DNA of 64,000 nt from IMG/VR virus record IMGVR_UViG_3300037067_009442, positions 29,721 to 93,720 of that record; one strand, given 5' to 3'. Both the position numbers and the translations under genes were made by a program. Of this stretch, positions 1 through 64,000 are shown piece by piece (positions within the stretch are counted from its first letter, which is position 1; each line of letters starts with the position of its first letter). This stretch comes from a virus. Its lineage: Duplodnaviria; Heunggongvirae; Uroviricota; Caudoviricetes. The notes under the pieces are model-generated. The model was given only the letters and a program-made list of their open reading frames with translations. It had not been told where the DNA came from and did no database searches.

Positions 1-581
1 CTTGGTTGGGGTCAAGAGGGAAATGGTTACTTGATCACCAGACTCAACGGTTTATCTCCGAGCTCATGGCCTCCACAATCGATAGCAAGACCCTCTGGGG
101 TACCGCGGTCGACTGGAGCATCAATCGTTGCCGATCCTCCTCAAAGCCGAGCTCAGAGTACCACAACGTTAGCCAAGGGGGGTTCGGGTAGGCAAGCTTG
201 CCGTAGAGTACAACATCTTCTGCCCAATGACGCATCTCCACAATCTCGGTTGAGGTCAGATCTTCCCATAGTTGGGTATTCTTGTTTACTCTCATGGTTG
301 GTCCTAAACTCCCGCAGTCAAGCGGTGGTACCTGGAGACTCAGACATTCTGATCTGTTCCTCCAAGAGGTGTTTGTAGTGACGGATCTCGGCGTCAAGGC
401 CTCTGTAAGAGCACCATTTATGATGCCCCTCCATTGATACCTGAATGGTGGTTCGATCACATTCCTTGCAGAACATGTAGAACCGCTTACGTTGGCGGAT
501 CATGCACTCATCCAACCGAACCTCAAGCCTATTGATTCTCCGTTTGATTCGGTCTTTGGCTGGGATGTGGTTGGCTTTCAT

Positions 582-615
582 GATCTATCCTACGTACAAG
601 GGTCTCGAATCTCAA
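582..615 (-). promoter_or_regulatory. Class-1 promoter (TTGAGA-N17-TAGGAT-N5-ATG), gene 318-581
   Basis: Exact motif and spacing. Confidence 0.8.
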
Positions 616-1697
616 CTGACTTTCGGAGTTTCCTTCAACTGAGCTTGAACCTCAGCCTTACTTACTCGACGGCGAACCTTCTTAGAGCCCTTCTTGGCTT
701 CCTCTCGAGTAACCCAGCGAGAGGTGTCACCTTGCATCTCAGTCTTCTTTGCTTTGAGGGCCATGGATCCCTAACTTAGCGCAAGCGGGGCAAATGGCAG
801 TACTCTCTTGTAGGTTGAGGATCCACCCACGCTTACGGGCCTGTCTTCGGCAATCAGAGCCCGTTTCGGCGGTGAATTGTGCAGGTGGGGTGAACTGATC
901 TGTTCCATTGTAGATGGCCACCCTGTTCTTGCACTCAGGAGGGCCATCACAGTAAAGATCCAGGGTGTAGCAACCGACGATCACCTAACCCACCAACTTA
1001 CCATCGACCATGACAGGGACAAGCGTCCCCTCCGGGTAGGGCCCACTATCCAGCCGTACCTTTATGACGAACGCTTTTGACCCGTTCTTCCCAAGTTGGT
1101 CCACTGGAAAGGGCTCATTGTGCGAGGCCTTGTACCCATCGGTAAACTCGATATTCATGACTTCTTGGACTTTCGGCGAGGGGAGCGTGGAGGGAATAGA
1201 TCAGGGAACCGTTCGGTGATGGTCCGAACCACCCCAACAAGGGTGGTATTGGGGTGTGATAAGTCTAGGTAATTACTGGTAACCCCTGGAGTACTCCGGA
1301 AGACCTCCATCTGAAGAGATTCCGCCGTTGGGGCACAGTGAGGGATCTTGACAAGAGTGATAACCCTTGGAGAACCTTGAACTTGAGCGTACAGTCCTAA
1401 GTGGTCAGCCACTGTGTACATAGTGAGCTTGGCTACCTTGTAGTGACCGAGCTCGTGATTAATGTGCTCCATCCAGCCCTTGGCTTCTGCCAAGTAGTTA
1501 CCACTCTTGACATTGGTCTCGAGGACTTTCTGGATGGCCCCTTGCAGTGCTTCTCGAACAGCTTTCTTGTTCTCATCGTAGAGAGTTGAATCCAAGCTTC
1601 CTTTCCGGTCTCGGGTCACCGAGGAAATGTAGCCTAGGATAGAACTCATCTCGAGGAGATGGCGGGCAGCTACTTTGGCGGCTTTCTCAGACTTCAT

Positions 1698-1731
1698 GCT
1701 CTATCCTACGAACGAGGGGGCCAAATCTCAA
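1698..1731 (-). promoter_or_regulatory. Class-1 promoter, gene 1155-1697
   Basis: Exact motif and spacing. Confidence 0.8.
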
Positions 1732-1770
1732 CCAGAAAGGTGAGTATTCTTTACTTGGTGTACTTAGGGT

Positions 1771-2070
1771 ATGCCCACTGGAATGGACGAACTAATAGTC
1801 AGCATCATCGGCACTCATGAGTCTAGGCAAATCAATACCTTACGAGAGGTTGGGTCTGACCGGATCTTAGAGCTTGCCCCTGTCCGGGGCTCCGAGAGGG
1901 CTTCCATTGACCTGAGAATGCCTTCAGGAGCGACTCTGACTATCCCAGTGGAACCTGGAGCTATGACTCAGATCCTGGATGCCTGGAAGGCTGAGGCCAC
2001 TACAGGGGTTGCGGTACCCTCCCCTGAGGTCCCGCGGGCAACCCGGTTCGAACGCATACTTCAGGACTAG
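1771..2070 (+). CDS. PTRFER-tag family protein
   Basis: Ends RATRFERILQD. Confidence 0.75.
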   Translation: MPTGMDELIVSIIGTHESRQINTLREVGSDRILELAPVRGSERASIDLRMPSGATLTIPVEPGAMTQILDAWKAEATTGVAVPSPEVPRATRFERILQD

Positions 2071-2360
2071 TCCTTCTTCGGTCCGTGCTTCCGCTTCCAG
2101 ATGATGAGACTACCGACGTGGACCTCTAAGAAGTTGGACAGGCTATTCAGGTCCGCCGAGTGGTAGTTGATGTACCGAACAATGTCCTTCTTGAGCCATT
2201 CAGGCCAGGATTTGGGTGCCCCAAAGCTTTGGCACTTGGCCTGTAGCTCGAAGGGATCCGGTATCAACGCCTCTTTCTCAGGGGTATGCTCTTCCTCACT
2301 CTCCTCTTCGTCTTCGTCATCTTCGTCCTCGAAATCATCATCATCGTCTAAGTCTGGCAT
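2067..2360 (-). CDS. Small protein with a very acidic N-terminus
   Basis: DLDDDDDFEDEDDEDEEESEEE; preceded by CGGTGTA. Confidence 0.7.
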   Translation of the reverse strand: MPDLDDDDDFEDEDDEDEEESEEEHTPEKEALIPDPFELQAKCQSFGAPKSWPEWLKKDIVRYINYHSADLNSLSNFLEVHVGSLIIWKRKHGPKKD

Positions 2361-2411
2361 GGAGTTCCTTTACACCGTTTCCTAGATAATTGGTGAAAGT
2401 GCAATTCCCGG

Positions 2412-2445
2412 TTGAGATCTGAGAGCCTCGTACGTAGTATCCCTT
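2412..2445 (+). promoter_or_regulatory. Class-1 promoter (TAGTAT variant), gene 2446
   Basis: TTGAGA-N17-TAGTAT-N5-ATG. Confidence 0.75.
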
Positions 2446-2922
2446 ATGAACTCCACCGACCCCCTAGTCATACGCTGCCACGCTCTGTTCAAGAAGCTTG
2501 TTCCTGTCGAAGGTGCTTCACCTACAGTAGAGGGTGAGATGGTTCGGGCCATAAGCCGAATCGGCTACCGTTATTCCAACGACGGTGACTACTTCTATAC
2601 GGGGTACGGCTGTGAGACTGCCGGTTCGGCTCATGCCTACTTGGTCAGGGAGTCTCCTCTCGCTTCTCACTTACACCCCATCCTAGGGGATGCTGTTGGC
2701 AAGACTGATGACGCCTACGAGGCGGTTATCAACAAGGCCTTAGGGGTCATCGTTGCTTACGTCGAGAGTCGTGGAGAGAACACCACCCCGAACACCACTG
2801 ATATGTGGGATGTCGACTCTCTGTTTGAAGACGAAGACGAAGACTTTGAAGACGAAGACGAAGACTTTGATGACGAAGACGAAGACTTTGATGACGAAGA
2901 CGAAGACGAAGACTGTGGTTGA
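2446..2922 (+). CDS. Protein with an acidic repetitive tail
   Basis: Leaderless-type promoter upstream; C-terminal (F(E/D)DEDED)n. Confidence 0.8.
   Translation: MNSTDPLVIRCHALFKKLVPVEGASPTVEGEMVRAISRIGYRYSNDGDYFYTGYGCETAGSAHAYLVRESPLASHLHPILGDAVGKTDDAYEAVINKALGVIVAYVESRGENTTPNTTDMWDVDSLFEDEDEDFEDEDEDFDDEDEDFDDEDEDEDCG
2824..2913 (+). repeat. 21-bp tandem repeat, about 4 copies
   Basis: TTTGA(A/T)GACGAAGACGAAGAC units. Confidence 0.85.
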
Positions 2923-3856
2923 TTATACCTATCACTCCGGTGCCCTAGGGACTAAGTTATGACCAAGACCCCTATGCCTACTCTCCTTCCCAAAGTTGGG
3001 ATGGGTGCAACTGAGGAATTCATTGCCTGCAAGGACCTCCATGCTTACACAATCATTCGAGTGGCTGATAAGCGCTCAATCTTGGTTCAACGAGACAAGG
3101 TAATCACGGAGGAAGGGCAGGAACCAACCTTTGAACGAGACCTCAATGGGGTGGTAAAAGAGGTGACTTTTCGACTAAGTGGTAACTGGGTACTCAAGGG
3201 TCTTACCGCCTCCGGAACTAAGTTCATACTCGGGAAGCGTCAAGAGTACGTTGACCCAACCTTCTGAGAAGCCATCATGCCAGATCCAAAAGTTACCGAG
3301 GAACTCATTGCCTGCAAGGACCTCCTCAAGCAACTCTTCACAGAGGGTTACTTTGAAGAGGATGACCTGACTCTGAGGATGGTCCGGCGGCGTCTAGCAG
3401 CCTGTGATGAAGCCCAGCAGAACCCCAAGACCTTGACGGTAGAGGACTACCAAGCTCAGCAGGGTCAAACCAATCAACGCATCCGACTTATTCTCAAGGA
3501 GAAGCTCGGAGTACAGGCCCCAGGCCACACCCTGAATGAGGCCCTGGACTTCCTTGAGTACGAATGCGGGCAAGTACGGAGTAAGATTGAATACTTAGCA
3601 GGGGAAATACCGTGAAGAGGGCTTACCTAAACTTCTGGTCCGGAACCTACCGAGTCATTGAGTACCCGACTCAACGAACCCTAGCAACCTCCAAGGGACC
3701 TAAATATCCGATCTACAAGGCGAGGAAACTCGGATACTCTGTCCGCCTTTACGGATCAATGTACCAGCAGGGCACTGTATTGAAGCCCTACTAGGAGGTT
3801 ACTATGGCTCAGATCATCGAGGGACTGGACAACGACAGAAAGCCAGGCCCGGAGAG

Positions 3857-5085
3857 TTGCAAGAACCTAACTTCCGGGTCATAATAGGTTCCTTGATCTC
3901 TCTTTCACATAAGATCCGTCTCTACCCTAATAAGGAGGCAATGAAGTACTTGGCCAAGTCGGCCGGTACCTCAAGGTTCGCCTATAATTGGGCATTAGCT
4001 CGATGGAAAGAGAAGTACCTAGCTGGTGAGAAAACTTCAGCTTATGGTCTGGACAAGGAATTCAACGCCCGCAAGGGCTCTGACTTCCCTTGGACCTCCG
4101 AGGTTTCTAAATGGGTGACTCAGAAGGCTATTCAAGATCTTGGTGACTCTTTCAAGCGGTTCTTCAAGAAGCTCTCTAGGTATCCTAGGTTCAAGAAGAA
4201 AGGATCTTCTCACGACTCCTTCTATATCAACTCGAACCACCTAAGGATCTCCGGTAAGTATCTGAAGCTTCCGAAGCTTCAGGGTCATATCAAAATGGCT
4301 CAGACCCTCAGGTTCAAGGACGGTGAGGTTAAATTTGCTGTGATCTCCCGAGATTCCTGTGGGGATTGGTACGCTTCTTTTAGCTTTGAGATCTCAGAAG
4401 GGTCTTATGTCTACCCACACAAGTGCGAAAACCAAGCAGTTGTAGGGGTTGACTTAGGGATCAAAACGTTAGCTACTTGCTCCGATGGTACAAAGTTCGA
4501 GAACCCAAAGCCTTTGGCTCGGGCCCAGCGCAAGCTCCGAAGGAGCCAACGTCGCCTTGCCAGGAAAGTTAGGGGTTCCAAGAACCGAGCCAAAGCGAAG
4601 CTTTTGGTAGCTAGGGTTCATCGGAGGGTAACCAGAGTCAGGTTGGATTCAATCCATAACCTAACTTCTTGGTTGGTCAAAACCTTCCGGTTCATTGGGA
4701 TCGAAGATCTGAACGTTCAAGGGATGATCAAGAACCACAAGCTTGCACGGGCGTTAGCCGATGCAAGCTTCGGTGAGATCCGTCGACAAACCGAGTATAA
4801 GTCGAAGCTATCTGAATCTCATGTAGTGGTAGCTGATCGGTTCTATCCGTCCTCGAAGAGGTGTTCCGATTGTGGAGAAACCCTAGAGAGGCTGGACCTA
4901 TCCGTGAGGGAATGGTCGTGCCCCTCTTGTGGAGTCATTCATGATCGTGATGAGAATGCCTCAACTAACCTAAGACTCGTCGCCGAGAGGTACTCGGAGA
5001 CTATAAACGCTTGTGGAGAAGCTGTAAGGCCTGTGCAACGCCGCAAGGCGGGGCAGAGGCGAGCTTCATTGAAGCAAGAATCAGT
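3857..5085 (+). mobile_element. Stand-alone tnpB element (IS1341-like, no tnpA), copy 1
   Basis: Homology with copy 2 runs from about ATAATAGGTT to ...GAAGCAAGAATCAGT (5085). Promoter-like TTGCAA-N17-CATAAT at 3857-3885. Ends are approximate. Confidence 0.7.
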
Positions 5086-5113
5086 GAATCAGGTAGGAGA
5101 GGTTCTTACTTGA
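3893..5113 (+). CDS. tnpB: TnpB (IS200/IS605 or IS607 OrfB-type) RNA-guided nuclease, copy 1
   Basis: N-terminal HKIRLYPN...RFAYNWAL, RuvC VGVDLG / IGIEDL / DRDENA, CSDC...CPSC zinc finger. Start placed at TTG 3893 by alignment with copy 2. Confidence 0.92.
   Translation: MISLSHKIRLYPNKEAMKYLAKSAGTSRFAYNWALARWKEKYLAGEKTSAYGLDKEFNARKGSDFPWTSEVSKWVTQKAIQDLGDSFKRFFKKLSRYPRFKKKGSSHDSFYINSNHLRISGKYLKLPKLQGHIKMAQTLRFKDGEVKFAVISRDSCGDWYASFSFEISEGSYVYPHKCENQAVVGVDLGIKTLATCSDGTKFENPKPLARAQRKLRRSQRRLARKVRGSKNRAKAKLLVARVHRRVTRVRLDSIHNLTSWLVKTFRFIGIEDLNVQGMIKNHKLARALADASFGEIRRQTEYKSKLSESHVVVADRFYPSSKRCSDCGETLERLDLSVREWSCPSCGVIHDRDENASTNLRLVAERYSETINACGEAVRPVQRRKAGQRRASLKQESVNQVGEVLT
4975..5105 (+). ncRNA. 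Putative omega/reRNA scaffold and guide overlapping the tnpB 3' end (copy 1)
   Basis: Conserved between both copies past the RuvC-III codons, diverging abruptly after AAGCAAGAATCAGT, the usual position of a TnpB omegaRNA. Boundaries inferred. Confidence 0.55.
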
Positions 5114-5759
5114 AACCTAAATGCCAAGCAGCCTCAGGAATGAAGGAGTAAGATGGCACAAGTGGCAATCCTCAAGAAGTGGCACTACAAGAGCCCGGGC
5201 CTCAAGGAGGGTGCCTTACTTTGTGCTCAGATGGTGGTAGATCAGCTCGGTAAGGCAGGGGTGCCTGTTCAAATTCAAGCCGATGATCCTGTGGTTCAGG
5301 TATCCATTGAGAGCCCATTCCACAAGTCCCCCCAGACCAGTTTCATCATCATTGAAGATCCCGAGGCTAAGGGACTTCTCACGGTGAGGTTCGAATCAAC
5401 CCACCTGAACAACGACTTCAACTTGGAACCCAAGCGGGTAGTTCAGAAAAGTACCAAGCAGAGCGCTGACAAATTCGTCGCTCAGGTTGCGAATGAGGCT
5501 AAAGAGCGTTGGGTAGCGGAATCCAAGTATGTAGCCCAACTCAAGACCTCAGACTTCCTCAGGGCCCGAATGGAGGTGGTTGTATCGAACCTCCAAGTGG
5601 AGTACCCTGACTACGCAGACTTCATCGAGGTTGATGAGACTGGCCGGATTGAGTTCCACGCGTCCTTCAGTACCTATGCTGACGCTCAGACCGTTCTTCG
5701 AGCCCTTCGCTCTGGTCGAGTTGTCCTACCGGGTAAAGTCCGGAAATAACAAATCTTGG

Positions 5760-5793
5760 TTGAGATTCAACCCTCTCATACGTAGGATAGATC
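5760..5793 (+). promoter_or_regulatory. Class-1 promoter, ATG 5794
   Basis: Exact motif. Confidence 0.8.
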
Positions 5794-6341
5794 ATGTCGT
5801 ACAGCAAGCTCGGACTCGCCGAACAAGCTCAGACCCTGATGGATCAGGTGGTAATCGAACTCCAGAAGCTTGGTTTGACCGTATCTGTATCTAAGAACGG
5901 AAGGGGGATCTAGTTCTATCCCGAGGCACTGATGATATCTGCTCTGTTCGGGAATCTACTAACAGTAGTGGGTTTCGTAGTTACCCTAGTGGGCACTTGG
6001 AGGTGTGGTTCTACCCCATCTATGAGGAGCTTGAGAACAAGCGAGCCAAGACCCTCAAGGATAGTACTAAGGGATTACTCGCGAAGGTTGTCAGCTCAAT
6101 TCAAGAGCGAGTTGAGTTCATTGATCGGGTCGCTAAGGCTAAGGCTGCGAAGAGGTCCAAGGAAGGATCTCTTCAGGGGGCGGTCCAAGATCTTCGGAAT
6201 AAGTACCCCGCTTACAAGGGAGCTGTTCGAGCTGAACACACCTTCAACAGAGTTGAGATCAAGTTCAACCTCACTGCCGAGAAGGCTGCGAAACTCCTAT
6301 CCTGTCTTGCAGCGGGTGGTTACTTGAGTACTGAGGACTGA
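5794..6341 (+). pseudogene. Frameshifted gene downstream of a class-1 promoter
   Basis: ATG 5794 frame stops at 5911-5913; the -1 frame is open from 5895 to 6341. Confidence 0.55.
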
Positions 6342-6347
6342 TTCGGG

Positions 6348-6381
6348 TTGAGATCTGGGTCCCTCGTACATAGGATAGATC
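6348..6381 (+). promoter_or_regulatory. Class-1 promoter, gene 6382
   Basis: Exact motif. Confidence 0.8.
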
Positions 6382-6852
6382 ATGACCAAAGCTGAACTAA
6401 TCGCGGCACTTGAACCGTTCTCTGACTCGGAGCAGGTGATGATCCTCGACGGGTTCAACGGTGGGGGAAACCCTCGAGAGATCAACCACGGCCCGCAGAA
6501 GCGGATCGTTACCGAAGCTGATGCCGATGACGCGGCCGATTGTGAGGAGTTGATTGGAAAACAAGTCATTATCTTAGGGTATGGGTTCTACTGACCATGC
6601 AAATCCAACTCGAAAGCACCGACGAGATCCTCTATTTCATCTGTATGGTGGGTAGCACCAGTAATATGAAGATCTACGAGCAGTTCGAGGAACACTCCAC
6701 TCGGGAGATTGATATGATCCTGACTGATCTCCTCCGTGACGGGCTCATTCGAAGTGAGGACAACGGGAACTACGTAGTGACACCTGCGAGTGAAGAGCGT
6801 ATTGCAACGTTCCGCAAGACACTACCTCGAACGGTCAGAAAGTAAGTAAGTA

Positions 6853-6888
6853 AGGGCCTCCTGGTCGTGACAGGGGCCCTTCGCTTTT
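6853..6888 (+). terminator. Intrinsic terminator-like hairpin between convergent genes
   Basis: AAGGGCCTCCTG-gtcgtga-CAGGGGCCCTT followed by CGCTTTT. Confidence 0.55.
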
Positions 6889-6893
6889 GTGAC

Positions 6894-8762
6894 CTACTCG
6901 ACTGGAGTTGCTTCAGGGTTTGACGTGTACGACTCCACGGACATCGGGGCAGAGGCAGTGGAAGTGGGTTTACCTAGGCGGTTATGGACTGCTCGCTTGA
7001 GTGCGGTGTGAAGGTGGTAGCGAGGGAGCACTGCCAACGTCAGGGCTTCTTCGGTGAGCTGAGGGAGAGTACTAACCCAATGAGGGGAGCTCGAGTAGTC
7101 CTGGTAGGTGACTACTGCTTCGAGCAAGGTCTGACCCCACCATTGAGTTAGCTCCTCAGTGATGATCTTCCTCGCTGAGGAGTTGTCTGGGTACTGGTCA
7201 ACGAAAAACTTGATCCAGCAAATGAACCCTCGGAAGTCCCCATTGATGAACAAGGTGTTGGTGCAGGGTTCAAACTGAGCTGCCTTGTCTTCCATCTCCC
7301 CTGGAGACCGGGTTCCGTTACGGGAGAACTTCCACAGAACATTCGGTAGGTCGGTAAGGCTAAAGGGTTTTGCTTTATGGCCCTTGGGCTTGAGCTTCCT
7401 TGTCGAACCCAAGTGGGGCTTCCTCTTCTGCTTAGGGCCCGGGGTTGAGTCAGGATCCGAATTGGAACTGGAGTCTATTGGTGCAGGCTCATCTGCATCA
7501 TCCACTTCTTCGGTGCCCGCCGAATCGATTCGATACTTCGAGACATTGAAGAGGCTGAGAACTTCTTCGATTCGGCTCTTGATCGTGGTGGTGTCACAGA
7601 CTTCATCGGTGGACAGGGAGTCAATGAAGTCCTGGAGTTCCTTGGGGAATTTGGTTCGGAACTCGGCTGCCCAATCGTTCCATGGCGGATCTTCCCCATG
7701 AAGAATGAGCTTAGTCCGAGGGGTGTTGGCGGTGATATCCTTTGAGGTAGGTTCAAAGTATAGGACGATCCGATTGAGGCCGTAGAAGATGCCACATTGA
7801 TGGAGCTTGGGGTGGTAGGCCGTAGTAGCCTCTCGAAGATCATAGAGCTCGTTCCTCCAGAGAAGGGCTACGTGACCTCGGTTAAGGTGACTTGGGCCTA
7901 GGGTATCCATCGTGGTTACAGCCTTAGGGGCGCCTGGAGGCTGCCAGGGCTGCCTGAGTACCCCTGTAGACTCAGGCAGGGCCCACCAGTGGACAATGGC
8001 GTCCTTGAGAGCTACCTCCCCCTTGAGGAGGGCTACAGCGTCAAGCATTGGTCCTTGCCCAGTGACTGGGCGAAGACCGCCACCGTCTGACTTAGTGTAT
8101 TCCTGACACTGGATCCGGATGTTGGCGGGGAAGCTGAAGTAGCGAGTATTGAGGTAACGGCGGACCCATTGAGCACCCTTGCTACTAGATCCCTCGGGTG
8201 GGGCACAAGTTGGATCATTCTTTCCCGTACCCATGAGAACGATCTTGGTCCCAGACCCGCTCTTCGCTACATGCTCTGGTTGATCATCGTCTTCAATGTC
8301 AGCTACGTACCCCGACTCGTCCTGACCATCGAAAGACATCAATCCATATCGACCCTTCCGGTCTTGGATCATCTGGATAACCGAGCTATCTCCGTTTTTC
8401 CAGGACATGTAGACCAGTCCGTAGGGGTTCTTCGTGGCGGCGGCAATTTTAGCCCCAATACCGTAGTTGCCGTTAAGGGATTGGCGACCATTACCGTTGC
8501 AGCTCAGGGTATTGATGTAGCGAACCATCTCTTCCCCTGTCATCCCATCCCCATTGTCCGTGATGGAGAGCTTGGGTACCCCACCAGACCAGGAGCTATC
8601 AGATTCCCACACAATGTGGCCCTCAGCTCGACCAGCCCTTCCAATGGCTTCAATGGCATTTTGAGTTAGCTCTCGGACATACTGAAGAGGGGCACAGTCC
8701 CTCCCTAGTAAATCGACCAGAATGCCGATATTATCGACCTTCATCTCCAGAGTTAGGTCCAT
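6894..8762 (-). CDS. GHKL (HATPase_c, Hsp90/MORC-like) ATPase domain protein
   Basis: ELTQNAIEA, DNGDGM and GNYGIGAK Bergerat-fold motifs; 622 aa. Confidence 0.8.
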   Translation of the reverse strand: MDLTLEMKVDNIGILVDLLGRDCAPLQYVRELTQNAIEAIGRAGRAEGHIVWESDSSWSGGVPKLSITDNGDGMTGEEMVRYINTLSCNGNGRQSLNGNYGIGAKIAAATKNPYGLVYMSWKNGDSSVIQMIQDRKGRYGLMSFDGQDESGYVADIEDDDQPEHVAKSGSGTKIVLMGTGKNDPTCAPPEGSSSKGAQWVRRYLNTRYFSFPANIRIQCQEYTKSDGGGLRPVTGQGPMLDAVALLKGEVALKDAIVHWWALPESTGVLRQPWQPPGAPKAVTTMDTLGPSHLNRGHVALLWRNELYDLREATTAYHPKLHQCGIFYGLNRIVLYFEPTSKDITANTPRTKLILHGEDPPWNDWAAEFRTKFPKELQDFIDSLSTDEVCDTTTIKSRIEEVLSLFNVSKYRIDSAGTEEVDDADEPAPIDSSSNSDPDSTPGPKQKRKPHLGSTRKLKPKGHKAKPFSLTDLPNVLWKFSRNGTRSPGEMEDKAAQFEPCTNTLFINGDFRGFICWIKFFVDQYPDNSSARKIITEELTQWWGQTLLEAVVTYQDYSSSPHWVSTLPQLTEEALTLAVLPRYHLHTALKRAVHNRLGKPTSTASAPMSVESYTSNPEATPVE

Positions 8763-8958
8763 GATAGTACAATCCCTTTGGACCCTGACTTTTGTGAGGG
8801 TCCGTATCGGTCACGTTGATGTGGACTTTCCTCGCTTCCTCGCTTTTGGCCGTCCGAGGTGGATTTAGTTGGCCTTTCAGCAAACCTTCCACAGGGACAA
8901 GTCACTAGGGATTCGTCGGGGAACAATGCACCTTACTATCGTGAAGTCAGATTGTCAA

Positions 8959-9483
8959 CTAACCTCTTGACCTTCTCTGAGGAATCTTGGCGGGACCGTG
9001 AGGCTTCCTATCCTTAGAGGTAATGAACCAACTTGACCTTGAGAGATACTTAGTTCCCCTTCCCCAAGCCAGCCAAGCGTCGGTAATCTTCTTGAGATCC
9101 CCTGCGTCAGCCTCATCAACTGGTTCTGCACCGGTGAGGGCCCGAAGGGCCCAGTCCCAATGCTCTAGTTCAATGGTTGGATCATTGAGTCGCTCAAGGA
9201 TGAATGGGATCGCAGGCTTTCCCATGCCAATAATGGCTTGATAGTCCTGATTCAACACGATCTCTGTCAGGGAGGACAGGACCATTGTAGCCTTCTTCCA
9301 AGCCTTCACATGCTTCCTAAAAGACGCCTCAAGGGCTAGGTGACTTACTAGGTCCCGGATCCCCTTGAATGCTTCATCAGGATCCTGAGCTAAGTAACTC
9401 AAGGATGGATAGCTAGTGCAGGTTGCCACGTACTCCCTGTCCTTCTTTGACCACTCAATGGAGTAATTTAGCTTCTTTTCCAT
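8959..9483 (-). CDS. HicB-like N-terminal domain fused to a helical domain
   Basis: YSIEWSKKDREYVATCTSYPSLSYLAQDPDEAFKGIRDLV resembles HicB-type antitoxin N-termini. Confidence 0.55.
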   Translation of the reverse strand: MEKKLNYSIEWSKKDREYVATCTSYPSLSYLAQDPDEAFKGIRDLVSHLALEASFRKHVKAWKKATMVLSSLTEIVLNQDYQAIIGMGKPAIPFILERLNDPTIELEHWDWALRALTGAEPVDEADAGDLKKITDAWLAWGRGTKYLSRSSWFITSKDRKPHGPAKIPQRRSRG

Positions 9484-9574
9484 AAAGCTCTATCTTTATC
9501 CTAACTTAGGTTAAAAGTCCAGTAAAACCCTTGTTCGATAGCCCCTATAACAGCCGGCTCGAAAGGCGGACTCA

Positions 9575-10192
9575 ATGGCCAATGTAGTCAATAGGACAGC
9601 GGTACCACTTCTGATTCTGTACAGTGTCAACACGCCGGACTATCCAGAGTCCGATTGGATCATCAACCCAGACCTGACCATTCTCGAAACGGTACCCATC
9701 AAGTACCTTAAAGTCTCGGGAGATCTGGTCATTGAGATGACCACTGCAGAGAAGGCTGTGGTAGACGCGGCGGAACTTGCTGCGTACAAGACCAAGATAG
9801 TTTCGGACGTCTGCAATGCCCGAGAACGTAAGATCGACTATGGGCAGGGTGCTGAGTACCCTGCCGCATCTGGGACATATCTAGCTTGCACAGATAGAGA
9901 TCAGGGTCGTTGGCTCTATTGGCAATCCATCGGTGGTAAGTGGGCAGCCCTTGGCTTGTCCTACCCCTTCCGAGTACACTCACGAGACGGAAGCACTTAC
10001 GTAGATATTACCAAGTCACAGGACTTCACCGCAGTAATTGAGGCTATCGGTGTGCATGTAGTAAGTCTCTTCAACGAAGCAGAGACAGTAGTACAGAACG
10101 TACTAGCCGCCACAACCATCGCTGGTGTTGACTCTGCCTCGTCCACCTACATCGAGAGTGCCCCTGTTGTCGAAGGCTTCACGGTAACCTAA
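9575..10192 (+). CDS. Hypothetical protein, possibly tail-fibre associated
   Basis: 205-aa ORF with RBS; weak resemblance to tail-fibre assembly proteins only. Confidence 0.35.
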   Translation: MANVVNRTAVPLLILYSVNTPDYPESDWIINPDLTILETVPIKYLKVSGDLVIEMTTAEKAVVDAAELAAYKTKIVSDVCNARERKIDYGQGAEYPAASGTYLACTDRDQGRWLYWQSIGGKWAALGLSYPFRVHSRDGSTYVDITKSQDFTAVIEAIGVHVVSLFNEAETVVQNVLAATTIAGVDSASSTYIESAPVVEGFTVT

Positions 10193-12083
10193 GGGAGAAG
10201 TCATGTACCACCAAACTAGATTAGTTACACTGAGAGACTACTACGCGAAGTTGATGAACCGCGTGGTTCAATGGAAAGAGATCCTTGCCAATTGGCAACT
10301 CGGTACCAAGGACGATTCCGACGGATCATTCCGTGCCTTACAGGATCTTCACGATACTACTATGCGTAAGAGCGTGAAGCTCGAAGCACTAGTGGAGTTA
10401 CTACTTTCTCGCGGGATCATTCGACCCGAGGACTTGCTTGAGAAGCAGATCGAATTGGCAGTTCGCCTAGATCAGTCTCTTGAAGTCAAGTTCCCCGGGG
10501 TCAAGGTCACGGACTCTGGTATTCAGGTCGATGAGGACGTGTTTGAGAAGACCAAGATCGATCTTGGGTTCCCTCTCTAAGCAGCCTCTATAGCTAGTCG
10601 AATGACCTCAAGGATCCTACTCATTTCGGGATCCTTGGGGTCTTCTACTACCAGAGTTCCCTCACCGGTATCTGCGTGAGTCATGACATTGATCATTGAC
10701 TTGCAGTGCTCCTCTGTCCAACCGTCGGCGTCCCAAGCAGCCTTAGCCGCTTGGTTCTTGTAGACAAATACCTCTGGGTGGACATTGCCAAACAGATCCT
10801 TCAACTCGAGGACTTGAGTACCCACACCTTCGATGACAGCCTCAGTCCAGACTGTGAGGATGGCCTGGACAATCCTATGGGTCAGTTCCTCAATGAGAGG
10901 GCCCGCCTTGAAGGTAAGATCTGTCCCGCCTATCTGCATGTCAGATCCCCAGCTTCTTCCGCACGGTATCCAGGGCCTGCTGGTAGAGGACTTGAGTACC
11001 CGGAATGCCCACGGTGATGATGATGCTTACCATTGCTTGTAGTGGGTCTGAAGAAGGGACTATGAGGTACTTGTTGCTTGGGTTGGTACCTACGCCGGTG
11101 GCAGGGGTCCGAACTTCTCGAGGCTTCCTAGTAGTACGAGTAGGGACCTTACGGGTGGGTGAAGCCGCTAATCGCTTGAACCGACTTCGTTGGGATCGAG
11201 CACTGGCGGGGCTGATCTTCACTCCCTGCTCAGCGGCGTAGGTCAAAACAGCCCCGATTGGCAGACTCATCGTCTTCTGAATGAGCTCAGCTTTGTAGCC
11301 TACTTCCCCTGGTTGATGCGTTAGGGTAGGAAACTTGTGAGTAGTTGCCGGCATTTAGGTCATTCTCCGTTAATGTGGTTAGGCTAAGTAGAGGCAGGTA
11401 ATCAGATACCCCAGTAAAAGTCAAGAGAATCAGACTCCTACCCTACTCGACAGAAAGAAGTTGCTGATCCATAAGGGGTTGTGATAGAAGATGATTGATG
11501 GCTGATGACCTAGAAGAGTACTGGGGGGATGTGCGTCCAGTAAGGATGCCCTCTGAGACTAAGCCAAAGCTTAATACCAAGAGCGAAGCAAGTGAGCCAG
11601 CTACTATCTCAGCAGCTCTAGTAAGTCTAGCTTGGAGAGTAGGCTTACCTCTCGATGCGCCTTGGGTGGACATTAGGGGAGCCTTACAAGAGCGTGGTTT
11701 AGCCCCAGCCTACCTTGGGGAGGATTTACCTTTCTTTGATCCTTACCACCCAGAGCTGGGTCTTAGTCAGGCTAGGTTTGTTGGAGTAGACGAAGCTGAA
11801 TCGATGATCAAGGCTTTTGAGGAAGCTCACCCTGAATTCATGAGGACGGTAAGACTTCAGAAAGAAGAGGAAGCAGCGTTCGCAGACGTGGATGCTTTCC
11901 TTGACGCCAACCCCATTCTCGAAGAAATTATGTCATTACAGGGGGCCTACGTCTCTAGTATAACTACTAATTATGGCCCTGATGTTATAGTCGAGGAGCT
12001 TCCAGTTCAGTTTGAGTCTATTCGTTTAGGATCAGGTACTGAAGAACACTAGTATTTGACAGTGAATCGGTGTACAAGTGGCC

Positions 12084-13037
12084 ATGCCAAAAGAACTCGA
12101 CTGGGAAGAGCTTACGCTAGTCTACACAAAAGACGTAGGGCTTGAGATTTCCAGAGCTGGTCAAGAAGTACTGGATCACCCAAAGGCCAAGTCAATCCTC
12201 CTTGAGTTTGGGATCGATATGGGGTACCCGCTCCTAGTCGCAGCCCTCAAGGATGCTCCGGCCATATCCTCTTGGGATGAATTTGCCGTAGTTGAGCAGC
12301 TCAAGGGTTCTGTCCTTCGCAGTCACCCTGATAGTGAGTCGTTCCTGAAGCCCCTCGAGAGGGCAGCCTCTGAAGGTAAGTTCCTGATCTTTAGATTGCT
12401 TGAAGAACGAGCTGACGCTGATTTTCATCAGGCGATGATCGAAGCCTGTCACATGGGATGCACTGAGTTGGTTCGATACATCCTCAAGAGGGGTTTCCCT
12501 GGGGTTGATGTCTTGAAGGACAACTGTGCTTACCTACGAGTGGCTACTACCGCCGGAGGTGGTATTTGGGGCCCCAATAACGAACCTGGACCTACTGAAG
12601 TCATTGAGCTCCTTTTGTCGCTCGGATCAGACAAGAATGCCTGTAGCCCTACTGACAATACGGCAGCCCTATCTTCAGCTTGCCACTGGGGAAACCTAGT
12701 CAGCGTCAAGGTTTTACTCGATGCGGGTGCTGATGTGAATATCAATGAAGGGCAGCCGCTGCAGCAAGCAGGTAGCTACCCAACGATTACTCGGCTCCTC
12801 ATCGAACGGGGGGCTAAGAAGCCACCGATTGAGTACGTTGAACGTCTGGTAGGGTTGAACAGGTTCGATACCCTGAACCTGATCTTGATTGCATTTGGAT
12901 ATACGCCTGAAGAGCTCAACAAGGCAATGCTCCAAGCTTACGAAGGCTGGAAGGTCGTTGACACCCTCCATCAATTTGGTGCTACAGCGGACCCCCCTCC
13001 GAGGGTTGATCTGCACGTGGTGAAGGAAACCTCTTAG
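12084..13037 (+). CDS. Ankyrin-repeat protein
   Basis: ALSSACHWGNLVSVKVLLDAGADVN, ACHMGCTELVRYIL, ITRLLIERGA. Confidence 0.8.
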   Translation: MPKELDWEELTLVYTKDVGLEISRAGQEVLDHPKAKSILLEFGIDMGYPLLVAALKDAPAISSWDEFAVVEQLKGSVLRSHPDSESFLKPLERAASEGKFLIFRLLEERADADFHQAMIEACHMGCTELVRYILKRGFPGVDVLKDNCAYLRVATTAGGGIWGPNNEPGPTEVIELLLSLGSDKNACSPTDNTAALSSACHWGNLVSVKVLLDAGADVNINEGQPLQQAGSYPTITRLLIERGAKKPPIEYVERLVGLNRFDTLNLILIAFGYTPEELNKAMLQAYEGWKVVDTLHQFGATADPPPRVDLHVVKETS

Positions 13038-13039
13038 GG

Positions 13040-14269
13040 TTGCTCTCCCCTCAACTCTAAGTTATAATAGGTTTCCTTGATTTCTCTTTCTCACAAGATC
13101 CGGCTCAACCCTAATCGGGAGGCAATAATTTACTTGGCCAAGTCGGCCGGTACCTCAAGGTTTGCCTATAATTGGGCATTAGCTCGATGGAAAGAGAAGT
13201 ACCTAGCTGATGAGAAGCCTACGGCTTTCCGCCTGAACGCGGAATTCAACGCCCGCAAGGGCTCTGACTTTCCTTGGACTTCCGAGGTATCCAAGTACTG
13301 CTGCCAGCAAGCCATTCTTGATCTTGGTGACTCCTTCAAGAGGTTCTTCAAGAAACTCACCAAGTACCCTAGGTTCAAGAAGAAAGGGGTCTCTCGTGAT
13401 TCCTTCTACCTAGGGACCGATGTCATCAAGGTATCAGGGAAGTACCTGAAGCTTCCGAAGCTTCTTCAACCAATCAAGATGGCTCAGGAGATCCGATTCC
13501 CCGAAGGTCGGATCCTCTCTTGTACAATCTCCAGGGACTCAGTAGGGGATTGGTACGCTTCATTCTCGATAGAGATCTCAGAAGGATCTTATGTCTACCC
13601 GCACAAGTGCGAAAACCAAGCAGTTGTAGGGGTTGATCTAGGGATCAAGACACTAGCTACTTGCTCCAATGGTACGAAGTTCGAGAACCCAAAGCCCTTG
13701 GCTCGGGCCCAGCGCAAGCTCCGAAGGAGCCAACGTCGCCTTGCCAAGAAGGTGAAGGGTTCTAAAAACCGAGCCAAAGCGAAGCTTTTGGTAGCTAGGG
13801 TTCATCGGAGGGTAACCAGGATCAGGTTGGATTCAATTCACCAAATGACATCCTGGTTGGTCAAAACCTTCCGGTTCATTGGGATCGAAGATCTGAACGT
13901 TCGAGGGATGATCAAGAACCACAAGCTTGCACGGGCGTTAGCCGATGCAAGCTTCGGTGAGATCCGTCGACAGATTGAATATAAATCGAAGCTATCTGAA
14001 TCTCATGTAGTAGTAGCTGATCGGTTCTATCCGTCCTCGAAGAGGTGTTCCGATTGTGGAGAAACCCTAGAGAGGCTGGACCTATCCGTGAGGGAATGGT
14101 CGTGCCTCTCTTGTGGGGTCATTCATGATCGTGATGAGAACGCCTCGATTAATCTAAGACTCGTCGCCGAGAGGTACTCGGAGACTTTAAACGCTTGTGG
14201 AGAAGCTGTAAGGCCTGTGCAACGCCGCAAGGCGGGGCATAGGCGGGCTTCATTGAAGCAAGAATCAGT
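13040..14269 (+). mobile_element. Stand-alone tnpB element, copy 2
   Basis: TTGCTC-N17-TATAAT at 13040-13068; shared 3' end ...GAAGCAAGAATCAGT. Ends are approximate. Confidence 0.7.
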
Positions 14270-14294
14270 TCATCTCATGGGGGTTAACTCATGA
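13077..14294 (+). CDS. tnpB: TnpB RNA-guided nuclease, copy 2
   Basis: Same motifs with intact D-E-D triad; C-terminal half nearly identical to copy 1 at DNA level. Confidence 0.92.
   Translation: MISLSHKIRLNPNREAIIYLAKSAGTSRFAYNWALARWKEKYLADEKPTAFRLNAEFNARKGSDFPWTSEVSKYCCQQAILDLGDSFKRFFKKLTKYPRFKKKGVSRDSFYLGTDVIKVSGKYLKLPKLLQPIKMAQEIRFPEGRILSCTISRDSVGDWYASFSIEISEGSYVYPHKCENQAVVGVDLGIKTLATCSNGTKFENPKPLARAQRKLRRSQRRLAKKVKGSKNRAKAKLLVARVHRRVTRIRLDSIHQMTSWLVKTFRFIGIEDLNVRGMIKNHKLARALADASFGEIRRQIEYKSKLSESHVVVADRFYPSSKRCSDCGETLERLDLSVREWSCLSCGVIHDRDENASINLRLVAERYSETLNACGEAVRPVQRRKAGHRRASLKQESVHLMGVNS
14159..14289 (+). ncRNA. Putative omega/reRNA scaffold and guide (copy 2)
   Basis: As for copy 1, with a different downstream guide segment. 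Confidence 0.55.
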
Positions 14295-14313
14295 GACCTG
14301 AGTTCCGTCCAAC

Positions 14314-15063
14314 GTGATCCTTTCTCTTGAGGTACAGGAGGACACTCTAGTCCTCAAGGGTATTCGGGATGAGTATCGCTACCTAGGGTTCCTAGAGTTT
14401 GAGGGTGATGCTTTCCGAGGAGGGCTATCACCTTACGAGGCTCTTCAGGTAATTGTCTTTCCAAGTAGCACTAGGAAGGTACCCTCACCTAGAATCCTTG
14501 AGTTTCACGATGAAGCCAGAGATGAGTTGAACTCCTGGATCATCTCCAATATTCCCAACCTTGGAGCCCTAAGGGCTGTATCCAAGACTGTCAAGGATGA
14601 ATCACCCAGTACCCTTAAGGGGAAGTCCCTAGGGGAGAAGGCTAGGATGGTTAACGGGAGCTTCCTGACCCTTCCTGTCCCGGGTTGGCTTAGGGTAGGA
14701 CTCAAGCTTCGTGATAAGGCTTCGGGTGAGTTCTTTCGAGTCACTGTGGTGGGGCCCACTAAAATTGAGGTAGTCAACACCTGTAGGAAGATGCGACCTG
14801 CTAGTACCTTCAGGATCGTAGGACTACATCAGACCTTCTATGGTCTCGAGTACTTCGAGTGTGACAGCTGTCGACAAAAACCTGGGTCACCTACTCTCTG
14901 CTCCAATTGCTTAGAGCGTAGAACTGAGCATGGTAGGCTCAATTATTGTGAACTTCCTTCCTTCATTGACAGGGTGTACCTAGGGGGTCTAATCCCAGGG
15001 ACCTCTCGAGAAGAGATAGACGACTTCATCCCTACTCGATTCGAACGTAACGAAGTGGTTTGA
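14314..15063 (+). CDS. PTRFER-tag family protein with zinc finger
   Basis: CDSC...CSNC; ends IPTRFERNEVV. Confidence 0.75.
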   Translation: MILSLEVQEDTLVLKGIRDEYRYLGFLEFEGDAFRGGLSPYEALQVIVFPSSTRKVPSPRILEFHDEARDELNSWIISNIPNLGALRAVSKTVKDESPSTLKGKSLGEKARMVNGSFLTLPVPGWLRVGLKLRDKASGEFFRVTVVGPTKIEVVNTCRKMRPASTFRIVGLHQTFYGLEYFECDSCRQKPGSPTLCSNCLERRTEHGRLNYCELPSFIDRVYLGGLIPGTSREEIDDFIPTRFERNEVV

Positions 15064-16411
15064 CTATGACTGACACCATCAAAAACTTCATTAATCGCAT
15101 ACATACAAGACCGGTTATCACCTTCAGGTTGCTGGCAGAACGATTAGGGGTCCCTTACCTAGAGGAGCGAAGAGGGGAACGACGCCTAGGTCACCGGTTA
15201 AAAGAGGTCTCAGATGAAGAGGCCATCAAGCAAGGTCTTTTCCCTACTCGTCGATTTCGTTCTCCTACCGGGGAGATCCTAGAGACTAATGAGTGGCCAC
15301 CCACGAACTATGAACAGCTGACTGATGAGGTTTGGTCTCGTGATAACTTTCCCACTTCCTACAACACTATTCAGGAAGCGGTGCAGAAGTTACCCAATGG
15401 CATCAAGGCCATGTACTTCCACTTAGTGTCCCTGACTCTAGTCCTAGTAGCACCTGATGGGGAGTTAGTAGGGGTACGGAAGTCAATCTTCTGTAGTGAA
15501 GATGACTTTGCAGCCTTTGATGTACTGAAGAAGGTTACTACCCACTAATCTGGTTCTAGAAGAGTAGGGTATGAAATTCTGTGACCGCCATTGGATGACG
15601 CTCAGGGCCAAGATCTCTGAGTTCGGACTTGACTCCCTTGTACCTACCTCAGGAGAGGAGGCACATGCGAAGCTTGTAAAAGAGCTTCAGAGTGGATCCT
15701 CTAAGGGTACTTTTGATCCCCTGATGGCGGCACATAACGCTATTGTCAGCAATGCTCTTCATTCAACTGGATTAGAGTTGATGGTAGTATCAGAGGAGAA
15801 TACCCATCGATGCCCGATCTGCTTTCTACAGACCAGGCACGAAGAAGTATGCACCGAACCCGATTGCAAGTTCACCTATGAGGCTTGGATCACTCTGGCG
15901 GTAGAAGGTGCACTAGCTCAGGCCAAAGAGCTTGGGCTAGTGGGTATGTCTTAGATCCCGAGCTTGTGAGCTCCCGATGTGGACCGAGAAAGGGAAGCAT
16001 CCAAGCTTCCAATGGCCAACTTCATCGAACTGATCGGATCCACCTTCAGTTGAGTGTGGACTCCCACTGCCAACTCCCTTGTAGCTTCTGCGATCTGCTC
16101 AAGAGCTTCACAGATAGGGAGAAGGTTCGTCCTTACTTCATCGACGGACACCTCAAACAGTCCTCCGAACTCTTCAAATTGATTTGTGTACCTAGCTCTA
16201 CCCCCACCTACTGGAGTTAGGGCGGACTGAAAGGTAGCAGTCTGAGCTACCTCCAGGTGTGTGCTGATTGCCGACAATTGAGCTTGAGCCTTCGTTACCG
16301 CTGCAAGTAACTCGGGTAGCATCTTCTGAAGGTGAGCGTGACTTTGAGCTGTATTAGTCATAATAGACCCCCTGGTCCTCATTTACTGCCCCGATTACTC
16401 GAGGACTTCAT

Positions 16412-16445
16412 AGTAGATACTACGAGCTAACCCTGAAGATCTCAA
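16412..16445 (-). promoter_or_regulatory. Class-1 promoter (TAGTAT variant) ahead of a 10-codon uORF
   Basis: TTGAGA-N17-TAGTAT-N5-ATG at 16411. Confidence 0.65.
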
Positions 16446-17836
16446 CCGATAAAGGTCTCTGGAGATCAAAGTCTAGTTGCATGAGATGTAGGTTAGAACT
16501 TGAAGCCTGGATCATCCCCAGAGGTGAATACCTGACACGTCAATGGGTCAGGGTACGCATCAAAGAAGACTGTAGCTTTTGTAGCCCGGAAGCATAGGGA
16601 GTACTTGACGTGTCGTTTTCCACCTCCAAGCCTACCCGGGTAGTTTTGAGTCTCGAAGTCCTCTACGTTTGGATCATTGCGTAGCTGCTCGAGGAAGGCT
16701 TCGTGAGCTTGGTTTCGGAGCCGCAGGGCGAGCTCGGCCCCCTCAGTCCAAACTACCTGAGAGCGACCTTCCTCCGCTTCTGAGCTGGTTACTACCACGG
16801 CCCATCGGTCAACCTGAATGCTTTTCATGCAAGTTCGCTTTGCCTAAAAGATTTGACTTCTTGTTATTGAAGGGTCACGGTTCGAGTGCGCTTCTTACTC
16901 TAATTGATCACTTTAGGCTTTCCTTAAGAGTTTTGGTTTCATTCTTTCGACCAAAAAGCGAGGGTTACGACCACTCGCTAAATGCTCCCGGATGGGAGGC
17001 CTCACTTTTTGAGGTAAAGATATGCAAGTTGGCTGATTGTACACTAAAGTGAGAGTCACCGGTGTAGAATCCTTGCCAAGAATCGAGGAACTATGCCAGC
17101 TACCAAGCCAGCTACTAAGAAGAAGGCTGCACAGTCAAAAAAGGGGGCCGGAAGACCAAGGAAGGTACCTAAGTCAGCTCTATTGGACGGGCCCCTTATG
17201 CCCGATACCTCTCAGTCGACTCCACCTGAGGTCAGGGTCTTACTTATTGATACCCCTAAGCCCCCTGGACTCCAGTTGGTCCTAAGGGAGATTCAAGCCT
17301 TGGACGCCATAGTTGTGGATAGTAACCAAATACTCACTGCACATGGTCTCCCGCCGGTGATGAATCGAAACTGCATTGCCGGATCGATCATCCTTAATGA
17401 AGCTCGGAGGCGGGGTGTCTTTCCGGTAGTAGATAAAACGGATGATACCCCTAATGAGGTACTCACTCCGGACGGAAAGACAATTTCCTCAGCTGTACTT
17501 GACTCCAATGGGGATCGGTTATCGTGAATAACCTAAGGAGTCTCTTACTCATCATCACGGTGGAACTGATGAAGGTACCGCCTGACCTTCAAGATGTGAC
17601 GGAGGAAGTAGCTGACAAGCTTTGTCGCCTCTTTAGGGAGAAGGTACTGATCAGAGAGTCTTGCAACTTTGATGGGTCTTCAGAGTGGGTCATAGCGGTG
17701 CAATCCTACAAGACTCCTGAGGAGGCCGTTGCCTTGATGGACGAGTTTATTGAGTACTATTGGAACGTTCACTCCCGAGAACCGAAGTACAAAGAACTCC
17801 TCCCCACTGTAGAATTCCCCGCCTGAAAGAGTAGTC

Positions 17837-18382
17837 ATGAAAGACAGGGTAATCGGATTTGAAGCCGTGGAGATCATTGGAGTAGGTCTTGTCAACGTGA
17901 TCAAGTGCCAGTCCTGTGAGAAGATCATCAACTACAATGGTCACCTACCCCGGGTGTGTCCTCATTGCAATCAAGTAGTGGACAAGAGCTACTTACAGAA
18001 CTCTAGGAGTAGGTATACCCGACAGTTGATCGTGTCCGACTGGTTACTCAAGACCTTTGGTGAGGACTCCCTGAGCCGCCACAATCGAGCCCTTCGCTTC
18101 CTAGAAGAGGCTATCGAACTGGTTCAAGCGGAAGGTCTACTCATTGAGGAGGCTCAGAAGCTTCTTGAGTACGTCTACTCCCGACCGCTTGGGAGCCCTC
18201 CCCAAGAAGCCGGCGGGGTTGGTCTTGCCCTTCTAGCCTATTGCGAATCAATTGGCTACTCTGCCGATCACCTTGAGACGGATGAAATCGAGAGGGTCTT
18301 AGCTCTTGACCCTGATCACTTTCGCAAGCGACAAGCGGAGAAGATAGCTGCGGGAGTCGCCCCTGAGACCCCGAAGGAATAG
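17837..18382 (+). CDS. Zinc ribbon plus MazG-like all-alpha NTP pyrophosphatase
   Basis: CQSC...CPHC; RALRFLEEAIELVQ...QEAGGV (EExxE motif). Confidence 0.6.
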   Translation: MKDRVIGFEAVEIIGVGLVNVIKCQSCEKIINYNGHLPRVCPHCNQVVDKSYLQNSRSRYTRQLIVSDWLLKTFGEDSLSRHNRALRFLEEAIELVQAEGLLIEEAQKLLEYVYSRPLGSPPQEAGGVGLALLAYCESIGYSADHLETDEIERVLALDPDHFRKRQAEKIAAGVAPETPKE

Positions 18383-18572
18383 TCATGGCAGAACGATGTA
18401 ATCTTTGCCCTCAGTGCCGTTCACGTCAAGTCGAAGTGGTGACCGTCCATAACCCGGACACTCAGGACATGAACTCGAACGCTACCCTCAAATGCGGAGA
18501 GTGTGGCCACACTTGGGAGGATAGGGTTATGTCTGAGCACCACAGGGAGAAACGGAGAAGAGGTCTTGCTAT

Positions 18573-18923
18573 ATGACTCCAGCTGCCAAGCACTACCTCG
18601 ACTTCCTCTCTCTTAACGGCGAAGATCCTATCTCATTAGAGGGTATCCATAAGTCCATTGAGAGTCGGGTAGATACTCCTGAGGGTCGGGTAGAGTTGCT
18701 CAACCTTTGGCTCGAGTCAACTCACCTAGTGATAATCAACTCCAAGCGAAACCCCGAGACTCTCTTGGATAACATCCAAGAGGTTATTGCCTTCATTGCC
18801 ATCTTCAACCCTGAAGAGATGCCTATCACTCAGATGTGTGAGGTCTGGAAGGTACTCAGGGAGTTAGCGGAGTTGACTTACCCCCGCCCCACTAGATTTG
18901 AACACATCTTGAGAGGTGATTAG
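18573..18923 (+). CDS. PTRFER-tag family protein (triplet member 1)
   Basis: Ends RPTRFEHILRGD. Confidence 0.8.
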   Translation: MTPAAKHYLDFLSLNGEDPISLEGIHKSIESRVDTPEGRVELLNLWLESTHLVIINSKRNPETLLDNIQEVIAFIAIFNPEEMPITQMCEVWKVLRELAELTYPRPTRFEHILRGD

Positions 18924-18926
18924 ATC

Positions 18927-19367
18927 ATGGAGCCTCAATTCGAACGTTACATTGACTGGTACCTTGGTCTACAAGTTAGTGGTCCTACTAGCTTGAGTAG
19001 TAGGACCTTTAGGGAAATCGTTTCCGAGCACATTCAAACCAGAGTGGGGAGGCAGAGGTTAGTACAGAGTCTGCTTAACCCCTCAAGGTTGAGGATTCAA
19101 TCTCACCATCGGAGTGGGTTGAGAGTACAACCGCTTCGAAGGCATATCCTCGAGATTGAGAACTTCATCGCTATTCTCCCTGACAATGAGCGGTTCACTG
19201 CCCCAGTTCAGGAATTGAGAACTATCCTTGTTGAGCTGATAGAATTGCTTGACGTAGACTTCAATAGGCCTCGGGCTGAGTCAGTACCAAGTGATCCTGA
19301 GGTAGAGGAGTACGAAGGTCCCCGCCCAACTCGTTTTGAACGCCTCTTCATGGATGAGGACTCCTGA
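18927..19367 (+). CDS. PTRFER-tag family protein (triplet member 2)
   Basis: Ends RPTRFERLFMDEDS. Confidence 0.8.
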   Translation: MEPQFERYIDWYLGLQVSGPTSLSSRTFREIVSEHIQTRVGRQRLVQSLLNPSRLRIQSHHRSGLRVQPLRRHILEIENFIAILPDNERFTAPVQELRTILVELIELLDVDFNRPRAESVPSDPEVEEYEGPRPTRFERLFMDEDS

Positions 19368-19735
19368 TGGAACCACACCTCCAACAATACCTCGATTGGT
19401 GGGCTGCTTCACACCCTAAGTCACTAAGCGCTGAAGCCACTCTAATCACCATAACCCGAAGCATAGAGACCCCATTGGGAAGGGTCGGTTTGATTAATGC
19501 TTGGGTGAGCGCTGCTCGGTTTGAGATCAATCAAACCGCTCGGCCCCTTGGGAATAAGTACCCTCAATCACTGGTCAACCAAGCAAACCACCTCCTTGGT
19601 ATCCTGACACCTGAGGAGTTACAGAGCCAACCCGCCCTGAACCTACTGGATGCCTACAGGGTTTTGGTAGGGATATGCAATACCTACCCTGATACCAGAC
19701 CTACAAGATTTGAGCACGTCCTAGAGGAACTATGA
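19367..19735 (+). CDS. PTRFER-tag family protein (triplet member 3)
   Basis: Ends RPTRFEHVLEEL. Confidence 0.8.
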   Translation: MEPHLQQYLDWWAASHPKSLSAEATLITITRSIETPLGRVGLINAWVSAARFEINQTARPLGNKYPQSLVNQANHLLGILTPEELQSQPALNLLDAYRVLVGICNTYPDTRPTRFEHVLEEL

Positions 19736-20664
19736 TCACCAACGACGACAAACTTGAGATATTCGAGAGCTTCAGGATCGACCGTAAGCTCCCGAAGTAT
19801 GCAAAGCCGGCCTCGGTATACCGAACCTCCAAAAGCAAAGATGAGAACGTGGGGGAGGAGGACTGGGAGCCCGTGATGATGAATGGGTCTGGGGTGAACA
19901 TCTCCATCGGGGAGAAGATGGTCTTCGCTCCAGCTAACTTCAGAGGGGTCCTTACTACAGTTCAGGGACGGCCTGGTCTTTGGGCACAGAAGCCTGGGAT
20001 CCTTGGTTGGTTTAAGTACCTAATCTACCTAGTCACACATAAGAAAGAAGAGAAGGCAGCCGCTAAGGTACCTACAATCTCGATAGCGGAGTTCTTCGCA
20101 TCGGTGAAGAACTCAGTCCAAGAGCTCGAGCTGATTCAAGAGCGGGCTGCTGGCTATGAGAGGGCCATGGTTCAAGCTCAGAGCACAGGTCAGACTGCTC
20201 TACTAGAGAAGCTCAAGCAGGGCTTGGAGACCAACCGTAACGAGGGGCAGTTGGTTGCTATCGATAACCGGAAGTTCATCACCGAAGAAGACCTGGTACG
20301 GTTTGTCAAGGTGGCCAAGAAGGGGCTTCGATTGGATTGGGTGGGTAACTTTACCCGAATGATTCCTCCCGAGATTGTCGAGAAGAAGATCCGGATGGAC
20401 GAACTAGGGATCTTCGACAACTATGGAGTCCTTCACTACGACCCTGAAGCGAAGTCTTGGTCTGAGACCGAGCTAGAGAAGGCCAAAAGGATCCGAGACG
20501 CTAAGGATCCGATCCTCTTTGGTTTGATGGCCGGAAGTCGAAAACTATACTTCGTCGGGGACTGGGTTGACGAGCAATGTGACCTGACTCTAGAACAAAT
20601 TGTGGACCAATTGGGGACTGACGTGGTAAAGCTTCTGGAAGCTCCCAATGAAGATAAAAGGTAA
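19732..20664 (+). CDS. Hypothetical phage protein (310 aa)
   Basis: Long ORF coupled to its neighbours; C-terminal DPILFG...LYFVGDWVDEQCDLTL. Confidence 0.7.
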   Translation: MITNDDKLEIFESFRIDRKLPKYAKPASVYRTSKSKDENVGEEDWEPVMMNGSGVNISIGEKMVFAPANFRGVLTTVQGRPGLWAQKPGILGWFKYLIYLVTHKKEEKAAAKVPTISIAEFFASVKNSVQELELIQERAAGYERAMVQAQSTGQTALLEKLKQGLETNRNEGQLVAIDNRKFITEEDLVRFVKVAKKGLRLDWVGNFTRMIPPEIVEKKIRMDELGIFDNYGVLHYDPEAKSWSETELEKAKRIRDAKDPILFGLMAGSRKLYFVGDWVDEQCDLTLEQIVDQLGTDVVKLLEAPNEDKR

Positions 20665-20995
20665 GGCTTTCGTCTCCGGTCCCTATAGTGCTGCTACTCC
20701 GGAAGGTGTAGCAGCTAACGTAGCTGCGGCTGTCAAGGTGGCTCAAGATCTCACTAAGCTGGGTTGGGTGGTGATATGCCCCAACTTCCAGTTGAACCCT
20801 CTTGCTGAACTTCAGGGCTACGACTTCTGGTTGGAGGCTGCGTTACTCCTACTAGGTGACTGTGACATCATGGTTATGGTCCCTGGGTGGGAGGTTTCAA
20901 GCGGAGCCAAGAGAGAACGAGCTCGGGCTCTAGTCCTTCGTGTTCCGATGTTTGAGACCATTCAAGAAGTGGAAGACTTCTCAGGGCGTAAGTAA
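20648..20995 (+). CDS. DUF4406 / nucleoside 2-deoxyribosyltransferase-like protein
   Basis: FVSGPYS...VICPN...LLGDCD..VMVPGWEVSSGAKRE. Confidence 0.75.
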   Translation: MKIKGKAFVSGPYSAATPEGVAANVAAAVKVAQDLTKLGWVVICPNFQLNPLAELQGYDFWLEAALLLLGDCDIMVMVPGWEVSSGAKRERARALVLRVPMFETIQEVEDFSGRK

Positions 20996-21004
20996 GGTAC
21001 CCTG

Positions 21005-21685
21005 ATGCCAGAAGATACTCCTCTCGTGGAAGAAGCTCACCTCTGCAACCTCTGTGGGTGCTCTCTCATCCTCGAACCTAATACCGCCCCAGAAGGGCTC
21101 GTAGGTGCTGAGATCAACGGTGGGTACCACTCCACTCCTGGAAATGGATCCGGTGCTCTTGATGACGCCACCAAGTACGAGTTCTCACTTTGCGAGTTCT
21201 GTCTTGACTGGCTCTTCAAGCAGTTCAGGCTGCCTCCTAAGGTCGTTGCTTATGGTGAGGTTGAAGAGTACCGCCCTGCAGACCAAAGGGTCGCTGAGGA
21301 CGAATGGCGGAGGAAGAAAGACACTTACTACGCGGAGGCTGCTCACAGGTCACTACTTCGAGGTAGAGTTAGTGCCGTGACTGAAAAGGTATCGGTATTC
21401 GACGTACTGCGGCACTTTGGTAAATTTCAAGGCCAGGGGGATAAGGGAGTGCCCCTCCTTTGCCCTTCCCACAAGGTAGATGGAAGAGAAGAGTGTAACC
21501 CCTCTGCTTGGGCACTCCCCTACACGGTACATGAAGGCCAAGAGTTGGCGTCTCATGTTTACTGCTATTCCTGTAAAAGGCGCTGGAGTGCTCATGAGCT
21601 TTGGATGGAGTTTAAGGGTGGGTTAGATCCTGCTCGGGCAGTAAGCGAGATGGAGCAAGCCTTCCCTGATAAGTCTGTACTCTGA
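21005..21685 (+). CDS. Protein with C-terminal CHC2 (primase-type) zinc-finger-like domain
   Basis: SVFDVLRHFG...CPSH...PSA...YCYSC. Confidence 0.55.
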   Translation: MPEDTPLVEEAHLCNLCGCSLILEPNTAPEGLVGAEINGGYHSTPGNGSGALDDATKYEFSLCEFCLDWLFKQFRLPPKVVAYGEVEEYRPADQRVAEDEWRRKKDTYYAEAAHRSLLRGRVSAVTEKVSVFDVLRHFGKFQGQGDKGVPLLCPSHKVDGREECNPSAWALPYTVHEGQELASHVYCYSCKRRWSAHELWMEFKGGLDPARAVSEMEQAFPDKSVL

Positions 21686-21891
21686 TGGACTTCTCCGCCG
21701 CTCTTCTACTACTCAAGGCTGGAAGGCAGATCAGGCGTAAGGGTAGGTCTATCTGGATCTATCTAGATAAGTATGGACAGATCCGGGAACTAGACTTCGA
21801 CTTTGGGATGCCAGACACGACCCTGTGGGAAGCCTCTCAAGAGTCATTGCTCGCCACAGATTGGGAAGTTAGAGAGCCCTCCTCCACGTAG
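21685..21891 (+). CDS. tad2: DUF2829 / Tad2-like anti-defence (cyclic nucleotide sponge) family protein
   Basis: MDFSAALLLLKAGRQIRRKG...W.ASQESLLATDWEV matches the DUF2829 pattern (F..AL..LK.G..v.RKGW...W.pSq.D.lA.DW). Confidence 0.7.
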   Translation: MDFSAALLLLKAGRQIRRKGRSIWIYLDKYGQIRELDFDFGMPDTTLWEASQESLLATDWEVREPSST

Positions 21892-23200
21892 CGAGCTTGA
21901 AAAGCTTCCATAGCCCTACTGTTGACATTTGACTAGCTCATGCCAGGAATCCAGTAAGAACGAGCCCTAAATGAAAGCGACGATAACCTACAGGGTTGGC
22001 CGCATTCCTAACCCTTGGAACAAGGAGCGGCGTGCAGCAGGTGAAGAGACTTGGTGTTTAATCAAAGTCACTACTCCTGATTACGGGGATATACTGGAAG
22101 ACCCTGTGGCTTTATTCAATTTAGATAGTGAGGCAGTAGCCTTCCAAGGGCACCTCATCTCTGTAGACCCAAAAGAAACTACACTAAAGGTGGACCCTCT
22201 CCTAAAAGAAGCAGGGCTACTCAGGAAGAGGGGGATCTGATGGCAACTCACGAAGAAGATCTCAAGCAGATCAACTCAGACATCAAGCTCATTGAGGCCG
22301 AGATAGCTTCGAATGAAGAAGAGGTCGACCGTATCAACCCAATAGAAGGTACTCTCAAGAGGGAAACTTACCTTCGCCTTCGTAATAAGTACCTTCAAGA
22401 GAAACTCTCCAAATTGAAAGACCAAAAGAAGAGAAAGATCGAAGTAATCGATTGGGAGAGAAGGACTAGGTAGCTATGGACGAAGTGAAGATCCAAGAAC
22501 TCAACCCTGAACTCATTGTAGACGTACCTTGGAAGTACCGTAAACCATGCCCTGATGACATGGCCCTCGTGGTAGTCCATGAGGGGCGAGGTGAAATACT
22601 CGACCACATTGGCCCTGGACTTCAGTATGTTGAGGATTCCGGGATGAGGAGCGACTACTTCGATCCCTGCTGTGAAGGTCAATCCTCTGGGGTCTTCATC
22701 TGGGAAGGGCGAATGGCAACCGAGACGTATGCCAACGGGGAGCATGATTACTACCTTGATGGTACCTTTCGCCCTGCGACCAAGGAAGAATGGTACGCCT
22801 ACCTTGAAGGAAAACCCCCTTGGGATCCCTCCCGTTGGGTTGAGGGCTAGCGCTTCTTCTTGGGGGTCTTATCCTCCCACACGAAGGCCTCCAACAACTC
22901 TCGGAAGTTGACCGGTACTAACTCGGGCTTGATCACAATGACTCGATTCGGGTACTGAAGTGTCCCAATCTTACTCAACTTGGGGGGGTATCGGATCGGA
23001 TCCCAATGGGACATGTCATCATCGACTCCCACTACGGTGATTCGGTCCCTAGACCCTTCAATGTTAGGCTCTGCCTCACTGTTGACCTTGAGTACTCTGC
23101 CAATCTTTAGTGCGGCACAACGACCTAGTGAGTGACCATAGGCAATATACGACCCGACAATGATGTCTTGGCTGAGTTTGTCCTTCATTGTCCTTACTAA

Positions 23201-23218
23201 TACACCGGATCTGGTGTA
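23201..23218. promoter_or_regulatory. Back-to-back pair of class-2 YGGTGTA motifs between divergent genes
   Basis: TACACC-ggatct-GGTGTA; each copy is followed by TTAGT and an ATG 12-13 nt later. Confidence 0.6.
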
Positions 23219-23569
23219 TTAGTCACCTAGGATGCAGACTATATCCGTCACCCTTCGAGCTATCGGGAACCTTGCCCTTCAGGTTGAGGTCTATGCAAAG
23301 ACCAAGTTGGTCAAAGAGTGCCTGGAGAAAACTATAGAGGAGGCACTTGGTTGCTATGGCAAGGAAGGACCCGACTTCAATGGGGGTTACCCTTTCTACC
23401 TCTTGAGTAAGACTGTGGAGGTACTTGAGATCAATCACCCCAATAGCAATTGGTATATCACCTACTGGGACACTAAATCCCAGCCCTGGGAGATGCGCTA
23501 TAACCGGCCTGAGAAGATAGCTGTTGTCCCTCGGAAGAATGCGGGTTGATCGGTGTAATGCAGCCCTAG

Positions 23570-25201
23570 ATGCCCGACTCAGAGATCCTTCTAGGTGATT
23601 GTCTTGCTGTACTGAAGACACTCGAAGCTGACTCCTTCGACTCAATGGTGACCGACCCGCCGGCCGGTATCGCCTTCATGAATAGTGAATGGGATACTTA
23701 CAAGATGGATGCCTTTGAGGATATGCTCACCAAGGTATTCCTCGAGGCCTACCGAGTATTGAAGCCAGGAGCTCATGTCCTTGTATGGTCTATCCCAAGG
23801 ACGGGGCATCGCACTGCTTGTGCTATTGAGCGGGCTGGGTTTGCACCTCGAGATGCCCTCGACAATGTGAAGGACCGCAGCCCTGAAGTTCAAGCCTTCC
23901 TCGAGAGTCTCACTGAGGAGCAGGTCGAGCTGCTTGTGCGAGCTGGACCTGCTGATGCCTTCGTGCTCCACATGTTTGGTCAGGGTTTTCCCAAGTCAAT
24001 GAACGTGGGGAAAGCTATTGACAAGCTCAAGGGGGCTAAACGAACTAATTCCCTTGGGCTAAAGCCGGGGCACGAGCACTTAGAGAGTGCTGGCCTAGGA
24101 TTCAAGAGTGCTTCCGCTGAGGGGTTCAGTAGGCCTTGGATGAAGGATCAGGAAGCAGTAGAGCAGTACCATCAGAAGATGGCACCAGCGACCCCAGAGG
24201 CTGCTCAATGGGAGGGTTTTGGGACTGCACTCAAGCCAGCGGTTGAGACGTGGTGGCTAGCTCGGAAGCCCCTTCAAGAGGACACGGTTGCGGAGCAGGT
24301 ACTAGCTACTGGGACAGGGGCTCTCAACATTGACGGTTGTCGTGTAGGTTATACTAAAGAAGTCCCAGGTAGTGCTAATAGTCATACCTCAGGTATAGTC
24401 TTAAGTGGATCAGTAGATGGTACTCTTAGAAATGAAACAGGAGAAGAGAGCGGCCATAACCCTAACATCGGTAGGTGGCCTGCAAACGTTGTTCTCCAAC
24501 ATGGGCCTGATTGTAAGCTGGTTGGAAAGAAGAAGATCAAAGGTAAGAAGCCGGAGAAGTCAGAGAAACCTACCGAGAACAACCTTTATGGTAGCTATGG
24601 AAAGCGAAGTTTGAATGGATTCTATGCCTCTGAGGACGGTACAGAACCCGTTGATGCCTGGGAATGCGCCTCAGGTTGCCCTGTTAAAACCCTAGATGAG
24701 CAGAGCGGGAACCGTCCTGGAATGTCTGGGGGTGGTACTCATAGCAAAGACTATGAGGGTGGTTTGTTTGGTGGCATTGATAGCGCCAATACAGCGAGAA
24801 ACGACTCAGGGGGGGCGTCAAGGTTCTTCAATCAGTTCGAACCCGACATTGAAGCTCCTCCGTTCTTCTACACAGGGAAGATCACCTCCTCTGAACGCAA
24901 AGAAGATCTTGAGGAAGAGGAGTTAGTCAACAAGCACCCTACGGTCAAATCTAAGAAGCTCATGCGTCACTTGGTCCGGTTGATCACTCCTCCCAAGGGG
25001 AGAGTTCTAGACCCCTTCTGCGGGTCAGGGAGCACTATCGTTGCTGCTATCGAGGAGGGGATGGTTGGTACTGGCATCGAACGAGACCCAGGATTTCACG
25101 AGATTGCCACCAAACGGGTACAATCAGCCCTTCAGAAGCAAGAAACAGTCAAGCAAGCTCAAGAAGCTTGGGATCTAGCCTTCGGATTGGAAAGCGAGTA
25201 A
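23570..25201 (+). CDS. N6-adenine/N4-cytosine DNA methyltransferase (beta class)
   Basis: GDCL...VTDPPAG (motif IV variant), HPTVK, VLDPFCGSGST (motif I), GIE. Confidence 0.9.
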   Translation: MPDSEILLGDCLAVLKTLEADSFDSMVTDPPAGIAFMNSEWDTYKMDAFEDMLTKVFLEAYRVLKPGAHVLVWSIPRTGHRTACAIERAGFAPRDALDNVKDRSPEVQAFLESLTEEQVELLVRAGPADAFVLHMFGQGFPKSMNVGKAIDKLKGAKRTNSLGLKPGHEHLESAGLGFKSASAEGFSRPWMKDQEAVEQYHQKMAPATPEAAQWEGFGTALKPAVETWWLARKPLQEDTVAEQVLATGTGALNIDGCRVGYTKEVPGSANSHTSGIVLSGSVDGTLRNETGEESGHNPNIGRWPANVVLQHGPDCKLVGKKKIKGKKPEKSEKPTENNLYGSYGKRSLNGFYASEDGTEPVDAWECASGCPVKTLDEQSGNRPGMSGGGTHSKDYEGGLFGGIDSANTARNDSGGASRFFNQFEPDIEAPPFFYTGKITSSERKEDLEEEELVNKHPTVKSKKLMRHLVRLITPPKGRVLDPFCGSGSTIVAAIEEGMVGTGIERDPGFHEIATKRVQSALQKQETVKQAQEAWDLAFGLESE

Positions 25202-26085
25202 GCCATGTCAGTACCTTCAATCACTACCCTAGAAGCTCTCCAAGCGGATCTCAATAATCGTCAGGGGGTTCACGAAATCCTGTTCGTCAACGGTAAGCCT
25301 TACGTAGGAGAGATGGAGTTCAATCGTCGCAAGGGCTTCCATTGGGACGGTGGGAGAACTGGCAGTGTCTTCATTACCCCTCACGTTGACACTGCAAGTG
25401 AAGTGGTGCTAGTAGACCTCCAGTACCTTCGGCTTCGAAAGTGCATTCTCGAAACCAACGTGATACCCTACGAGAAGAAGCAGGAATGGAGAGCTATTGA
25501 TCTCCCGGAAGACCGATGATGGAAGAGGTTGAAGAGTTCTGGGAGGGTCTTCGCCCTGCTCCTCCCCCACCACCTACTCGAGAGGTCATTCGGGATGTAA
25601 TAGCTGCTACTATGCGGGTGCATCTTCAGCCTCTAGTGGGTTCTCTTGCCACTGGGATGGAAGATATTTCTGTTGAAGTACCTATTGATGTGTATCAACA
25701 GTTCATATTAGATGGGCATCATAATGCAGTGTCCATGGGATGTGCGGTTCACCAAGCAATAGAGGATCACTTTAATAGAGTAGAGGTGAGCTCACAGGTC
25801 ACTGGGGCTTCGGTTGGTATCGTTAGCACCCATAACGCAGCAGAGAGTCCACTCATTGCCCCTGGGTTGACTCTAGAGGCAGCTAGGGAACTAGTCCACT
25901 CTGGATCGATCTTCCCTACTCGTACGGAAGAGGATCCCTCTACTGCTGTACCTCAAGTCATAGATAGGCTCAATGCGACAAATGTAGCTCAGTTGGAGCG
26001 AGCCTTTGATGAACTTGGGATCCCTACTCACATTGAGTTTCAACGGGCTGTAGGACATGGTGAGCTGGGTCTACTTCAGATTGAC

Positions 26086-26871
26086 TTACTCGGCCGCCAA
26101 CCCCCTGGGACAGGCGTCGAGAACGTCAGTAACGGCACCAGGATCAACATTCGAATCCCTGAATGAAGCTAGCTTCGACATAGCCTTATTGTATGCCCTG
26201 CGGCTATTAGTAACTCCCAACCTCAACTTCATCATTGTCTTGTAGTCATCTCGAGGTTGACGAGCTTTTGTCTCACGACCTGGGTGAACCCAATCGAAGC
26301 TAGCTACTTGCTGACTCTTATCCCTACTGGTTTGAAGATCACCCGCTTTTTCACCAAACCCTCGAAGATAGATGTTCCAAGTCGGATGAAACATCTTGAT
26401 AAGGTTATCCTCAGCGAAAGTGATCCAATTGGCTTGGATACAAATGAAACGAAAGGTGAAGTTCTCCAAACCAAGGTTAGTCAAACTAAGAGTACTTGAG
26501 TGTTCCATGAGTCTAGAGGAGATAGCAACCTCACCGACCTGCCTAGTTGCCTTACCAATGTAGATAGGGCAGGTTGACCCTGGTGACTTGATACCAGAGT
26601 AAGCGGGAAAGTCACCTTGATAGTAGATGGCATAAATCCCTTTCCCAACGAAAGGGGTCATCCCGACAAAGGGGTGAGGGCCATTACTAAGGAAGTTGTT
26701 AGCTAGGCGTAGGATCATCTGCTCTTCTTCCCTGGGAGTCATCATTGGGTGGAACTGGGTATGGGCATACGAAGTTGGGACAGGCAAAGCCACCTCTTCT
26801 TCAATGATCCATTGATCAGTGAAGTCATGAATTGAACGGAGAAGATCTTCAGGATCGTCATCTTCGAGCAT
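26086..26871 (-). CDS. Eco29kI-family GIY-YIG endonuclease
   Basis: GIYAIYYQGDFPAY...PIYIGKA...RLMEH...WITFAEDNLI...PTWN..GFG. Confidence 0.8.
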   Translation of the reverse strand: MLEDDDPEDLLRSIHDFTDQWIIEEEVALPVPTSYAHTQFHPMMTPREEEQMILRLANNFLSNGPHPFVGMTPFVGKGIYAIYYQGDFPAYSGIKSPGSTCPIYIGKATRQVGEVAISSRLMEHSSTLSLTNLGLENFTFRFICIQANWITFAEDNLIKMFHPTWNIYLRGFGEKAGDLQTSRDKSQQVASFDWVHPGRETKARQPRDDYKTMMKLRLGVTNSRRAYNKAMSKLASFRDSNVDPGAVTDVLDACPRGLAAE

Positions 26872-26931
26872 GTGTCAGATCATTTACACCAAACCTCATG
26901 GATAAAGTACCTTTACTCATGACTCAGTGAG

Positions 26932-28122
26932 ATGACTATTCGTGACCCCTGGAAGGTGGAAGCCCAGACTCAAGCACCCAAAGCCGAACCTCACCGGTGG
27001 TTCCAGCGAATGGCTACTGATTGGTCAAAGAACAAGCAACCTGACCTAGGGCAGTACGCAAGTCACACGACCCCGTCCCAGTGGCTGGGACATACCTTGA
27101 TGAAAGAAGCTATCGAAGGTGGGCCGTCCGTCCACGAAATAGCTATTGAGGGTGACTTTGCCATAAACCCTCTGAAGGTCCTTGATCGCATTGAGACGAT
27201 GTGGCAGCTCCGCCCTATCTATCAGGTTCACGGTCACTCTGTGACCCTGATGTACTCAGGTACGGATCTCATGCTATCCGTGACCATCAATCAATTGAGT
27301 AACTCGGGGAACATCAACTTGGTCACCACTGACCAAAACAAGATCAAGATACTCAACAAGCTGGGGGAGGCCTTCTTCGCTCCAGAGAACCCTCTTGATG
27401 GGTTCATTTATGCTCTAGCCAAGGCCCCTATGGGTGGCTACACCTTGGTCAAAGTAGGATCCGCAGGGGAGCCTATTGAACGAGGAAACTACTCTGAAGA
27501 GGTGATTACAGACTACGATCACATTGTGGCGGATCTGAAGACTGCCAACCCCTGTGGTCGACTCATCATCCTAGCTGGGCCACCTGGATCAGGTAAGACG
27601 TTCCTGGTTCGATCTCTCCTCCAAGAGATCCCAAGGGCTGCCTTCGTCCTAGTACCTGCTCACCTGGTCCAAGACTTGGGTTCACCTGAGCTCCTACCTG
27701 CTCTTGTACAGGTCAGGAGGGATGGCCTCAGTGGGGCTATCGTGCTGGTCATTGAGGACGCGGACAAGGTACTGGTCGAGAGGAAGAGTGGGGACATGAA
27801 TGCCATCTCGGCCCTACTGAACCTCGGGGACGGAATTCTCGGTAGCTCCCTTGACGTAAGGATCCTTGCCACGACCAATGCTAGTGGACTAGAGATGGAT
27901 GCGGCTACTCGAAGACCCGGACGCCTCTGTCGATACATCGAGGTTGGATCTCTATCTGCAGACCAAGCTTCCAAGGTGATCCAGAGGGTTACGAGGAAGT
28001 CCTTCACCTTCAAAGAGGACGCCACCCTTGCAGAGATCTACCGTAAGGCTCGTGATCTTGGGTGGGTCCCACCACCCAAGAAGAGCTCAGATCCGGTTAC
28101 CAAGGGCTTGGCAGTTCTCTAG
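26932..28122 (+). CDS. AAA+ ATPase
   Basis: Walker A GPPGSGKT, Walker B VLVIEDAD, ATTN, RRPGR arginine finger. Confidence 0.9.
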   Translation: MTIRDPWKVEAQTQAPKAEPHRWFQRMATDWSKNKQPDLGQYASHTTPSQWLGHTLMKEAIEGGPSVHEIAIEGDFAINPLKVLDRIETMWQLRPIYQVHGHSVTLMYSGTDLMLSVTINQLSNSGNINLVTTDQNKIKILNKLGEAFFAPENPLDGFIYALAKAPMGGYTLVKVGSAGEPIERGNYSEEVITDYDHIVADLKTANPCGRLIILAGPPGSGKTFLVRSLLQEIPRAAFVLVPAHLVQDLGSPELLPALVQVRRDGLSGAIVLVIEDADKVLVERKSGDMNAISALLNLGDGILGSSLDVRILATTNASGLEMDAATRRPGRLCRYIEVGSLSADQASKVIQRVTRKSFTFKEDATLAEIYRKARDLGWVPPPKKSSDPVTKGLAVL

Positions 28123-28170
28123 CTAATACCCTTGACTAGTTACTCCCTTTCATCTAGGGATCCTGAACCT

Positions 28171-28485
28171 ATGGCACCAGAGATAGTCACCGACCTCAAC
28201 TTCGAGGAAGAGGTCCTGAACTCCCCGATTCCTGTACTCGTGACCTTCACAGCCACTTGGTGTGGTCCCTGTAGAGCCCTTGCTCCCCTTATAGGTCAAT
28301 TAGCCGTTGAGTTGGAGGGTAAGGTCAAGGTTGTCAAGGTAGACATCAATGAGTCACCTGCGACCTCCGAAAGGTATGAGGTTAAGGGGGTTCCAAACAT
28401 TCAAGTATTCAAGGGCGGTAGTAGATCCGCACAGCACGTGGGGATCACAACGAAGAAGCACTTACTCGAGTTAGTAGGTCAGTAG
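28171..28485 (+). CDS. trxA: Thioredoxin
   Basis: FTATWCGPC active site, VKVDINE, GVP; ATG at 28171. Confidence 0.93.
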   Translation: MAPEIVTDLNFEEEVLNSPIPVLVTFTATWCGPCRALAPLIGQLAVELEGKVKVVKVDINESPATSERYEVKGVPNIQVFKGGSRSAQHVGITTKKHLLELVGQ

Positions 28486-28509
28486 CCCCCAGACGGTGTA
28501 ATACCTGTA

Positions 28510-28683
28510 ATGAAATGCCTATTGCTTTCCTTAGTGCTGCTTGGGCATAACCCAGATAAGTGCCTACCTCACTGTGACTCGACAGTGAAGTCTTGTAGGG
28601 CTTCGTGTGCATCAAAGACCTGGGATGAATGCCATGAGAAGTGTGAACGGGTAGGTCGAGAATGTAGAGATGAGTGCCCTTAG
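28510..28683 (+). CDS. Small cysteine-rich peptide (57 aa, four CxxxC), not in the ORF track
   Basis: MKCLLLSLVLLGHNPDKCLPHCDSTVKSCRASCASKTWDECHEKCERVGRECRDECP; preceded by the CGGTGTA motif. Confidence 0.65.
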   Translation: MKCLLLSLVLLGHNPDKCLPHCDSTVKSCRASCASKTWDECHEKCERVGRECRDECP

Positions 28684-28985
28684 ATCACGTCCTCACGTTC
28701 GAATCTAGTGGGGCGGGGGCCTGCATAACTCACTACCCGGTGATCAAACTGAGAACAAGGCATTGGTTGGAAGGGACTATGTACAACGTATAACCCCTCA
28801 CTACTGTTCTTTCGGATCAAATTGAGCCCAAGCTCCACTCCTGAAGCACAGCGGACTCGATAGTGTATAAGCAATCGGCCAATGGTCCTTTGTGCCTCTT
28901 CTGTCGTTTGGTAGCTTTTATCCTGATACTGGCGCCTGCTAGGGCAGTGCTGACAGTCCTCGCAGGTTAGGGCATCAGGGGGCAT
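28680..28985 (-). CDS. PTRFER-tag family protein, Cys-rich
   Basis: CEDCQHC; ends RPTRFEREDVI. Confidence 0.8.
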   Translation of the reverse strand: MPPDALTCEDCQHCPSRRQYQDKSYQTTEEAQRTIGRLLIHYRVRCASGVELGLNLIRKNSSEGLYVVHSPFQPMPCSQFDHRVVSYAGPRPTRFEREDVI

Positions 28986-29898
28986 CAGCCTTCACTTTTG
29001 GTTGAAATACCCGCCGACCATCCTCAGTGAGGGCCCATGTGTTCGTTACCTCGTGAAACATTGAGGGGTTAGCCATGAGAAGGAGTGCCTGAGCTAGCAT
29101 CTGGTCATGAATGGGTACATGAGTCTTGGTTACGATGCAATACTCGAAGGTATCCCTTCCGTCTTCAACACGGAAGACATTATGTTGAAATTTGTCGATG
29201 ATGCGGTAGAGAAATCCGTCTGCCCCTCTGACATGGAAATACCTACTGGCCTCAAGTTCCTCTTTCTGCTCATCATTGAGGTGGGCTAGGAGGATGGTAC
29301 GAGCTCGAGCTTGTACTTGAGTGCGGCGTTCCTCCGCCTTCTGCCTCTCCTCATTGATATGAGTTAGGCTCGGTACTAGACCAGGTATGGTTCGGTCATA
29401 CTCCCTACCGGCGAAAGATAGGCAGCTGTGCTCGATAATCCGGATAGGGTCCTGCCCCTCAAGATCAATACCTCGATGAGCCCCCTCAACGAAGACTAAG
29501 CCCCCATTGAATAGGACCCCATGACGGTCAAGAACTTGACCATTATCGGAGTCAAGAAACCCATCAAAGTTATCCCATCGACAAGAAGACCGAACGACAA
29601 GGATCAGGGTCCCATCTTCATCCAGGAGCTCTCTACCAGCCTCTATCTCATCAGGGGTCTGTGTAGCCCTTGATTCCAAACGAGCTCGCCTAAGGGACTC
29701 CAGACGACCTGGGAGGGCATCCACTAGGAGGGTTAGAGGCTCATCAATATCGAGATTGACGCAAGTCTTCCTCATCCCGTCCCTAGGTTCCCAATGGCCC
29801 TTTAGGGTTGGGTCCCACATATAAATATGGGGTACCTCAAACTCGAATACGGGGATCTGCCCGTCACCTAGTCGTTCAATGAGTAAGTGAGTGCTCAT
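28975..29898 (-). CDS. Hypothetical protein coupled to the Gly-Gly-terminated small protein
   Basis: 307 aa; overlaps the stop of 29895-30224 (ATGA). Confidence 0.7.
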   Translation of the reverse strand: MSTHLLIERLGDGQIPVFEFEVPHIYMWDPTLKGHWEPRDGMRKTCVNLDIDEPLTLLVDALPGRLESLRRARLESRATQTPDEIEAGRELLDEDGTLILVVRSSCRWDNFDGFLDSDNGQVLDRHGVLFNGGLVFVEGAHRGIDLEGQDPIRIIEHSCLSFAGREYDRTIPGLVPSLTHINEERQKAEERRTQVQARARTILLAHLNDEQKEELEASRYFHVRGADGFLYRIIDKFQHNVFRVEDGRDTFEYCIVTKTHVPIHDQMLAQALLLMANPSMFHEVTNTWALTEDGRRVFQPKVKADAP

Positions 29899-30224
29899 CC
29901 CCCGGCCATCTGAGGAGACACTACGTAGTCTCCCTTGGGGTCAAAGTCTCGAACCATCTCCGGTGCCGTGTAGAGGTAGCCGCCCGCTTTCGGACTGAAC
30001 TCCTTGACAGGTTGGCCTTTAGTTCCACCCAATCGAGTTATCTTGAAGACCAGGAAGCCTTTTCCTCGAAGGGTATCGAAGTGCTCCTTGGCGGCGTCGC
30101 ATTCGATCGGATTGTTTCGGTTCCACGTGTACTTCGTGTCACCGTTATGATCCAAGTGGGCGATACTGCCGGTATCCATTGTGCAGTCTTCTAGGGATTC
30201 AACAAGGCTTGGGGTCTGTTCCAT
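29895..30224 (-). CDS. Small protein ending in Gly-Gly (possible ubiquitin-like or sulfur-carrier protein)
   Basis: C-terminus YVVSPQMAGG-stop; preceded by the CGGTGTA motif. Confidence 0.55.
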   Translation of the reverse strand: MEQTPSLVESLEDCTMDTGSIAHLDHNGDTKYTWNRNNPIECDAAKEHFDTLRGKGFLVFKITRLGGTKGQPVKEFSPKAGGYLYTAPEMVRDFDPKGDYVVSPQMAGG

Positions 30225-30303
30225 GGGTAAACCTACACCGAAAGAAGGTCTTTGGTCAATGAGAGACTAGGGTAGTTAATTCTCCTATGCTTTGATAAGA
30301 ATC

Positions 30304-30618
30304 ATGCCAGCCAAGATCGCTACTGCCGAAGACATTCAGAATGAGATCCGAACTCTTTGGGCAATGACCGAAGAGGAAGTCCCTAGTCGGGAGAAGTTGG
30401 CGGCAGCCCTCAATGATCTTGCAAGTAGGGTTGCGGGTAACCGAAGTGAACTCTCAAAGTGCTTGGATGATATTGCTGACACCGCTAGTAGTGCTTCTCG
30501 TAGTGCTAAGAATCCCAAGCATGGTAAGAAGTTGGTTGAGAGTGCCATCTATACCATGAAGGATTCTATCAGGCAGTTAGAGGGGCTCGTAAGCAGTACT
30601 GATTGGGAAACTGCTTAG
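30304..30618 (+). CDS. Hypothetical protein; N-terminal domain shared with 54845-55186
   Basis: KIATAEDIQNEI...PSREKLAAALNDLASR versus RISTAEDIQAEL...PSRSLIARELRDLAVR. Confidence 0.7.
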   Translation: MPAKIATAEDIQNEIRTLWAMTEEEVPSREKLAAALNDLASRVAGNRSELSKCLDDIADTASSASRSAKNPKHGKKLVESAIYTMKDSIRQLEGLVSSTDWETA

Positions 30619-30929
30619 TACCGGAAGAGCCTACTCTCTTCAAAGATCTGCCCCTCCTCGAAGGGCGGGTCTTGGTCTGACAGGACTAAGAGACTGTCGT
30701 TGGGGATATCTTCCGAAACTCCGATACCCGCCCCCCAAATATCTCCTTTACTATTAGGGTCCCCACCTTCAAGGATTCGTTCAAACCTAGTGGGTCGGTA
30801 GAGGCGGAGGTTATCAAAATTACTCCACACTTGCGTGTAAGTGCGGTTATTCATCCACACTTTAACTACCATGGACCCTTCACTTTCTACTTGAGCAAAG
30901 GCATCACAGAGAATGGTTCCAGTGATCAT
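30615..30929 (-). CDS. Protein with an internal PTRFER motif
   Basis: RPTRFERILEGG followed by a C-terminal extension; start at the ATGA overlap 30929. Confidence 0.65.
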   Translation of the reverse strand: MITGTILCDAFAQVESEGSMVVKVWMNNRTYTQVWSNFDNLRLYRPTRFERILEGGDPNSKGDIWGAGIGVSEDIPNDSLLVLSDQDPPFEEGQIFEESRLFRY

Positions 30930-32035
30930 ACCGAGACCGGAGGAGCTTCGGGGGCAGTAATCCCAAACTTCCACATCCGATCCTCGAAGTCGTAGATCGT
31001 TACCGATACGCTCTCACCTGGGTGGTTTCGGAAAGCCCAAGCCTCAATTTGATGGAAGTACCATCTTGGAGGCTTAGGTTCCCTGACCGTCAGTATAGAC
31101 AGCTTCTGAGGAGTGATCCCCACGCTGAGCTCGATGGATGGCTTCTGCCCCTCGATTAAGTGCATGATGATTTCAATCATCTCTTACTCCACACCTTCTC
31201 AATAAGCCGACGACACCACCCCTTACCACTTCCATTGCAGGAAGGGCACCCTATGCAAACACCGCCTAGGAAGTTACCGTAGTGTCCATAACCCCTGCAA
31301 CGACGACATCTGCCCCAACTCTCACGATCAAGTAGGCCCCTCCAACCCGTTGGTGACTTCCACCAACCAACTTGGAAGTCATCTTTTAGGTGCATGGTGA
31401 CTTCACTTACGGGTAACCCAAGCATGCATCAACCTATGACCTATAGCACCGCCCAGAAGAGCTAATACCATACCCTTAGGTCCGGCGGTGAGGTAACCTA
31501 TTGACCCGTAGACGATGAACCTTACGTAGGTGGCTGGAGTCGAGAACCAAGTTGAGTTCATCCGGTGTGTACTTCTCGTAGGCTCTGTGGGTTCAACTTA
31601 TAGGTAGCTAGGATAGGGACCATGGACTTAATGACTCGCTTCGCCAGTGGGGTGAAGTCAGAGTGAGCCCTTTCAAGGTCATGAGCAGAATTGAGACACT
31701 CAATGGCAGCCTCGAGGTTTTCAGTATCAACAAATTCGATGGCCTTATCCACACAAGTAACCCACTGCCTCCATGTTTCAATGTGTCCCAATTGACGCCA
31801 TTGAATGCACCCAAGAGTACGACTCATGGATAGCATTACATGGACCTCTTCTCCAACTGTCCGAGGTGGATCAAATGGTGCCATTATGCAGATCCCTCAG
31901 GGGTTTCCCTCGAGTTACGGACCTGATGGTACTTCCCTCGTACCCACTGGAAAACTGGCTTCAGGAAAGGCAATCCAAGGGCCAAGTAAAGAGGGAAGTC
32001 ATGGAAAGGGTTACCACAGAAGTGCATGAGTTTTC

Positions 32036-32977
32036 TTACACCGATCCCTTGGCAAGCATGTCTCGGTAGAGTGGGCCAAGAACCCTAGAGACATTCCCCT
32101 TGATGGATTGCTCATTGAGACTGAGTTCAGTCCACTCTCGCTGACAATCCTTAGCAAGGTCAGCGATGATTGCGGTGAGGATACAGGGCATGTCCTTCAT
32201 GGTACCGGTGAGAGCAGTACCACGATCAGTGAGTCGACCGATAGCATTGATGACTCGGCCCTCGGTAACGTACATAGCAACGAAGTCATCCACCGGTGAA
32301 GGCCCTCGCTCAACCTTCTCCTTAGGGGCAGTAGCCTTCTCAGCAAACTTGGCAGACTTATGCTTGCAAATGAGCCAATCGCCAAATACATCTCGGAAGA
32401 GAGGGGTGGACTGGATTACAACGCCTTCGGCGATGTTGTCCTCTCCAAACCCATTGAGAAGGCCTTCGGTACTGGGCTTCTCCAAAAGAGCATCAAAGTT
32501 GGCCTTAGTTGGTTCACCTCGCCACACCTCATGAACTCGAGGTAGCTTCATCTTGTCAGCTACATCACAGAAGAGATCATAGGTGAGGAAGTTTGGACCC
32601 GGCATGATTCCGAAGGTCCGAAAGAGGGGAGTCTGCCCGTTGCTGTATCGAACCCCCTTGGCTTTGATGCCGGGTCCGTATGCCTCCCCGAACACCGTAG
32701 TGTCGTTGAAGCCATAGGACAACAGCGTCTCCATCATGGTACCTAGGAGCTCCTCTTGCCCTCGGAACCAGTTGAGCATACTGCCTAGAGGGAAGTCCTG
32801 CCCGGTGCCATACTCGACTTCTCGAGTGCCAAATCCGATTTCACTGATCTTCTTGATCCCAAGTGGGAAGAAAAGCCTGAAATTGCTGCCGTGGAGCTTC
32901 TCGGTAGCCACGACCTCCTTGACGGCATAGATGGAGGGGCAGTCTTCAAGTTGGACGATTGACGGGTACTTTTGCAT
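32036..32977 (-). CDS. Rnl2-family ATP-dependent RNA ligase
   Basis: EKLHGSNF (motif I), FGE (III), EGVVI (IV), KHKSAKFAEK (V), C-terminal YVTEGRVINAI. Confidence 0.88.
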   Translation of the reverse strand: MQKYPSIVQLEDCPSIYAVKEVVATEKLHGSNFRLFFPLGIKKISEIGFGTREVEYGTGQDFPLGSMLNWFRGQEELLGTMMETLLSYGFNDTTVFGEAYGPGIKAKGVRYSNGQTPLFRTFGIMPGPNFLTYDLFCDVADKMKLPRVHEVWRGEPTKANFDALLEKPSTEGLLNGFGEDNIAEGVVIQSTPLFRDVFGDWLICKHKSAKFAEKATAPKEKVERGPSPVDDFVAMYVTEGRVINAIGRLTDRGTALTGTMKDMPCILTAIIADLAKDCQREWTELSLNEQSIKGNVSRVLGPLYRDMLAKGSV

Positions 32978-32980
32978 GGT

Positions 32981-33715
32981 CTACTTGGAACAGATCGTAC
33001 AAGAAGGGTCTTTAGTCAAGCGCATTGTATGAGTGGTCATCTCGAGGGCATCAAAGATCAGCATGCGACCTACTAAAGGGTCCCCAAATCCATGTAGGAC
33101 CTTGAGAGCCTCAGTTGCTTGGATGGCTCCAATGATGCCCGGGACGGTACCGAGGACCCCTCGAAGGGGCCTCTTCTTTTCTGGAGGCTCATTTGGATAG
33201 AGGCATCGATAGCAAGGACTCCCTCTGAAGACAGTGACCTGCCCATCCAGAGATCCCGCAGCCCCATGAACGAGAGGGATCTTTCGGGCCATGCATTCAT
33301 CATTGAGGAGGTACCGGGTCGGGTAGTTGTCACAGCAATCAATAACTACATCCCATTCAACCTCATCAAAGATCCGATCCTTAGAGGTGGCGTCCAACAT
33401 CACCGGGTATCTTCGGTACAATGGGTCGGGGTTGAGTCGACAGAGCCGATCCAAAGCTTGGCTGACCTTATGCTGACCAATGCCAATGGTCGAGTAGAGG
33501 ACCTGCCTCTGAAGGTTGGACAGGCTGACCTCATCGTGGTCAACAAGACCTAGTGTTCCTACCCCCTGAGCGGCTAGGTAGAGTGCCACTGGGGACCCTA
33601 GGCCACCAACCCCTACGATGAGGACTCGGCTCCTGAGGAGCTTCTCTTGGCCCTCCTGACCTATCTCATCTAGGAGCAGGTTCCGTTCGTACCGGGTGAC
33701 TTGTTCAGGGGTCAT
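32981..33715 (-). CDS. ThiF/MoeB (E1-like) adenylyltransferase
   Basis: VGVGGLGS, VDHDEVSLSNLQRQ, DCCDNYPTR, PCYRC, GVLG, C-terminal CTIC. Confidence 0.92.
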   Translation of the reverse strand: MTPEQVTRYERNLLLDEIGQEGQEKLLRSRVLIVGVGGLGSPVALYLAAQGVGTLGLVDHDEVSLSNLQRQVLYSTIGIGQHKVSQALDRLCRLNPDPLYRRYPVMLDATSKDRIFDEVEWDVVIDCCDNYPTRYLLNDECMARKIPLVHGAAGSLDGQVTVFRGSPCYRCLYPNEPPEKKRPLRGVLGTVPGIIGAIQATEALKVLHGFGDPLVGRMLIFDALEMTTHTMRLTKDPSCTICSK

Positions 33716-34396
33716 TGTACTTCATCAGTGAGTTCTTGAATCAGGTCGTAGCCAAATAGTTGGCGTAGTAGTGTAAACCTCACAGAATTATGGGAGGCTC
33801 GTCCACTCCAAGAGGGGTTCTTACTCTGAGTGGTTGCTAGTCGTAGTTGTACATCTTCATCAACTACAGACTTCACCACGGTCTTGAGGGTCTCTCGCTG
33901 GACTTCAATTACTGGGGAGGGCATGACTAACCCTTGTAACCCTTGATGACTTTCCACCAAGTATGGCCCTTCCCCGCCACAAACCCAAGTACCAAACCTA
34001 CTGCGAACACGAACAGACTAAACATAGCGATTCCTTAGGAACTCCAGTGACTACAGAGGTGCCAGCCTAACATACCCGTAGTCTTTAGGTTGTACTTTTT
34101 GACATATTCCAGCACCATTTTATTGGCCACCGGCGTATCGACCAGAGCCAAGTCCCGTGCGTGGATGTCAAGAGGGTAACCTCTTTCGGCTTGATACTGC
34201 GGGCCGAAGCTAACGATATGCATCGGGTAGGAACAGCTGCAGTGGGTCAGGATTCGAATCCCATCCGCGTCCTTACCTGTGTAGGCTAGGTACTGAGGGG
34301 ATCCGATCGGCTTCTGTCCGCCGCCTGTCGAATCAAGGGAATGCTCCTCAAGGCAGATTCCATAGACCAGGTAGGCATTAGTGCTTGCTCCCATGT

Positions 34397-34702
34397 TCAG
34401 ATCACGTCCTCTCGCTCAAATCGGGTAGGTATCGGTGGTTCAGTCGATGGCTTTATCGGCTTACGAGGACTGAGAGTATCGACGATCTGGTAGGTGTAGT
34501 CAACCAGATTGTACTCCTTGAAGTGAGCTCTAAGGTATACAAAAGCGTCAGCTACCTCACTAAGAGTGACCTCCCTATCTCGAAGTAGCACGGCCATGAA
34601 GGACTCTAAAAGCACAGGCATCGGACTTGGGTCATCCGTAATAACTCGAACATCCTTGAGTTTCTTACCTTCAGTGAGGGTAAACTCAAAGTCGAGTCTC
34701 AT
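34397..34702 (-). CDS. PTRFER-tag family protein
   Basis: Ends IPTRFEREDVI. Confidence 0.85.
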   Translation of the reverse strand: MRLDFEFTLTEGKKLKDVRVITDDPSPMPVLLESFMAVLLRDREVTLSEVADAFVYLRAHFKEYNLVDYTYQIVDTLSPRKPIKPSTEPPIPTRFEREDVI

Positions 34703-34984
34703 TCAGATCACGTCCTCTCGCTCAAATCGGGTAGGGTAGGTCCCTGAAGGTAACCTTGCCGCTTCTTCGAGGGTATCGACGATCTGAACGGATACAGCTT
34801 CATTAGGGTAACGACTCTGAAGGCCCTTGAGGATAGTAGTTGAGTTCTTACTATTCAACCTTTTACCTTCAAGGTATTCTCTAATCTGCTTCTCATAGGT
34901 AGGGTTGTTGGTGGTACCAGTTACTCGAACGTCCCTAAGGGATCCATACCTTCCTTGGCGTAGGAGCTCTACGAAGACTGGCAC
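34703..34984 (-). CDS. PTRFER-tag family protein
   Basis: Ends YPTRFEREDVI. Confidence 0.85.
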   Translation of the reverse strand: MPVFVELLRQGRYGSLRDVRVTGTTNNPTYEKQIREYLEGKRLNSKNSTTILKGLQSRYPNEAVSVQIVDTLEEAARLPSGTYPTRFEREDVI

Positions 34985-35410
34985 CTAGACTACATCCTCT
35001 CGCTCGAATCGAGTAGGGTAGGTGCTTAGCAATCCCGTTGATGCAAAGGTTTGCATGATCAGATCTCGATAGGGTAAGTCACTGCCCGTAACGCTTCGAT
35101 GCTCCTCACAGTAGTAGCTGAGGGAGGTAGGAGGTATCTTGACTATCGTGAGTGATAAGGTTGTAACCAAACCTTTTTGAAGGAGGTTGTCTCGCCACTC
35201 AGTGTTCCAGCGTTGAAGGGCGTCTACTTCATCTTGCTCGCTTCTAGACTGAGCAACCCACGTAAGACGAGAGAGGTCTCCACAGGTGACCTTGTACAGA
35301 TTGCAAAGCACGGGTGCAGGTAATGAGGTAGTTGCTAACTTACCGCAGACCCAGCACCGAGGAGCCCACTTCTTGAGCTCTGCATAAGCATCCATGTCAA
35401 AGCGATTCAT
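34985..35410 (-). CDS. PTRFER-tag family protein, zinc-finger-like
   Basis: CWVC...CEEH; ends YPTRFEREDVV. Confidence 0.85.
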   Translation of the reverse strand: MNRFDMDAYAELKKWAPRCWVCGKLATTSLPAPVLCNLYKVTCGDLSRLTWVAQSRSEQDEVDALQRWNTEWRDNLLQKGLVTTLSLTIVKIPPTSLSYYCEEHRSVTGSDLPYRDLIMQTFASTGLLSTYPTRFEREDVV

Positions 35411-36117
35411 ACTACCTCCTCCCTCTCAAACCGAGTCCGGAGTTGGATAGGAGGATCACTAGATGCAACAGGGGTTACCCGCAACGACTCAATGATCTCC
35501 CAGGGATCCCCCATCTGTAGGCACCCGATAGGGTCAGTGATACCCCTACGTTGAAAAATCAGCATCCCAGTTGGGTGTAGGAAACCCTGGAGCCCACACC
35601 TAAATAACCCATAACTCTCACCGCCATCTTCAATACTTCCTTGGGTGGATGAGAACCGATCCCGACCGAGTTTTCGAACAGAGGCGAATTCCTCAGGAGA
35701 TAAGCAGATAGCACGGTAATCAAGCCCCACTAACTTATCGTAGATACCCTCAACTTGTTGATTACTCCTAGGGGGGTTGTTGAACCTAACCACAGAAGGT
35801 GGTTGCATCCTCCCCTGCGGTTCAGGTAGAGCGAATGCCCCCTCGCTCATCATTCGAGCAATCTCTCTCCGACCGCCAGGAGATCGGAATACCTGAAGGT
35901 CCCCTGTTATAGTGTTCCTTGCTGCTACAACACCACAAAACCAGAGAAAGTCATCATCCTCAACGGTATGGCACTGCTCGCAATAGAACCCAATCCTCCC
36001 CATGTGGTACCCACTACCGGCACCAGCACCCTCATCAAGCAGGATCGTATGACCTGTTGCGATAGCATGGTCATTGATTGCCAGAAGCATCTGACTAACG
36101 TTTCGGAACTCCAACAT
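35407..36117 (-). CDS. PTRFER-tag family protein
   Basis: Ends LRTRFEREEVV; start moved to ATG 36117 to avoid overlap; N-domain shared with 40169-40513. Confidence 0.8.
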   Translation of the reverse strand: MLEFRNVSQMLLAINDHAIATGHTILLDEGAGAGSGYHMGRIGFYCEQCHTVEDDDFLWFCGVVAARNTITGDLQVFRSPGGRREIARMMSEGAFALPEPQGRMQPPSVVRFNNPPRSNQQVEGIYDKLVGLDYRAICLSPEEFASVRKLGRDRFSSTQGSIEDGGESYGLFRCGLQGFLHPTGMLIFQRRGITDPIGCLQMGDPWEIIESLRVTPVASSDPPIQLRTRFEREEVV

Positions 36118-36119
36118 GA

Positions 36120-36623
36120 TTAGACGACGTCCTCTCGCTCGAATCGAGTAGGCCGAATAATCTCGGTACTTAGGCTCGAGTTTGGCAAGTAAGGTAACCC
36201 TCTCATTTGGCACTCAATTGAAGTCAGTAGTTTTATCTCACCTGGAGTACCACTAGGGTACTTAAATCGAGGAGTTAACAGTTGAGGTGCGAGCAGTAGA
36301 CTCACCTTCAAAGTAGACTCACTTTCGAGCCGAGGGGTTCCCCGGATCACTCCGTGAAGTATCCAAGTAGGCTCCCGATTAGTCAACCTCTTCATTCGAT
36401 GGTAAAGCCGTAGGTACAGAGGGGCCCTAGGCTCAAGTGGGTCGTCACTCAAACAGAAAGTTGAAGGGCATACCCAGGAACGGAGGGATGTCTCATCAGT
36501 GATATCTATCCCGTTCGAGTGGAAGTATAGGGTTCGAGTACAGTCCGGAAGCCTACGGAAGAAGGGTAGGCAGTCTAGGTCAGTCTGCCACCAAGTGACT
36601 GGACATGGACTGTACAGTACCAT
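36120..36623 (-). CDS. PTRFER-tag family protein (SPxPVTWW subfamily)
   Basis: SPCPVTWW; ends RPTRFEREDVV. Confidence 0.85.
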   Translation of the reverse strand: MVLYSPCPVTWWQTDLDCLPFFRRLPDCTRTLYFHSNGIDITDETSLRSWVCPSTFCLSDDPLEPRAPLYLRLYHRMKRLTNREPTWILHGVIRGTPRLESESTLKVSLLLAPQLLTPRFKYPSGTPGEIKLLTSIECQMRGLPYLPNSSLSTEIIRPTRFEREDVV

Positions 36624-37171
36624 CAGATGACGTCCTCTCGCTCGAATCGAGTAGACCGATGGATCTCAGGCTCAGGTTCCAAGGGGATTGGCCATACCGG
36701 TAAATTAAGGTTCAGGCACTCCTCAGTGGAAAGAAGTGAACCCTCGGTAGGGTAGTAGAACTTAGTCGATAGGAGGATCGGTGCTAGGAGAAGACCCACC
36801 TTTACTACACGGAGATCTCTAGTCAATGATGGGTACGGTACTCCAATTACCCCGTGCATCACCCAAGATGGGTGATGCTTAGACATCATCAACATCCGAC
36901 GGTAAAGTTTAATGCCTATCCCTCTTGTCAAGGTCAACTCAAAAAGACTAGGGCTTACGTCTAGGATCCCGGAGTACTCATAGAGCTCGTTATAGCCATC
37001 AGTTGTGACCTCCTGAGCTACTTGTACCCAACTAGAAGGGCGATGACTACACAGAGGAATATCTCTAACCCTCAGAGTCAAGACGCTTATGTCCCTTGGC
37101 TTAAAGAAACTAGGTACTTGAGCGGGCTTCAGCTGCCACCAAGTTACCGGGCAAGGGCTGCTTAGAGTCAT
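36623..37171 (-). CDS. PTRFER-tag family protein (SPxPVTWW subfamily)
   Basis: Ends RSTRFEREDVI. Confidence 0.85.
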   Translation of the reverse strand: MTLSSPCPVTWWQLKPAQVPSFFKPRDISVLTLRVRDIPLCSHRPSSWVQVAQEVTTDGYNELYEYSGILDVSPSLFELTLTRGIGIKLYRRMLMMSKHHPSWVMHGVIGVPYPSLTRDLRVVKVGLLLAPILLSTKFYYPTEGSLLSTEECLNLNLPVWPIPLEPEPEIHRSTRFEREDVI

Positions 37172-37647
37172 CAGATGACGTCCTCTCGCTCGAACCGAGT
37201 AGGGATTGTCAACCAGTAAGGGAGGTTAACTCTGGCGCACTCCCCATTGGAGAGCCTCTCTATCTCCTTAGTCTCCCAAGTGGACTTAGGCTCTAGCACT
37301 AAGTCAAAAGGAGCGTGGAAGAGACTAACCGTTAGTGCCTTAGTTGGGTGAGAGTTGAGCGCCTCTTCCCTGTCTTGCAGTATTCCATGAAGCTTCCAAT
37401 TGGGCCTCATCTCAGTCATGGTTCGGATCCAAGTGACTAAGAGGCTCAGTTCATGAGGGTAGATCCTCAGTAAGGGGATGGGGACATATGTGGCACTGAG
37501 AGGGTTACTAATCCGAAAGGTCCCATCATCACCATCAAATAGATACCCACAGGGAGTCTCTCGTTCCTTAGTGGTGTATGGGCTGTAGTAATAGGGGATC
37601 CTCCACCATGTGACTGGGTATGGACTGAGGAGAGTAGATTCAGTCAT
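37171..37647 (-). CDS. PTRFER-tag family protein (SPxPVTWW subfamily)
   Basis: Ends IPTRFEREDVI. Confidence 0.85.
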   Translation of the reverse strand: MTESTLLSPYPVTWWRIPYYYSPYTTKERETPCGYLFDGDDGTFRISNPLSATYVPIPLLRIYPHELSLLVTWIRTMTEMRPNWKLHGILQDREEALNSHPTKALTVSLFHAPFDLVLEPKSTWETKEIERLSNGECARVNLPYWLTIPTRFEREDVI

Positions 37648-37961
37648 ACGACATCCTCTCGGTCAAACCTCGAGACTCTAGGGGGCTCAGGAAGGGGCTC
37701 AGGTTCTTTTTTCCGCACGTCTATCGTGCTCTTGAACTCAGTACAGAGTGAAGGTATTGATACCCTCCACTCTGTACCAAAGTAGCTTTCCATGAGGTAA
37801 GCTACTACAACCGCGACCTGAAGGGCTATGAGAGGCTCGACCGAATCGATTAGATCGATCAGGTCGTTATAGGTGCCTCCCAGGTGATTAACCCCTGTTA
37901 CGGAATCTACCGTGACATGGTTTTCATCACTAACCCCTAGGATAACCTCAATCATGCCCAA
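37644..37961 (-). CDS. PTRFER-tag family protein
   Basis: Ends RVSRFDREDVV. Confidence 0.8.
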   Translation of the reverse strand: MGMIEVILGVSDENHVTVDSVTGVNHLGGTYNDLIDLIDSVEPLIALQVAVVVAYLMESYFGTEWRVSIPSLCTEFKSTIDVRKKEPEPLPEPPRVSRFDREDVV

Positions 37962-38087
37962 GTACTTTCGAGGTTGGACACCCCTCGTGCGTTACCCATC
38001 GCCGAACTGAATTACGTCGACAAAGAATGTGCAAGGCAAGAAGAGCAGCAACCAAGTACAGCAAGGTAAGGGTTCGAGGTCTGAACA

Positions 38088-38852
38088 CTACTCGGCCTCT
38101 TGTTCTTGAATGTCCATCAAATTGATCAGAAGTTGACCGTAAGGTGTGCTTCGAGGAAGCTTCCGGTCTACATGGATCCTTCTTCGAGTAGCCACTACAG
38201 GCTCCTTCGTCTTTGGATTGAACCCAGGCTTTTGGTAGTCCTCCCAATAGAGCCCGACTCCTCGCCGCTGCCACAAGGGGACTTCATTGAAGTTGATCCC
38301 ACGGACGAACAGCAAGTCATTCTTCTGGGAGAAGCTCTTGCCTTTGAGCTCTTGAGTAGCCTCCGTGGGGCTGTTACCCCACTCTCGAAGCTTCCAATAG
38401 CACCAGCCGTTCAAGCAGCATCGAGCAGCATCCGACTGCCTCCAATAGAAGTAGTCGAGCACCTCCTTCTGAGTAGGGCCAACCCAGACCCGGCTATCAA
38501 AGTGAGCAGCAGAGCCGAGCTCGATGGAGAAGACCGAGCTTGCAATGCCCGCCGAGATAGAGACGATCTTCTCAACCTCTCGCCCGAAGAGATCCGTATC
38601 CTTGGGTAGTAGGATTGAGATCTCGTCGCTCTCTGTGAAGGCATAGATCCCACCCAACTCGACCATTAGAGTCGAAGCAGTCTTGACCATGTACGAGTGA
38701 AACAGAGGGTCAAACGGATGCTCAAAGCCACGAGTGAGCTTTGTGAAGCTCCGACCATCGACTCGAACCACCGGGTAGGCCCCTGGTAGGATCTTCATCG
38801 AGTGGTAGCACTCGAGTTCCCGCATCCGCTCTTCAAGCTTGTCAGTTTTCAC
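38088..38852 (-). CDS. thg1: tRNA(His) guanylyltransferase Thg1-like 3'-5' polymerase
   Basis: VVRVDGRSF, TESDEIS, FDSR, YFYWRQSDA, GINFNEVPLWQRRG. Confidence 0.93.
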   Translation of the reverse strand: MKTDKLEERMRELECYHSMKILPGAYPVVRVDGRSFTKLTRGFEHPFDPLFHSYMVKTASTLMVELGGIYAFTESDEISILLPKDTDLFGREVEKIVSISAGIASSVFSIELGSAAHFDSRVWVGPTQKEVLDYFYWRQSDAARCCLNGWCYWKLREWGNSPTEATQELKGKSFSQKNDLLFVRGINFNEVPLWQRRGVGLYWEDYQKPGFNPKTKEPVVATRRRIHVDRKLPRSTPYGQLLINLMDIQEQEAE

Positions 38853-39180
38853 GAAGGGGCTACCCCTCTCGGGTTGATCACACCAAGGCCTACCATCTCT
38901 GCCTTGTAGATGGACTGAGGGTCCCCTTCTGGGTTGGGTGTCTCGAACTCGAGGAGGTAACTCTCCTCCTCTTTGTCACCTACCTTGCGGAAGGCGGAAT
39001 AACCAACCCAATCATCTCCCTGGGTCGCCTGTAGGACAACGAAACCCTCAATGAGTAACTCTCGAGCCCTCACTTGGGCTCCTTCTACGTTGTTGAACTT
39101 CTCGATGATAGGGTATGCTTGGCTCATAAGCCCTATTACAAGCACGTCCCTACCCTAGTAGTCAAGGAGCTAGTAGTTTA

Positions 39181-39648
39181 CTAACTTGACCGAGATACAG
39201 CTTGAACCGAGAAGGTACCTTCCGGGGTCAGGGTGACCTCGTAGAGCTCGTCATACCCCTCAGACCATGAAGGGTAGACTAGACGCTTGATCGCCCCGAA
39301 GATAGCAACATGGGGCACGCAGGCATGACCCACTCGAGTGGCATTCCTTTTGAGGCAATCATCTACCCGAGAGCGGAAGAAGTAGCCTTTCACAGTGGCA
39401 CCGTACTCCCGAGCTATTAGAATGATCTCTACTCGGCTAGCCACCTCAACGTTAGTGTTGTCGACAACTACCGATTGACCACAGATCAAACCATCCCGGA
39501 TGAGTAACTCCTGCCGCTTCCGCCGGTTCTTGTTGTTCCGGAAATGATCCTTGCTGACTACCCTGTGAGTAGAGGGAAATCGCTGACTACAGAACGTGGT
39601 CTTGCCCGACGCCTGCAGCCCAGAGAGAATTACCACCTCCAGGGTCAT
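39181..39648 (-). CDS. Polynucleotide kinase-like P-loop protein (AAA_33)
   Basis: GLQASGKTT, VSKD, VVVDNTN, CLKRNATR. Confidence 0.85.
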   Translation of the reverse strand: MTLEVVILSGLQASGKTTFCSQRFPSTHRVVSKDHFRNNKNRRKRQELLIRDGLICGQSVVVDNTNVEVASRVEIILIAREYGATVKGYFFRSRVDDCLKRNATRVGHACVPHVAIFGAIKRLVYPSWSEGYDELYEVTLTPEGTFSVQAVSRSS

Positions 39649-39869
39649 ACTAACCCCTCCCGCTCAAATCGAGTAGGAGGTAGCCTCCTGAAGCTATAAC
39701 AGGATTCATAGATTGGAATGGAGGGGTTCATGCTTCGAAAGACTACTGTATCACCACATTTGGTGGACCAACATCCGAAATACCGAGGGTGCCCAAGTTT
39801 ACAGGGCGGAGCCATCCCGGTACCCCTTCTAGTGTCAGTCGGATGGTGGGTGCAGTCGTTACAGCCCAC
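39645..39869 (-). CDS. PTRFER-tag family protein, Cys-rich
   Basis: CNDC; ends PPTRFEREGLV. Confidence 0.8.
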   Translation of the reverse strand: MGCNDCTHHPTDTRRGTGMAPPCKLGHPRYFGCWSTKCGDTVVFRSMNPSIPIYESCYSFRRLPPTRFEREGLV

Positions 39870-40166
39870 CTAGATGACGTCCTCCCGCTCGAAGCGAGTA
39901 GGGGGATCAGATTCGGGACCTGGAGTCTCTACCCTCATACTATCGTCACTTGAGAGGATAGTGTCCCCAATGGTGATAGAGACTACCTCATTCTCATAGT
40001 CTTGGAAGTAGTCAACAAGGTCCTGACGAGTAGAAGAGGTGACTGGTTTCCCAACGAACCTCTGACGGATGTGGAATTCATGAATCTCATCGCTAGGGGT
40101 GCCCCTAACACGAATCCCCCAGATAGTCTTGTTACTCGTCCGGGTAACCACTTCAATGTTGATCAT
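39870..40166 (-). CDS. PTRFER-tag family protein
   Basis: Ends PPTRFEREDVI. Confidence 0.85.
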   Translation of the reverse strand: MINIEVVTRTSNKTIWGIRVRGTPSDEIHEFHIRQRFVGKPVTSSTRQDLVDYFQDYENEVVSITIGDTILSSDDSMRVETPGPESDPPTRFEREDVI

Positions 40167-40168
40167 GA

Positions 40169-40513
40169 CTAGATGACATCCTCCCGCTCGAAGCGAGACA
40201 ACCGAACAATGTACTCAGGAGCTAGTGAGCAAGTACCTAACGTCAACTCTTGAGCTAACGCTACCCTACTTTCAACTGAGATGAACTTCATTCGAACAGG
40301 GTACCTAACAGGGACTCTCCTGACGGCACTTACCAGGCAGAACCAGTGAGGAGTTGTAACCTCCCTCGCTTGACTTTCGAAGGGGTCACATTGAGTACAC
40401 GTGAAGCCAATGTGACCCCAGGTATACCGATCATCCGAGGTAATACGATGTCCTGTCTCCAGAGCATGCTTTTGGATTACATCAAGCATCCGAATAACAT
40501 CAGTGTATTGCAC
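40169..40513 (-). CDS. PTRFER-tag family protein
   Basis: Ends RLSRFEREDVI. Confidence 0.85.
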   Translation of the reverse strand: MQYTDVIRMLDVIQKHALETGHRITSDDRYTWGHIGFTCTQCDPFESQAREVTTPHWFCLVSAVRRVPVRYPVRMKFISVESRVALAQELTLGTCSLAPEYIVRLSRFEREDVI

Positions 40514-41064
40514 CTAGATAACCTCCTCTCTCGAGTTGAAGGTAGACGTTGATCACGGAGTGAGATCCACGCCATCCTTCTCGAGGAGGACGAATAGCCC
40601 ATGGAATCCCCGGTGTAAAGTGGCCTCATCATACCAATCATTAAAGAACTTTTTGAGTTGGTCTTGCGCAGTTGGAAGGTCTGAGATCTGAACTGCAATA
40701 GCCCAAAGGGTGGGACGTACCTTATCCGGGTGGATCACTATTGGACAGTGGAAGTACTCATCCAACTTGAGGACCACTTCTTTTCCGACCTCTCGGAGGT
40801 GACAAGGGAGCTTCAAGAGTTCACTGTCCAAGTCGAGAGGAGGGTAGACCCATTCACCGTTGATGGAGAGATCTGTGTAGTAGAATGGCTGCCCACAGGC
40901 GACGCAATTATCATAGCGAGCCAACCGCAGGCTAATCGACGTTCGATGGATCAGGAGCAACCCATCAGAGCAAGAAGGACACTTGGACTTATACGGGCTC
41001 TCGTCTACTCTACTCATAGAGGCATGAGAGATTCGAATTGGGTCAGGCTCTTTAGTCGGATCAG

Positions 41065-41562
41065 TCATAGGACATCCTCTCGTTCAAAGCGAGTAGGTCG
41101 ATGAATTTCAGGTGGCGGTGGGGTCCAATTCCAGTATGGGAGGTGAAAGCCCCGGCACTCCTCAACAGTGAACTCTTCCGCTACCACCTCACGTCCAAAC
41201 GAAGAGAATCGAGGTTCGAGTTTCTTTGGGTTGAGCATTAAGCCCCACGTTATGGAGTAGGACTCTGGCCCTGTAATTGAATCGGATACACTGACTTCCT
41301 CAATTACCCCATGAAAGTGACCAGTCTTGACTTCGGCAAGTTCTAGTAGATCTTGCATTTGCTTACGGATTCTGGCCGTTAGAGAGAGTCCAAGGTACCC
41401 GGCATCGTCACTTGTCATAGAGAAAATTTGGATTACATAGTACCGAGGGTTGAGGGGTACTGGGTGGTCTTGGATGAGGATCGATTCCACGAAGCGAGGT
41501 GTAGTAGTTAATCCCACCTTCCACCAAGTGACCGGAATAGGGCTTTGGTAGGTCTCGATCAC
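41065..41562 (-). CDS. PTRFER-tag family protein (SPxPVTWW subfamily)
   Basis: SPIPVTWW; ends RPTRFEREDVL. Confidence 0.85.
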   Translation of the reverse strand: MIETYQSPIPVTWWKVGLTTTPRFVESILIQDHPVPLNPRYYVIQIFSMTSDDAGYLGLSLTARIRKQMQDLLELAEVKTGHFHGVIEEVSVSDSITGPESYSITWGLMLNPKKLEPRFSSFGREVVAEEFTVEECRGFHLPYWNWTPPPPEIHRPTRFEREDVL

Positions 41563-43622
41563 GACTCCCTGACTACCTTCTTAATGTCTTGGAGAGCTTC
41601 CCTAGCCTTCTTACTTGACCTTGAGCTACTGATAGCCGCCGCTAGGCTGATGAGTCCAGCTATGATGTTACAGGTACCTGTGATCAACTGAACCCATTCA
41701 CGTTCAGTCATCGACCTCTCCCTGGAGTTGCAAAGTGAGGACACTCTCGAGGCTCCTCCACCTTGGGCACTACCTTGACTACTGGAGTCTCAGTGCAACC
41801 CTCAGGTCGAACATCCTCCCCTTGTGCTAGGTATGGTGTGGCCTTGCAGGTGATGGCACCGCAACTGCAGTCCATGTGATGAAGCTGACCCGTGAGCCCC
41901 TCTCGCTTGACCTGTGAGCTGAGTACAGCTTCCTCAAATCGAATCTGCCGCATACGCCGCTGAGGTAGGAACACCTTTCCACCTCCCTGGATATGCTTCT
42001 CTCTTCGTAGGTTACTGGTTCTAGAGCGGAACATCAACCACCTCGCCTTCACGTGCAGATCTTCAGAACCTCGCCGGTCCACTCGCCTTCACTTAGGTGG
42101 GCAAGCTCCGGAGTCTTGTCAGGTCGTCGATCTGCAAACACTTGACTAAGGAACTGTTGCAGATTCAGGTCCTTTATCTCAGGTGGAGGGTTCAGGTTAC
42201 TGGGGTTCATCTCAGAGAAGGTCTTTTCTGGGGTTTTTTTCCAGTGGGCGACCAATCTCATCACGATGGAGATCTTCTTTTCAAAGGAGGGTTCAGGTTT
42301 GGGCATGGCTACTCTACATCATCATCAATCCGATGATGAACGCCCCGACAGAGGTTGTTCTCCCGTTCGTAGGCAGTACGCGGCCTCTTCGGAGGTGAGG
42401 CCATCGCATTGGCGAGGCATTGTCGGCAAACCTCAAGCACCTTCCCTTCCTTCTCGAGAGGCAGGATCTTCTGGAACCCATGGGTTCTGCACCACCACCG
42501 CTCCTTGAAGTCAGCAAGGATCCGATCTGCTTCTTCCTTGACTGCCTCCGCAGCGACGTAAGCCAAGATCCCCGCAATCGAGGCCTTCTCCCGGAGCGAC
42601 CAATGGAAGGCCTCCCCGCACTTAGGGCAGTTGTCATCCTTGACCGGTACCAAGGTCCCACAGGACTTGCAAGTAGGCGAGGGAAGAAGGAAGATGGCCT
42701 CATAGGGGGCAGTTGTCATACCTACTCTATACTCCAGATCGGTGAATCCCCGATAGGGAATCCGTCCGGAGTCCGTGAGCAAGTATGAACCTTGCTCGCA
42801 TGCACAAGGAATAAAGAGGCTATCCTCAGGACCTTGTTGGCATAATCCTGCATGGCGGCCTTCATTGCCTTTTGAGGAGTATCTTCCAACCCATGCCCAA
42901 GGAAGCGGTCCCCTTCAGGGAAGTCTGCCCAATTGGGAGCTCGAACAGTGACTTCGTACACCCCTAGGCTGGGGAGTTCGACAATGAAGTGCATCGAACC
43001 CTTAGGAGGGTCCTCTGCCCGGTACTCGTCTTGCTCAGGATCCAATCGGTAAGTGACCCCTTGAAACTTGAACCCAGCCACGTCTTGACTGTAATCCTGC
43101 TTCTCAGGGGGCTCCCGTGTAGCTGAGTACTTCACCCACACATGGAACGCTGCATTCTCTGGCTTCCCGTCACGACTTGACTCAAACTCATCTGTGAAGG
43201 CCTTGCCCTCATGGGTAGTCAAGATAGCCCTGAACCTTGCTCCTCGGTCCTGAACCTCCAAGGTAAAGTCAGGGAGAGGTCTGTCGGGCCTCCAAGTACC
43301 GTTACGTCGAATGAAGGTCCGATTGAGGAACTTGAACCGACCAAGGGTGGTCAAGGCTTAACCTCGAGAGCCTGGAGTTTGACCCTGGTCTCGAGGAAAG
43401 CCCTCATATATGCCTCACTGGCCAAGTTATCACTGCAAGCGCACCAGAGGCCCTCTGCATCCTCCCGGATGTAGGACAGCTTATGCTCAGGTACCTTACC
43501 CATAGATTCGATTGGAACTAGGAGCTCCTCAACGATGCAATCATCGTCCGCGAGCTGAAGGATTCTGACTCTCGTTGTTCCGATCGAACTGTCCCAGATT
43601 GTGCGTCCTTCTTTTGGCATGA

Positions 43623-43859
43623 CTAGGGTACCTCTTCCTCGTCGTCCTCATCGTCGATGGGGTCGACTTCATCATCATCGTCAAAGGGGTCGACCTCGCC
43701 GTCCTCAGGCTCAAAGTCATCCTCGTCGTTAGCATCGGTATCGACTACCCAACCAGCAGCCTCCAAGGCCTTGACTCGCTGATCCATCTTCTCTTCGAAG
43801 TCATCCTCATCCGTGACGGTGAGGATTCTTCGAACCGTAAGTGTCAAACCCCTTCTCAT
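43623..43859 (-). CDS. Small highly acidic protein
   Basis: C-terminal half mostly D/E. Confidence 0.7.
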   Translation of the reverse strand: MRRGLTLTVRRILTVTDEDDFEEKMDQRVKALEAAGWVVDTDANDEDDFEPEDGEVDPFDDDDEVDPIDDEDDEEEVP

Positions 43860-44910
43860 TGACTTTCTTCTCCTGTGACGACTGCTACCAATGCTCTTGA
43901 GGCCTCGAGTAAGGTACCTCGGGGCTTGTCACCAACCCGAACCATCGGGTTGGCCCCATTCTTCATAGTACGGTTATCGAAGGGGGTCCACAATACGTTC
44001 TCGCCGTACTGCCCCTCAACCAACCAGCCAACCTTCTCGTCGTCATGCAAGAGATTGACTACCCCAGCACCGAAGAAGTTGGTTATCTGCCAAGAGAGCC
44101 CACTTCCCTCCGGTAGTTCACAGGGTACCTCCTTGGGGAGATCCGGCTCGGACTCCTTCACTGGATCGGGAGGGCCCCGCCAAACCGCTAGCTTGACCAC
44201 CTCTTCATGGGTAGTGCCCTCAGCTTCAAGGGTAGTCTGGTACATTTCCTGGAGAGCATACGTTGCAAAGCTAGAGGTAAGGCCTCCTTGAATGGCCCGA
44301 TCAAGGACCTCAAGGACCTCAAGTGCCGTCACTGGGTCAGACCACTTCTCAATCAGTGGCTTCAAGCAGGCATCCATTTGATCGTCAGGTGCCTGTAGGA
44401 ACAACTCTTTTAGTAAGCTCATTCTCGATGATCTCCGAGTAGGACGAGCTCCTCAAAGCCATCGTTGTTCTTAATTCGCCACTGCTCCTTGATCTCTTTC
44501 ACAGTGAGATCAGCACAACGACCGTTCGCCTTCTCACCGAGAGTTTCAACCACCTGGACAAGGTAGGGATCATCTCGGTCAAGCTCCGAGGTCCAGTAGT
44601 GAACCGCATCTCCCTCTTCATGTTGGTCCTTCGGTAGAGGTTCTTCCTTGAGGGCGTGGTAAGCTTCGAAGGCCTCCTGAGAGAGCCCAAAGCCTCCGTA
44701 ACACTCGTTGATGACTACCTTGTTCCGAACCTTGGACCGAGGGACCCCGAGCTCTCGCTGAATGACCGACCAGTTCTCCATGAGGTGAGCCACGAAGTTC
44801 CCGATGTAACCACCCGCAAACTCTGCGTTGGGTTGCAATGGGGTGCCCATACAGGCCTTCGTGATCGCATCCCGAAGGTAGTCTTTCTCACTGGAATGTA
44901 GCTTGGTCAT

Positions 44911-44944
44911 GATCTATCCTACGTACGAGAACCCAACTTCTCAA
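44911..44944 (-). promoter_or_regulatory. Class-1 promoter, gene 44419-44910
   Basis: Exact motif. Confidence 0.8.
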
Positions 44945-44951
44945 CCAGAAA

Positions 44952-45879
44952 TCACTTGGACTCGCGAGAAACGATGTACCGGTGAATGTCGGCCCCGTGG
45001 CAACCTGAGTACTTGCTCAGAAACTCCTGAGCCCTCTCCAAACTAATGGGGTTCTGGGTAAGATGCTCCTCATAGAGGCTAGCAAGGACTTCCTCAGTGG
45101 CCCAGATGTAGTCACGGCAGTCATCAAATAGGTAACTGCTCTCCCAGTAGGCCACCCGGCCTTCACCCAGATCGATCTTGGTGATACTGACGTTGGCGCC
45201 GAACGAATTCTTGAATTGACCCACAGGGGTTTGAGTTCCTGTAGGGATGGATAGAGAGTCGCTACGAGTCAAGCCCTCAAGAGGGGCTCGTGCAGACTTC
45301 TCAGCGGACTCCTTGGCGGCCTTCTCAGCGGACTCCTTGGACTCTTTGGACTCTGGCTGCAGTATCCTTGGCAATCAGGGCGGCCGCTTCGGCTTCTGTC
45401 GCATCTCGATACCAGCAAGTTGTGAAGTAGCCCTCATCCATAGGTAAGCTAAAGGAGAGACCGTCTTCCTTGCAGTAACCTGTCTTCCAACCTACAACCA
45501 CGACGGCGGTTCGAGTCCCACGAACCCGAAGCCAGACTACATGCCCGACCTCATCACCTTGATCACCCTCACGTGAGGACGAGTAAGTACCCTCTTGGGC
45601 ACCTTCCTGCTTACCAGACCGTCTGCTGCTTCGACGGGTAGAGGTGCTCCTGGAAGAGGTACTACGAGCCTTAGGGGCGGGTGCCGGGGCTGACTGCTCA
45701 GTGGCAATGGTGGTGTAGCAGAAGCCGTCAGCACCCTTCCAGACGATGGTCCCGACAACCTCACGCTTAGTTTCCCCAGACCTCTTGGTGACTGTAACTG
45801 TCGTACCAGACACCAGATTGACCCCAGAAAGGCCCCAGGTCCCGTCCCTTAGTTGCTTGTATCCGATTGTGCTTGCCAT
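44952..45879 (-). pseudogene. Probable single gene split by a frameshift near 45355
   Basis: ...AKDTAA continues as (K)ESKESKESAEK in another frame. Confidence 0.55.
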
Positions 45880-45913
45880 GATCTATCCTACGTATGAGGG
45901 CTCCGATTCTCAA
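45880..45913 (-). promoter_or_regulatory. Class-1 promoter, ATG 45879
   Basis: Exact motif; identical to the copy at 46306. Confidence 0.8.
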
Positions 45914-45915
45914 CT

Positions 45916-46119
45916 AAATACTTGGTGGCCAGTACCTGTGTCAATGGGGCGAACCCCTCCGTCAATACCAACCTACGCAGCCAAGCCTACGAGACCTCCG
46001 GTCCCAGGTGCTTTTTCCCGAGAGGCCAACCTCGGTTACTTTCATCGGGGTGCAACCCGACTAGCCCACGGCCACTGGGCGGGGTGCCATCAACTTGATA
46101 GGTAATCTCTGTTGATGAC
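45916..46119. ncRNA. Candidate multi-hairpin structured RNA
   Basis: GGGG-cgaa-CCCC, CCGAG..CTCGG, TCGGG..CCCGA, GCCCA..TGGGC, CATCAAC..GTTGATG within an intergenic gap. Confidence 0.4.
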
Positions 46120-46305
46120 TTACTCTGAACCTAGGGGGCGAACATCCTCAAAGTCCTTCAGTAGGATTTGAGCCGCAGCAACATCCAAGAAGTCGAACCC
46201 AGATACATCCTGGTCAAAACTCAAGAGGACGGCTATCCTCTCAATTCTCTCTCTGAACTCAAGGTCATGGGTCGTCTTTACGTGCCCCTTGGCTTCAGTG
46301 TTCAT

Positions 46306-46339
46306 GATCTATCCTACGTATGAGGGCTCCGATTCTCAA
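46306..46339 (-). promoter_or_regulatory. Class-1 promoter, gene 46120-46305
   Basis: Exact motif. Confidence 0.8.
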
Positions 46340-46793
46340 CCAAAAAGAGCAGAACCATGGTAGAAAAGGTGGAACTCGCGAATAAAAGGTAATTCCATGT
46401 CAGAGGAACTAAGGATTGCGCTTCAACAACTCATCTCCAGAGCTGATGTCCTCTTAGAGGAGCTAGGTCACCAAGGGGTTGGGGGGCAAGAAGGCCGAGA
46501 CTACGACTCTGCTCGAGCTCGAGTGCTCGAACTAGCTCCAGAGGTTGAGCCGGGGGCTTAATTCATGCCAAAGATCCACCCAAGAGAGAAGATAGTTCGG
46601 TCAGCTGAGAAGCTGCTACGGGACGCCCTGAGTGAAGTCGGAAAGCTCGAACTGACAGAGTTGGAGTATGTCCAGCTCTGTCAGGATGTACTCGGAGGTG
46701 AGATCCTGACCATATGCAGGTACGGGATCCGAGAAGAGCGGCACGGGAATAGGGACACTCCCGGTGGCTTCGAGAGTTAGTTCTCTCCTTTGG

Positions 46794-46827
46794 TTGAGAT
46801 TTACCTTCCTCATACGTAGGATAGATC
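46794..46827 (+). promoter_or_regulatory. Class-1 promoter, gene 46828
   Basis: Exact motif. Confidence 0.8.
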
Positions 46828-47164
46828 ATGAGCAAGCCGAAGAAGACCAAAGAGCAGGTGATCCAAGAGGCCCTAGAGTTGGCAACCCAGATCCAAGAGG
46901 CCGTCGCGGCACTGGAGACTGATATCGGCCCTGAGGCGATGTTGGATCATGTAGGTGCTCTTGTGGACCAAGGACGTACTAATGCTCTTCGAAGTGTCAT
47001 TCGGGACCGAGCCCTTGAACTCTTTGAGCAGAGGCACGAGCGAGTAAATTCCAGCAAGCCTATCGGCTGACGAGCTTAGAGCCCTTCTCCCTAAAGAAGT
47101 GCTCGCTAACCTACCAGATGTAGTAACCCTGGCATCAAGTGGAGAGGGTAATCTCGATTTCTGG

Positions 47165-47198
47165 TTGAGATCTACTACCCCCATACGTAGGATAGATC
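47165..47198 (+). promoter_or_regulatory. Class-1 promoter, gene 47199
   Basis: Exact motif. Confidence 0.8.
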
Positions 47199-47533
47199 AT
47201 GACCACCAAGAAAACCTCCCAAGACATGTCTCCCGGTACCACAGTCGCTTACACGGGGAAGTTCCTCCGTGATTCCGGACAGATGACGGGCTCGGCTGGC
47301 CTGGACAAGTTCATCGTCCAAGAGTGCCATTGTAAGCACTGTTTTGCGAAGACCCGAGTGGCTGTCAACAAGCCCTCAGTTTGGACCGACCCTGAAGAGC
47401 CTGGGTATGACGCCCAGTACGCTCGGGAACTCAAGGCTGAAGTAGGAAACACTTGGATGCACATAGCGACAAGTGCCCTCTATGTAGTAGGGCAACTTGA
47501 CTCAAGAAATTCAACATAATCTCTCACCTTCGG

Positions 47534-47567
47534 TTGAGATCTGGGGCCCTCCTACGTAGGATAGATC
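47534..47567 (+). promoter_or_regulatory. Class-1 promoter, gene 47568
   Basis: Exact motif. Confidence 0.8.
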
Positions 47568-48162
47568 ATGGCACACACACAACCCCGAACAGAAGCTCAG
47601 GAAATCAGGCAAGCAACCCGTGAGAACGGAAGGTATTCCACCCTGCACGCTTGCGAGCTATGTGGCAAAGGCGTGGGGGCTACGTTCTACTCCGATGACC
47701 GTTGCAATGAAATGGGGGTTGGCGTCACCCTTCACCTGGGTTGTGCAAGGAAGCTTGCCAAGATGAGTGTCGAACAAGTGAAGGAGACCTTGAAGGCCAA
47801 ATGATCAAGAACCCCTACCGAGTTTCATGTGCGGTCTACACTTCCCCTCAGGCTACCCGTCCAAGGCAGTTTCGAGGCCAATGGAAGTCAACCCTCAAAG
47901 AGGCTGTTGAAGCCTTCCTCAAGCGGTTCCTTGAGGTCTATGGCCCACCCTGGGAGGTTGAGGGGATCTGTCTCATCGAGCGAACTGAAGACACCTCAGC
48001 ACCCTGGCAGGGCCCTGAGGGTTACTACTACTGTCGAACCCCCGAGGGATTTCGAGAGACCCTGAAGAAGAACGGGATCACCTGCAAGGGCTTTATTGAC
48101 TGGGGTATGAACACTCCTATCAAACCAGCACCTCCGAGTAAGTAGGAATCAAGCAAAGGTGG

Positions 48163-48196
48163 TTGAGATCTGAGCCCCTCGTACGTAGGATAGATC
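48163..48196 (+). promoter_or_regulatory. Class-1 promoter, gene 48197
   Basis: Exact motif. Confidence 0.8.
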
Positions 48197-49012
48197 ATGG
48201 ACGAGCTCAAGGCACACCAGATCGTGAAAAGCTTGAACCGGTCAGTCAAGCCAAAGCTTGAGTGGACTGATGAAGAGTTCCAGGCATACGCCACTGTGTG
48301 CTGCCAACCCGACTGGCAAACCTTCAAAGCAGCGCTGATCAAAGAAGCTGTTGAGGAGCTTGTGTGGGTAACCAACTTCGTCGACTCGATGATTCGAGAA
48401 CAACAGATTCTAGATCAGATTGAAGTGTAACCATGGCAACTCAGATTAAGACGAACAAAAGGACCTGTGAGGGTAGGGAGAGGATCATCAAGCTTTCCAG
48501 AGCTGAGACGGTGAACCTCATAAAGAACCTGATTGACCTTCTCACTGACCCGGTTGGTGGGGGGATCGTCAACACCGTGGTCAACTGTGAGGACCCTAAG
48601 GAGGGGACTTATCGATTGTACCTCTCTCCTAGCGAAAGGTAACCCATGATAGACTGGACAGACTGGACCGTGAAAGACGGACGTTGCAACACCTCAGACA
48701 AGTTCAACCAGATAGTTGAAGAGGTATCGGAGACCATTCGAAGTGGAGGGGTCACCTTACTTACTCAGGGGCCAAAGAGTGTAGCTAGCACAATTGTTGC
48801 CAAGTTAGCTCACAACTACGGGATGGCCCCTAAAAACCCAGCTCTTGAGTTGGAGTTGTTCCAGCGATCCAAGATCCTACGAGATGCACTTAAACAGATA
48901 GGTGAAGGTATGCCCGGGGCAAGTGAGGATACCCTTCGACTGGCAGCCCAAGACGCCCTCACCAAGTTAGCCGACCGTGAAGTCAAGTGGGGAGGTTAGG
49001 TCTGATTTCTGG

Positions 49013-49046
49013 TTGAGATCTACCACCCTCATACGTAGGATAGATC
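49013..49046 (+). promoter_or_regulatory. Class-1 promoter, gene 49047
   Basis: Exact motif. Confidence 0.8.
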
Positions 49047-49915
49047 ATGGCAACTCCAAGTAAACCCAAGGCAGCACGTAAACCCAAGAGCTTTGACAGT
49101 GAGATGGTACCTCTACTCCGAGGTGATGCCCCTAAGCCCAAGGGTAGCCTGCGGGAACGCACTAACGCCGCCCTGAAGCTCAAGGCTGACAAGGAAGCGG
49201 CTAAGGTAGAAGCCCAAGTCCTAGCCTTCTACGAGGTCATGAACCCAATTGCTGACACAGGCCTCTGCGAGGGTGATTACCGCAAGGGTCTCAGTGATGA
49301 GGCCATCAAGATCCTCAAGGCTGATGGGATCAAGATCAGGGACAATGGGGATGGGGTTTGCTGCCTCTACACAGCCAGCTGGTGAAATCATGAGTCAATT
49401 CAATGGCATGCTCCCTTCACAAGTGAAGGAACACCTCAGAAGATCCTTTCGAGAGCTCCTCAAGGAGGCTCCCTTCTTCAACTCCTACCTCCGATTCAAG
49501 GAAGAAGCCGTCGCAAAGCTCCTGTACAGTCTCTCGAAAGAGAGCCCGGTCATACAAGCCTTGGCCCGGAAGGTCATTGACGAACCTGAGTTCAGTAAGC
49601 CACCTAAGTAAGTGAAAATGCTCTACATTACCATCCACAACGCCAACAAGGTCACCTTCGACGGGCGGGACTGCTTCATCGTCACCCTCTGTGACATCAA
49701 GGGTATGCTCTTCCACCCAGCCTCTAGGGAGACCGGAGCCGGACACTACGATGAGGATGCAGTGTCCGAGCACCCTACGATCATCAAGGCCCTCGAACAC
49801 GGAGTAGCCTTAGCCAAGAAGCGGGGGATTGACCCCTCCTCCCTCGAGAGGCGGCTTGCCAAAGAGATAGAGCTCAACCCTCCTGTCGTGAAGGGCAAGA
49901 AACGACAGAAAAAAG

Positions 49916-49949
49916 TTGAGAATCAGAGGGCTGGTACGTAGGATAGATC
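49916..49949 (+). promoter_or_regulatory. Class-1 promoter, gene 49950
   Basis: Exact motif. Confidence 0.8.
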
Positions 49950-52218
49950 ATGGCACACATGAAAAGGTTCGCTGAGTGGACGGACGCAGAGTTTCAAGCA
50001 GCAGCCCTCAAGTGTGGTGAGTCCAATTGGCAGTCCTTCAAGGAACAATGCTTCCTCTCAGAGGAGATTGCCGACGAGATCATTCAACGTGAAGTCATTG
50101 ACGAAGCAGTCAATCAAACCAGGATTTGGTAAGGTCATGTACGCAGCAATAGGGACAGACGGTAACCGCCCAGTCGTATGGGGCCTTGGAGCAACCAGCG
50201 AAGAAGCCATTCAGGAAGCTCAGAAAGAGCTTCACAGCTCTGGCTACCCCTCAGAGGACTTCGACCACGTGGTCCAGATCACCCTCGAGCAAGCCTACCG
50301 AGTCTACCAAGGTGAAGTCTCAACCGAACTACTTGGTATCACCCTCTCCAATTAAAATCACTCCCATGCCTGAAATCATCACCTACACAGACGCTCCCGC
50401 TGAGGGTTACGACTGGTACTACACGACCGACCTCGGAGTTGTAGGAACAGACGAAAGTGGCTTACCCATCCGCAAGGTCTCTAGTCCTGGGTGCTGGTAC
50501 CCTGCTCAACGTGACCGGTATCGAAGTGGCCTCCACTTCGCAGTAGGTGAGGCCGAGTGGGAGAAGTTGTCCGCAGAGACCAACCCAGACTACCCAAGCC
50601 TGAGATTTCGTTGTGAGCTTGAAGAGATGATTCTAGATAGCCCCCTGAAACCGGGCACCAGAGTCCAATACTCAGACCGATTCATGCTCAACCTCGAGAC
50701 CCTTACAGGTGAGAAGTCTGACTCCCCGATCTTCACAGTCCTCGAGTGTCATTGCGGCTGTAATGGCTCTGGAATGGTACTCATCAACCGACCTAGTGAC
50801 TTTGAGGGAGATGAATTCTCCCATGTCAGTATTGGTAACCTCAAGGAAGCGTCCCCGTGAAAGCCTACGATCTCAAGCGCCCCGATGGTCGACCTCTCAT
50901 GGAGAGTGTCCCTCCAAGCTCAGTCAGCCACCTCAAACCACTCGAGAGGATCTCCCCCGAGGATCTCCGAGTAGGTGAGAGCTGCAAAGTCTCCTGCGAT
51001 GACCCTCACCCCGAATGGTCCGAGTACCTAGTTACGAGAGTCCAATGAAAAACCTAAAGATTGAGTTCATCAACTCCACACCTAGTAAGCAATACGCAAT
51101 CCACCTCATCGAAGATAAGCAGTATTACATTCACTTTGGAGAAGGTGAGTATGCGGATTACCTAGGTCAGTGTGATCTAGCCACCCCTCAGTCATGGCTG
51201 GATCCGGATGAAGCCGGATCCCTACTATACAGCAATAGTGACGAGAATGGGGAGGGAGGTGAACCCCTTTCTGAGGATTACCTTCTCCTTTACGCTCTAG
51301 GTGTTCGAGTAATTCAAGATCTGGGTGCTAGCCGTGACTGGAGAGGTCATTACTTCACAGATGTATCTGCGGCCCTCGAGGCTATAGAGACCCTTACTCT
51401 CTATGAGAGTTTCCCCAAGTGGGCTCAGGTTGCCATCATCCACGGGTGGACTGTTCCTGATAGAATCCATCCCTGTGGGGAGGATGAAGCTGAGGTGCGT
51501 AAACTCGAGGCTCAACATGACCTGTACAGTGAGGTCTGTAACCTGAGCGACAAGATCAACAAGCCCCAAAGGGACCGGATACTCAATAGAGCCAAGAAGA
51601 AGGCCAAGAAGAAGGCCAAGAGGGGTTAGGTAATGACCGACTTGGGAAGAGCTGATGGTAAAACCCTCTGGCGTAAGGATCTACTATAATGGGAAAGTTT
51701 GATACCTTTCTGATGTTTGTAGGCATTTACCTACCCAACTTCGATATCGCCGCCAGTGAACGTAGGAGATTCCTTGTTCGAGCTCGGGAACTCGAGAGTC
51801 GAGTACTATATAGTTGTGAGGTGCAAGGGTACACTCCCGAGAGACTAGCCTTCGAGTTCACCAACTTCAGCTGTGACTTCTGCCAAAAGCCCGAATGGCT
51901 CGATCCCCCAAAGCCTGCGGATCCCTTCCATAATCGAACGGGCATGACCCCCACCTCTGGTTAGGGGTTGGTGTTTACCCTATATGACCGACTGGCGTAA
52001 GTCCTATGTGCATATCCTGGGGGATACAGGTATCGAACTCCACCCTCAATATGGGTCCGACTACTGGTATGTAGTGGATACTAAAGGTGTAAAGGAGAAG
52101 GTGCTAACAGGGGAGCTCCCTCTAAAGGCTGCAAAGCTTGCTGCCAAAAGGGAAGCTAAGAAGCTTGGGCGTATAAAAGAAGTGGCAAACCCACCTTCTT
52201 CCGGTGTACGTTCCACGA

Positions 52219-53223
52219 ATGAGCCAAGAAGACCTGCGGGAACGTAGTGGTAGCGTCAACATCAAGAGCCGACTGGTCAGCTTCTTGTACGACCTCATGA
52301 GGGATCACCTCACCGCCGGACAGGTGGAGGAATTGGTACGCGATTCCTTAGACATCGAGGTGGCCTACACCAATGGTCACCTCGCTCAATATGCCTGGGA
52401 CCTCGCCAATCGGCTTCAACCCACCCTTATCAAGCCGGGAGGGATACTCAAGGAAGTTCTCCGGAACCGCTTCCAAATGGTCAAGGAAGGTTATTTGACC
52501 CCCCTGGAAGCAGCCGATAAGGTCTATGCTGCCATCACCGAACAGGACCCTCTCCTCAGCACCGGGAAGAGTCGCCGTAAGAACGAGACCGTGGATCCCC
52601 CCCGGTCAAATAGTTTGAAAGCGGCTTCAAAGCAAAGCATCATCGAAGCTGAAGACGAGAGTGTCATTGCCGCTCTCAAAGAGGCCTCGAACACCACCTA
52701 CGATGAAGCTCCAGTAGAGACCCTGAAGAAGCCATCGGGTACCATTGACCTCCACACCGAGTACCCTCTGAGCAGCATCAAGCTCCCAAAGGATATTGCC
52801 GACCTTAACCGGCAATACCCTGGGGCATATCTGAGGATAAAAGAGGGTGGGACCTTACCCGCCGCTACCTTTGGCATCTGGGCTGATCCAGTTGATCATA
52901 ATGACAATCCTCATTGGGTCAGGTCAACCCTCCTAACTTATGAGGCTGCTATTGCAGAGGTTGATCGTCTGAATCACGAAGTACCAACCTGGCACCACAC
53001 AGCAAGACCAAAGAAGGCCTTACAGCCCTCAGATGAGAAACCAGAGATCAAACCAGCCCCCTCCGGATCCTATGGAGTCTTCTGTGAACCTCTGGGTCAT
53101 ATGGGTGATCCCAAGTGGTCTGGTAAGAGGGTTCCTATGACCTACGAAGAGGCCACTAAAGAGGCTGACTTTATGTGCCGAGCGAACAACCAGTGGCACT
53201 ACTACGCCAAGCCTATCAGGTAA
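52219..53223 (+). CDS. Hypothetical protein with a duplicated C-terminal domain
   Basis: FGIWADP..H...W...LTYEAA...WHHTARP repeated as YGVFCEP..H...W...MTYEEA...WHYYAKP. Confidence 0.7.
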   Translation: MSQEDLRERSGSVNIKSRLVSFLYDLMRDHLTAGQVEELVRDSLDIEVAYTNGHLAQYAWDLANRLQPTLIKPGGILKEVLRNRFQMVKEGYLTPLEAADKVYAAITEQDPLLSTGKSRRKNETVDPPRSNSLKAASKQSIIEAEDESVIAALKEASNTTYDEAPVETLKKPSGTIDLHTEYPLSSIKLPKDIADLNRQYPGAYLRIKEGGTLPAATFGIWADPVDHNDNPHWVRSTLLTYEAAIAEVDRLNHEVPTWHHTARPKKALQPSDEKPEIKPAPSGSYGVFCEPLGHMGDPKWSGKRVPMTYEEATKEADFMCRANNQWHYYAKPIR

Positions 53224-53854
53224 GTTGGCCATGACTGATCTCGAAGAGTTCTGGACCGATATCCGCCCGGAGAGGCTCCCCTCAGGTCCAAATGTCGTTT
53301 CCAAAGACGTGTTCAAGCAAGCCCTGAGGGATAGCGCCAGCGCCCGAAGAGAGGGTGACACTAAGAAGATCGAACTCCTCAATGAGGTAATCGAACCCTT
53401 CCAAGCCGCTTGCCCTCACCCCTTGGAGAGAGGGCACCTGCAAGTAGCCTCTGTCTCTTCAGCAAAAGTCCAAGTAGGAGATAGGGTTCGTTGGTGCTTG
53501 GACTGCAACAAGATCCTATCCATCAACGGAGTACCCTACTCGAAAGTAGTGCCCAATGAAGATCACATTTTACAACGTCGATGATACCAGGATCCACCCG
53601 AAGAACTCCCTATCCCTTCCGAAGGAGTTACCTGCTGTCCCACAGGTAGGTAACTACCTCATCATTCATGGGGATGGCGGGTCTGAGCACTACCAAGTCA
53701 TCAATGTAACCTTCGTCCTCGAGGAGCGTGAGACCCACCAAGGGAAGGACTACAGCAGCGAAAGTATTGTCGTCGGGGTTCGAGTAATCAACCGAGGGGA
53801 CATTAAATAGACTGGTTCGCTCCGGTAGCCTTTTTGAATGGTGTACCTCAGGGG

Positions 53855-54547
53855 ATGGATCACAACCTAAGGTATGATGCTGACCAAGCCCAACAGGACT
53901 ACAGCGACTGCGTCAAGGGCTACCTCTATCAACTAGATAGGGTGCTAGGTCACATCAAAGAGTCAGTTAGCGCTGGGATCTACCCAGTGCCCTTGAGAAT
54001 GGGCTACGCTCTTCACCCAAATACCCTAGCAGCCCTAACGGATAAGGGATTTGTAGTCGAGCTTGATAGCCATGAAAACTACCTAATCAGCTGGGTAAAT
54101 CACCTTGAGTTGGAGTCGTCAACCAAGGTGGTAGATGCCTCCGGATTTACTCGATGGATCAACACCTCAGGGAAGCTACATCGAGTAGACGGCCCCGCCT
54201 TCGAGGCTGACCTTGGTTACAAGGAGTGGAGGGTAGATGGAAAGCTACATCGAGTAGACGGTCCGGCTCGGGACTACGGGAATGGTACCACAGAGTGGTA
54301 CCTAGAAGACCAACTACATCGAGTAGACGGTCCGGCTATCACCTATACCAATGGGTCTACAGAGTGGTTCCTCAATGGGGAACGCCATCGAGTAGGAGGC
54401 CCTGCCCGCGAGAGTACCGATGGGTCTACAGAGTGGTTCCTCAATGGGGAACGCCATCGAGTAGGAGGCCCTGCCCTTGAATGGCCTAACGGTCATAAGC
54501 AGTGGTGGGAGAACGGAACCTTCCTAAGGAGCATCGGCCCCCTATGA
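53855..54547 (+). CDS. Protein with LHRVDGPA (MORN-variant-like) 23-aa repeats
   Basis: Five xHRVxGPA units (69-bp repeats, about 54170-54520); ATG 53855 follows TGGTGTA. Confidence 0.8.
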   Translation: MDHNLRYDADQAQQDYSDCVKGYLYQLDRVLGHIKESVSAGIYPVPLRMGYALHPNTLAALTDKGFVVELDSHENYLISWVNHLELESSTKVVDASGFTRWINTSGKLHRVDGPAFEADLGYKEWRVDGKLHRVDGPARDYGNGTTEWYLEDQLHRVDGPAITYTNGSTEWFLNGERHRVGGPARESTDGSTEWFLNGERHRVGGPALEWPNGHKQWWENGTFLRSIGPL

Positions 54548-54844
54548 GTATTGCATCAAAGCAGAATGCTTGGTAGGTACTAAGTAGCATGAAACTCCGA
54601 CAGCATAGAGGCGGATACGCAGAGTCAATGTCCACGGTTATTGACATTGAACCCACACGGGCAGCCTTACTTCAAGCTATCCTCGATTCGGGTATGATCG
54701 GGCTTCCAAGTCCACTGACCGAGGACCATATCGGGATCACCTTCGCAAGCATCGAACCACGAAGCGGGTGGCATACTCACATCGTGACCGTCAAGGATTG
54801 GGGTGTCTACGGGTACACTGATGGCCCCCTGACCACCTAAAGAA

Positions 54845-55186
54845 TTAGGCCCTTATCTTATACTTTCGCCACAAATCCTCTTCACGTTGAATGATCTCAT
54901 CGGCTTCCTCCTCTGAGAGGAAGCATTGTTCTTTGAAGGCTTTCCAATTGGACTCACCACATTTGAGAGCAGCGGCTTGGAACTCTTCGTCTGTATACTC
55001 AGAGAACCTTTTAGGGTTCTTTCTTGACCGATTAGCCTGAGTAGAGAAGCTCACGGTAGTTCGTACAGCAAGATCTCTGAGCTCTCGGGCTATCAAGCTC
55101 CTTGAAGGGTTCTTCGTGTTCGCCACGTAACCCATAAGCTTCTGAAGCTCTGCTTGAATGTCTTCTGCTGTAGAGATTCTGTCCAT
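54845..55186 (-). CDS. Chimeric small protein (30304-family N-domain plus 49950-family C-domain)
   Basis: C-terminal KRFSEYTDEEFQAAALKCGESNWKAFKEQCFLSEE is nearly identical to 49950-50132. Confidence 0.75.
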   Translation of the reverse strand: MDRISTAEDIQAELQKLMGYVANTKNPSRSLIARELRDLAVRTTVSFSTQANRSRKNPKRFSEYTDEEFQAAALKCGESNWKAFKEQCFLSEEEADEIIQREEDLWRKYKIRA

Positions 55187-55218
55187 GGTAGCCTAGTGTT
55201 CTATAAGAGCATTAGGCT

Positions 55219-55257
55219 AAAAGAGAAGACCTGATTCCGAGGGGGATCAGGTCTTCT
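55219..55257 (-). terminator. Intrinsic terminator
   Basis: AGAAGACCTGAT/ATCAGGTCTTCT stem followed by CTTTT on the minus strand. Confidence 0.7.
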
Positions 55258-55376
55258 GGACGACATCTTCAACGCATCCGAGGTTGTCGTAACTAACTCG
55301 GTCACCAAGCTCTATCAAGCTTGCTAGGGTTGAAGGCCCTACTGTCTTCAACAACAGTCGTCGTGCTGGACTAGAA
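55219..55376 (-). ncRNA. Candidate small structured RNA with its own promoter and terminator
   Basis: TTGCAA-N17-CATGCT at 55410-55382, several hairpins, 12-bp terminator stem plus U tract, no ORF. Confidence 0.5.
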
Positions 55377-55769
55377 AGGCAAGCATGAACCCTAGAGCTG
55401 AGGATTGCAAGACTTACTCATCATTCTGGTTCATCGCCGGAGGCCTCCACTTGAGCTTCAGAGCCTTCTTCATCCATGGTTGGGTGTCTGCCTTGAGGAG
55501 CTCGTCCCCCACCCTCTCAATAGCCCTACAGGCTGAGAGAGCCTTCTTGTAGAAACGAGTCTTCTTCCTCACCGAGGGGGTCATGTTGATCGAACTGAAG
55601 ACCAGGTACCCTTGATAACCCTGCTCGAACTTGTCGACCGAAAGGTCCAGAGATTGGGGCCAAGTCAGGCACTCAACCTCGCAGTGGATCGGATGGTGAA
55701 CCAACCCCGGAGGGTTCCATTTGTACTTCGTCCCCTTAGGGGGCGTGTACTCTATGTGGCAATTGCCGC

Positions 55770-56294
55770 TCATGAGGGGTTCTCCTTGAAGGTTGGCACC
55801 GGGATCTCCTTCGAAGAGGCTTCAATACCGTCCCCAAACTCCGGGTTGGCCACGTACTGAGACAGTTCTCGAATGTTCGATTCCAGTAGTGCTCGGTCAA
55901 ACACCTCAGTACCATCACAATGGAGCAGCACGTCAGTGACCAAGCAGATGAAGTGCTCCGCCGCTATAGGAGTGATCTCTGAGTGGTCCAGCAGCGTCCT
56001 GATGGGCTTCACCATCGACTTGAAGAGCTTGGCTCGATTCTCGGCCGTATCCAAGTAGCTCTTCATCAGTTGCCGACTCAATCGGATCCTCGAGGGGAGT
56101 AGACCCGTCAGATCTTCAACTGTCGGAGGACCGTCGGCTCTCCGATCCGCTTCCTGCTGAACTATCTCGCTCAGTCCATCCAGGAAAGGCTTGGTGAGCG
56201 GGTGATGCCCATTCTCATCCAAGGCCTCTTGAGTCTCTTTTTGAAGAGCAAGTACGTCTGAGACTGACTTCGTGAGAGAGTTTGATTCCGGCAT
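55770..56294 (-). CDS. Hypothetical protein; a degraded paralog lies at 63532-64000
   Basis: Preceded by CGGTGTA; C-terminus DRALLESNIRELSQYVANPEF...KEIPVPTF. Confidence 0.75.
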   Translation of the reverse strand: MPESNSLTKSVSDVLALQKETQEALDENGHHPLTKPFLDGLSEIVQQEADRRADGPPTVEDLTGLLPSRIRLSRQLMKSYLDTAENRAKLFKSMVKPIRTLLDHSEITPIAAEHFICLVTDVLLHCDGTEVFDRALLESNIRELSQYVANPEFGDGIEASSKEIPVPTFKENPS

Positions 56295-56328
56295 GAGTTC
56301 ACTTACACCGTCGGTTGGAAGCCATTGT

Positions 56329-57849
56329 CCCTGGATGATGAAGCCTACCAGATGGCTTTGCTACAAGAAACTAAGGGCAAAAGACGGCGAGCTCTGGATG
56401 ATGAAGCCTACCAGATGGCTTTGCTACTCGACACCATCATTGTCGCTTCATGGACGTCTCTGGATGATGAAGCCTACCAGATGGCTTTGCTACTCGTCCG
56501 AGGTATAACAGTCCACTAGGACTAGACCCTTCTCTGGATCACGAAGCCTTCCAGAAGGCTTTGCTACAAAAGTTGACCTTGCAATCTACACTGTTCCTGC
56601 ACACTCTGGGATACGAAGCCTTCCAGAAGGCCTTGCTACTATCCGTCGACAAATTAACTCAAATCAAGGCATTTGCCCTCTGGATGACGAAGCCTACCAG
56701 ATGGCTTTGCTACATGGTCACTGAACGTCGAAGGGTTGTTGTGACGCACTCTGGGATACGAAGCCTACCAGATGGCTTTACTACTTGGACTATCTTGGTC
56801 TCCAGATCGAGCCTTAGCCCTCTGGGATACGAAGCCTACCAGATGGCTTTGCTACGAAAGATACCCCATGACCAATACATTGACCGACAGCTCTGGATCA
56901 CGAAGCCTACCAGATGGCTTTGCTACCGACCTAATCAAGCGCTTCGATAACCTGCTCCCTCTGGATGATGAAGCCTACCAGATGGCTTTGCTACGTCGTC
57001 GTGTCGCCCGACACGAGAGCCCTGTACATCTCTGGAATACGAAGCCTACCAGATGGCTTTGCTACGCCAGGAGGTCCGTAGTCGTCGAGTTAGATTTTGC
57101 CTCTGGAATACGAAGCCTACCAGACGGCTTTGCTACCCGGCCCCGTCAACACGGTAGTGAGCGGCGACAGTCTCTGGAATACGAAGCCTACCAGACGGCT
57201 TTGCTACCTCGAGGCTGGAGCTTAACGGAGTCGATGATTCCCCTCTGGGATACGAAGCCTACCAGATGGCTTTGCTACACGAACAATCAAACCGAAGTAG
57301 TCGTCTCTCTGGAATACAAAGCCTACCAGATGGCCTTGATACTCGACGCCATCATTGTCGCTTCATGGACGTCTCTGGAATACGAAGCCTACCAGATGGC
57401 TTTGCTACCGCGAGGTCGAGCCTAACGTTCGCTCAGGTTGTCCCACTCTGGAATACGAAGCCTACCAGATGGCTTTGCTACGGGGGGGAACCCCGAGAAA
57501 ACAAGGAGAAGAAGCAATCTCTGGATCACGAAGCCTACCAGATGGCTTTGCTACTGCACCTCCAAGCCCACCTGGACCAACCCGATTCGAGCGCTCTGGA
57601 ATACGAAGCCTACCAGACGGCTTTGCTACCGCTCCAACCACGCAGGGATGGGCTGGGCTCCCGATCTCTCTGGATCACGAAGCCTACCAGATGGCTTTGC
57701 TACGTTGTGGGTGGTGAGCAAGAGGGTACCGCCGAGGAGTGCTCTGGATCACGAAGCCTACCAGATGGCTTTGCTACGGACTATGGAATCCACGAGCGAT
57801 GGATCGGCGTCCACTCTGGATGACGAAGCCTACCAGATGGCTTTGCTAC
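56329..57849 (-). CRISPR. CRISPR array, 22 repeats of 36 nt and 21 spacers of 27-39 nt
   Basis: Plus-strand repeat CTCTGG(ATGATG/ATCACG/AATACG/GATACG/ATGACG)AAGCCTACCAGATGGCTTTGCTAC with an AAGCC/GGCTT hairpin. Minus orientation is inferred from the adjacent cas gene and the GT-start of the reverse complement (GTAGCAAAGCC...CCAGAG). Confidence 0.97.
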
Positions 57850-57869
57850 TTGGACTGTCAAACATCAGT

Positions 57870-57941
57870 GAGTGCCCTTACTTGAAGGGCACTCTGCGAG
57901 AGGTGGACTACTCCTATCAGATCGCATAGGAGTAGTCCACC
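57870..57941. other. Two perfect hairpins between cas12m and the array (10-bp and 16-bp stems)
   Basis: GAGTGCCCTT-acttg-AAGGGCACTC (57870-57894) and GGTGGACTACTCCTAT-cagatcgc-ATAGGAGTAGTCCACC (57902-57941). Confidence 0.85.
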
Positions 57942-57948
57942 GGTCAAC

Positions 57949-59919
57949 TCACGAAGCTTGCATTAACTCAAGAGGTTCGTGAGTGCGAGCGGGTACCGGG
58001 TTTGAGGCTCCACTGGACCGCTCGAACTCCTGAAGGAGGTTCATGCAGTTGTTCCAGTCCTGATCAACTTCCTTCCCCGTAGTAGGACACAAGTGAACAT
58101 AATCTCCCTTGGTATCCCACCCATGGTCTTGCCCACAGTGGTTGCAGGTGATGGTCTTCTTCGCAGCAGGTAGAACTTCAATGCGGTGCTTGCCAACCTT
58201 CTCGATGATGACAGACCGTAACTCGCCCGGAGAAGCCTCCTTCGAAGCTCTCAACTCCTCTGAACTGAAACCCTCCTCACCAACATCAGGTCGACGTGTC
58301 AATTGAGCAAGACTCATGTCATCAATGATGACCACATTGTACCGGGCAGAGATAGACTTGGCGACACTACGGTACAGGTCCTTCCGCTGGTTCTGACACT
58401 TGTCCCGTAGGTTGCTGAGGTACTCTGTAAGGTGCTTGTCCTTCTTCCGCCAAATCTCGAGGTACCAAGCTAGCTTAGTGATGTAGTTGGCTCCTGGAGT
58501 AAACGAAGTGATCACCTCATAGGACGGAAGAGGACCATGAGTTGAAGTAGCCTTTCGATAGGACTGCCACAGGGACTCCGCCACCCCCCGACCAATGACC
58601 TCATCACGAAGCCGTAAGGCAATCATCGCCAACCGAGTATGACTCCGCCATTGGGCAATCGTGGTGGTCATCTCTTGGAGCCACTCAGGGACCTCCTGGG
58701 ACTCTTTCAGGAACCGAACAAGCTCTCCACGAGCTAGGTCGAAGTGCTCGTCACAGAACCCCTGTAGCCTCCCCACGAGGGCGAAGGCCCCTTTGATCTT
58801 CTGAGGTAGATGGACGATCTCCTCATGCCCCTTGGTATCGACCAAGTAGGCTACCCGAACGTCCCCCGAAGGAAGAGAACGCCATCCGAAGTTGATTGCA
58901 CACCTGCCCGTAGTAGGGAGCATCGGACTTCCCTGACTCGGATCCTTTGACATCCTTAGCAAGTCCCGCTTGCTCGGTTGAAGGACATCAAACTCAGGAG
59001 AGTCAATGCAAATCTTCAACTCGTACTCTGCCTTCAACCCCAGCTTGGTGACCTTGAGGTACACCTCCCGGATAGATCCAACCGAAGGTAGAGGACGGTC
59101 AAGCTTGATTGGAAGGTCAAGCCAGATAGGCTGACGACCCTCAGTCCCAATCCGAAGGTGAGCTACCGTGTAGGCATGCTCCCATCCACTGCGAGTATTC
59201 CAAGTGTTGTCGGGTAAGGGATCGATCTTGAAGTGAGTGTCCCCAAGGTAGACCTTCGAAAGGTCAAGCCCCCCTTGAATCTGACCCCCAAGGCACCCCT
59301 CACCCTTGAACTTCTTGAACCGAGGATCCAACTTGGCGGTCTTGCTTGCCTGCTGAACCGCTCGCTCAATCCGCAAGTAGGTCGTCCAATAGACCCCACT
59401 TGAGGCCCGAGCTGCCTTGCAACGCTCAAGGTCAACCGCATCAAGCTGGATGCAGGCAAGAGAGAAGTCCCGCTGAACCGACTGCGGAAGAACCTCAAGC
59501 TCCTCTTGAGTAAGTGGTCGCTGTGCCGGTGGATCAGACTTCGAATCCTCCCGAGGACAGGACATCGGCTTGGCTATCGTCCGCTCAGCCTTAACCGAAG
59601 CATTCACCACCTTACGCTCAGCCTTGAGAACCTTGAGCTGAGCTACTAAGGGATCGTTCTTCACCTTGGTCCGAGCTTTCGCATTCTCCTTCTTCTTCTG
59701 ATCCTCAAGCTCATCAATCTGGGCATTGAGCTCAGCTTGTCGAACCTCAAGGGCCGCCAAGGTAGGGAAGGTCTGGGTTCGTAGGGTTCGATACTCCCCC
59801 CGTCGCTGGTTCTCCAACTCAATGAGTCGGTTGTAGTAGGCGTGAGCCAGCCTCAGTTGACCAAAGGCATGCTCAGGGAGAGTACTCAGGTGTACATGAT
59901 AACTGTATATCTTGGGCAT
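57949..59919 (-). CDS. cas12m: Type V-M (V-U1) Cas12m-like CRISPR effector with non-canonical, probably DNase-inactive RuvC
   Basis: 656 aa next to a CRISPR array. Motifs I recall from Cas12m: QLRLAH, long coiled coil, GVYWTTY, RFKKFKGEG, LRIGTEGRQPIWLDLPI, AINFGWRS (RuvC-I, D to N), QWRS, RKDLYR, VIIDDMSL (RuvC-II, E to D), ASPGELR, CNHC zinc ribbon, DQD (RuvC-III). Confidence 0.85.
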   Translation of the reverse strand: MPKIYSYHVHLSTLPEHAFGQLRLAHAYYNRLIELENQRRGEYRTLRTQTFPTLAALEVRQAELNAQIDELEDQKKKENAKARTKVKNDPLVAQLKVLKAERKVVNASVKAERTIAKPMSCPREDSKSDPPAQRPLTQEELEVLPQSVQRDFSLACIQLDAVDLERCKAARASSGVYWTTYLRIERAVQQASKTAKLDPRFKKFKGEGCLGGQIQGGLDLSKVYLGDTHFKIDPLPDNTWNTRSGWEHAYTVAHLRIGTEGRQPIWLDLPIKLDRPLPSVGSIREVYLKVTKLGLKAEYELKICIDSPEFDVLQPSKRDLLRMSKDPSQGSPMLPTTGRCAINFGWRSLPSGDVRVAYLVDTKGHEEIVHLPQKIKGAFALVGRLQGFCDEHFDLARGELVRFLKESQEVPEWLQEMTTTIAQWRSHTRLAMIALRLRDEVIGRGVAESLWQSYRKATSTHGPLPSYEVITSFTPGANYITKLAWYLEIWRKKDKHLTEYLSNLRDKCQNQRKDLYRSVAKSISARYNVVIIDDMSLAQLTRRPDVGEEGFSSEELRASKEASPGELRSVIIEKVGKHRIEVLPAAKKTITCNHCGQDHGWDTKGDYVHLCPTTGKEVDQDWNNCMNLLQEFERSSGASNPVPARTHEPLELMQAS

Positions 59920-59951
59920 CTACATCTTCCACTGGGGCTGTTAGATACCCT

Positions 59952-59980
59952 ATCCTACGTATGACGACTCCAGATCTCAA
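59952..59980 (-). promoter_or_regulatory. Class-1 promoter driving cas12m (with a short 5' leader)
   Basis: TTGAGA (59980-59975)-N17-TAGGAT (59957-59952); ATG at 59919 preceded by GGAAG. Confidence 0.8.
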
Positions 59981-60581
59981 CCAATTATCTCCCAAATCGA
60001 CTAGCGGGATTCGAGCATGGATCCACCTACACCGAGCTGTTATTTCGAACCCACCGGTCTATCGATGAGCCGTCGTCCCCTGAGTTGATGGCCAACATCA
60101 ACCAGAAGATCGCTATCTGGATGTCAAGGTCCAAGGTCTGAGTTATGTCACCAAGAGGTGCCCCTCGGTTCTGAGGTGCCCAAATGTCCAATGCCACCCG
60201 AAGAAGAGTCACCTCCCCCGAGGATAGACCCGCTAGATCACCAAAGGCCTCTTCAGTGGGCCGCAAGTCACCCCAAAAACGATCCAAAGACAGCTTGCGA
60301 AGCAGGACGCGAATAGCCTCTGCCTTGTGAGCATCATCCCGGAACATGGACCTCCTCCAAACTAAAACCCCGAGCCCCTCACCATTGAGAGACTCGAGGT
60401 TCCGAACGCGGCAAAGAGTTCGTAGTGACTTAGTACCCTGAAAAGCATGGTACTGTCCAGATTAATCGACCAAGTAGGGCACTGGACCGAGATAGACACC
60501 ATTGGGGAGTAAAGTATGTACCTATCTCTACCTAGTAATTAAAGTAGTTGATACCGGGCGGGTTCAATAGTAGTAAGGGGT

Positions 60582-63545
60582 GTGCCAAAGTCCAAAGTCA
60601 AGGCCATCAATGGAATCAGCTTCAAGACGGGTACTCACCCCCTAAGAGACGTTGGAGACTTCCGTGTTTGGCAACGAGCATGCCTCAAGAAGTTGGACTT
60701 ATCCAGAAGAGCTGTAGTTCAATCTCCTCCTGGATCAGGTAAGTCTACGGTAGCGATGGCTCGTGGAGCCATCCTCTTAGCTCGAAACCCCAAACTAAAG
60801 CACTTAGTTTCTGTCCCACAGAACGTCATTGCAACTTCATTCACGAAAGAGAGCTTAGAGGCCAAGATCCCCGGAGTCTCTTGGCCGAAAGTCGGCAAGC
60901 TTACTTGGAGGGTAGACTCAAACCACATCGAGTGTGAAGCCAAGGTTGACAAGCTCTACCGTTTCATCACGGAAAGAGTTCGTAACCCGAATGAGAGGTT
61001 GATGGTATGTACTCATCAAGCCCTCACCGCAGTCTTCAAGCGCCTCAAAGCAGAGAGTAAGCTTTCAGCTCTCAAGAACCTACTCCTGACCATCGATGAG
61101 ATCCACCACTCGGAGTCCATGATCTTCGAGGAGAACGAGGAGGAAAGGATCCTTGAGAACAAGCTTGGGGAGATTGTCGGTCATTTTTTCAAGCATGACC
61201 TTCGTCTGGACATGTTCACAGCCACTCTGATGCGGTCCAACCTCTCGGACATTATCCCTTCCAAGTATGCAGAAGGGGCAGATTATGCCAAGTACACTCG
61301 GTACATGGATGAGCATCTTGAGGAGTTGAACTTCAAGGGTGGGGTTCACATCAGGTTCCTCATCTGTAGCCCTGAAGAAGCCCTGAAGCACGTTTACAAT
61401 GAAGACGCTTCAATGAAGACGTTCGTCTACCTCCCCCCGGTAGGTTCTTGGATCATGAACCGGTATAGGGACAAGTACTCGATGCTATCTCGGCTTCAGA
61501 GAGTTCTCCGTGCTAAGACCCTCAGAACTGTCGACCTAGTGACTGAGGGAGACCGAGACGCACGAAAAGAGGTGTTCCTCAAGAGCATTGGGGGTGATGA
61601 GCCTGACCTTCTATGGGCACTCAACATGTGCAAAGAAGGGTTTGATTGGCCTAATGCGAGTCGGTCGGTTGTCATTGGGCCACGTGGTTCGATGGTTGAT
61701 ATAATCCAGACACTAGGGCGCCTGTTACGGTCAGGTAAGAAGGATCGGGTTGAGTTCAATATCGTCTTCCCAATAGCAGGAAAGCCCGACCCAGAGCAGG
61801 TCCAAGAGTACCTGAACATCATAATCCAAAGCTTGATAGTCGAGTGGTGCTTCAGTCGCCCTAAGGTGAAGAATAAACGTGAGCAGGAAGTAATTGACCA
61901 CGCCTTCATTGAGAACCCATCCCTGGGTCAGAAGGCACTTCAGGCTTGCATCACTGCTGGCATCAACTCGGAGGGTGATGTAGACGCCGTAAAGGCTATC
62001 AGGAAGGGGTTGGACCGCTTTGACCTGAATAAAATACCTACTGAAGACAAGGACATCATGGCACCTATCCTGAGCCGAATGGTGGCTAGTGGGTTAGGGG
62101 GTCTTGGATCCACCTCAGGTAAGGTTCAACTAGTCAAGAATGTATTCGGTAGGGTTCGCACGTGGGGTGCTTCGTTTGGGTACCAACACCTACGAGAGAT
62201 TAGAGAGAGTCAGAATCGTAAGGGTTGGCTAACCGAGGATCAGATCTGGGAAGTAGCGAAAGCTTGGAAAGAACGTACGGGTAAGTGGCCTTCCTTAGAA
62301 ACTAAAGGTGCAATCCCTGAGCTACCTAGGTCTACCTGGATTGGAGTTAATGCAGCCCTCAGGGGGGGTATTAGAGGGTTACCAAGTGGATCCTCTTTGG
62401 GTGCTCTCCTAGCTTCAAGGGGAGTGCTGAATCATAGTAGTAAAGTGGCCCTGACAGAGGACAAGATCTGGAAAGTAGCAAAAGCTTGGAAAGAACGTAC
62501 GGGTAAGTGGCCTTCCCAGGATACTAAAGGTGAAATCCCTGAATTACCTGGTAATACCTGGATTGGAGTTAATGCAGCCCTCAGGGGGGGTATTAGAGGG
62601 CTACCAGGTGGATCCTCTTTGAGTGTTCTCCTAGCTTCAAGGGGGGTGCTAAATCAAGGTAGTAAAGTGGCCCTAACCGAGGATCAGATCTGGGAAGTAG
62701 CTCAGGCTTGGAAAGAACGTACGGGTAAGTGGCCTACTTTGATCACTAAAGGTGAAATCCCTGAACTACCTGGTAATACTTGGGGAGGAGTTAATGCAGT
62801 CCTCAGATTTGGTCATAGTGGGTTACGAGGTGGATCCTCTTTGGGTGCTCTCCTAGCTTCAAAGGGAGTGCTGAATCGTAGTAGTAGGGTAGCCCTGACA
62901 GAGGACAAGATATGGAAAGTAGCGAAAGCTTGGAAAGAACGTACGGGTAAGTGGCCTACTTTGATCACTAAAGGTGAAATCCCTGAACTACCTGGTAATA
63001 CTTGGATTGGGGTTAATGCAGCCCTCAGTGGGGGTTATCGAGGGCTACCAGGTGGATCCTCTTTGGGTGCTCTCCTAGCTTCAAAGGGAGTGCTGAATCG
63101 TAGTAGTAGGGTAGCCCTGACAGAGGACAAGATATGGAAAGTAGCGAAAGCTTGGGAGAAGCGAACGGGTAAGTGGCCTACCTCGGATACTAAAGGTGAG
63201 ATCCCTGAGCTACCCGGCCCTACTTGGGCCACGCTTAATGCAGCCCTCAGATGGGGTTCTAGAGGGTTTCCAGGTGGATCCTCTTTGAGTGCTCTCCTAG
63301 CTTCAAGAGGTGTGTGGAACCAATGCAGTAAAATTACCCTAACCGAAGATCAAGTCTGGAAAGTAGTGAGAGCTTGGAAGGAGCGAACGGGTAAGTGGCC
63401 TACCTTAGAGACTAAAGGTGAGATTCCTGAATTCATAGGCGCTACTTGGGCCGGGATTAATAAAGCCCTCAGAGACGGTCGTCGAGGGCTCCCAGGTGGG
63501 ATCACACTCTCTGGGCTCAAGGAGAAGCTATCTAAGTGCGAGTGA
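60582..63545 (+). CDS. Superfamily 2 helicase with six C-terminal tandem repeats
   Basis: SPPGSGKS, DEIH, TAT, EGFDWP, QTLGRLLR; then 6 x 74-aa repeats. Confidence 0.88.
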   Translation: MPKSKVKAINGISFKTGTHPLRDVGDFRVWQRACLKKLDLSRRAVVQSPPGSGKSTVAMARGAILLARNPKLKHLVSVPQNVIATSFTKESLEAKIPGVSWPKVGKLTWRVDSNHIECEAKVDKLYRFITERVRNPNERLMVCTHQALTAVFKRLKAESKLSALKNLLLTIDEIHHSESMIFEENEEERILENKLGEIVGHFFKHDLRLDMFTATLMRSNLSDIIPSKYAEGADYAKYTRYMDEHLEELNFKGGVHIRFLICSPEEALKHVYNEDASMKTFVYLPPVGSWIMNRYRDKYSMLSRLQRVLRAKTLRTVDLVTEGDRDARKEVFLKSIGGDEPDLLWALNMCKEGFDWPNASRSVVIGPRGSMVDIIQTLGRLLRSGKKDRVEFNIVFPIAGKPDPEQVQEYLNIIIQSLIVEWCFSRPKVKNKREQEVIDHAFIENPSLGQKALQACITAGINSEGDVDAVKAIRKGLDRFDLNKIPTEDKDIMAPILSRMVASGLGGLGSTSGKVQLVKNVFGRVRTWGASFGYQHLREIRESQNRKGWLTEDQIWEVAKAWKERTGKWPSLETKGAIPELPRSTWIGVNAALRGGIRGLPSGSSLGALLASRGVLNHSSKVALTEDKIWKVAKAWKERTGKWPSQDTKGEIPELPGNTWIGVNAALRGGIRGLPGGSSLSVLLASRGVLNQGSKVALTEDQIWEVAQAWKERTGKWPTLITKGEIPELPGNTWGGVNAVLRFGHSGLRGGSSLGALLASKGVLNRSSRVALTEDKIWKVAKAWKERTGKWPTLITKGEIPELPGNTWIGVNAALSGGYRGLPGGSSLGALLASKGVLNRSSRVALTEDKIWKVAKAWEKRTGKWPTSDTKGEIPELPGPTWATLNAALRWGSRGFPGGSSLSALLASRGVWNQCSKITLTEDQVWKVVRAWKERTGKWPTLETKGEIPEFIGATWAGINKALRDGRRGLPGGITLSGLKEKLSKCE
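62229..63530 (+). repeat. Six tandem 222-bp coding repeats
   Basis: Units start near 62229, 62451, 62673, 62895, 63117 and 63339 (LTEDxIWxVAKAWKERTGKWP...GLPGGSSL). Confidence 0.93.
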
Positions 63546-64000
63546 ACGTCGGAACCGGGATCTCCTTCGAGGTGGCTTCACTACCGTCCCTGAACTCCGG
63601 ATTGGTCACGTACTGGGACAGATCTCGGATGTTCATTCCAATAGCGCCCGGTCAATCCAGCAGCGTCCTGTCTCAGTAAAAATGCTCCAAGGGATTGTCA
63701 CGTCAACGGTTGACGTTAGGCACATCTTTATGCTCTTCCTGGATAGGCTCCATTGACACACAGATGCAACCCTTGAGGTGCCGTAGTCCAGTGACCGTAT
63801 TGACCCAATGAAGAACATCAACCTCCTCCGGACAGCTGATGAGGATCCGAACCTCGTGAGTAGGCTCCACCGGACAGTTGATGAGGATCCGATCATCTTG
63901 AGTAGGTGAGACCTGAATCTCTATCTCCTTGAGGATCGTCTCACTCACCCTGAGGCCTTGATGCCGTATCTCATCAAGCACCCGCACCAAGGCCTCCTGA
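63532..64000 (-). pseudogene. Frameshifted, internally deleted paralog of 55770-56294 (runs off the window end)
   Basis: DRALLE then a 1-nt loss, then NIRDLSQYVTNPEFRDGSEATSKEIPVPTF in another frame; shares AGGACGCTGCTGGA. Confidence 0.6.

Follow-up and report, generated by a model that had tools for sequence, protein, structure and literature searches.

The capsid targeting sequence (CTS) of phage T4 is an N-terminal peptide that is cleaved off, is phage-specific and is carried by four proteins (IPI, IPII, IPIII and Alt). Short motifs at protein ends are also known from the clamp-binding and acidic C-terminal tails, which include those of T4 gp33, gp55 and gp43 on gp45 and the SSB tail. For the ClpX adaptors, the tail of SspB binds the zinc-binding domain (ZBD) of ClpX (PDB 2DS7; PMC8138137).

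Here, a peptide tag that looks like an undescribed docking signal was analyzed in a window of 64,000 nucleotides, part of a 229-kb huge-phage fragment (45%-complete; ~450 called ORFs). Like the T4 CTS, it is one short peptide on unrelated phage proteins, some of them anti-defence. Unlike the CTS, it is not an N-terminal protease-cleaved leader but mostly C-terminal, is found on 8-13% of the genes across the clade, occurs on membrane-type proteins and is shared with unrelated prophages. The fixed terminal residues and free carboxyl end of ssrA, Pup and ThiS-like proteins are likewise missing. The clamp and SSB tails are similar in that several clients dock on one hub via a terminal motif, whereas the clients here are orphan accessory proteins instead of replication or transcription factors, and the motif differs. 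No paper describing the motif and no matching library family could be found, in agreement with the sequence-only reading, which had not recognised it.

All 18 ORFs that had been listed with a PTRFEREDV(I/V) ending carried the motif, and the eight head-to-tail genes at 34.4-38.0 kb were confirmed (Table 1). A 19th, internal copy in ORF 30615-30974 had not been listed. Genome-wide, ~58 copies were found among ~450 ORFs, which is about one gene in 8 (reversed-sequence control: 0-1). The signal is not the full string at a free C-terminus, as had been proposed, but a core of 7 residues, P-[TS]-R-F-[ED]-R-hydrophobic, with the broader form P-[TS]-x-[FW]-[ED]-R-hydrophobic. In 14 of the 18 listed ORFs the motif lies exactly 10 residues from the stop and the end is E/D-x-V-I/V/L (class I). 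The remaining four (1771, 18573, 18927 and 19367) end in I/V/L-L-acidic with variable length (class II), and the two classes swap within the family of 34985. Both the EDVI ending and the free C-terminus are optional: ~85-90% of the copies are terminal, the others are internal or doubled at the N-terminus and are conserved there, and in some relatives the stop codon follows the core immediately. The proline content is 13% before the tag and 6% in the bodies, so that a Pro-rich linker precedes the tag, which is predicted to be a short helix attached by this flexible linker to a folded body. Tags are confined to accessory genes. The bodies had been described as unrelated; several families do exist, but the bodies are partly paralogous, and the 18 fall into ~11 families and not into 18 separate ones.

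Table 1. Tagged ORFs and other features of the window (MCP, major capsid protein).
Feature	Coordinates	Strand	Evidence or tag position
Tagged ORF, 99 aa, class II tail	1771..2070	+	tag 2038-2067
Tagged ORF with class I tail, up to 249 aa	14314..15063	+	tag 15031-15060
Class II tagged ORF; family match to MCP residues 8-41	18573..18923	+	HHalign P 63%, E 7e-5
Tagged ORF, class II; MCP 5-39 segment	18927..19367	+	blastp E 3e-4, HMM 15.6 bits, HHalign P 95%
Tagged ORF, class II; MCP N-terminal family (as 18573, 18927)	19367..19735	+	HHalign P 66%, E 6e-5
AAA ATPase, candidate reader	26932..28122	+	Pfam AAA; gene order in relatives only
Tagged ORF, class I, Cys-rich body, convergent with neighbour	28680..28985	-	
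Collinear MCP 156-237 fragment, internal tag	30615..30974	-	tag 30765-30794; HHalign P 98%, E 1e-12; HMM alignment
Tagged ORF, class I	34397..34702	-	tag 34400-34429
Class I tagged ORF, paralogous to 39870	34703..34984	-	
Tagged ORF, class I; relatives elsewhere with class II tails	34985..35410	-	
Tagged ORF, class I; family of 40169	35407..36213	-	MCP match not significant (P 2%)
Class I tagged ORF; family match to MCP 50-119	36120..36623	-	HHalign P 94%, E 9e-8
Tagged ORF, class I; MCP 50-119 family	36623..37171	-	HHalign P 77%, E 2e-5
Class I tagged ORF, member of the MCP 50-97 family	37171..37647	-	HHalign P 96%, E 6e-9
Tagged ORF with variant class I tail (Ser, Asp)	37644..37961	-	
Cys-rich tagged ORF with variant class I tail	39645..39869	-	
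Class I tagged ORF, paralogous to 34703	39870..40166	-	
Class I tagged ORF; weak family match to MCP 247-269	40169..40513	-	HHalign P 31%, E 5e-4
Tagged ORF, class I; MCP 50-119 family	41065..41562	-	HHalign P 93%, E 4e-7
Three sigma70-type promoter-like sites, identical to one another, upstream of the minus-strand run holding the array	44916..46339	-	consensus matches only
CRISPR spacer reading as Pro-rich linker and tag core	57555..57593	+	

A search at the DNA level, without translation and counting sites outside the seed cluster only, resulted in 16 sites with up to three mismatches, 14 of them in frame at an ORF end. The mismatches were distributed 30/12/2 over codon positions 3/1/2, and the codon changes were 33 synonymous versus 4 non-synonymous. 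With up to four mismatches, 27 sites were found, compared to 0-8 for the shuffled consensus. All six codons are used for the invariant Arg and both codon blocks for Ser. Between orthologues, the amino acid identity is 98% for the tag core and 70% for the bodies, whereas the synonymous identity of the tag (0.48) is no higher than that of the body (0.56). Conservation therefore depends on codon position, other than in a DNA cassette or recombination site, and the proposed portable docking or sorting signal, selected as a peptide, is supported. A DNA or RNA element that merely resembles a peptide, such as a recombination site or a ribosome-binding site, would fit the class I tails in the array, which double as Shine-Dalgarno sites for the next gene, and the synonymous codons, which neighbouring tags share to a higher degree than distant ones (0.50 vs 0.37, p 5e-4). 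The local codon sharing is explained by spread of the tag via duplication or conversion. Since class I tails are also kept on convergent genes, and given the synonymous excess and the orthologue identities, such an element can be regarded as refuted as the main function.

Many of the bodies are capsid-protein fragments, which had been overlooked. Eight tagged bodies in the window match separate pieces of the MCP. Homology to the MCP of the clade (phrog_2522, HK97-fold) is strong for 30615, 18927, 36120, 37171 and 41065, moderate for 18573, 19367 and 36623 and weak for 40169, with most members matching via the family profile and not as a single sequence; the C-terminal MCP family match is weak (P 13-36%). 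Capsid fragments were identified in 10 of 157 tagged and 4 of 1074 untagged proteins and in 0 reversed ones (Fisher p 6e-7), and among 93 core families tagged fragments exist for MCP and RecA only. The fragments are 25-50% identical to the MCP, which itself is >90% conserved; this is odd for a close decoy. Of the other bodies, one is Tad2-like, another is a RecA-like paralogue, many contain Zn-finger-like domains and several have transmembrane-like segments. CxxC was found in 27/59 versus 50/311, a point in favour of the bait-plus-handle reading given below. Terminase fragments seen by eye in a tagged protein of G002 were not confirmed.

The motif search across the genome and its relatives, which had been suggested as a check, showed the tag to be abundant in several related 400-510 kb phages and nearly absent in others. 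Few or no tags were found in G341, G343, G345 and G352 (tag-poor relatives), with other tag variants possible in G341 and G351. In G350, ~30 copies have switched genome-wide to the Trp form, its capsid fragments included, as expected for co-adaptation to one pocket. The same tag recurs in an 8-Mb deltaproteobacterial MAG, within four prophage-like islands, and in a temperate-phage contig from soil; the bodies there have no homologue in the huge phages. One unrelated island carries it on a kinase-like loop and on a protein that by eye is ribbon-helix-helix-like. No gene is common to all tagged elements. Whole-database searches with tag profiles, which were underpowered, matched in the huge-phage clade only. 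The strict class I tag was found neither among 300 members of the class nor among 40 relatives, and no tagged host housekeeping protein was found in G001 or four relatives. Indirect evidence indicates that the hosts of the huge phages are myxobacteria-like.

From these data, the tag is best read as a short linear docking motif. The tagged genes would be an early bait-plus-handle library, a reading that as a whole is preferred here tentatively and at less than even chances. That one common partner binds all copies is probable. By a slight preponderance, this partner would occur in the host cell even without the huge phage, either as a host protein or as one that exists in both host and phage copies, since the tag letters are shared by small unrelated elements; against this, the islands might be parasites that imitate a system encoded by the phage. 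Each body would bind a target and the handle would tether the catch to a hub. The capsid pieces may act as decoys against immune proteins that sense the capsid, or may poison the head of a rival phage, with the Tad2-like sponge, the RecA-like paralogue and the Zn-finger-like domains as other possible baits. MCP-sensing immune proteins exist (Avs7, Avs8, Avs10 and Dsr1; PMC13581612) and, like the Tad2 sponges, provide a rationale for capsid decoys; a capsid-fragment decoy with a shared handle was not found in the literature searched. Function could be assigned for only ~1/4 of the tagged bodies, which counts against this explanation.

The hub might be an AAA+ unfoldase or protease, with ClpX as the first, unproven candidate, and the tagged proteins might then work like SspB-type adaptors, removing or sequestering what their bodies catch. 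The SspB/RcdA adaptors are similar in having a folded target-binding body, a flexible Pro-rich linker and a short terminal motif. In the ORF 18927 model these correspond to a helical bundle (1-112, holding the MCP 5-39 segment), a low-confidence linker and the tag as helix 136-142. ClpX with ZBD is encoded in 13 of 20 relatives, in 5/5 of the complete ones and in the MAG, that is in the phage clade and the likely host, though not in the analyzed 45%-complete fragment. The tag differs in its letters from the SspB tail, there are ~60 unrelated bodies per genome compared to one adaptor, and binding of the tag to ClpX is a proposal. No Pfam or PHROG match to SspB or RcdA was obtained for body or tail among ~200 tagged proteins. 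Against ClpX as the hub, it is also found in the tag-poor or tagless G341, G343, G345 and G352. Co-folding of the phage ClpX ZBD dimer with the tag gave a score of 0.02, which counts on neither side. The most far-reaching form is doubtful, namely that ~60 such proteins catch host immune sensors or rival-phage proteins and the 7-residue handle delivers them all to one machine of the host, which would probably be an AAA+ protease, as a bacterial-virus counterpart of the viral F-box adaptor families with the same handle in unrelated prophages. The poxvirus ankyrin-PRANC/F-box adaptors are a functional analogy, in which many variable baits share one handle to a degradation machine; they differ in using the eukaryotic ubiquitin system and a whole domain, and there is no homology.

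A virion-loading signal like the CTS, by which tagged proteins would be packed in the head and injected with the DNA, is unlikely. Anti-defence cargo is most useful at injection, capsid fragments might co-assemble, the tagged proteins are small and the lineage-wide Trp switch fits a phage-encoded pocket. However, the transmembrane-like segments, the tag on the island's kinase-like loop and ribbon-helix-helix-like protein and its sharing with unrelated prophages do not fit, and for head cargo another, N-terminal motif that never occurs on tagged proteins is the better candidate. In addition, the sigma70-type promoter-like sites suggest early expression of the array. A reader encoded by the huge phage, with islands mimicking the tag to exploit or sabotage it, is quite unlikely; it could be the AAA 26932 family, a vWA protein, volactin or phage ClpX. 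One island does carry a homologue of a huge-phage core gene adjoining its tagged genes, but no gene unites all tagged elements. AAA 26932 is a candidate by its gene order alone: its immediate upstream neighbour is a tagged gene in G002, G003, G339, G348 (both copies) and G350, largely as one syntenic event, whereas the adjacency fails in the window and in G343, and the gene was not found in the complete G351. The vWA protein is missing from the tag-poor G343 but present in the tag-poor G341, G345 and G352. The presence of neither of the two tracks the tag.

It is improbable that the tag is a plain degron, a self-destruct timer clearing early proteins, in particular the capsid pieces, which would be poisonous to the assembly of the phage itself. 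The mostly terminal position, the flexible linker and ClpX as a core gene would agree with it, but the ends vary freely, many are acidic, which usually blocks ClpX C-degrons, and internal or N-terminal copies occur. Conjugation via ThiF and a strict C-end degron (the sequence-only reading had raised conjugation and proteolysis) are both argued against by the variable ends, by the 7-residue core, which in some relatives is directly followed by the stop, and by the conserved internal and N-terminal copies. Import into a compartment gained no support from the search for one hallmark of nucleus-forming phages, as tubulin was not found in five complete relatives. Highly improbable is the tag itself as a weapon, competitively inhibiting a host interaction, or as a Thr/Arg phosphosite read by FHA-like domains, with secondary bodies. 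The near-invariant T/S and R, the function from any position and the richness of myxobacteria in Ser/Thr kinases are consistent with it, yet in G348 and G339 N or D replaces the T/S, a change that suits a helix N-cap better than a phosphosite, and 60 copies on conserved bodies exceed the need of an inhibitor. Mimicry of ribosomal protein S10 (PDB match, E 0.1) was rejected since the motif is missing from the S10 of the likely host.

Should the tag be read by a single partner, a common pathway would serve 8-13% of the genes in a large phage clade that is still uncultured (IMG/VR holds >590 capsid relatives), and among orphan proteins the tag would mark candidates for counter-defence by their sequence. 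With the tagged capsid pieces it can be tested directly whether phages use decoys against capsid-sensing immunity. Nature provides a specificity control in the Phe/Trp switch between lineages, and the portable 7-residue handle could serve as a tool.

For the CRISPR spacer a protospacer was not found, L342 being a chance 20/39 match. Foldseek of the ORF 18927 model against PDB and a search of the ESM Atlas returned nothing, and the single-sequence model of ORF 37171 had a pLDDT of 37. The true start of the ORF at 35407..36213 is probably downstream of the longest-frame start. The internal tag of 30615 aligns in the register of MCP helix 201-211.

The core motif P-[TS]-R-F-[ED]-R-hydrophobic was recovered in all 18 ORFs of the window for which the sequence-only reading had listed a tag, and ORF 30615 (ORFs are named by their start in the window) carries it internally. 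Genome-wide, about 58 of about 450 ORFs of the source record are tagged. There are two endings: class I (E/D-x-V-I/V) places the stop exactly 10 residues past the beginning of the motif, whereas class II (I/V-L-acidic) varies in length. Since they interchange within protein families, both are a single signal. In the predicted structure of ORF 18927 the helical body is confident, the linker has low confidence and the tag forms a short helix of modest confidence. Sigma70-type promoter-like sites upstream of the tagged array suggest its early expression. Untagged genes are interleaved with the array, and two IS605 TnpB genes were found in the window (see table).

The earlier claim that selection acts on the peptide is borne out by 33 synonymous compared to 4 non-synonymous codon changes, counted from a mismatch search at the DNA level only; 14 of the 16 sites from this search are in frame at ORF ends. 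In 21 orthologue pairs of the related huge phages G002 and G003, identity reaches 98% within the six-residue core, compared to 70% in the body and 56% in the linker. At the synonymous level, the core is no more conserved (identity 0.48) than the body (0.56), which speaks against a DNA element. In the array at 34-41 kb, the class I ending is also the ribosome binding site of the next gene. Neighbouring tags share more synonymous codons than distant ones (0.50 vs. 0.37; permutation p = 5e-4), and therefore the tag spreads in part by duplication or conversion at short range.

The window spans positions 29721-93720 of a linear source record (228,619 bp, estimated 45% complete) that represents a huge phage's accessory half. 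The complete G002 genome (512,571 bp) has 152 proteins with a match here, at a median identity of 47%, and the structural and replication half of G002 is absent. The proposed motif search in relatives gave a divided result. The tag is abundant in G002 (about 64 genes, nearly none within the structural half), G003 (35 genes), G339, G340, G347 and G348, whereas G343 has about 5 copies and G341, G345 and G352 have 0-1 by the patterns used. Many G348 proteins end directly after R-I or R-V, so the minimal unit comprises seven residues. The T/S position can be N or D, and in G350 the tag is replaced on about 30 genes by the Trp form [PK]-T-x-W-[ED]-R-[LI]-L. Internal copies are conserved (kinase-like loop), and doubled N-terminal copies also occur.

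Library matches of tagged proteins are rare (Tad2-like, RecA-like, kinase-like, radical SAM, RlaP). CxxC is enriched in the tagged set (27/59 vs. 50/311), and some tagged proteins appear membrane-anchored. Separate blocks of the major capsid protein (MCP) were matched at a cut-off of at least 8 bits by 10 of 157 tagged bodies, compared to 4 of 1,074 untagged and 0 reversed (p = 6e-7). Most matches in the window (see table) depend on the family profile; the reversed-MCP control for the window matches gave a best E-value of 4e-3. Among 93 core families, tagged fragments were seen for MCP and RecA only; those of MCP are retained in G339, G348 and G350, there with the Trp form. The tag of ORF 30615 is in register with an MCP helix, an isolated hint of where the tag may have come from; the R-F pair is absent from MCP at this site. 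The G002 MCP belongs to phrog_2522 (E = 3e-52), and MCP is encoded at more than 590 IMG/VR loci. It is unusually conserved, with 85-100% identity among the best relatives listed and a median of 42-56% for shared proteins.

Among GTDB genomes, the strict tag was found only in an 8-Mb MAG labelled 'delta proteobacterium', whose class, presumably Polyangia, holds genomes of up to 15 Mb. The nearest match of the window AAA ATPase is in Myxococcus phage Mx1; together, these suggest a myxobacterial or Polyangia-like host. In the MAG, the identical tag is found at the end of genes from three small islands that resemble prophages and of a 33-codon frame in a Mu-like prophage; it also ends two genes on a contig from a soil temperate phage. 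Neither homologues of these bodies in huge phages nor a gene common to every tagged element were found. Two homologues (about 40%) of the G002 core gene 483440 adjoin tagged genes in a MAG island.

The tag is likely a docking motif for one pocket, since it is a short helix attached through a flexible linker, is conserved, tolerates different positions in the protein and switches in concert genome-wide. The sharing with unrelated prophages is most simply read as a reader located in the host cell; alternatively, the islands are satellites mimicking a tag system of huge phages. The reader may also be encoded by the huge phage, and in five relatives the gene before that of the AAA ATPase is tagged. 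The tag may otherwise be a virion-loading signal, a plain degron, or an inhibitor or modification site.

Under the docking reading, the tagged set would be bait-plus-handle conflict proteins; immunity that senses capsid is documented (PMC13581612). A ClpX-type machine would rank first as the hub, because SspB-type adaptors (PMC8138137) have the same architecture as the tagged proteins and ClpX with a zinc-binding domain is encoded by G002, by the MAG and by 5 of 5 complete relatives searched. This would account for lineage variation and for the sharing with prophages. However, tag-poor relatives also carry ClpX, which makes this step weak. The G002 ClpX is intein-bearing, and this genome also encodes actin-like volactin and GroEL; tubulin was not found in five complete relatives searched.

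That different proteins carry a common tail recognised by one partner is an established principle; literature and family-library searches found no paper or family for this motif. This case adds proof at the codon level, a switch between Phe and Trp forms, occurrence of the tag in unrelated prophages and a controlled capsid-fragment enrichment.

The window also encodes Cas12m (PDB match, E = 1e-45) beside a CRISPR array; Cas12m in a phage has been reported (bioRxiv 10.64898/2026.09.14.751636). No spacer targets were found among the genomes compared. One spacer, with a best match of 26/39 in these genomes, encodes a Pro-rich linker and the tag core; its source is therefore probably a tagged gene in a related phage.

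Other orphan proteins share a second tag at the N-terminus, D-I-E-x-[FY]-W-[ED] and then R-P, which never co-occurs with the C-terminal tag and is also present in the soil temperate phage. A third motif, likewise N-terminal, is [RS]-V-[AT]-x-R-[YF]; it is absent from all C-terminally tagged proteins and was found on larger proteins, many close to structural genes; it is a candidate head-cargo signal. About 10 genes of G350 have a further C-terminal block, Q-[ED]-E-I-T-x-A-I, in common.

Coordinates of the features discussed
Feature	Position	Strand	Remark
ORFs 18573, 18927, 19367	window		match MCP 5-41
ORFs 36120, 36623, 37171, 41065	window		match MCP 50-119
ORF 30615	window		matches MCP 156-237
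ORF 40169	window		weak match to MCP 247-269
AAA ATPase	window 26932-28122	+	
IS605 TnpB (two genes)	window 3857-5113, 13077-14294		
RNA ligase, ThiF-like, Thg1-like (by eye), predicted kinase	window 32036-33715, 38088-39648		untagged
CRISPR array	window 56329-57861		22 repeats of 36 nt
Tag-like spacer	window 57555-57593		
Cas12m	window 57949-59919	-	656 aa
D-I-E-x-[FY]-W-[ED] tag	window 25516-26166; genome 15327, 16619, 102057, 103040, 132774; L101:4169		also 13 G002 genes
[RS]-V-[AT]-x-R-[YF] motif	genome 119379, 128088, 211740		also about 12 G002 genes
Q-[ED]-E-I-T-x-A-I block	G350 159820-194829		
MCP	L053:3574-4440		
ClpX/volactin/GroEL	G002 277071-279446, 370212-371231, 451267-452913		
Homologues of G002 483440	L059:12473-13387, L164:5461-6270		MAG island

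Follow-up and report, generated by a model that had tools for sequence, protein, structure and literature searches.

A type V-M CRISPR-Cas12m locus, probably carried by a huge phage and likely to bind rather than cut its targets

Introduction

A lone Cas12-type effector beside a long CRISPR array on a contig classed as viral raises the question of what such a system does for its carrier, and whether that carrier is a phage at all. An earlier note on the 64,000-nucleotide stretch of DNA analysed here (the window) had described a Cas12m-like effector of 656 aa with a non-canonical RuvC site adjoining a 22-repeat array, the absence of cas1, cas2 and cas4, and the genome's own promoter in front of the gene. 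It went on to propose that the system belongs to the phage's early programme, silences competing elements or host genes and borrows host Cas1-Cas2. Our analysis shows a type V-M CRISPR-Cas12m locus that is probably carried by a huge phage; it would act by binding only and may serve to exclude rival phages. Positions below are those of the window unless they are given for the contig.

Results

A Cas12m effector beside a long array

The effector gene (57949..59919, minus strand) is a 656-aa ORF. On the same strand, 99 nt past its stop codon, lies an array in which 22 repeats (36 nt each) enclose 21 spacers (56329..57849), so both elements of the locus are as first described. The assignment to Cas12m was likewise upheld, with HMM, PDB-sequence and structure comparisons all giving Cas12m (type V-M; formerly V-U1). 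The PADLOC Cas12u1 model matches the protein over its full length (residues 2-632, E 4e-84), and its PDB sequence matches include the Cas12m structure 23vw (1.4e-45), 8pm4 (8e-16) and 8hhl/8hio (3e-15). When an AF2 model of the effector (pLDDT 79.7) was compared with known structures by Foldseek, the top four were all Cas12m (E 1e-24 to 2e-19), and the first structure outside the family was a Cas12f (E 4e-9). The TNB domain is recognized by Pfam PF07282 (E 0.0016) and by NCBIfam guided_TnpB (9e-10). The effector is a true Cas12m. Its identity to any relative outside its four-member subclade is only ~30-40%, the family set comprising 950 representatives at E<=1e-30, and it carries two insertions (~residues 118-165 and ~447-485). 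The locus is a further example of an already known Cas12m type, and the current picture of type V-M is unchanged.

Gene and array, both on the minus strand, are found behind a predicted phage-specific sigma-70-like promoter (59952..59980, minus strand). The element reads TTGAGA-N13-TACGTAGGAT, that is, TTGAGA-N17-TAGGAT with a conserved TACG. It is indeed the genome's own: the contig holds 23 copies, this one included, where shuffles predict 0.2. Behind the other 22 copies the start is leaderless, with its ATG 5-8 nt past the -10 element, unlike the cas12m ATG, which lies 32 nt past the -10 and leaves a 32-nt 5' UTR. A place in an early programme was not borne out, as the promoter gives sigma-70-like geometry only. 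The conserved 99 nt from the cas12m stop codon to the first repeat (57850..57948, minus strand) hold two strong hairpins followed by a conserved TGATGTTTGACAG. Candidate roles for this region are a terminator or attenuator, an RNA-stability element or an array leader.

The repeats and the putative crRNA handle

The repeat consensus on the minus strand is GTAGCAAAGCCATCTGGTAGGCTTCGTGATCCAGAG (36 nt), and the spacers are 27-39 nt long. The new end of the array, where the repeats are conserved, adjoins cas12m, and the old end is at 56329. Spacer S07 (57343..57372, minus strand) is a near-duplicate of S20 (56428-56457) and lies within a stretch of 102 nt that is duplicated inside the array. Among 33 distinct repeats from three arrays, the positions of the two pseudoknot stems (7-11:20-24 and 13-17:31-35) pair in 98.2% of cases, compared with 23-62% in slid-pairing controls, and four of the ten pairs show a compensatory change. 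The G-U cells (n=25) are consistent with the minus strand only. The topology of the fold is that of the PmCas12m crRNA (bioRxiv 10.64898/2026.03.26.714355). Each repeat can fold into an H-type pseudoknot, the structure that serves Cas12m proteins as crRNA 5' handle, and the spacer after it would be the guide. No anti-repeat, which would be a tracrRNA candidate, was found within ~4-6 kb on either side, and a search of Rfam returned no match. Dispersed solitary repeats were ruled out for the contig by a covariance-model scan, which detected no solitary repeat or repeat-like handle outside the array (next best E 0.41).

The locus in related phages

Two contigs, of 237 kb and 22.9 kb, carry relatives at 72-73% identity with the same gene-then-array order and related repeats, and no spacer is common to this array and the arrays of the two relatives. 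On contigs from other samples, the same repeats stand beside other spacers, while S20 and S21 at the old end are identical. The array differs between samples and therefore turns over; spacers turn over within the lineage. A search of IMG/VR with the effector protein gave no further related locus, and the repeat pattern is absent from that database. In metagenomes, the repeat pattern retrieved one small related array only.

Spacer targets

Information on targets comes from one of the 21 spacers, S04 (57555..57593, minus strand, 39 nt). Its reverse complement encodes APPSPPGPTRFER, the C-terminal tag of the lineage with its PTRFER tail. The first 17 nt of S04 exactly match the phage's own contig at contig positions 144006-144022, the 3' end of a 106-aa ORF. 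The other 28 tag-coding sites of the contig differ from the S04 seed at 2-6 positions. We discarded the idea that S04 is a pan-tag guide for dozens of genes, as the tag codons are too varied (a match at only 1 of 29 sites). None of the 21 spacers yielded a protospacer. The whole array gave no match to GenBank phages and a single weak chance match to plasmids; exact 24-mers of S04, S01, S02 and S03 were not found in IMG/VR, nor was S20 in JGI metagenomes. Comparing the spacers with related loci, and the spacers of three relatives (L011, L012 and L029) with the contig, returned chance-level matches only, and when the spacers were compared with the contig as peptides in six frames, the result was no better than that of shuffled controls. 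The proposed silencing of host genes gained no support, since these target searches gave no protospacer.

S04 encodes the PTRFER tag of the lineage and therefore hints at kin phages as likely targets. This points weakly to competing mobile elements as what the array is directed against, with phages of the same tag-using lineage as the likeliest candidates, and we tentatively infer that the system would act in the exclusion of rival phages. With an effector that only binds, accidental self-matches would be non-lethal. One elaboration is that the huge-phage lineage keeps a binding-only CRISPR against its own kin, with spacers derived from rivals and acquired without cas1/cas2 at the locus, and with self-matches that are tolerated or that tune an own gene. 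For an effector that presumably does not cut, a partial self-match like the 17-nt S04 site might be tolerable or usable in this way. As a whole, this elaboration is unlikely.

The same 17-nt site could suggest a system that mainly works as a programmable repressor of the phage's own or host genes, rather than against rivals. The matched gene is the phage's own, the guide of PmCas12m is only ~17 nt (bioRxiv 10.64898/2026.03.26.714355), and self-targets are tolerable to binding-only effectors. However, a self-match is seen in one spacer of 21 and spans 17 of its 39 nt, the remaining 28 tag sites of the contig all deviate from the seed, and the covariance model revealed no solitary repeat or handle elsewhere in the contig. 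Moreover, the spacers are wholly different between related phages, as would be expected of immunity more than of a fixed regulon. We consider a mainly regulatory role quite unlikely and favor exclusion of rival phages.

The carrier

The sequence is an IMG/VR virus record from groundwater. The contig is 228,619 bp long, and a CheckV estimate of ~45% puts the genome at an estimated ~500 kb. It contains a cluster of 14 tRNAs, one protein with 37% identity to proteins of Lak megaphages, a second one with homologues in 506 phage records (jumbo or T4-like phages), and genes for Thg1, an RNA ligase, a dCTP deaminase and HNH endonucleases. The earlier note had also pointed to the rest of the contig as the place to look for phage hallmark genes. 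Pfam models of capsid, terminase and sheath genes had no match in the 228 kb, which is weak evidence of absence in a contig that is a fragment, and none of the 29 largest ORFs matched a structural PHROG. The other gene content is what one would expect of a huge phage. A match to phrog_1383 ('virion structural protein') was dropped as a hallmark, as this family also matches six cellular control genomes. It is the database class and this gene content that mark the contig as phage.

The missing hallmark families raise the alternative that the contig is a large plasmid or another element. Neither a capsid, terminase or sheath family in 228 kb nor a structural PHROG in the 29 largest ORFs was detected, and plasmids are enriched for type V-M (PMC11656645). 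Such a carrier is nevertheless very unlikely, given the virus record with its CheckV estimate of 45%, the 14-tRNA cluster, proteins related to those of Lak megaphages and of hundreds of jumbo or T4-like phages, the presence of Thg1, RNA ligase, dCTP deaminase and homing endonucleases, and PHROG and Pfam matches that include no conjugation or replication genes. A huge phage remains the probable carrier.

The lack of adaptation genes extends from the window to the entire contig. Pfam models of Cas1, Cas2 and Cas4 (E<=1) had no match in its 228,619 bp, control genomes being positive, and no cas1, cas2 or cas4 lies within 10 kb of the locus in the two relatives. The contig represents ~45% of the genome, and cas1/cas2 could lie in the remaining ~55%. 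As for borrowed host Cas1-Cas2, the repeat pattern is absent from the genomes of 185,579 species, leaving no match that could mark a host, and this part of the earlier proposal gained no support. In the same genomes, nothing related to the phage TnpB exceeds 45% identity.

RuvC site and expected activity

The RuvC motifs of the effector are AINFGW (341-346), IIDD (531-534) and DQD (619-621). By alignment, N343/D533/D621 correspond to H317/D485/D579 of Cas12m2 and to the D/E/D of 23vw, which agrees with the non-canonical site noted before. The N-D-D triad is present in 12 of 67 sampled relatives, and the whole four-member subclade has Asn in place of the first catalytic Asp. In a quick tree, the N-D-D of this effector arose separately, beside D-E-D proteins; these nearest outgroup proteins (P0016 and P0017) come from 2-3-kb contigs without context. 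The TNB zinc ribbon has only three of four Cys (C592, C595 and C611), the fourth being absent in the subclade.

Cas12m proteins with N-D-D, H-D-D and D-E-D sites have been tested; all bind DNA and none cut dsDNA (PMC11013384). PmCas12m (N372/D494/D581) is nuclease-dead (bioRxiv 10.64898/2026.03.26.714355), and changing H-D-D to D-E-D in Cas12m2 did not restore cutting (PMC10442227). Extrapolating from these other Cas12m, to which it is at most ~40% identical, we infer that the effector would bind DNA without cutting it. Like tested Cas12m, N-D-D proteins included, it would process its own pre-crRNA, and the resulting RNP would find PAM-flanked dsDNA, bind it tightly and block transcription or replication while leaving it uncut. 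Active cleavage of target DNA by the effector, in the manner of most Cas12, is highly improbable: two of the three RuvC carboxylates are retained (D533 and D621) and the nearest outgroup proteins in the quick tree are D-E-D, but Asn replaces the first catalytic Asp throughout the four-member subclade, dsDNA cutting failed in all Cas12m tested so far, D-E-D and N-D-D included (PMC11013384), and Cas12m2 carrying an engineered D-E-D site still did not cut (PMC10442227).

Discussion

Both N-D-D Cas12m and virus-derived Cas12m are already known (PMC11013384; 10.64898/2026.09.14.751636; PMC11656645). The N-D-D proteins PpCas12m (N408/D505/D594; PMC11013384) and PmCas12m (bioRxiv 10.64898/2026.03.26.714355) share with the present system the triad, a lone effector beside an array of 36-nt repeats and the topology of the pseudoknot; tracrRNA and adaptation genes are absent there as here. 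In contrast to them, this effector is larger (656 aa), contains the two insertions, lacks the fourth zinc-binding Cys and probably has a huge phage as its carrier. Foldseek places the H-D-D proteins MmCas12m2 and GoCas12m (PDB 8hhl, 8hio and 8pm4) closest (E 1e-24 to 2e-23); they have the same domain order, and their D485 and D579 align with D533 and D621. Position I is Asn here, whereas it is His in these proteins, and structural-alignment identity is ~19-20%. The zinc site here is not HCCC, and their hosts are actinobacterial chromosomes or plasmids.

Virus-borne Cas12m have been reported before: UnCas12m, from an IMG/VR contig (D-E-D, 583 aa), tested in 2024 (PMC11013384 supplement), and MvCas12m of myxophage MV-1 (D-E-D, 610 aa, 8 spacers; bioRxiv 10.64898/2026.09.14.751636, 2026). 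As in the present case, Cas12m and array lie on viral sequence without cas1/cas2/cas4, tracrRNA or found targets. The present locus differs from both in its N-D-D triad, its far larger array (21 spacers), its probable huge-phage carrier and its conservation in a lineage.

The Cas-Phi (Cas12j) and Cas-lambda systems, which are thought to target competing elements, have effectors that are active nucleases and belong to other Cas12 families. In huge phages they likewise combine a compact type V effector with an array without adaptation genes, but they rank far below Cas12m in the Foldseek comparison (E ~1e-6 to 5e-5).

The locus would be a well-documented instance of a very large phage carrying a CRISPR system that does not cut; it is conserved in its lineage, and its array is unusually long and variable. 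It bears on how spacers are gained without adaptation genes, on the aims of phage-borne silencing systems and on what the protein needs of its guide RNA. The natural repeat variants already chart which guide-RNA positions are tolerant and which are constrained. As a divergent, compact, putative DNA binder with a three-Cys zinc ribbon, the effector may also be of interest to tool builders.

Results

Locus and effector

The window covers bases 29721-93720 of one 228,619-bp IMG/VR virus record, which comes from a groundwater metagenome, is classed as linear and has a CheckV completeness estimate of 45%. The locus coordinates, repeat count and RuvC motifs reported in the earlier note were all correct on re-examination. 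The cas12m ORF (57949-59919, minus strand) encodes 656 aa, with the RuvC motifs AINFGW at residues 341-346, IIDD at 531-534 and DQD at 619-621. The CRISPR array starts 99 bases past the cas12m stop codon and runs from 57849 down to 56329 on the minus strand, with 22 repeats of 36 nt and 21 spacers of 27-39 nt. No second array was found in the contig; a covariance model of the repeats recovers just the 22 array copies (next best E 0.41). Pfam models of Cas1, Cas2 and Cas4, which do score in control genomes, had no match in the whole 228,619-bp contig, extending the absence of these genes first claimed for the window.

The PADLOC profile Cas12u1, which carries the former name of V-M, covers residues 2-632 of the effector (E 4e-84). 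The best PDB sequence matches are Cas12m: 23vw (1.4e-45), 8pm4 (8e-16) and 8hhl/8hio (3e-15). In a Foldseek search with the predicted AlphaFold2 model (12 homologues as input, mean pLDDT 79.7), four Cas12m structures came out on top (E 1e-24 to 2e-19), followed by Cas12f, Cas12o, TnpB and Cas-Phi from 4e-9 onward. Profile and structure comparison agree with the earlier proposal that the effector is a Cas12m, with TnpB far behind. An exhaustive HMMER search returned 950 cluster representatives at E<=1e-30, which makes the effector one of a large family. The subclade around it is small, comprising the homologous proteins P0002-P0004 (63-73% identity) and P0007 (~45%). P0007 (533 aa; L014:4482-6408) is seemingly broken, its C-terminal part lying further on in another frame.

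Catalytic site and zinc ribbon

In HMMER alignments, N343 pairs with H317 of Cas12m2 and with the first Asp of 23vw, while D533 and D621 correspond to D485 and D579 of Cas12m2. This N-D-D triad is kept in all four full-length members of the subclade. Among 67 sampled relatives, D-E-D is found in 32, N-E-D in 13 and N-D-D in 12. A quick FastTree puts the effector subclade on a long branch beside D-E-D proteins and requires at least 5 origins of the N-D-D state; as the tree is midpoint-rooted and has just FastTree local support, this counts as a hint. The N-D-D triad is already known among Cas12m and is not new here. It is shared with PmCas12m (N372/D494/D581), which is nuclease-dead and whose structure has been solved (preprint, 10.64898/2026.03.26.714355). 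The Cas12m set tested by Bigelyte et al. included two N-D-D proteins alongside D-E-D and H-D-D members; every one of them bound PAM-flanked DNA without cutting it (PMC11013384). Cas12m2 stayed unable to cut after its triad had been mutated back to D-E-D (PMC10442227). A peculiarity of the subclade is that Thr or Leu replaces the fourth Cys of the TNB zinc ribbon (CCCT or CCCL); the ribbon is CCCC or HCCC in 57 of the 67 sampled relatives.

Guide RNA and promoter

The repeats of this array and two related ones align gap-free. Columns 7-11 pair with 20-24 and columns 13-17 with 31-35, forming a pseudoknot that is 98.2% paired over 33 distinct repeats; sliding the same partners by 1-3 columns leaves just 23-62% of cells paired. 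Four of the 10 pairs are altered on both sides, e.g. CTGG..CCAG vs CTAG..CTAG. The 25 G-U cells in the pseudoknot would become C-A mismatches on the opposite strand; hence array and gene are both read on the minus strand. The topology is that solved for the PmCas12m crRNA (preprint, 10.64898/2026.03.26.714355). No anti-repeat was found within several kb of the locus, and Rfam gave no match at the locus.

The 99 nt that separate the gene from repeat 1 (57850-57948, minus strand) form a stretch kept in three related loci. It folds into strong hairpins of 16 and 10 bp (-51 kcal/mol, z -6.9), after which comes the conserved TGATGTTTGACAG. The loop of the first hairpin is similar to the repeat core (ATCTGATAGG vs ATCTGGTAGG).

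The contig contains 23 copies of a 29-nt promoter element, TTGAGA-N13-TACGTAGGAT, vs 0.2 in shuffles. Of these, 22 have an ATG 5-8 nt past the -10 hexamer and would give leaderless mRNAs. The sole exception is the cas12m copy (59952-59980, minus strand), which has a 32-nt leader. That copy bears out the claim that the genome's own promoter stands in front of the gene; cas12m is thus tied into the carrier's own transcription. Related cas12m loci have different sigma-70-like promoters at the same place. The copies span 587-59980 of the window and the rest of the contig, many of them clustering round a divergence point at 44.9-49.9 kb.

Array turnover

Two further contigs, L011 (ENA, 237 kb) and L012 (JGI, 22.9 kb), carry related cas12m loci with the same gene-then-array order and related repeats; their proteins are 73% and 72% identical to the effector. 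Neither shares a spacer with our locus, and no adaptation genes were found within 10 kb of cas12m in either. L011 and the contig have further genes in common. One of them, an 83-aa ORF without a family assignment that adjoins our array at 54589-54840 (plus strand), is kept at 67-77% identity near the far array end in L011 and in L029, a further related locus.

Repeats decay with distance from the gene in L011, and the mutated repeat of our locus is the last one, at 56329, which makes the end next to the gene the young one. Assembled low-depth contigs of other public runs record the presence of variants and not their frequency. Among them, parts of the gene and of spacers S20 and S21 at the old end recur with 100% identity in a landfill sample, but its repeats are flanked by different spacers; peat and sediment samples have ~95%-identical relatives with yet another spacer. 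The source sample contains a deletion variant. Internal duplications are found in the locus (S07/S20) and in L012 (S11/S14). The array is thus both dynamic and polarised, and this implies that adaptation takes place by some machinery, which may belong to a host or be encoded in the half of the genome missing from the contig.

Spacer targets

No protospacer was found with the array against GenBank phages and plasmids, with 24-mers of S01-S04 against IMG/VR and of S20 against JGI metagenomes, or in the related loci and the contig itself. S04 is the sole informative spacer. Its reverse complement encodes APPSPPGPTRFER, the PTRFER tag found at the C-terminus of 29 ORFs in the contig. Over its first 17 nt, S04 is identical to a gene of the phage itself, and the remaining spacer does not match there. 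This sole exact 17-nt site in the contig is the PTRFER-coding 3' end of a 106-aa ORF outside the window (contig 143724-144044, plus strand), with GGATC as the 5' flank on the guide-like strand. S04 as one guide for the whole tag family was rejected, as 28 of the 29 own tag sites differ from its seed at 2-6 positions. From these differences and the unmatched remainder, S04 came from a different genome in which this tag is also used; the simplest candidates are a kin phage or a prophage. S04 thus lends modest support to the exclusion of rival phages.

Carrier

Searches for capsid, terminase and sheath families gave no match in the 228,619 bp (completeness estimate 45%), and no structural PHROG turned up among its large ORFs. 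The other gene content fits a huge phage. A 14-tRNA cluster (Tyr, Lys, Gln, Asn, Met, Thr, Glu, Leu) lies at contig 223.1-228.3 kb (L010:13142-18301). A 524-aa protein is 37% identical to proteins of 540-kb Lak megaphages, a 417-aa protein has homologues in 506 phage records, and the contig also encodes Thg1, RNA ligase, dCTP deaminase, peptide deformylase and several homing endonucleases. Because of the tRNA cluster, the Lak and phage homologues and the Thg1/RNA ligase/dCTP deaminase-type genes, the carrier is very probably a huge phage. A separate tRNA (L008:11330-11418) has the anticodon UUA and would read the stop codon UAA; part of the phage programme could thus involve suppression of stop codons.

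Two IS605-type TnpB genes are located at 3857-5113 (418 aa) and 13077-14294 (405 aa), both on the plus strand and both with Pfam OrfB_IS605, Cas12f1-like TNB and HTH domains. L012 has a TnpB fragment at 85% identity; the nearest genomic relatives reach just 45%. A 222-nt tandem repeat (62235-63431, plus strand; 5.4 copies, 85% identity) lies inside a 987-aa DEAD/ResIII helicase-like ORF adjoining the locus. The ORF at 53834-54547 (plus strand) has a 69-nt internal tandem repeat, and at least 8 tandem paralogues of its family are found at L011:479-4235, just upstream of the L011 cas12m region.

Discussion

The locus agrees with type V-M in every respect that could be tested, and virus-borne Cas12m was known before; therefore, it is a further V-M example and not new in kind. 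The IMG/VR-derived UnCas12m was tested in 2024 (PMC11013384 supplement), MvCas12m is encoded in a complete myxophage genome (2026 preprint, 10.64898/2026.09.14.751636), and V-M has been described on plasmids and some prophages (2024 review, PMC11656645). What makes it interesting is that the array is large and variable, that the locus is conserved in a lineage of huge phages, that one spacer is of the kin type and that the zinc ribbon has three Cys.

Follow-up and report, generated by a model that had tools for sequence, protein, structure and literature searches.

Why does a phage carry, in its own CRISPR array, a spacer encoding the peptide with which 58 of its own open reading frames (ORFs) end? 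The preliminary description of this locus held that the system targets the signature gene family of its own phage lineage. This proved to be an overstatement: the tag is encoded by one spacer of 21, and in any one genome its guide would reach no more than about one gene. The window (the whole stretch of DNA analysed, 64,000 nucleotides) comprises bases 29,721-93,720 of a 228,619-bp virus contig, G000, contained in a groundwater sequencing run. The completeness of this contig is estimated at 45%, which places roughly 55% of the phage genome outside it, and homologues of 133 of the ORFs called mechanically on it occur in G003, a complete 512-kb phage. Since the G000 ORFs align with about half of G003, this contig represents roughly one half of the genome of a jumbo phage. 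The 45% complete contig yielded no cas1, none of the RNA sequencing runs listed contains the array, and among the source-run pieces listed the sole overlap with the tag spacer is the array itself. A 92-nt stretch duplicated at 86% identity flanks the CRISPR locus (55787-55878 and 63543-63634), and 222-nt tandem repeats (62229-63499) and 69-nt repeats (54170-54476) lie nearby.

The effector gene (57949-59919, minus strand) encodes a 656-aa Cas12m-like protein with the RuvC triad N343-D533-D621, the Asn of which (N343) is common to the five closest homologues checked. Its best phmmer match is the Cas12m 23vw (E 1e-45), its profile matches in the PDB are Cas12m chains only, and the top four Foldseek matches are Cas12m structures (E 1e-25 to 6e-20, at a global TM of only ~0.35 and a model pTM of 0.46). 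Judged by sequence, the locus is of type V-M, combining a Cas12m-like effector, an altered RuvC triad and an adjacent 36-nt V-M-type array. Cas12m with an N-D-D triad shows PAM-dependent DNA binding and no cutting (PMC11013384), and GoCas12m blocks transcription. The heteroduplex of MmCas12m2 is 17 bp long (PMC10442227) and the duplex of GoCas12m 18 bp, stable binding needing 17-18 bp. PmCas12m, which has the N-D-D triad, uses a mature guide of ~17 nt, and a single mismatch 12 nt or less from the PAM abolishes its activity in a human-cell reporter (bioRxiv 10.64898/2026.03.26.714355). Close homologues of the effector (63-75%) adjoin similar arrays, among them the sister loci L014 and L015 (72-73% identical), and 44 more distant Cas12m-like genes occur on IMG/VR viral loci (L161-L204), most with arrays. 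Phage-borne Cas12m is thus common, not rare.

The array (56329-57849, minus strand) consists of 22 repeats, each 36 nt long, which alternate with 21 spacers. Its first repeat lies 100 nt downstream of cas12m, beyond a leader (57850-57948, minus strand) with two long perfect inverted repeats. That the array is transcribed from the minus strand follows from the position of cas12m upstream on that strand, from the repeat alignment and from the degenerate repeats at the far end of the sister array L014. Over its full length the repeat can be aligned with other Cas12m repeats of 36 nt (ending in AGAG here and GAC there), and because its length and layout are those of other Cas12m repeats, the first guide base is fixed at 57593. 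The tag spacer (57555-57593, minus strand, 39 nt) is the fourth from the leader, between an upstream repeat (57594-57629, minus strand, 36 nt) that ends in CCAGAG and forms the crRNA scaffold for the tag guide, and a downstream repeat (57519-57554, minus strand, also 36 nt). On the plus strand the spacer reads APPSPPGPTRFER. The guide, read from the minus strand, starts with CGCTCGAATCGGGTTGG and is antisense to the 3' end of a gene that codes for the tag; the first 17 nt of the guide coincide exactly with the PTRFER codons.

Leader-proximal spacers are 36-39 nt long and GC-rich (54-68%), and older spacers are mostly 35 nt or shortened. Spacers 56428-56457 and 57343-57372 are duplicates with one difference. 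The two oldest spacers (56335-56487) recur unchanged on contigs of the landfill run X3, and in three further runs the array repeat is identical and the spacers are new. The spacer next to the tag spacer (57482-57518) looks non-coding, like a start region, with a small hairpin, an AGGAG motif and a terminal AT; it matches 27 of 28 nt of a multicopy intergenic repeat in the myxobacterial MAG G408, the PAM-proximal 10 nt being mismatched.

The preliminary description was right that this spacer encodes PTRFER, as do 6 of 200,000 shuffled arrays (234 of 200,000 encode [TS]RFER). Its distal 22 nt form an open, Pro-rich, linker-like frame in which four of the seven residues are Pro; the Pro content of tag linkers is 14.7% against 5.7% in the background. 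This distal part matches no own gene in G000 (best own match 26/39 for the spacer). Given the shuffle rate and the seven Pro-rich residues before the motif, which resemble real tag linkers, the spacer almost certainly derives from the end of a tagged gene. Coincidence, by which unrelated DNA would read PTRFER in some frame, is very improbable: JGI metagenomes do hold 23 matches to PPGPTRFER-compatible DNA (mostly GC-rich DNA, best 28/39), none of which is a tagged gene end, but the motif is too rare among the shuffled arrays and its Pro-rich linker lies on the correct side.

What, then, is the tag? In G000 the tag closes 58 ORFs and consists of (P)TRFER with EDVI-like or IL-x-E/D-like residues after it; 18 of these ends fall within the window, where a cluster of small ORFs (34397-41562, minus strand) has the (P)TRFER-EDVI form. 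The tagged genes had been taken for one family, which needs correcting: the proteins are mostly unrelated to one another and have a terminal peptide in common. All synonymous codons occur among the tags, so the tag is conserved as a peptide and not as DNA. Among the relatives, G003 (512 kb, complete) has 60 tags, G001 33, G004 15 and G002 5, and none of these four encodes Cas12m. The sister Cas12m phage (L014:44-20135, a 237-kb contig) has at least eight genes with a drifted form of the tag, SRY-x-R-x-PVI or RYHRPWVI. The tag also terminates genes in two or three islands of the deltaproteobacterial MAG CAWEUH01 (G005), with PTRFER-EDVI and -IL tags on small genes at L099:128-1844, L100:9946-10619 and L101:8187-10301; two of the tag-bearing islands adjoin a VapE-like primase-helicase or an integrase. 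This MAG has 21 MYXO-CTERM matches. As the tag is present in only one of 401 phylum-mates, it belongs to mobile elements and not to the host core, and the islands are possibly satellites sharing or mimicking the jumbo phage tag. From the tag common to the phage and this myxobacterial MAG, I infer that the phage infects myxobacteria. No paper with the PTRFER motif was found in the literature. An undescribed peptide common to jumbo phages and integrated elements of a myxobacterium is a stranger finding than the spacer, but separate from it.

Within the window, the near-matches of the guide to own tags are exactly as first listed. Two are 15/17 (35001-35017, at the end of ORF 34985-35410, and 36136-36152, at the end of ORF 36120-36623) and one is 14/17 (36639-36655, at the end of ORF 36623-37171), each with 11 perfect bases and a first mismatch at position 12; a fourth is 16/18 with its first mismatch at position 6 (34413-34430, at the end of ORF 34397-34702). 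All four are on the plus strand, flanked by TCT, and CCTCT does precede every one. The statement that the spacer has no full-length match also holds, across all 228,619 bp of G000. The best self site lies outside the window, at G000:C1:144006-144022 (L005:11006-11022), and is 17/17 with the flank GATC (PAM-side ATC); beyond it the match drops to 9/22, giving 26/39 overall. It consists of the last codons of an own 106-aa orphan gene (G000:143724-144044) at the end of a coupled ORF run. No homologues of this gene were found in 5.8 billion proteins, its Atlas matches are unnamed proteins, and none of its local family members ends in APPSPPG. The orphan has an H..H..CxxC-type body common to several tagged proteins, and the site is followed by a hairpin and, 40 nt downstream, by a promoter-like TTGAGA-17-TAGTAT.

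The 17/17 site is the only one of the 58 own tags with at least 12 perfect PAM-proximal bases. Four own tags reach 11, 57 of 58 fail within 12 nt of the guide, and the best possible 12-mer covers only five of 58. These counts bear on the proposal that one guide would repress many own tagged genes through 11-nt seeds next to TCT, which I consider very doubtful even though three window sites have 11 perfect bases, TCN is the commonest and an all-pyrimidine flank at the spacer's register (44 of 84 tags, with ATN at 29 and TTN at 3), and C-rich Cas12m PAMs exist. Under the PmCas12m mismatch rule the window sites fail because they break at position 6 or 12, and 11 bases fall short of the 17-18 bp duplex, so a family-wide regulon is not supported. 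Moreover, the guide codons are minority codons and hence not tuned to the family consensus, and the sister arrays have no such spacer. The guide is too specific in sequence for control of the 58 own tagged genes.

Neither L014 nor L015 (two close sisters only) has a TRFER spacer, and there is no tag spacer among 270 mechanically parsed spacers adjoining other viral Cas12m-like genes; the tag guide is therefore not a conserved fixture. A leader-proximal spacer of one sister (L014:12110-12144) reads QPTAKKEPYNP and then T, like a tag linker, and stops just before RFER; no contig matching this candidate second tag-adjacent spacer was found. A spacer of the other (L015:4324-4354) is antisense to DNNDYYI, comparable to GDNNDxYIL in proteins of three myxobacterial relatives, and may be aimed at a host gene.

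Where did the tag spacer come from? Searched against the contig and viral databases, no spacer of the array yielded a protospacer. Exact matches to the tag spacer were absent at 23 nt from viral contigs, at 22 nt from metagenome contigs and at 20 nt from GTDB genomes. The whole array found no protospacer in GenBank phages, and a degenerate PGPTRFER search of viral contigs found nothing. Against the 401 phylum-mates and against 121 genomes related to the myxobacterial MAG, the array gave chance-level matches only. None of the other 20 spacers matches G000, and none has a self seed longer than 11 nt. A match in G455 (E 5e-6, tag spacer plus repeat) was rejected, being gapped and inside a putative recombinase-like coding region. 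All spacers of the three arrays were also compared with the five tag-bearing phages; this yielded no protospacer and hence no PAM.

The PAM can be approached from the effector and from the tags themselves. Reported Cas12m PAMs (TTN, YTN, YTTS, TTV and CC-type) all have a pyrimidine at -3, and Gln197 of MmCas12m reads T(-3). At the PAM-contact positions the present protein has W178, L182, Q213 and Q215; Q215 is the retained Gln197-equivalent, and W178 and Q213 are retained too. L182 occupies the position of Asn156, as Leu does in 94 of 103 homologues. It was considered as a sign of an altered PAM and rejected, since Leu is the norm in homologues and MsCas12m, which has Leu at this position, has TT-PAM targets. 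With Q215 retained and a purine at -3 in its ATC flank, the 17/17 site is probably not bound by Cas12m, which would amount to self-avoidance. Under neutral uptake the 1-17 register would arise, per 20 spacers, with a frequency of 0.05% for TTN, 0.6% for TCN and 0.5% for ATN. These statistics lean towards a PAM other than TTN, and the flank counts lend some weight to the TCT first proposed. If the PAM is TCN, the natural source would be an EDVI-class tag elsewhere; the best foreign site, in the relative G002, matches 16/17, has 14 perfect bases and is flanked by TCG. If tag carriers were the source of every spacer, one among 20 would cover a whole tag in 7.6% of cases. The exact 1-17 register hints at selection, for a single case seen after the fact.

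The 17/17 site allows a narrower form of self-regulation, in which the guide would act on the 106-aa gene alone and a roadblock would truncate the message before its stop, removing the protein or its tag. I think this unlikely. A non-cutting effector would make self-binding harmless to the genome, and the perfect match stops at 17 nt, which is the length of the MmCas12m2 heteroduplex (PMC10442227) and of the mature PmCas12m guide. The best among 175 tags examined is an own one (p ~0.015 given the spacer codons), the 17-mer alone favours own origin about tenfold, and the register would be ten times as probable under an ATN PAM as under TTN. However, five of 65 foreign PTRFER tags (7.7%) also have a 17-nt twin among the G000 tags, in no other spacer does a self seed exceed 11 nt, and the ATC flank departs from the pyrimidine that Q215 would lead one to expect. 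The distal 9/22 is ordinary, an identity at least as high being reached by 24 of 171 tags, and a recent spacer would not drift into a new linker-like frame. Finally, the next promoter-like -35 box is not overlapped by the site but found 40 nt further downstream. Little credence is likewise due to a selected spacer, whose 17-nt window coincides with the most conserved codons of a lineage-wide tag and with which a relaxed-PAM Cas12m would silence tagged genes in competing phages and host islands and bind the own 17/17 site. In that event the guide would be motif-directed and broad in spectrum; only an effector that leaves DNA uncut would make it tolerable, and tuning of one own tagged protein would be a possible further use.

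A complete protospacer might instead lie in the ~55% of the phage's own genome outside the contig, which would make this true self-targeting. G000 is 45% complete and aligns with about half of its 512-kb relative, and the codons of the spacer fit the phage lineage slightly better than sampled myxobacterial core genes (logL -13.9 to -14.9 vs -16.6, a weak difference). Yet G000 already contains 58 tags and the complete relative 60; CCT ACT is preferred in own tags where the spacer has CCA ACC; and as the other 20 spacers match nothing in G000, this array does not habitually take spacers from its own genome. I regard it as quite improbable.

The explanation I favour, with some reserve, is that the tag spacer was captured from a competing tag-bearing element and serves a known kind of inter-element silencing. 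Because no protospacer was found, I infer this source from the carriers of the tag that lack Cas12m (G001-G004 and the MAG islands). In its favour are also the linker-like distal frame with no counterpart in an own gene, the absence of cas1 from the contig, the 16/17 site in G002 and, weakly, the codon fit to the phage lineage. The preliminary description had offered a related phage with the tag as one origin; an origin in another element stands as the best reading, with a class of possible sources that is wider and includes the islands of the MAG. Against a competitor speak the low neutral frequency of the 1-17 register, the own 17/17 match with its roughly tenfold preference for own origin, the half of the phage genome outside the contig, and the Gly directly before the tag Pro in the spacer, which occurs in none of 116 tags. 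Under capture from a competitor, host adaptation proteins (Cas1-Cas2) acting in trans would have cut the spacer from the 3' end of a foreign tagged gene, belonging to a co-infecting sister jumbo phage or to an integrated island or satellite with the same tag in the same host. Cas12m would then process the array and load a guide of ~17-20 nt, as is known for the family, bind the matching 3' end next to a presumably pyrimidine-rich PAM and pair with the coding strand without cutting. The outcome would be silencing of the target gene or a message that ends ahead of its tag and stop. Own genes would escape through the synonymous mismatches seen in their tags or, perhaps, a missing PAM; matches in the own genome would be a by-product of the common peptide, most of them failing in the seed. 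The guide may have been retained for its breadth: with 30-60 copies of the tag in each relative, it would cross-react with more competitors than a random spacer.

Capture from a competitor suggests that tag-bearing phages and integrated elements meet and compete in one cell. The locus also supplies a natural test set for Cas12m with a single guide: the 17/17 site flanked by ATC, the one of 16/17 flanked by TCG, and several TCT-flanked sites of 11 nt. Were the self site bound, a non-cutting Cas12 would let a phage keep, or use, a self-matching guide.

How does this system compare with those already known? The best sequence and fold matches of its effector are the V-M proteins MmCas12m2, GoCas12m and PmCas12m (PMC10442227, PMC11013384, bioRxiv 10.64898/2026.03.26.714355). 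It has the non-canonical N-D-D triad of Pp and PmCas12m and a 36-nt repeat in the same layout as known V-M systems, whose members need no tracrRNA-like partner. Unlike the solved V-M members, it belongs to a phage clade at 20-30% identity, has no cas1 in the contig and has a repeat ending in GAG, not GAC. A regulatory guide of the CreA/CreR kind would, like the tag guide, match own DNA in part and have a non-cutting outcome, which is predicted here (PMC8501985; bioRxiv 10.1101/2023.03.10.532045). The tag guide differs in being a normal spacer with intact repeats in a 21-spacer array and not a degenerate stand-alone repeat unit, in matching a 3' coding end and not a promoter, and in not being conserved in sisters; with the matches in 3' coding ends and the pair absent from the two close sisters, this comparison was rejected. 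As a large-phage array with no adaptation module, the locus resembles the phage-encoded arrays and mini-arrays directed at related viruses, and other phages are the targets of phage arrays that lack adaptation genes (PMC7162821). Like SPV1/SPV2 and ICP1 against PLE (reviewed in PMC11656645), it has a spacer aimed at sequence common to relatives or possibly to a satellite-like island. It differs from phage arrays and mini-arrays in having its own non-cutting effector and, as presumed target, a repeated peptide-tag sequence that its carrier also contains 58 times. V-M systems carried by mobile elements have a role in competition (PMC11656645), and inter-plasmid competition by types IV-A and V-M parallels the cleavage-free silencing and in-trans spacers predicted here (PMC11656645; bioRxiv 10.1101/2023.06.23.546257); unlike that competition, the present case would be fought by a single-protein effector on a jumbo phage. 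By analogy, then, the system probably works in the manner of the inter-element silencing already known from phage arrays and from V-M or IV-A systems on plasmids, and a spacer of competition would make it a further case of phage-borne silencing CRISPR, linked here to a peptide tag.
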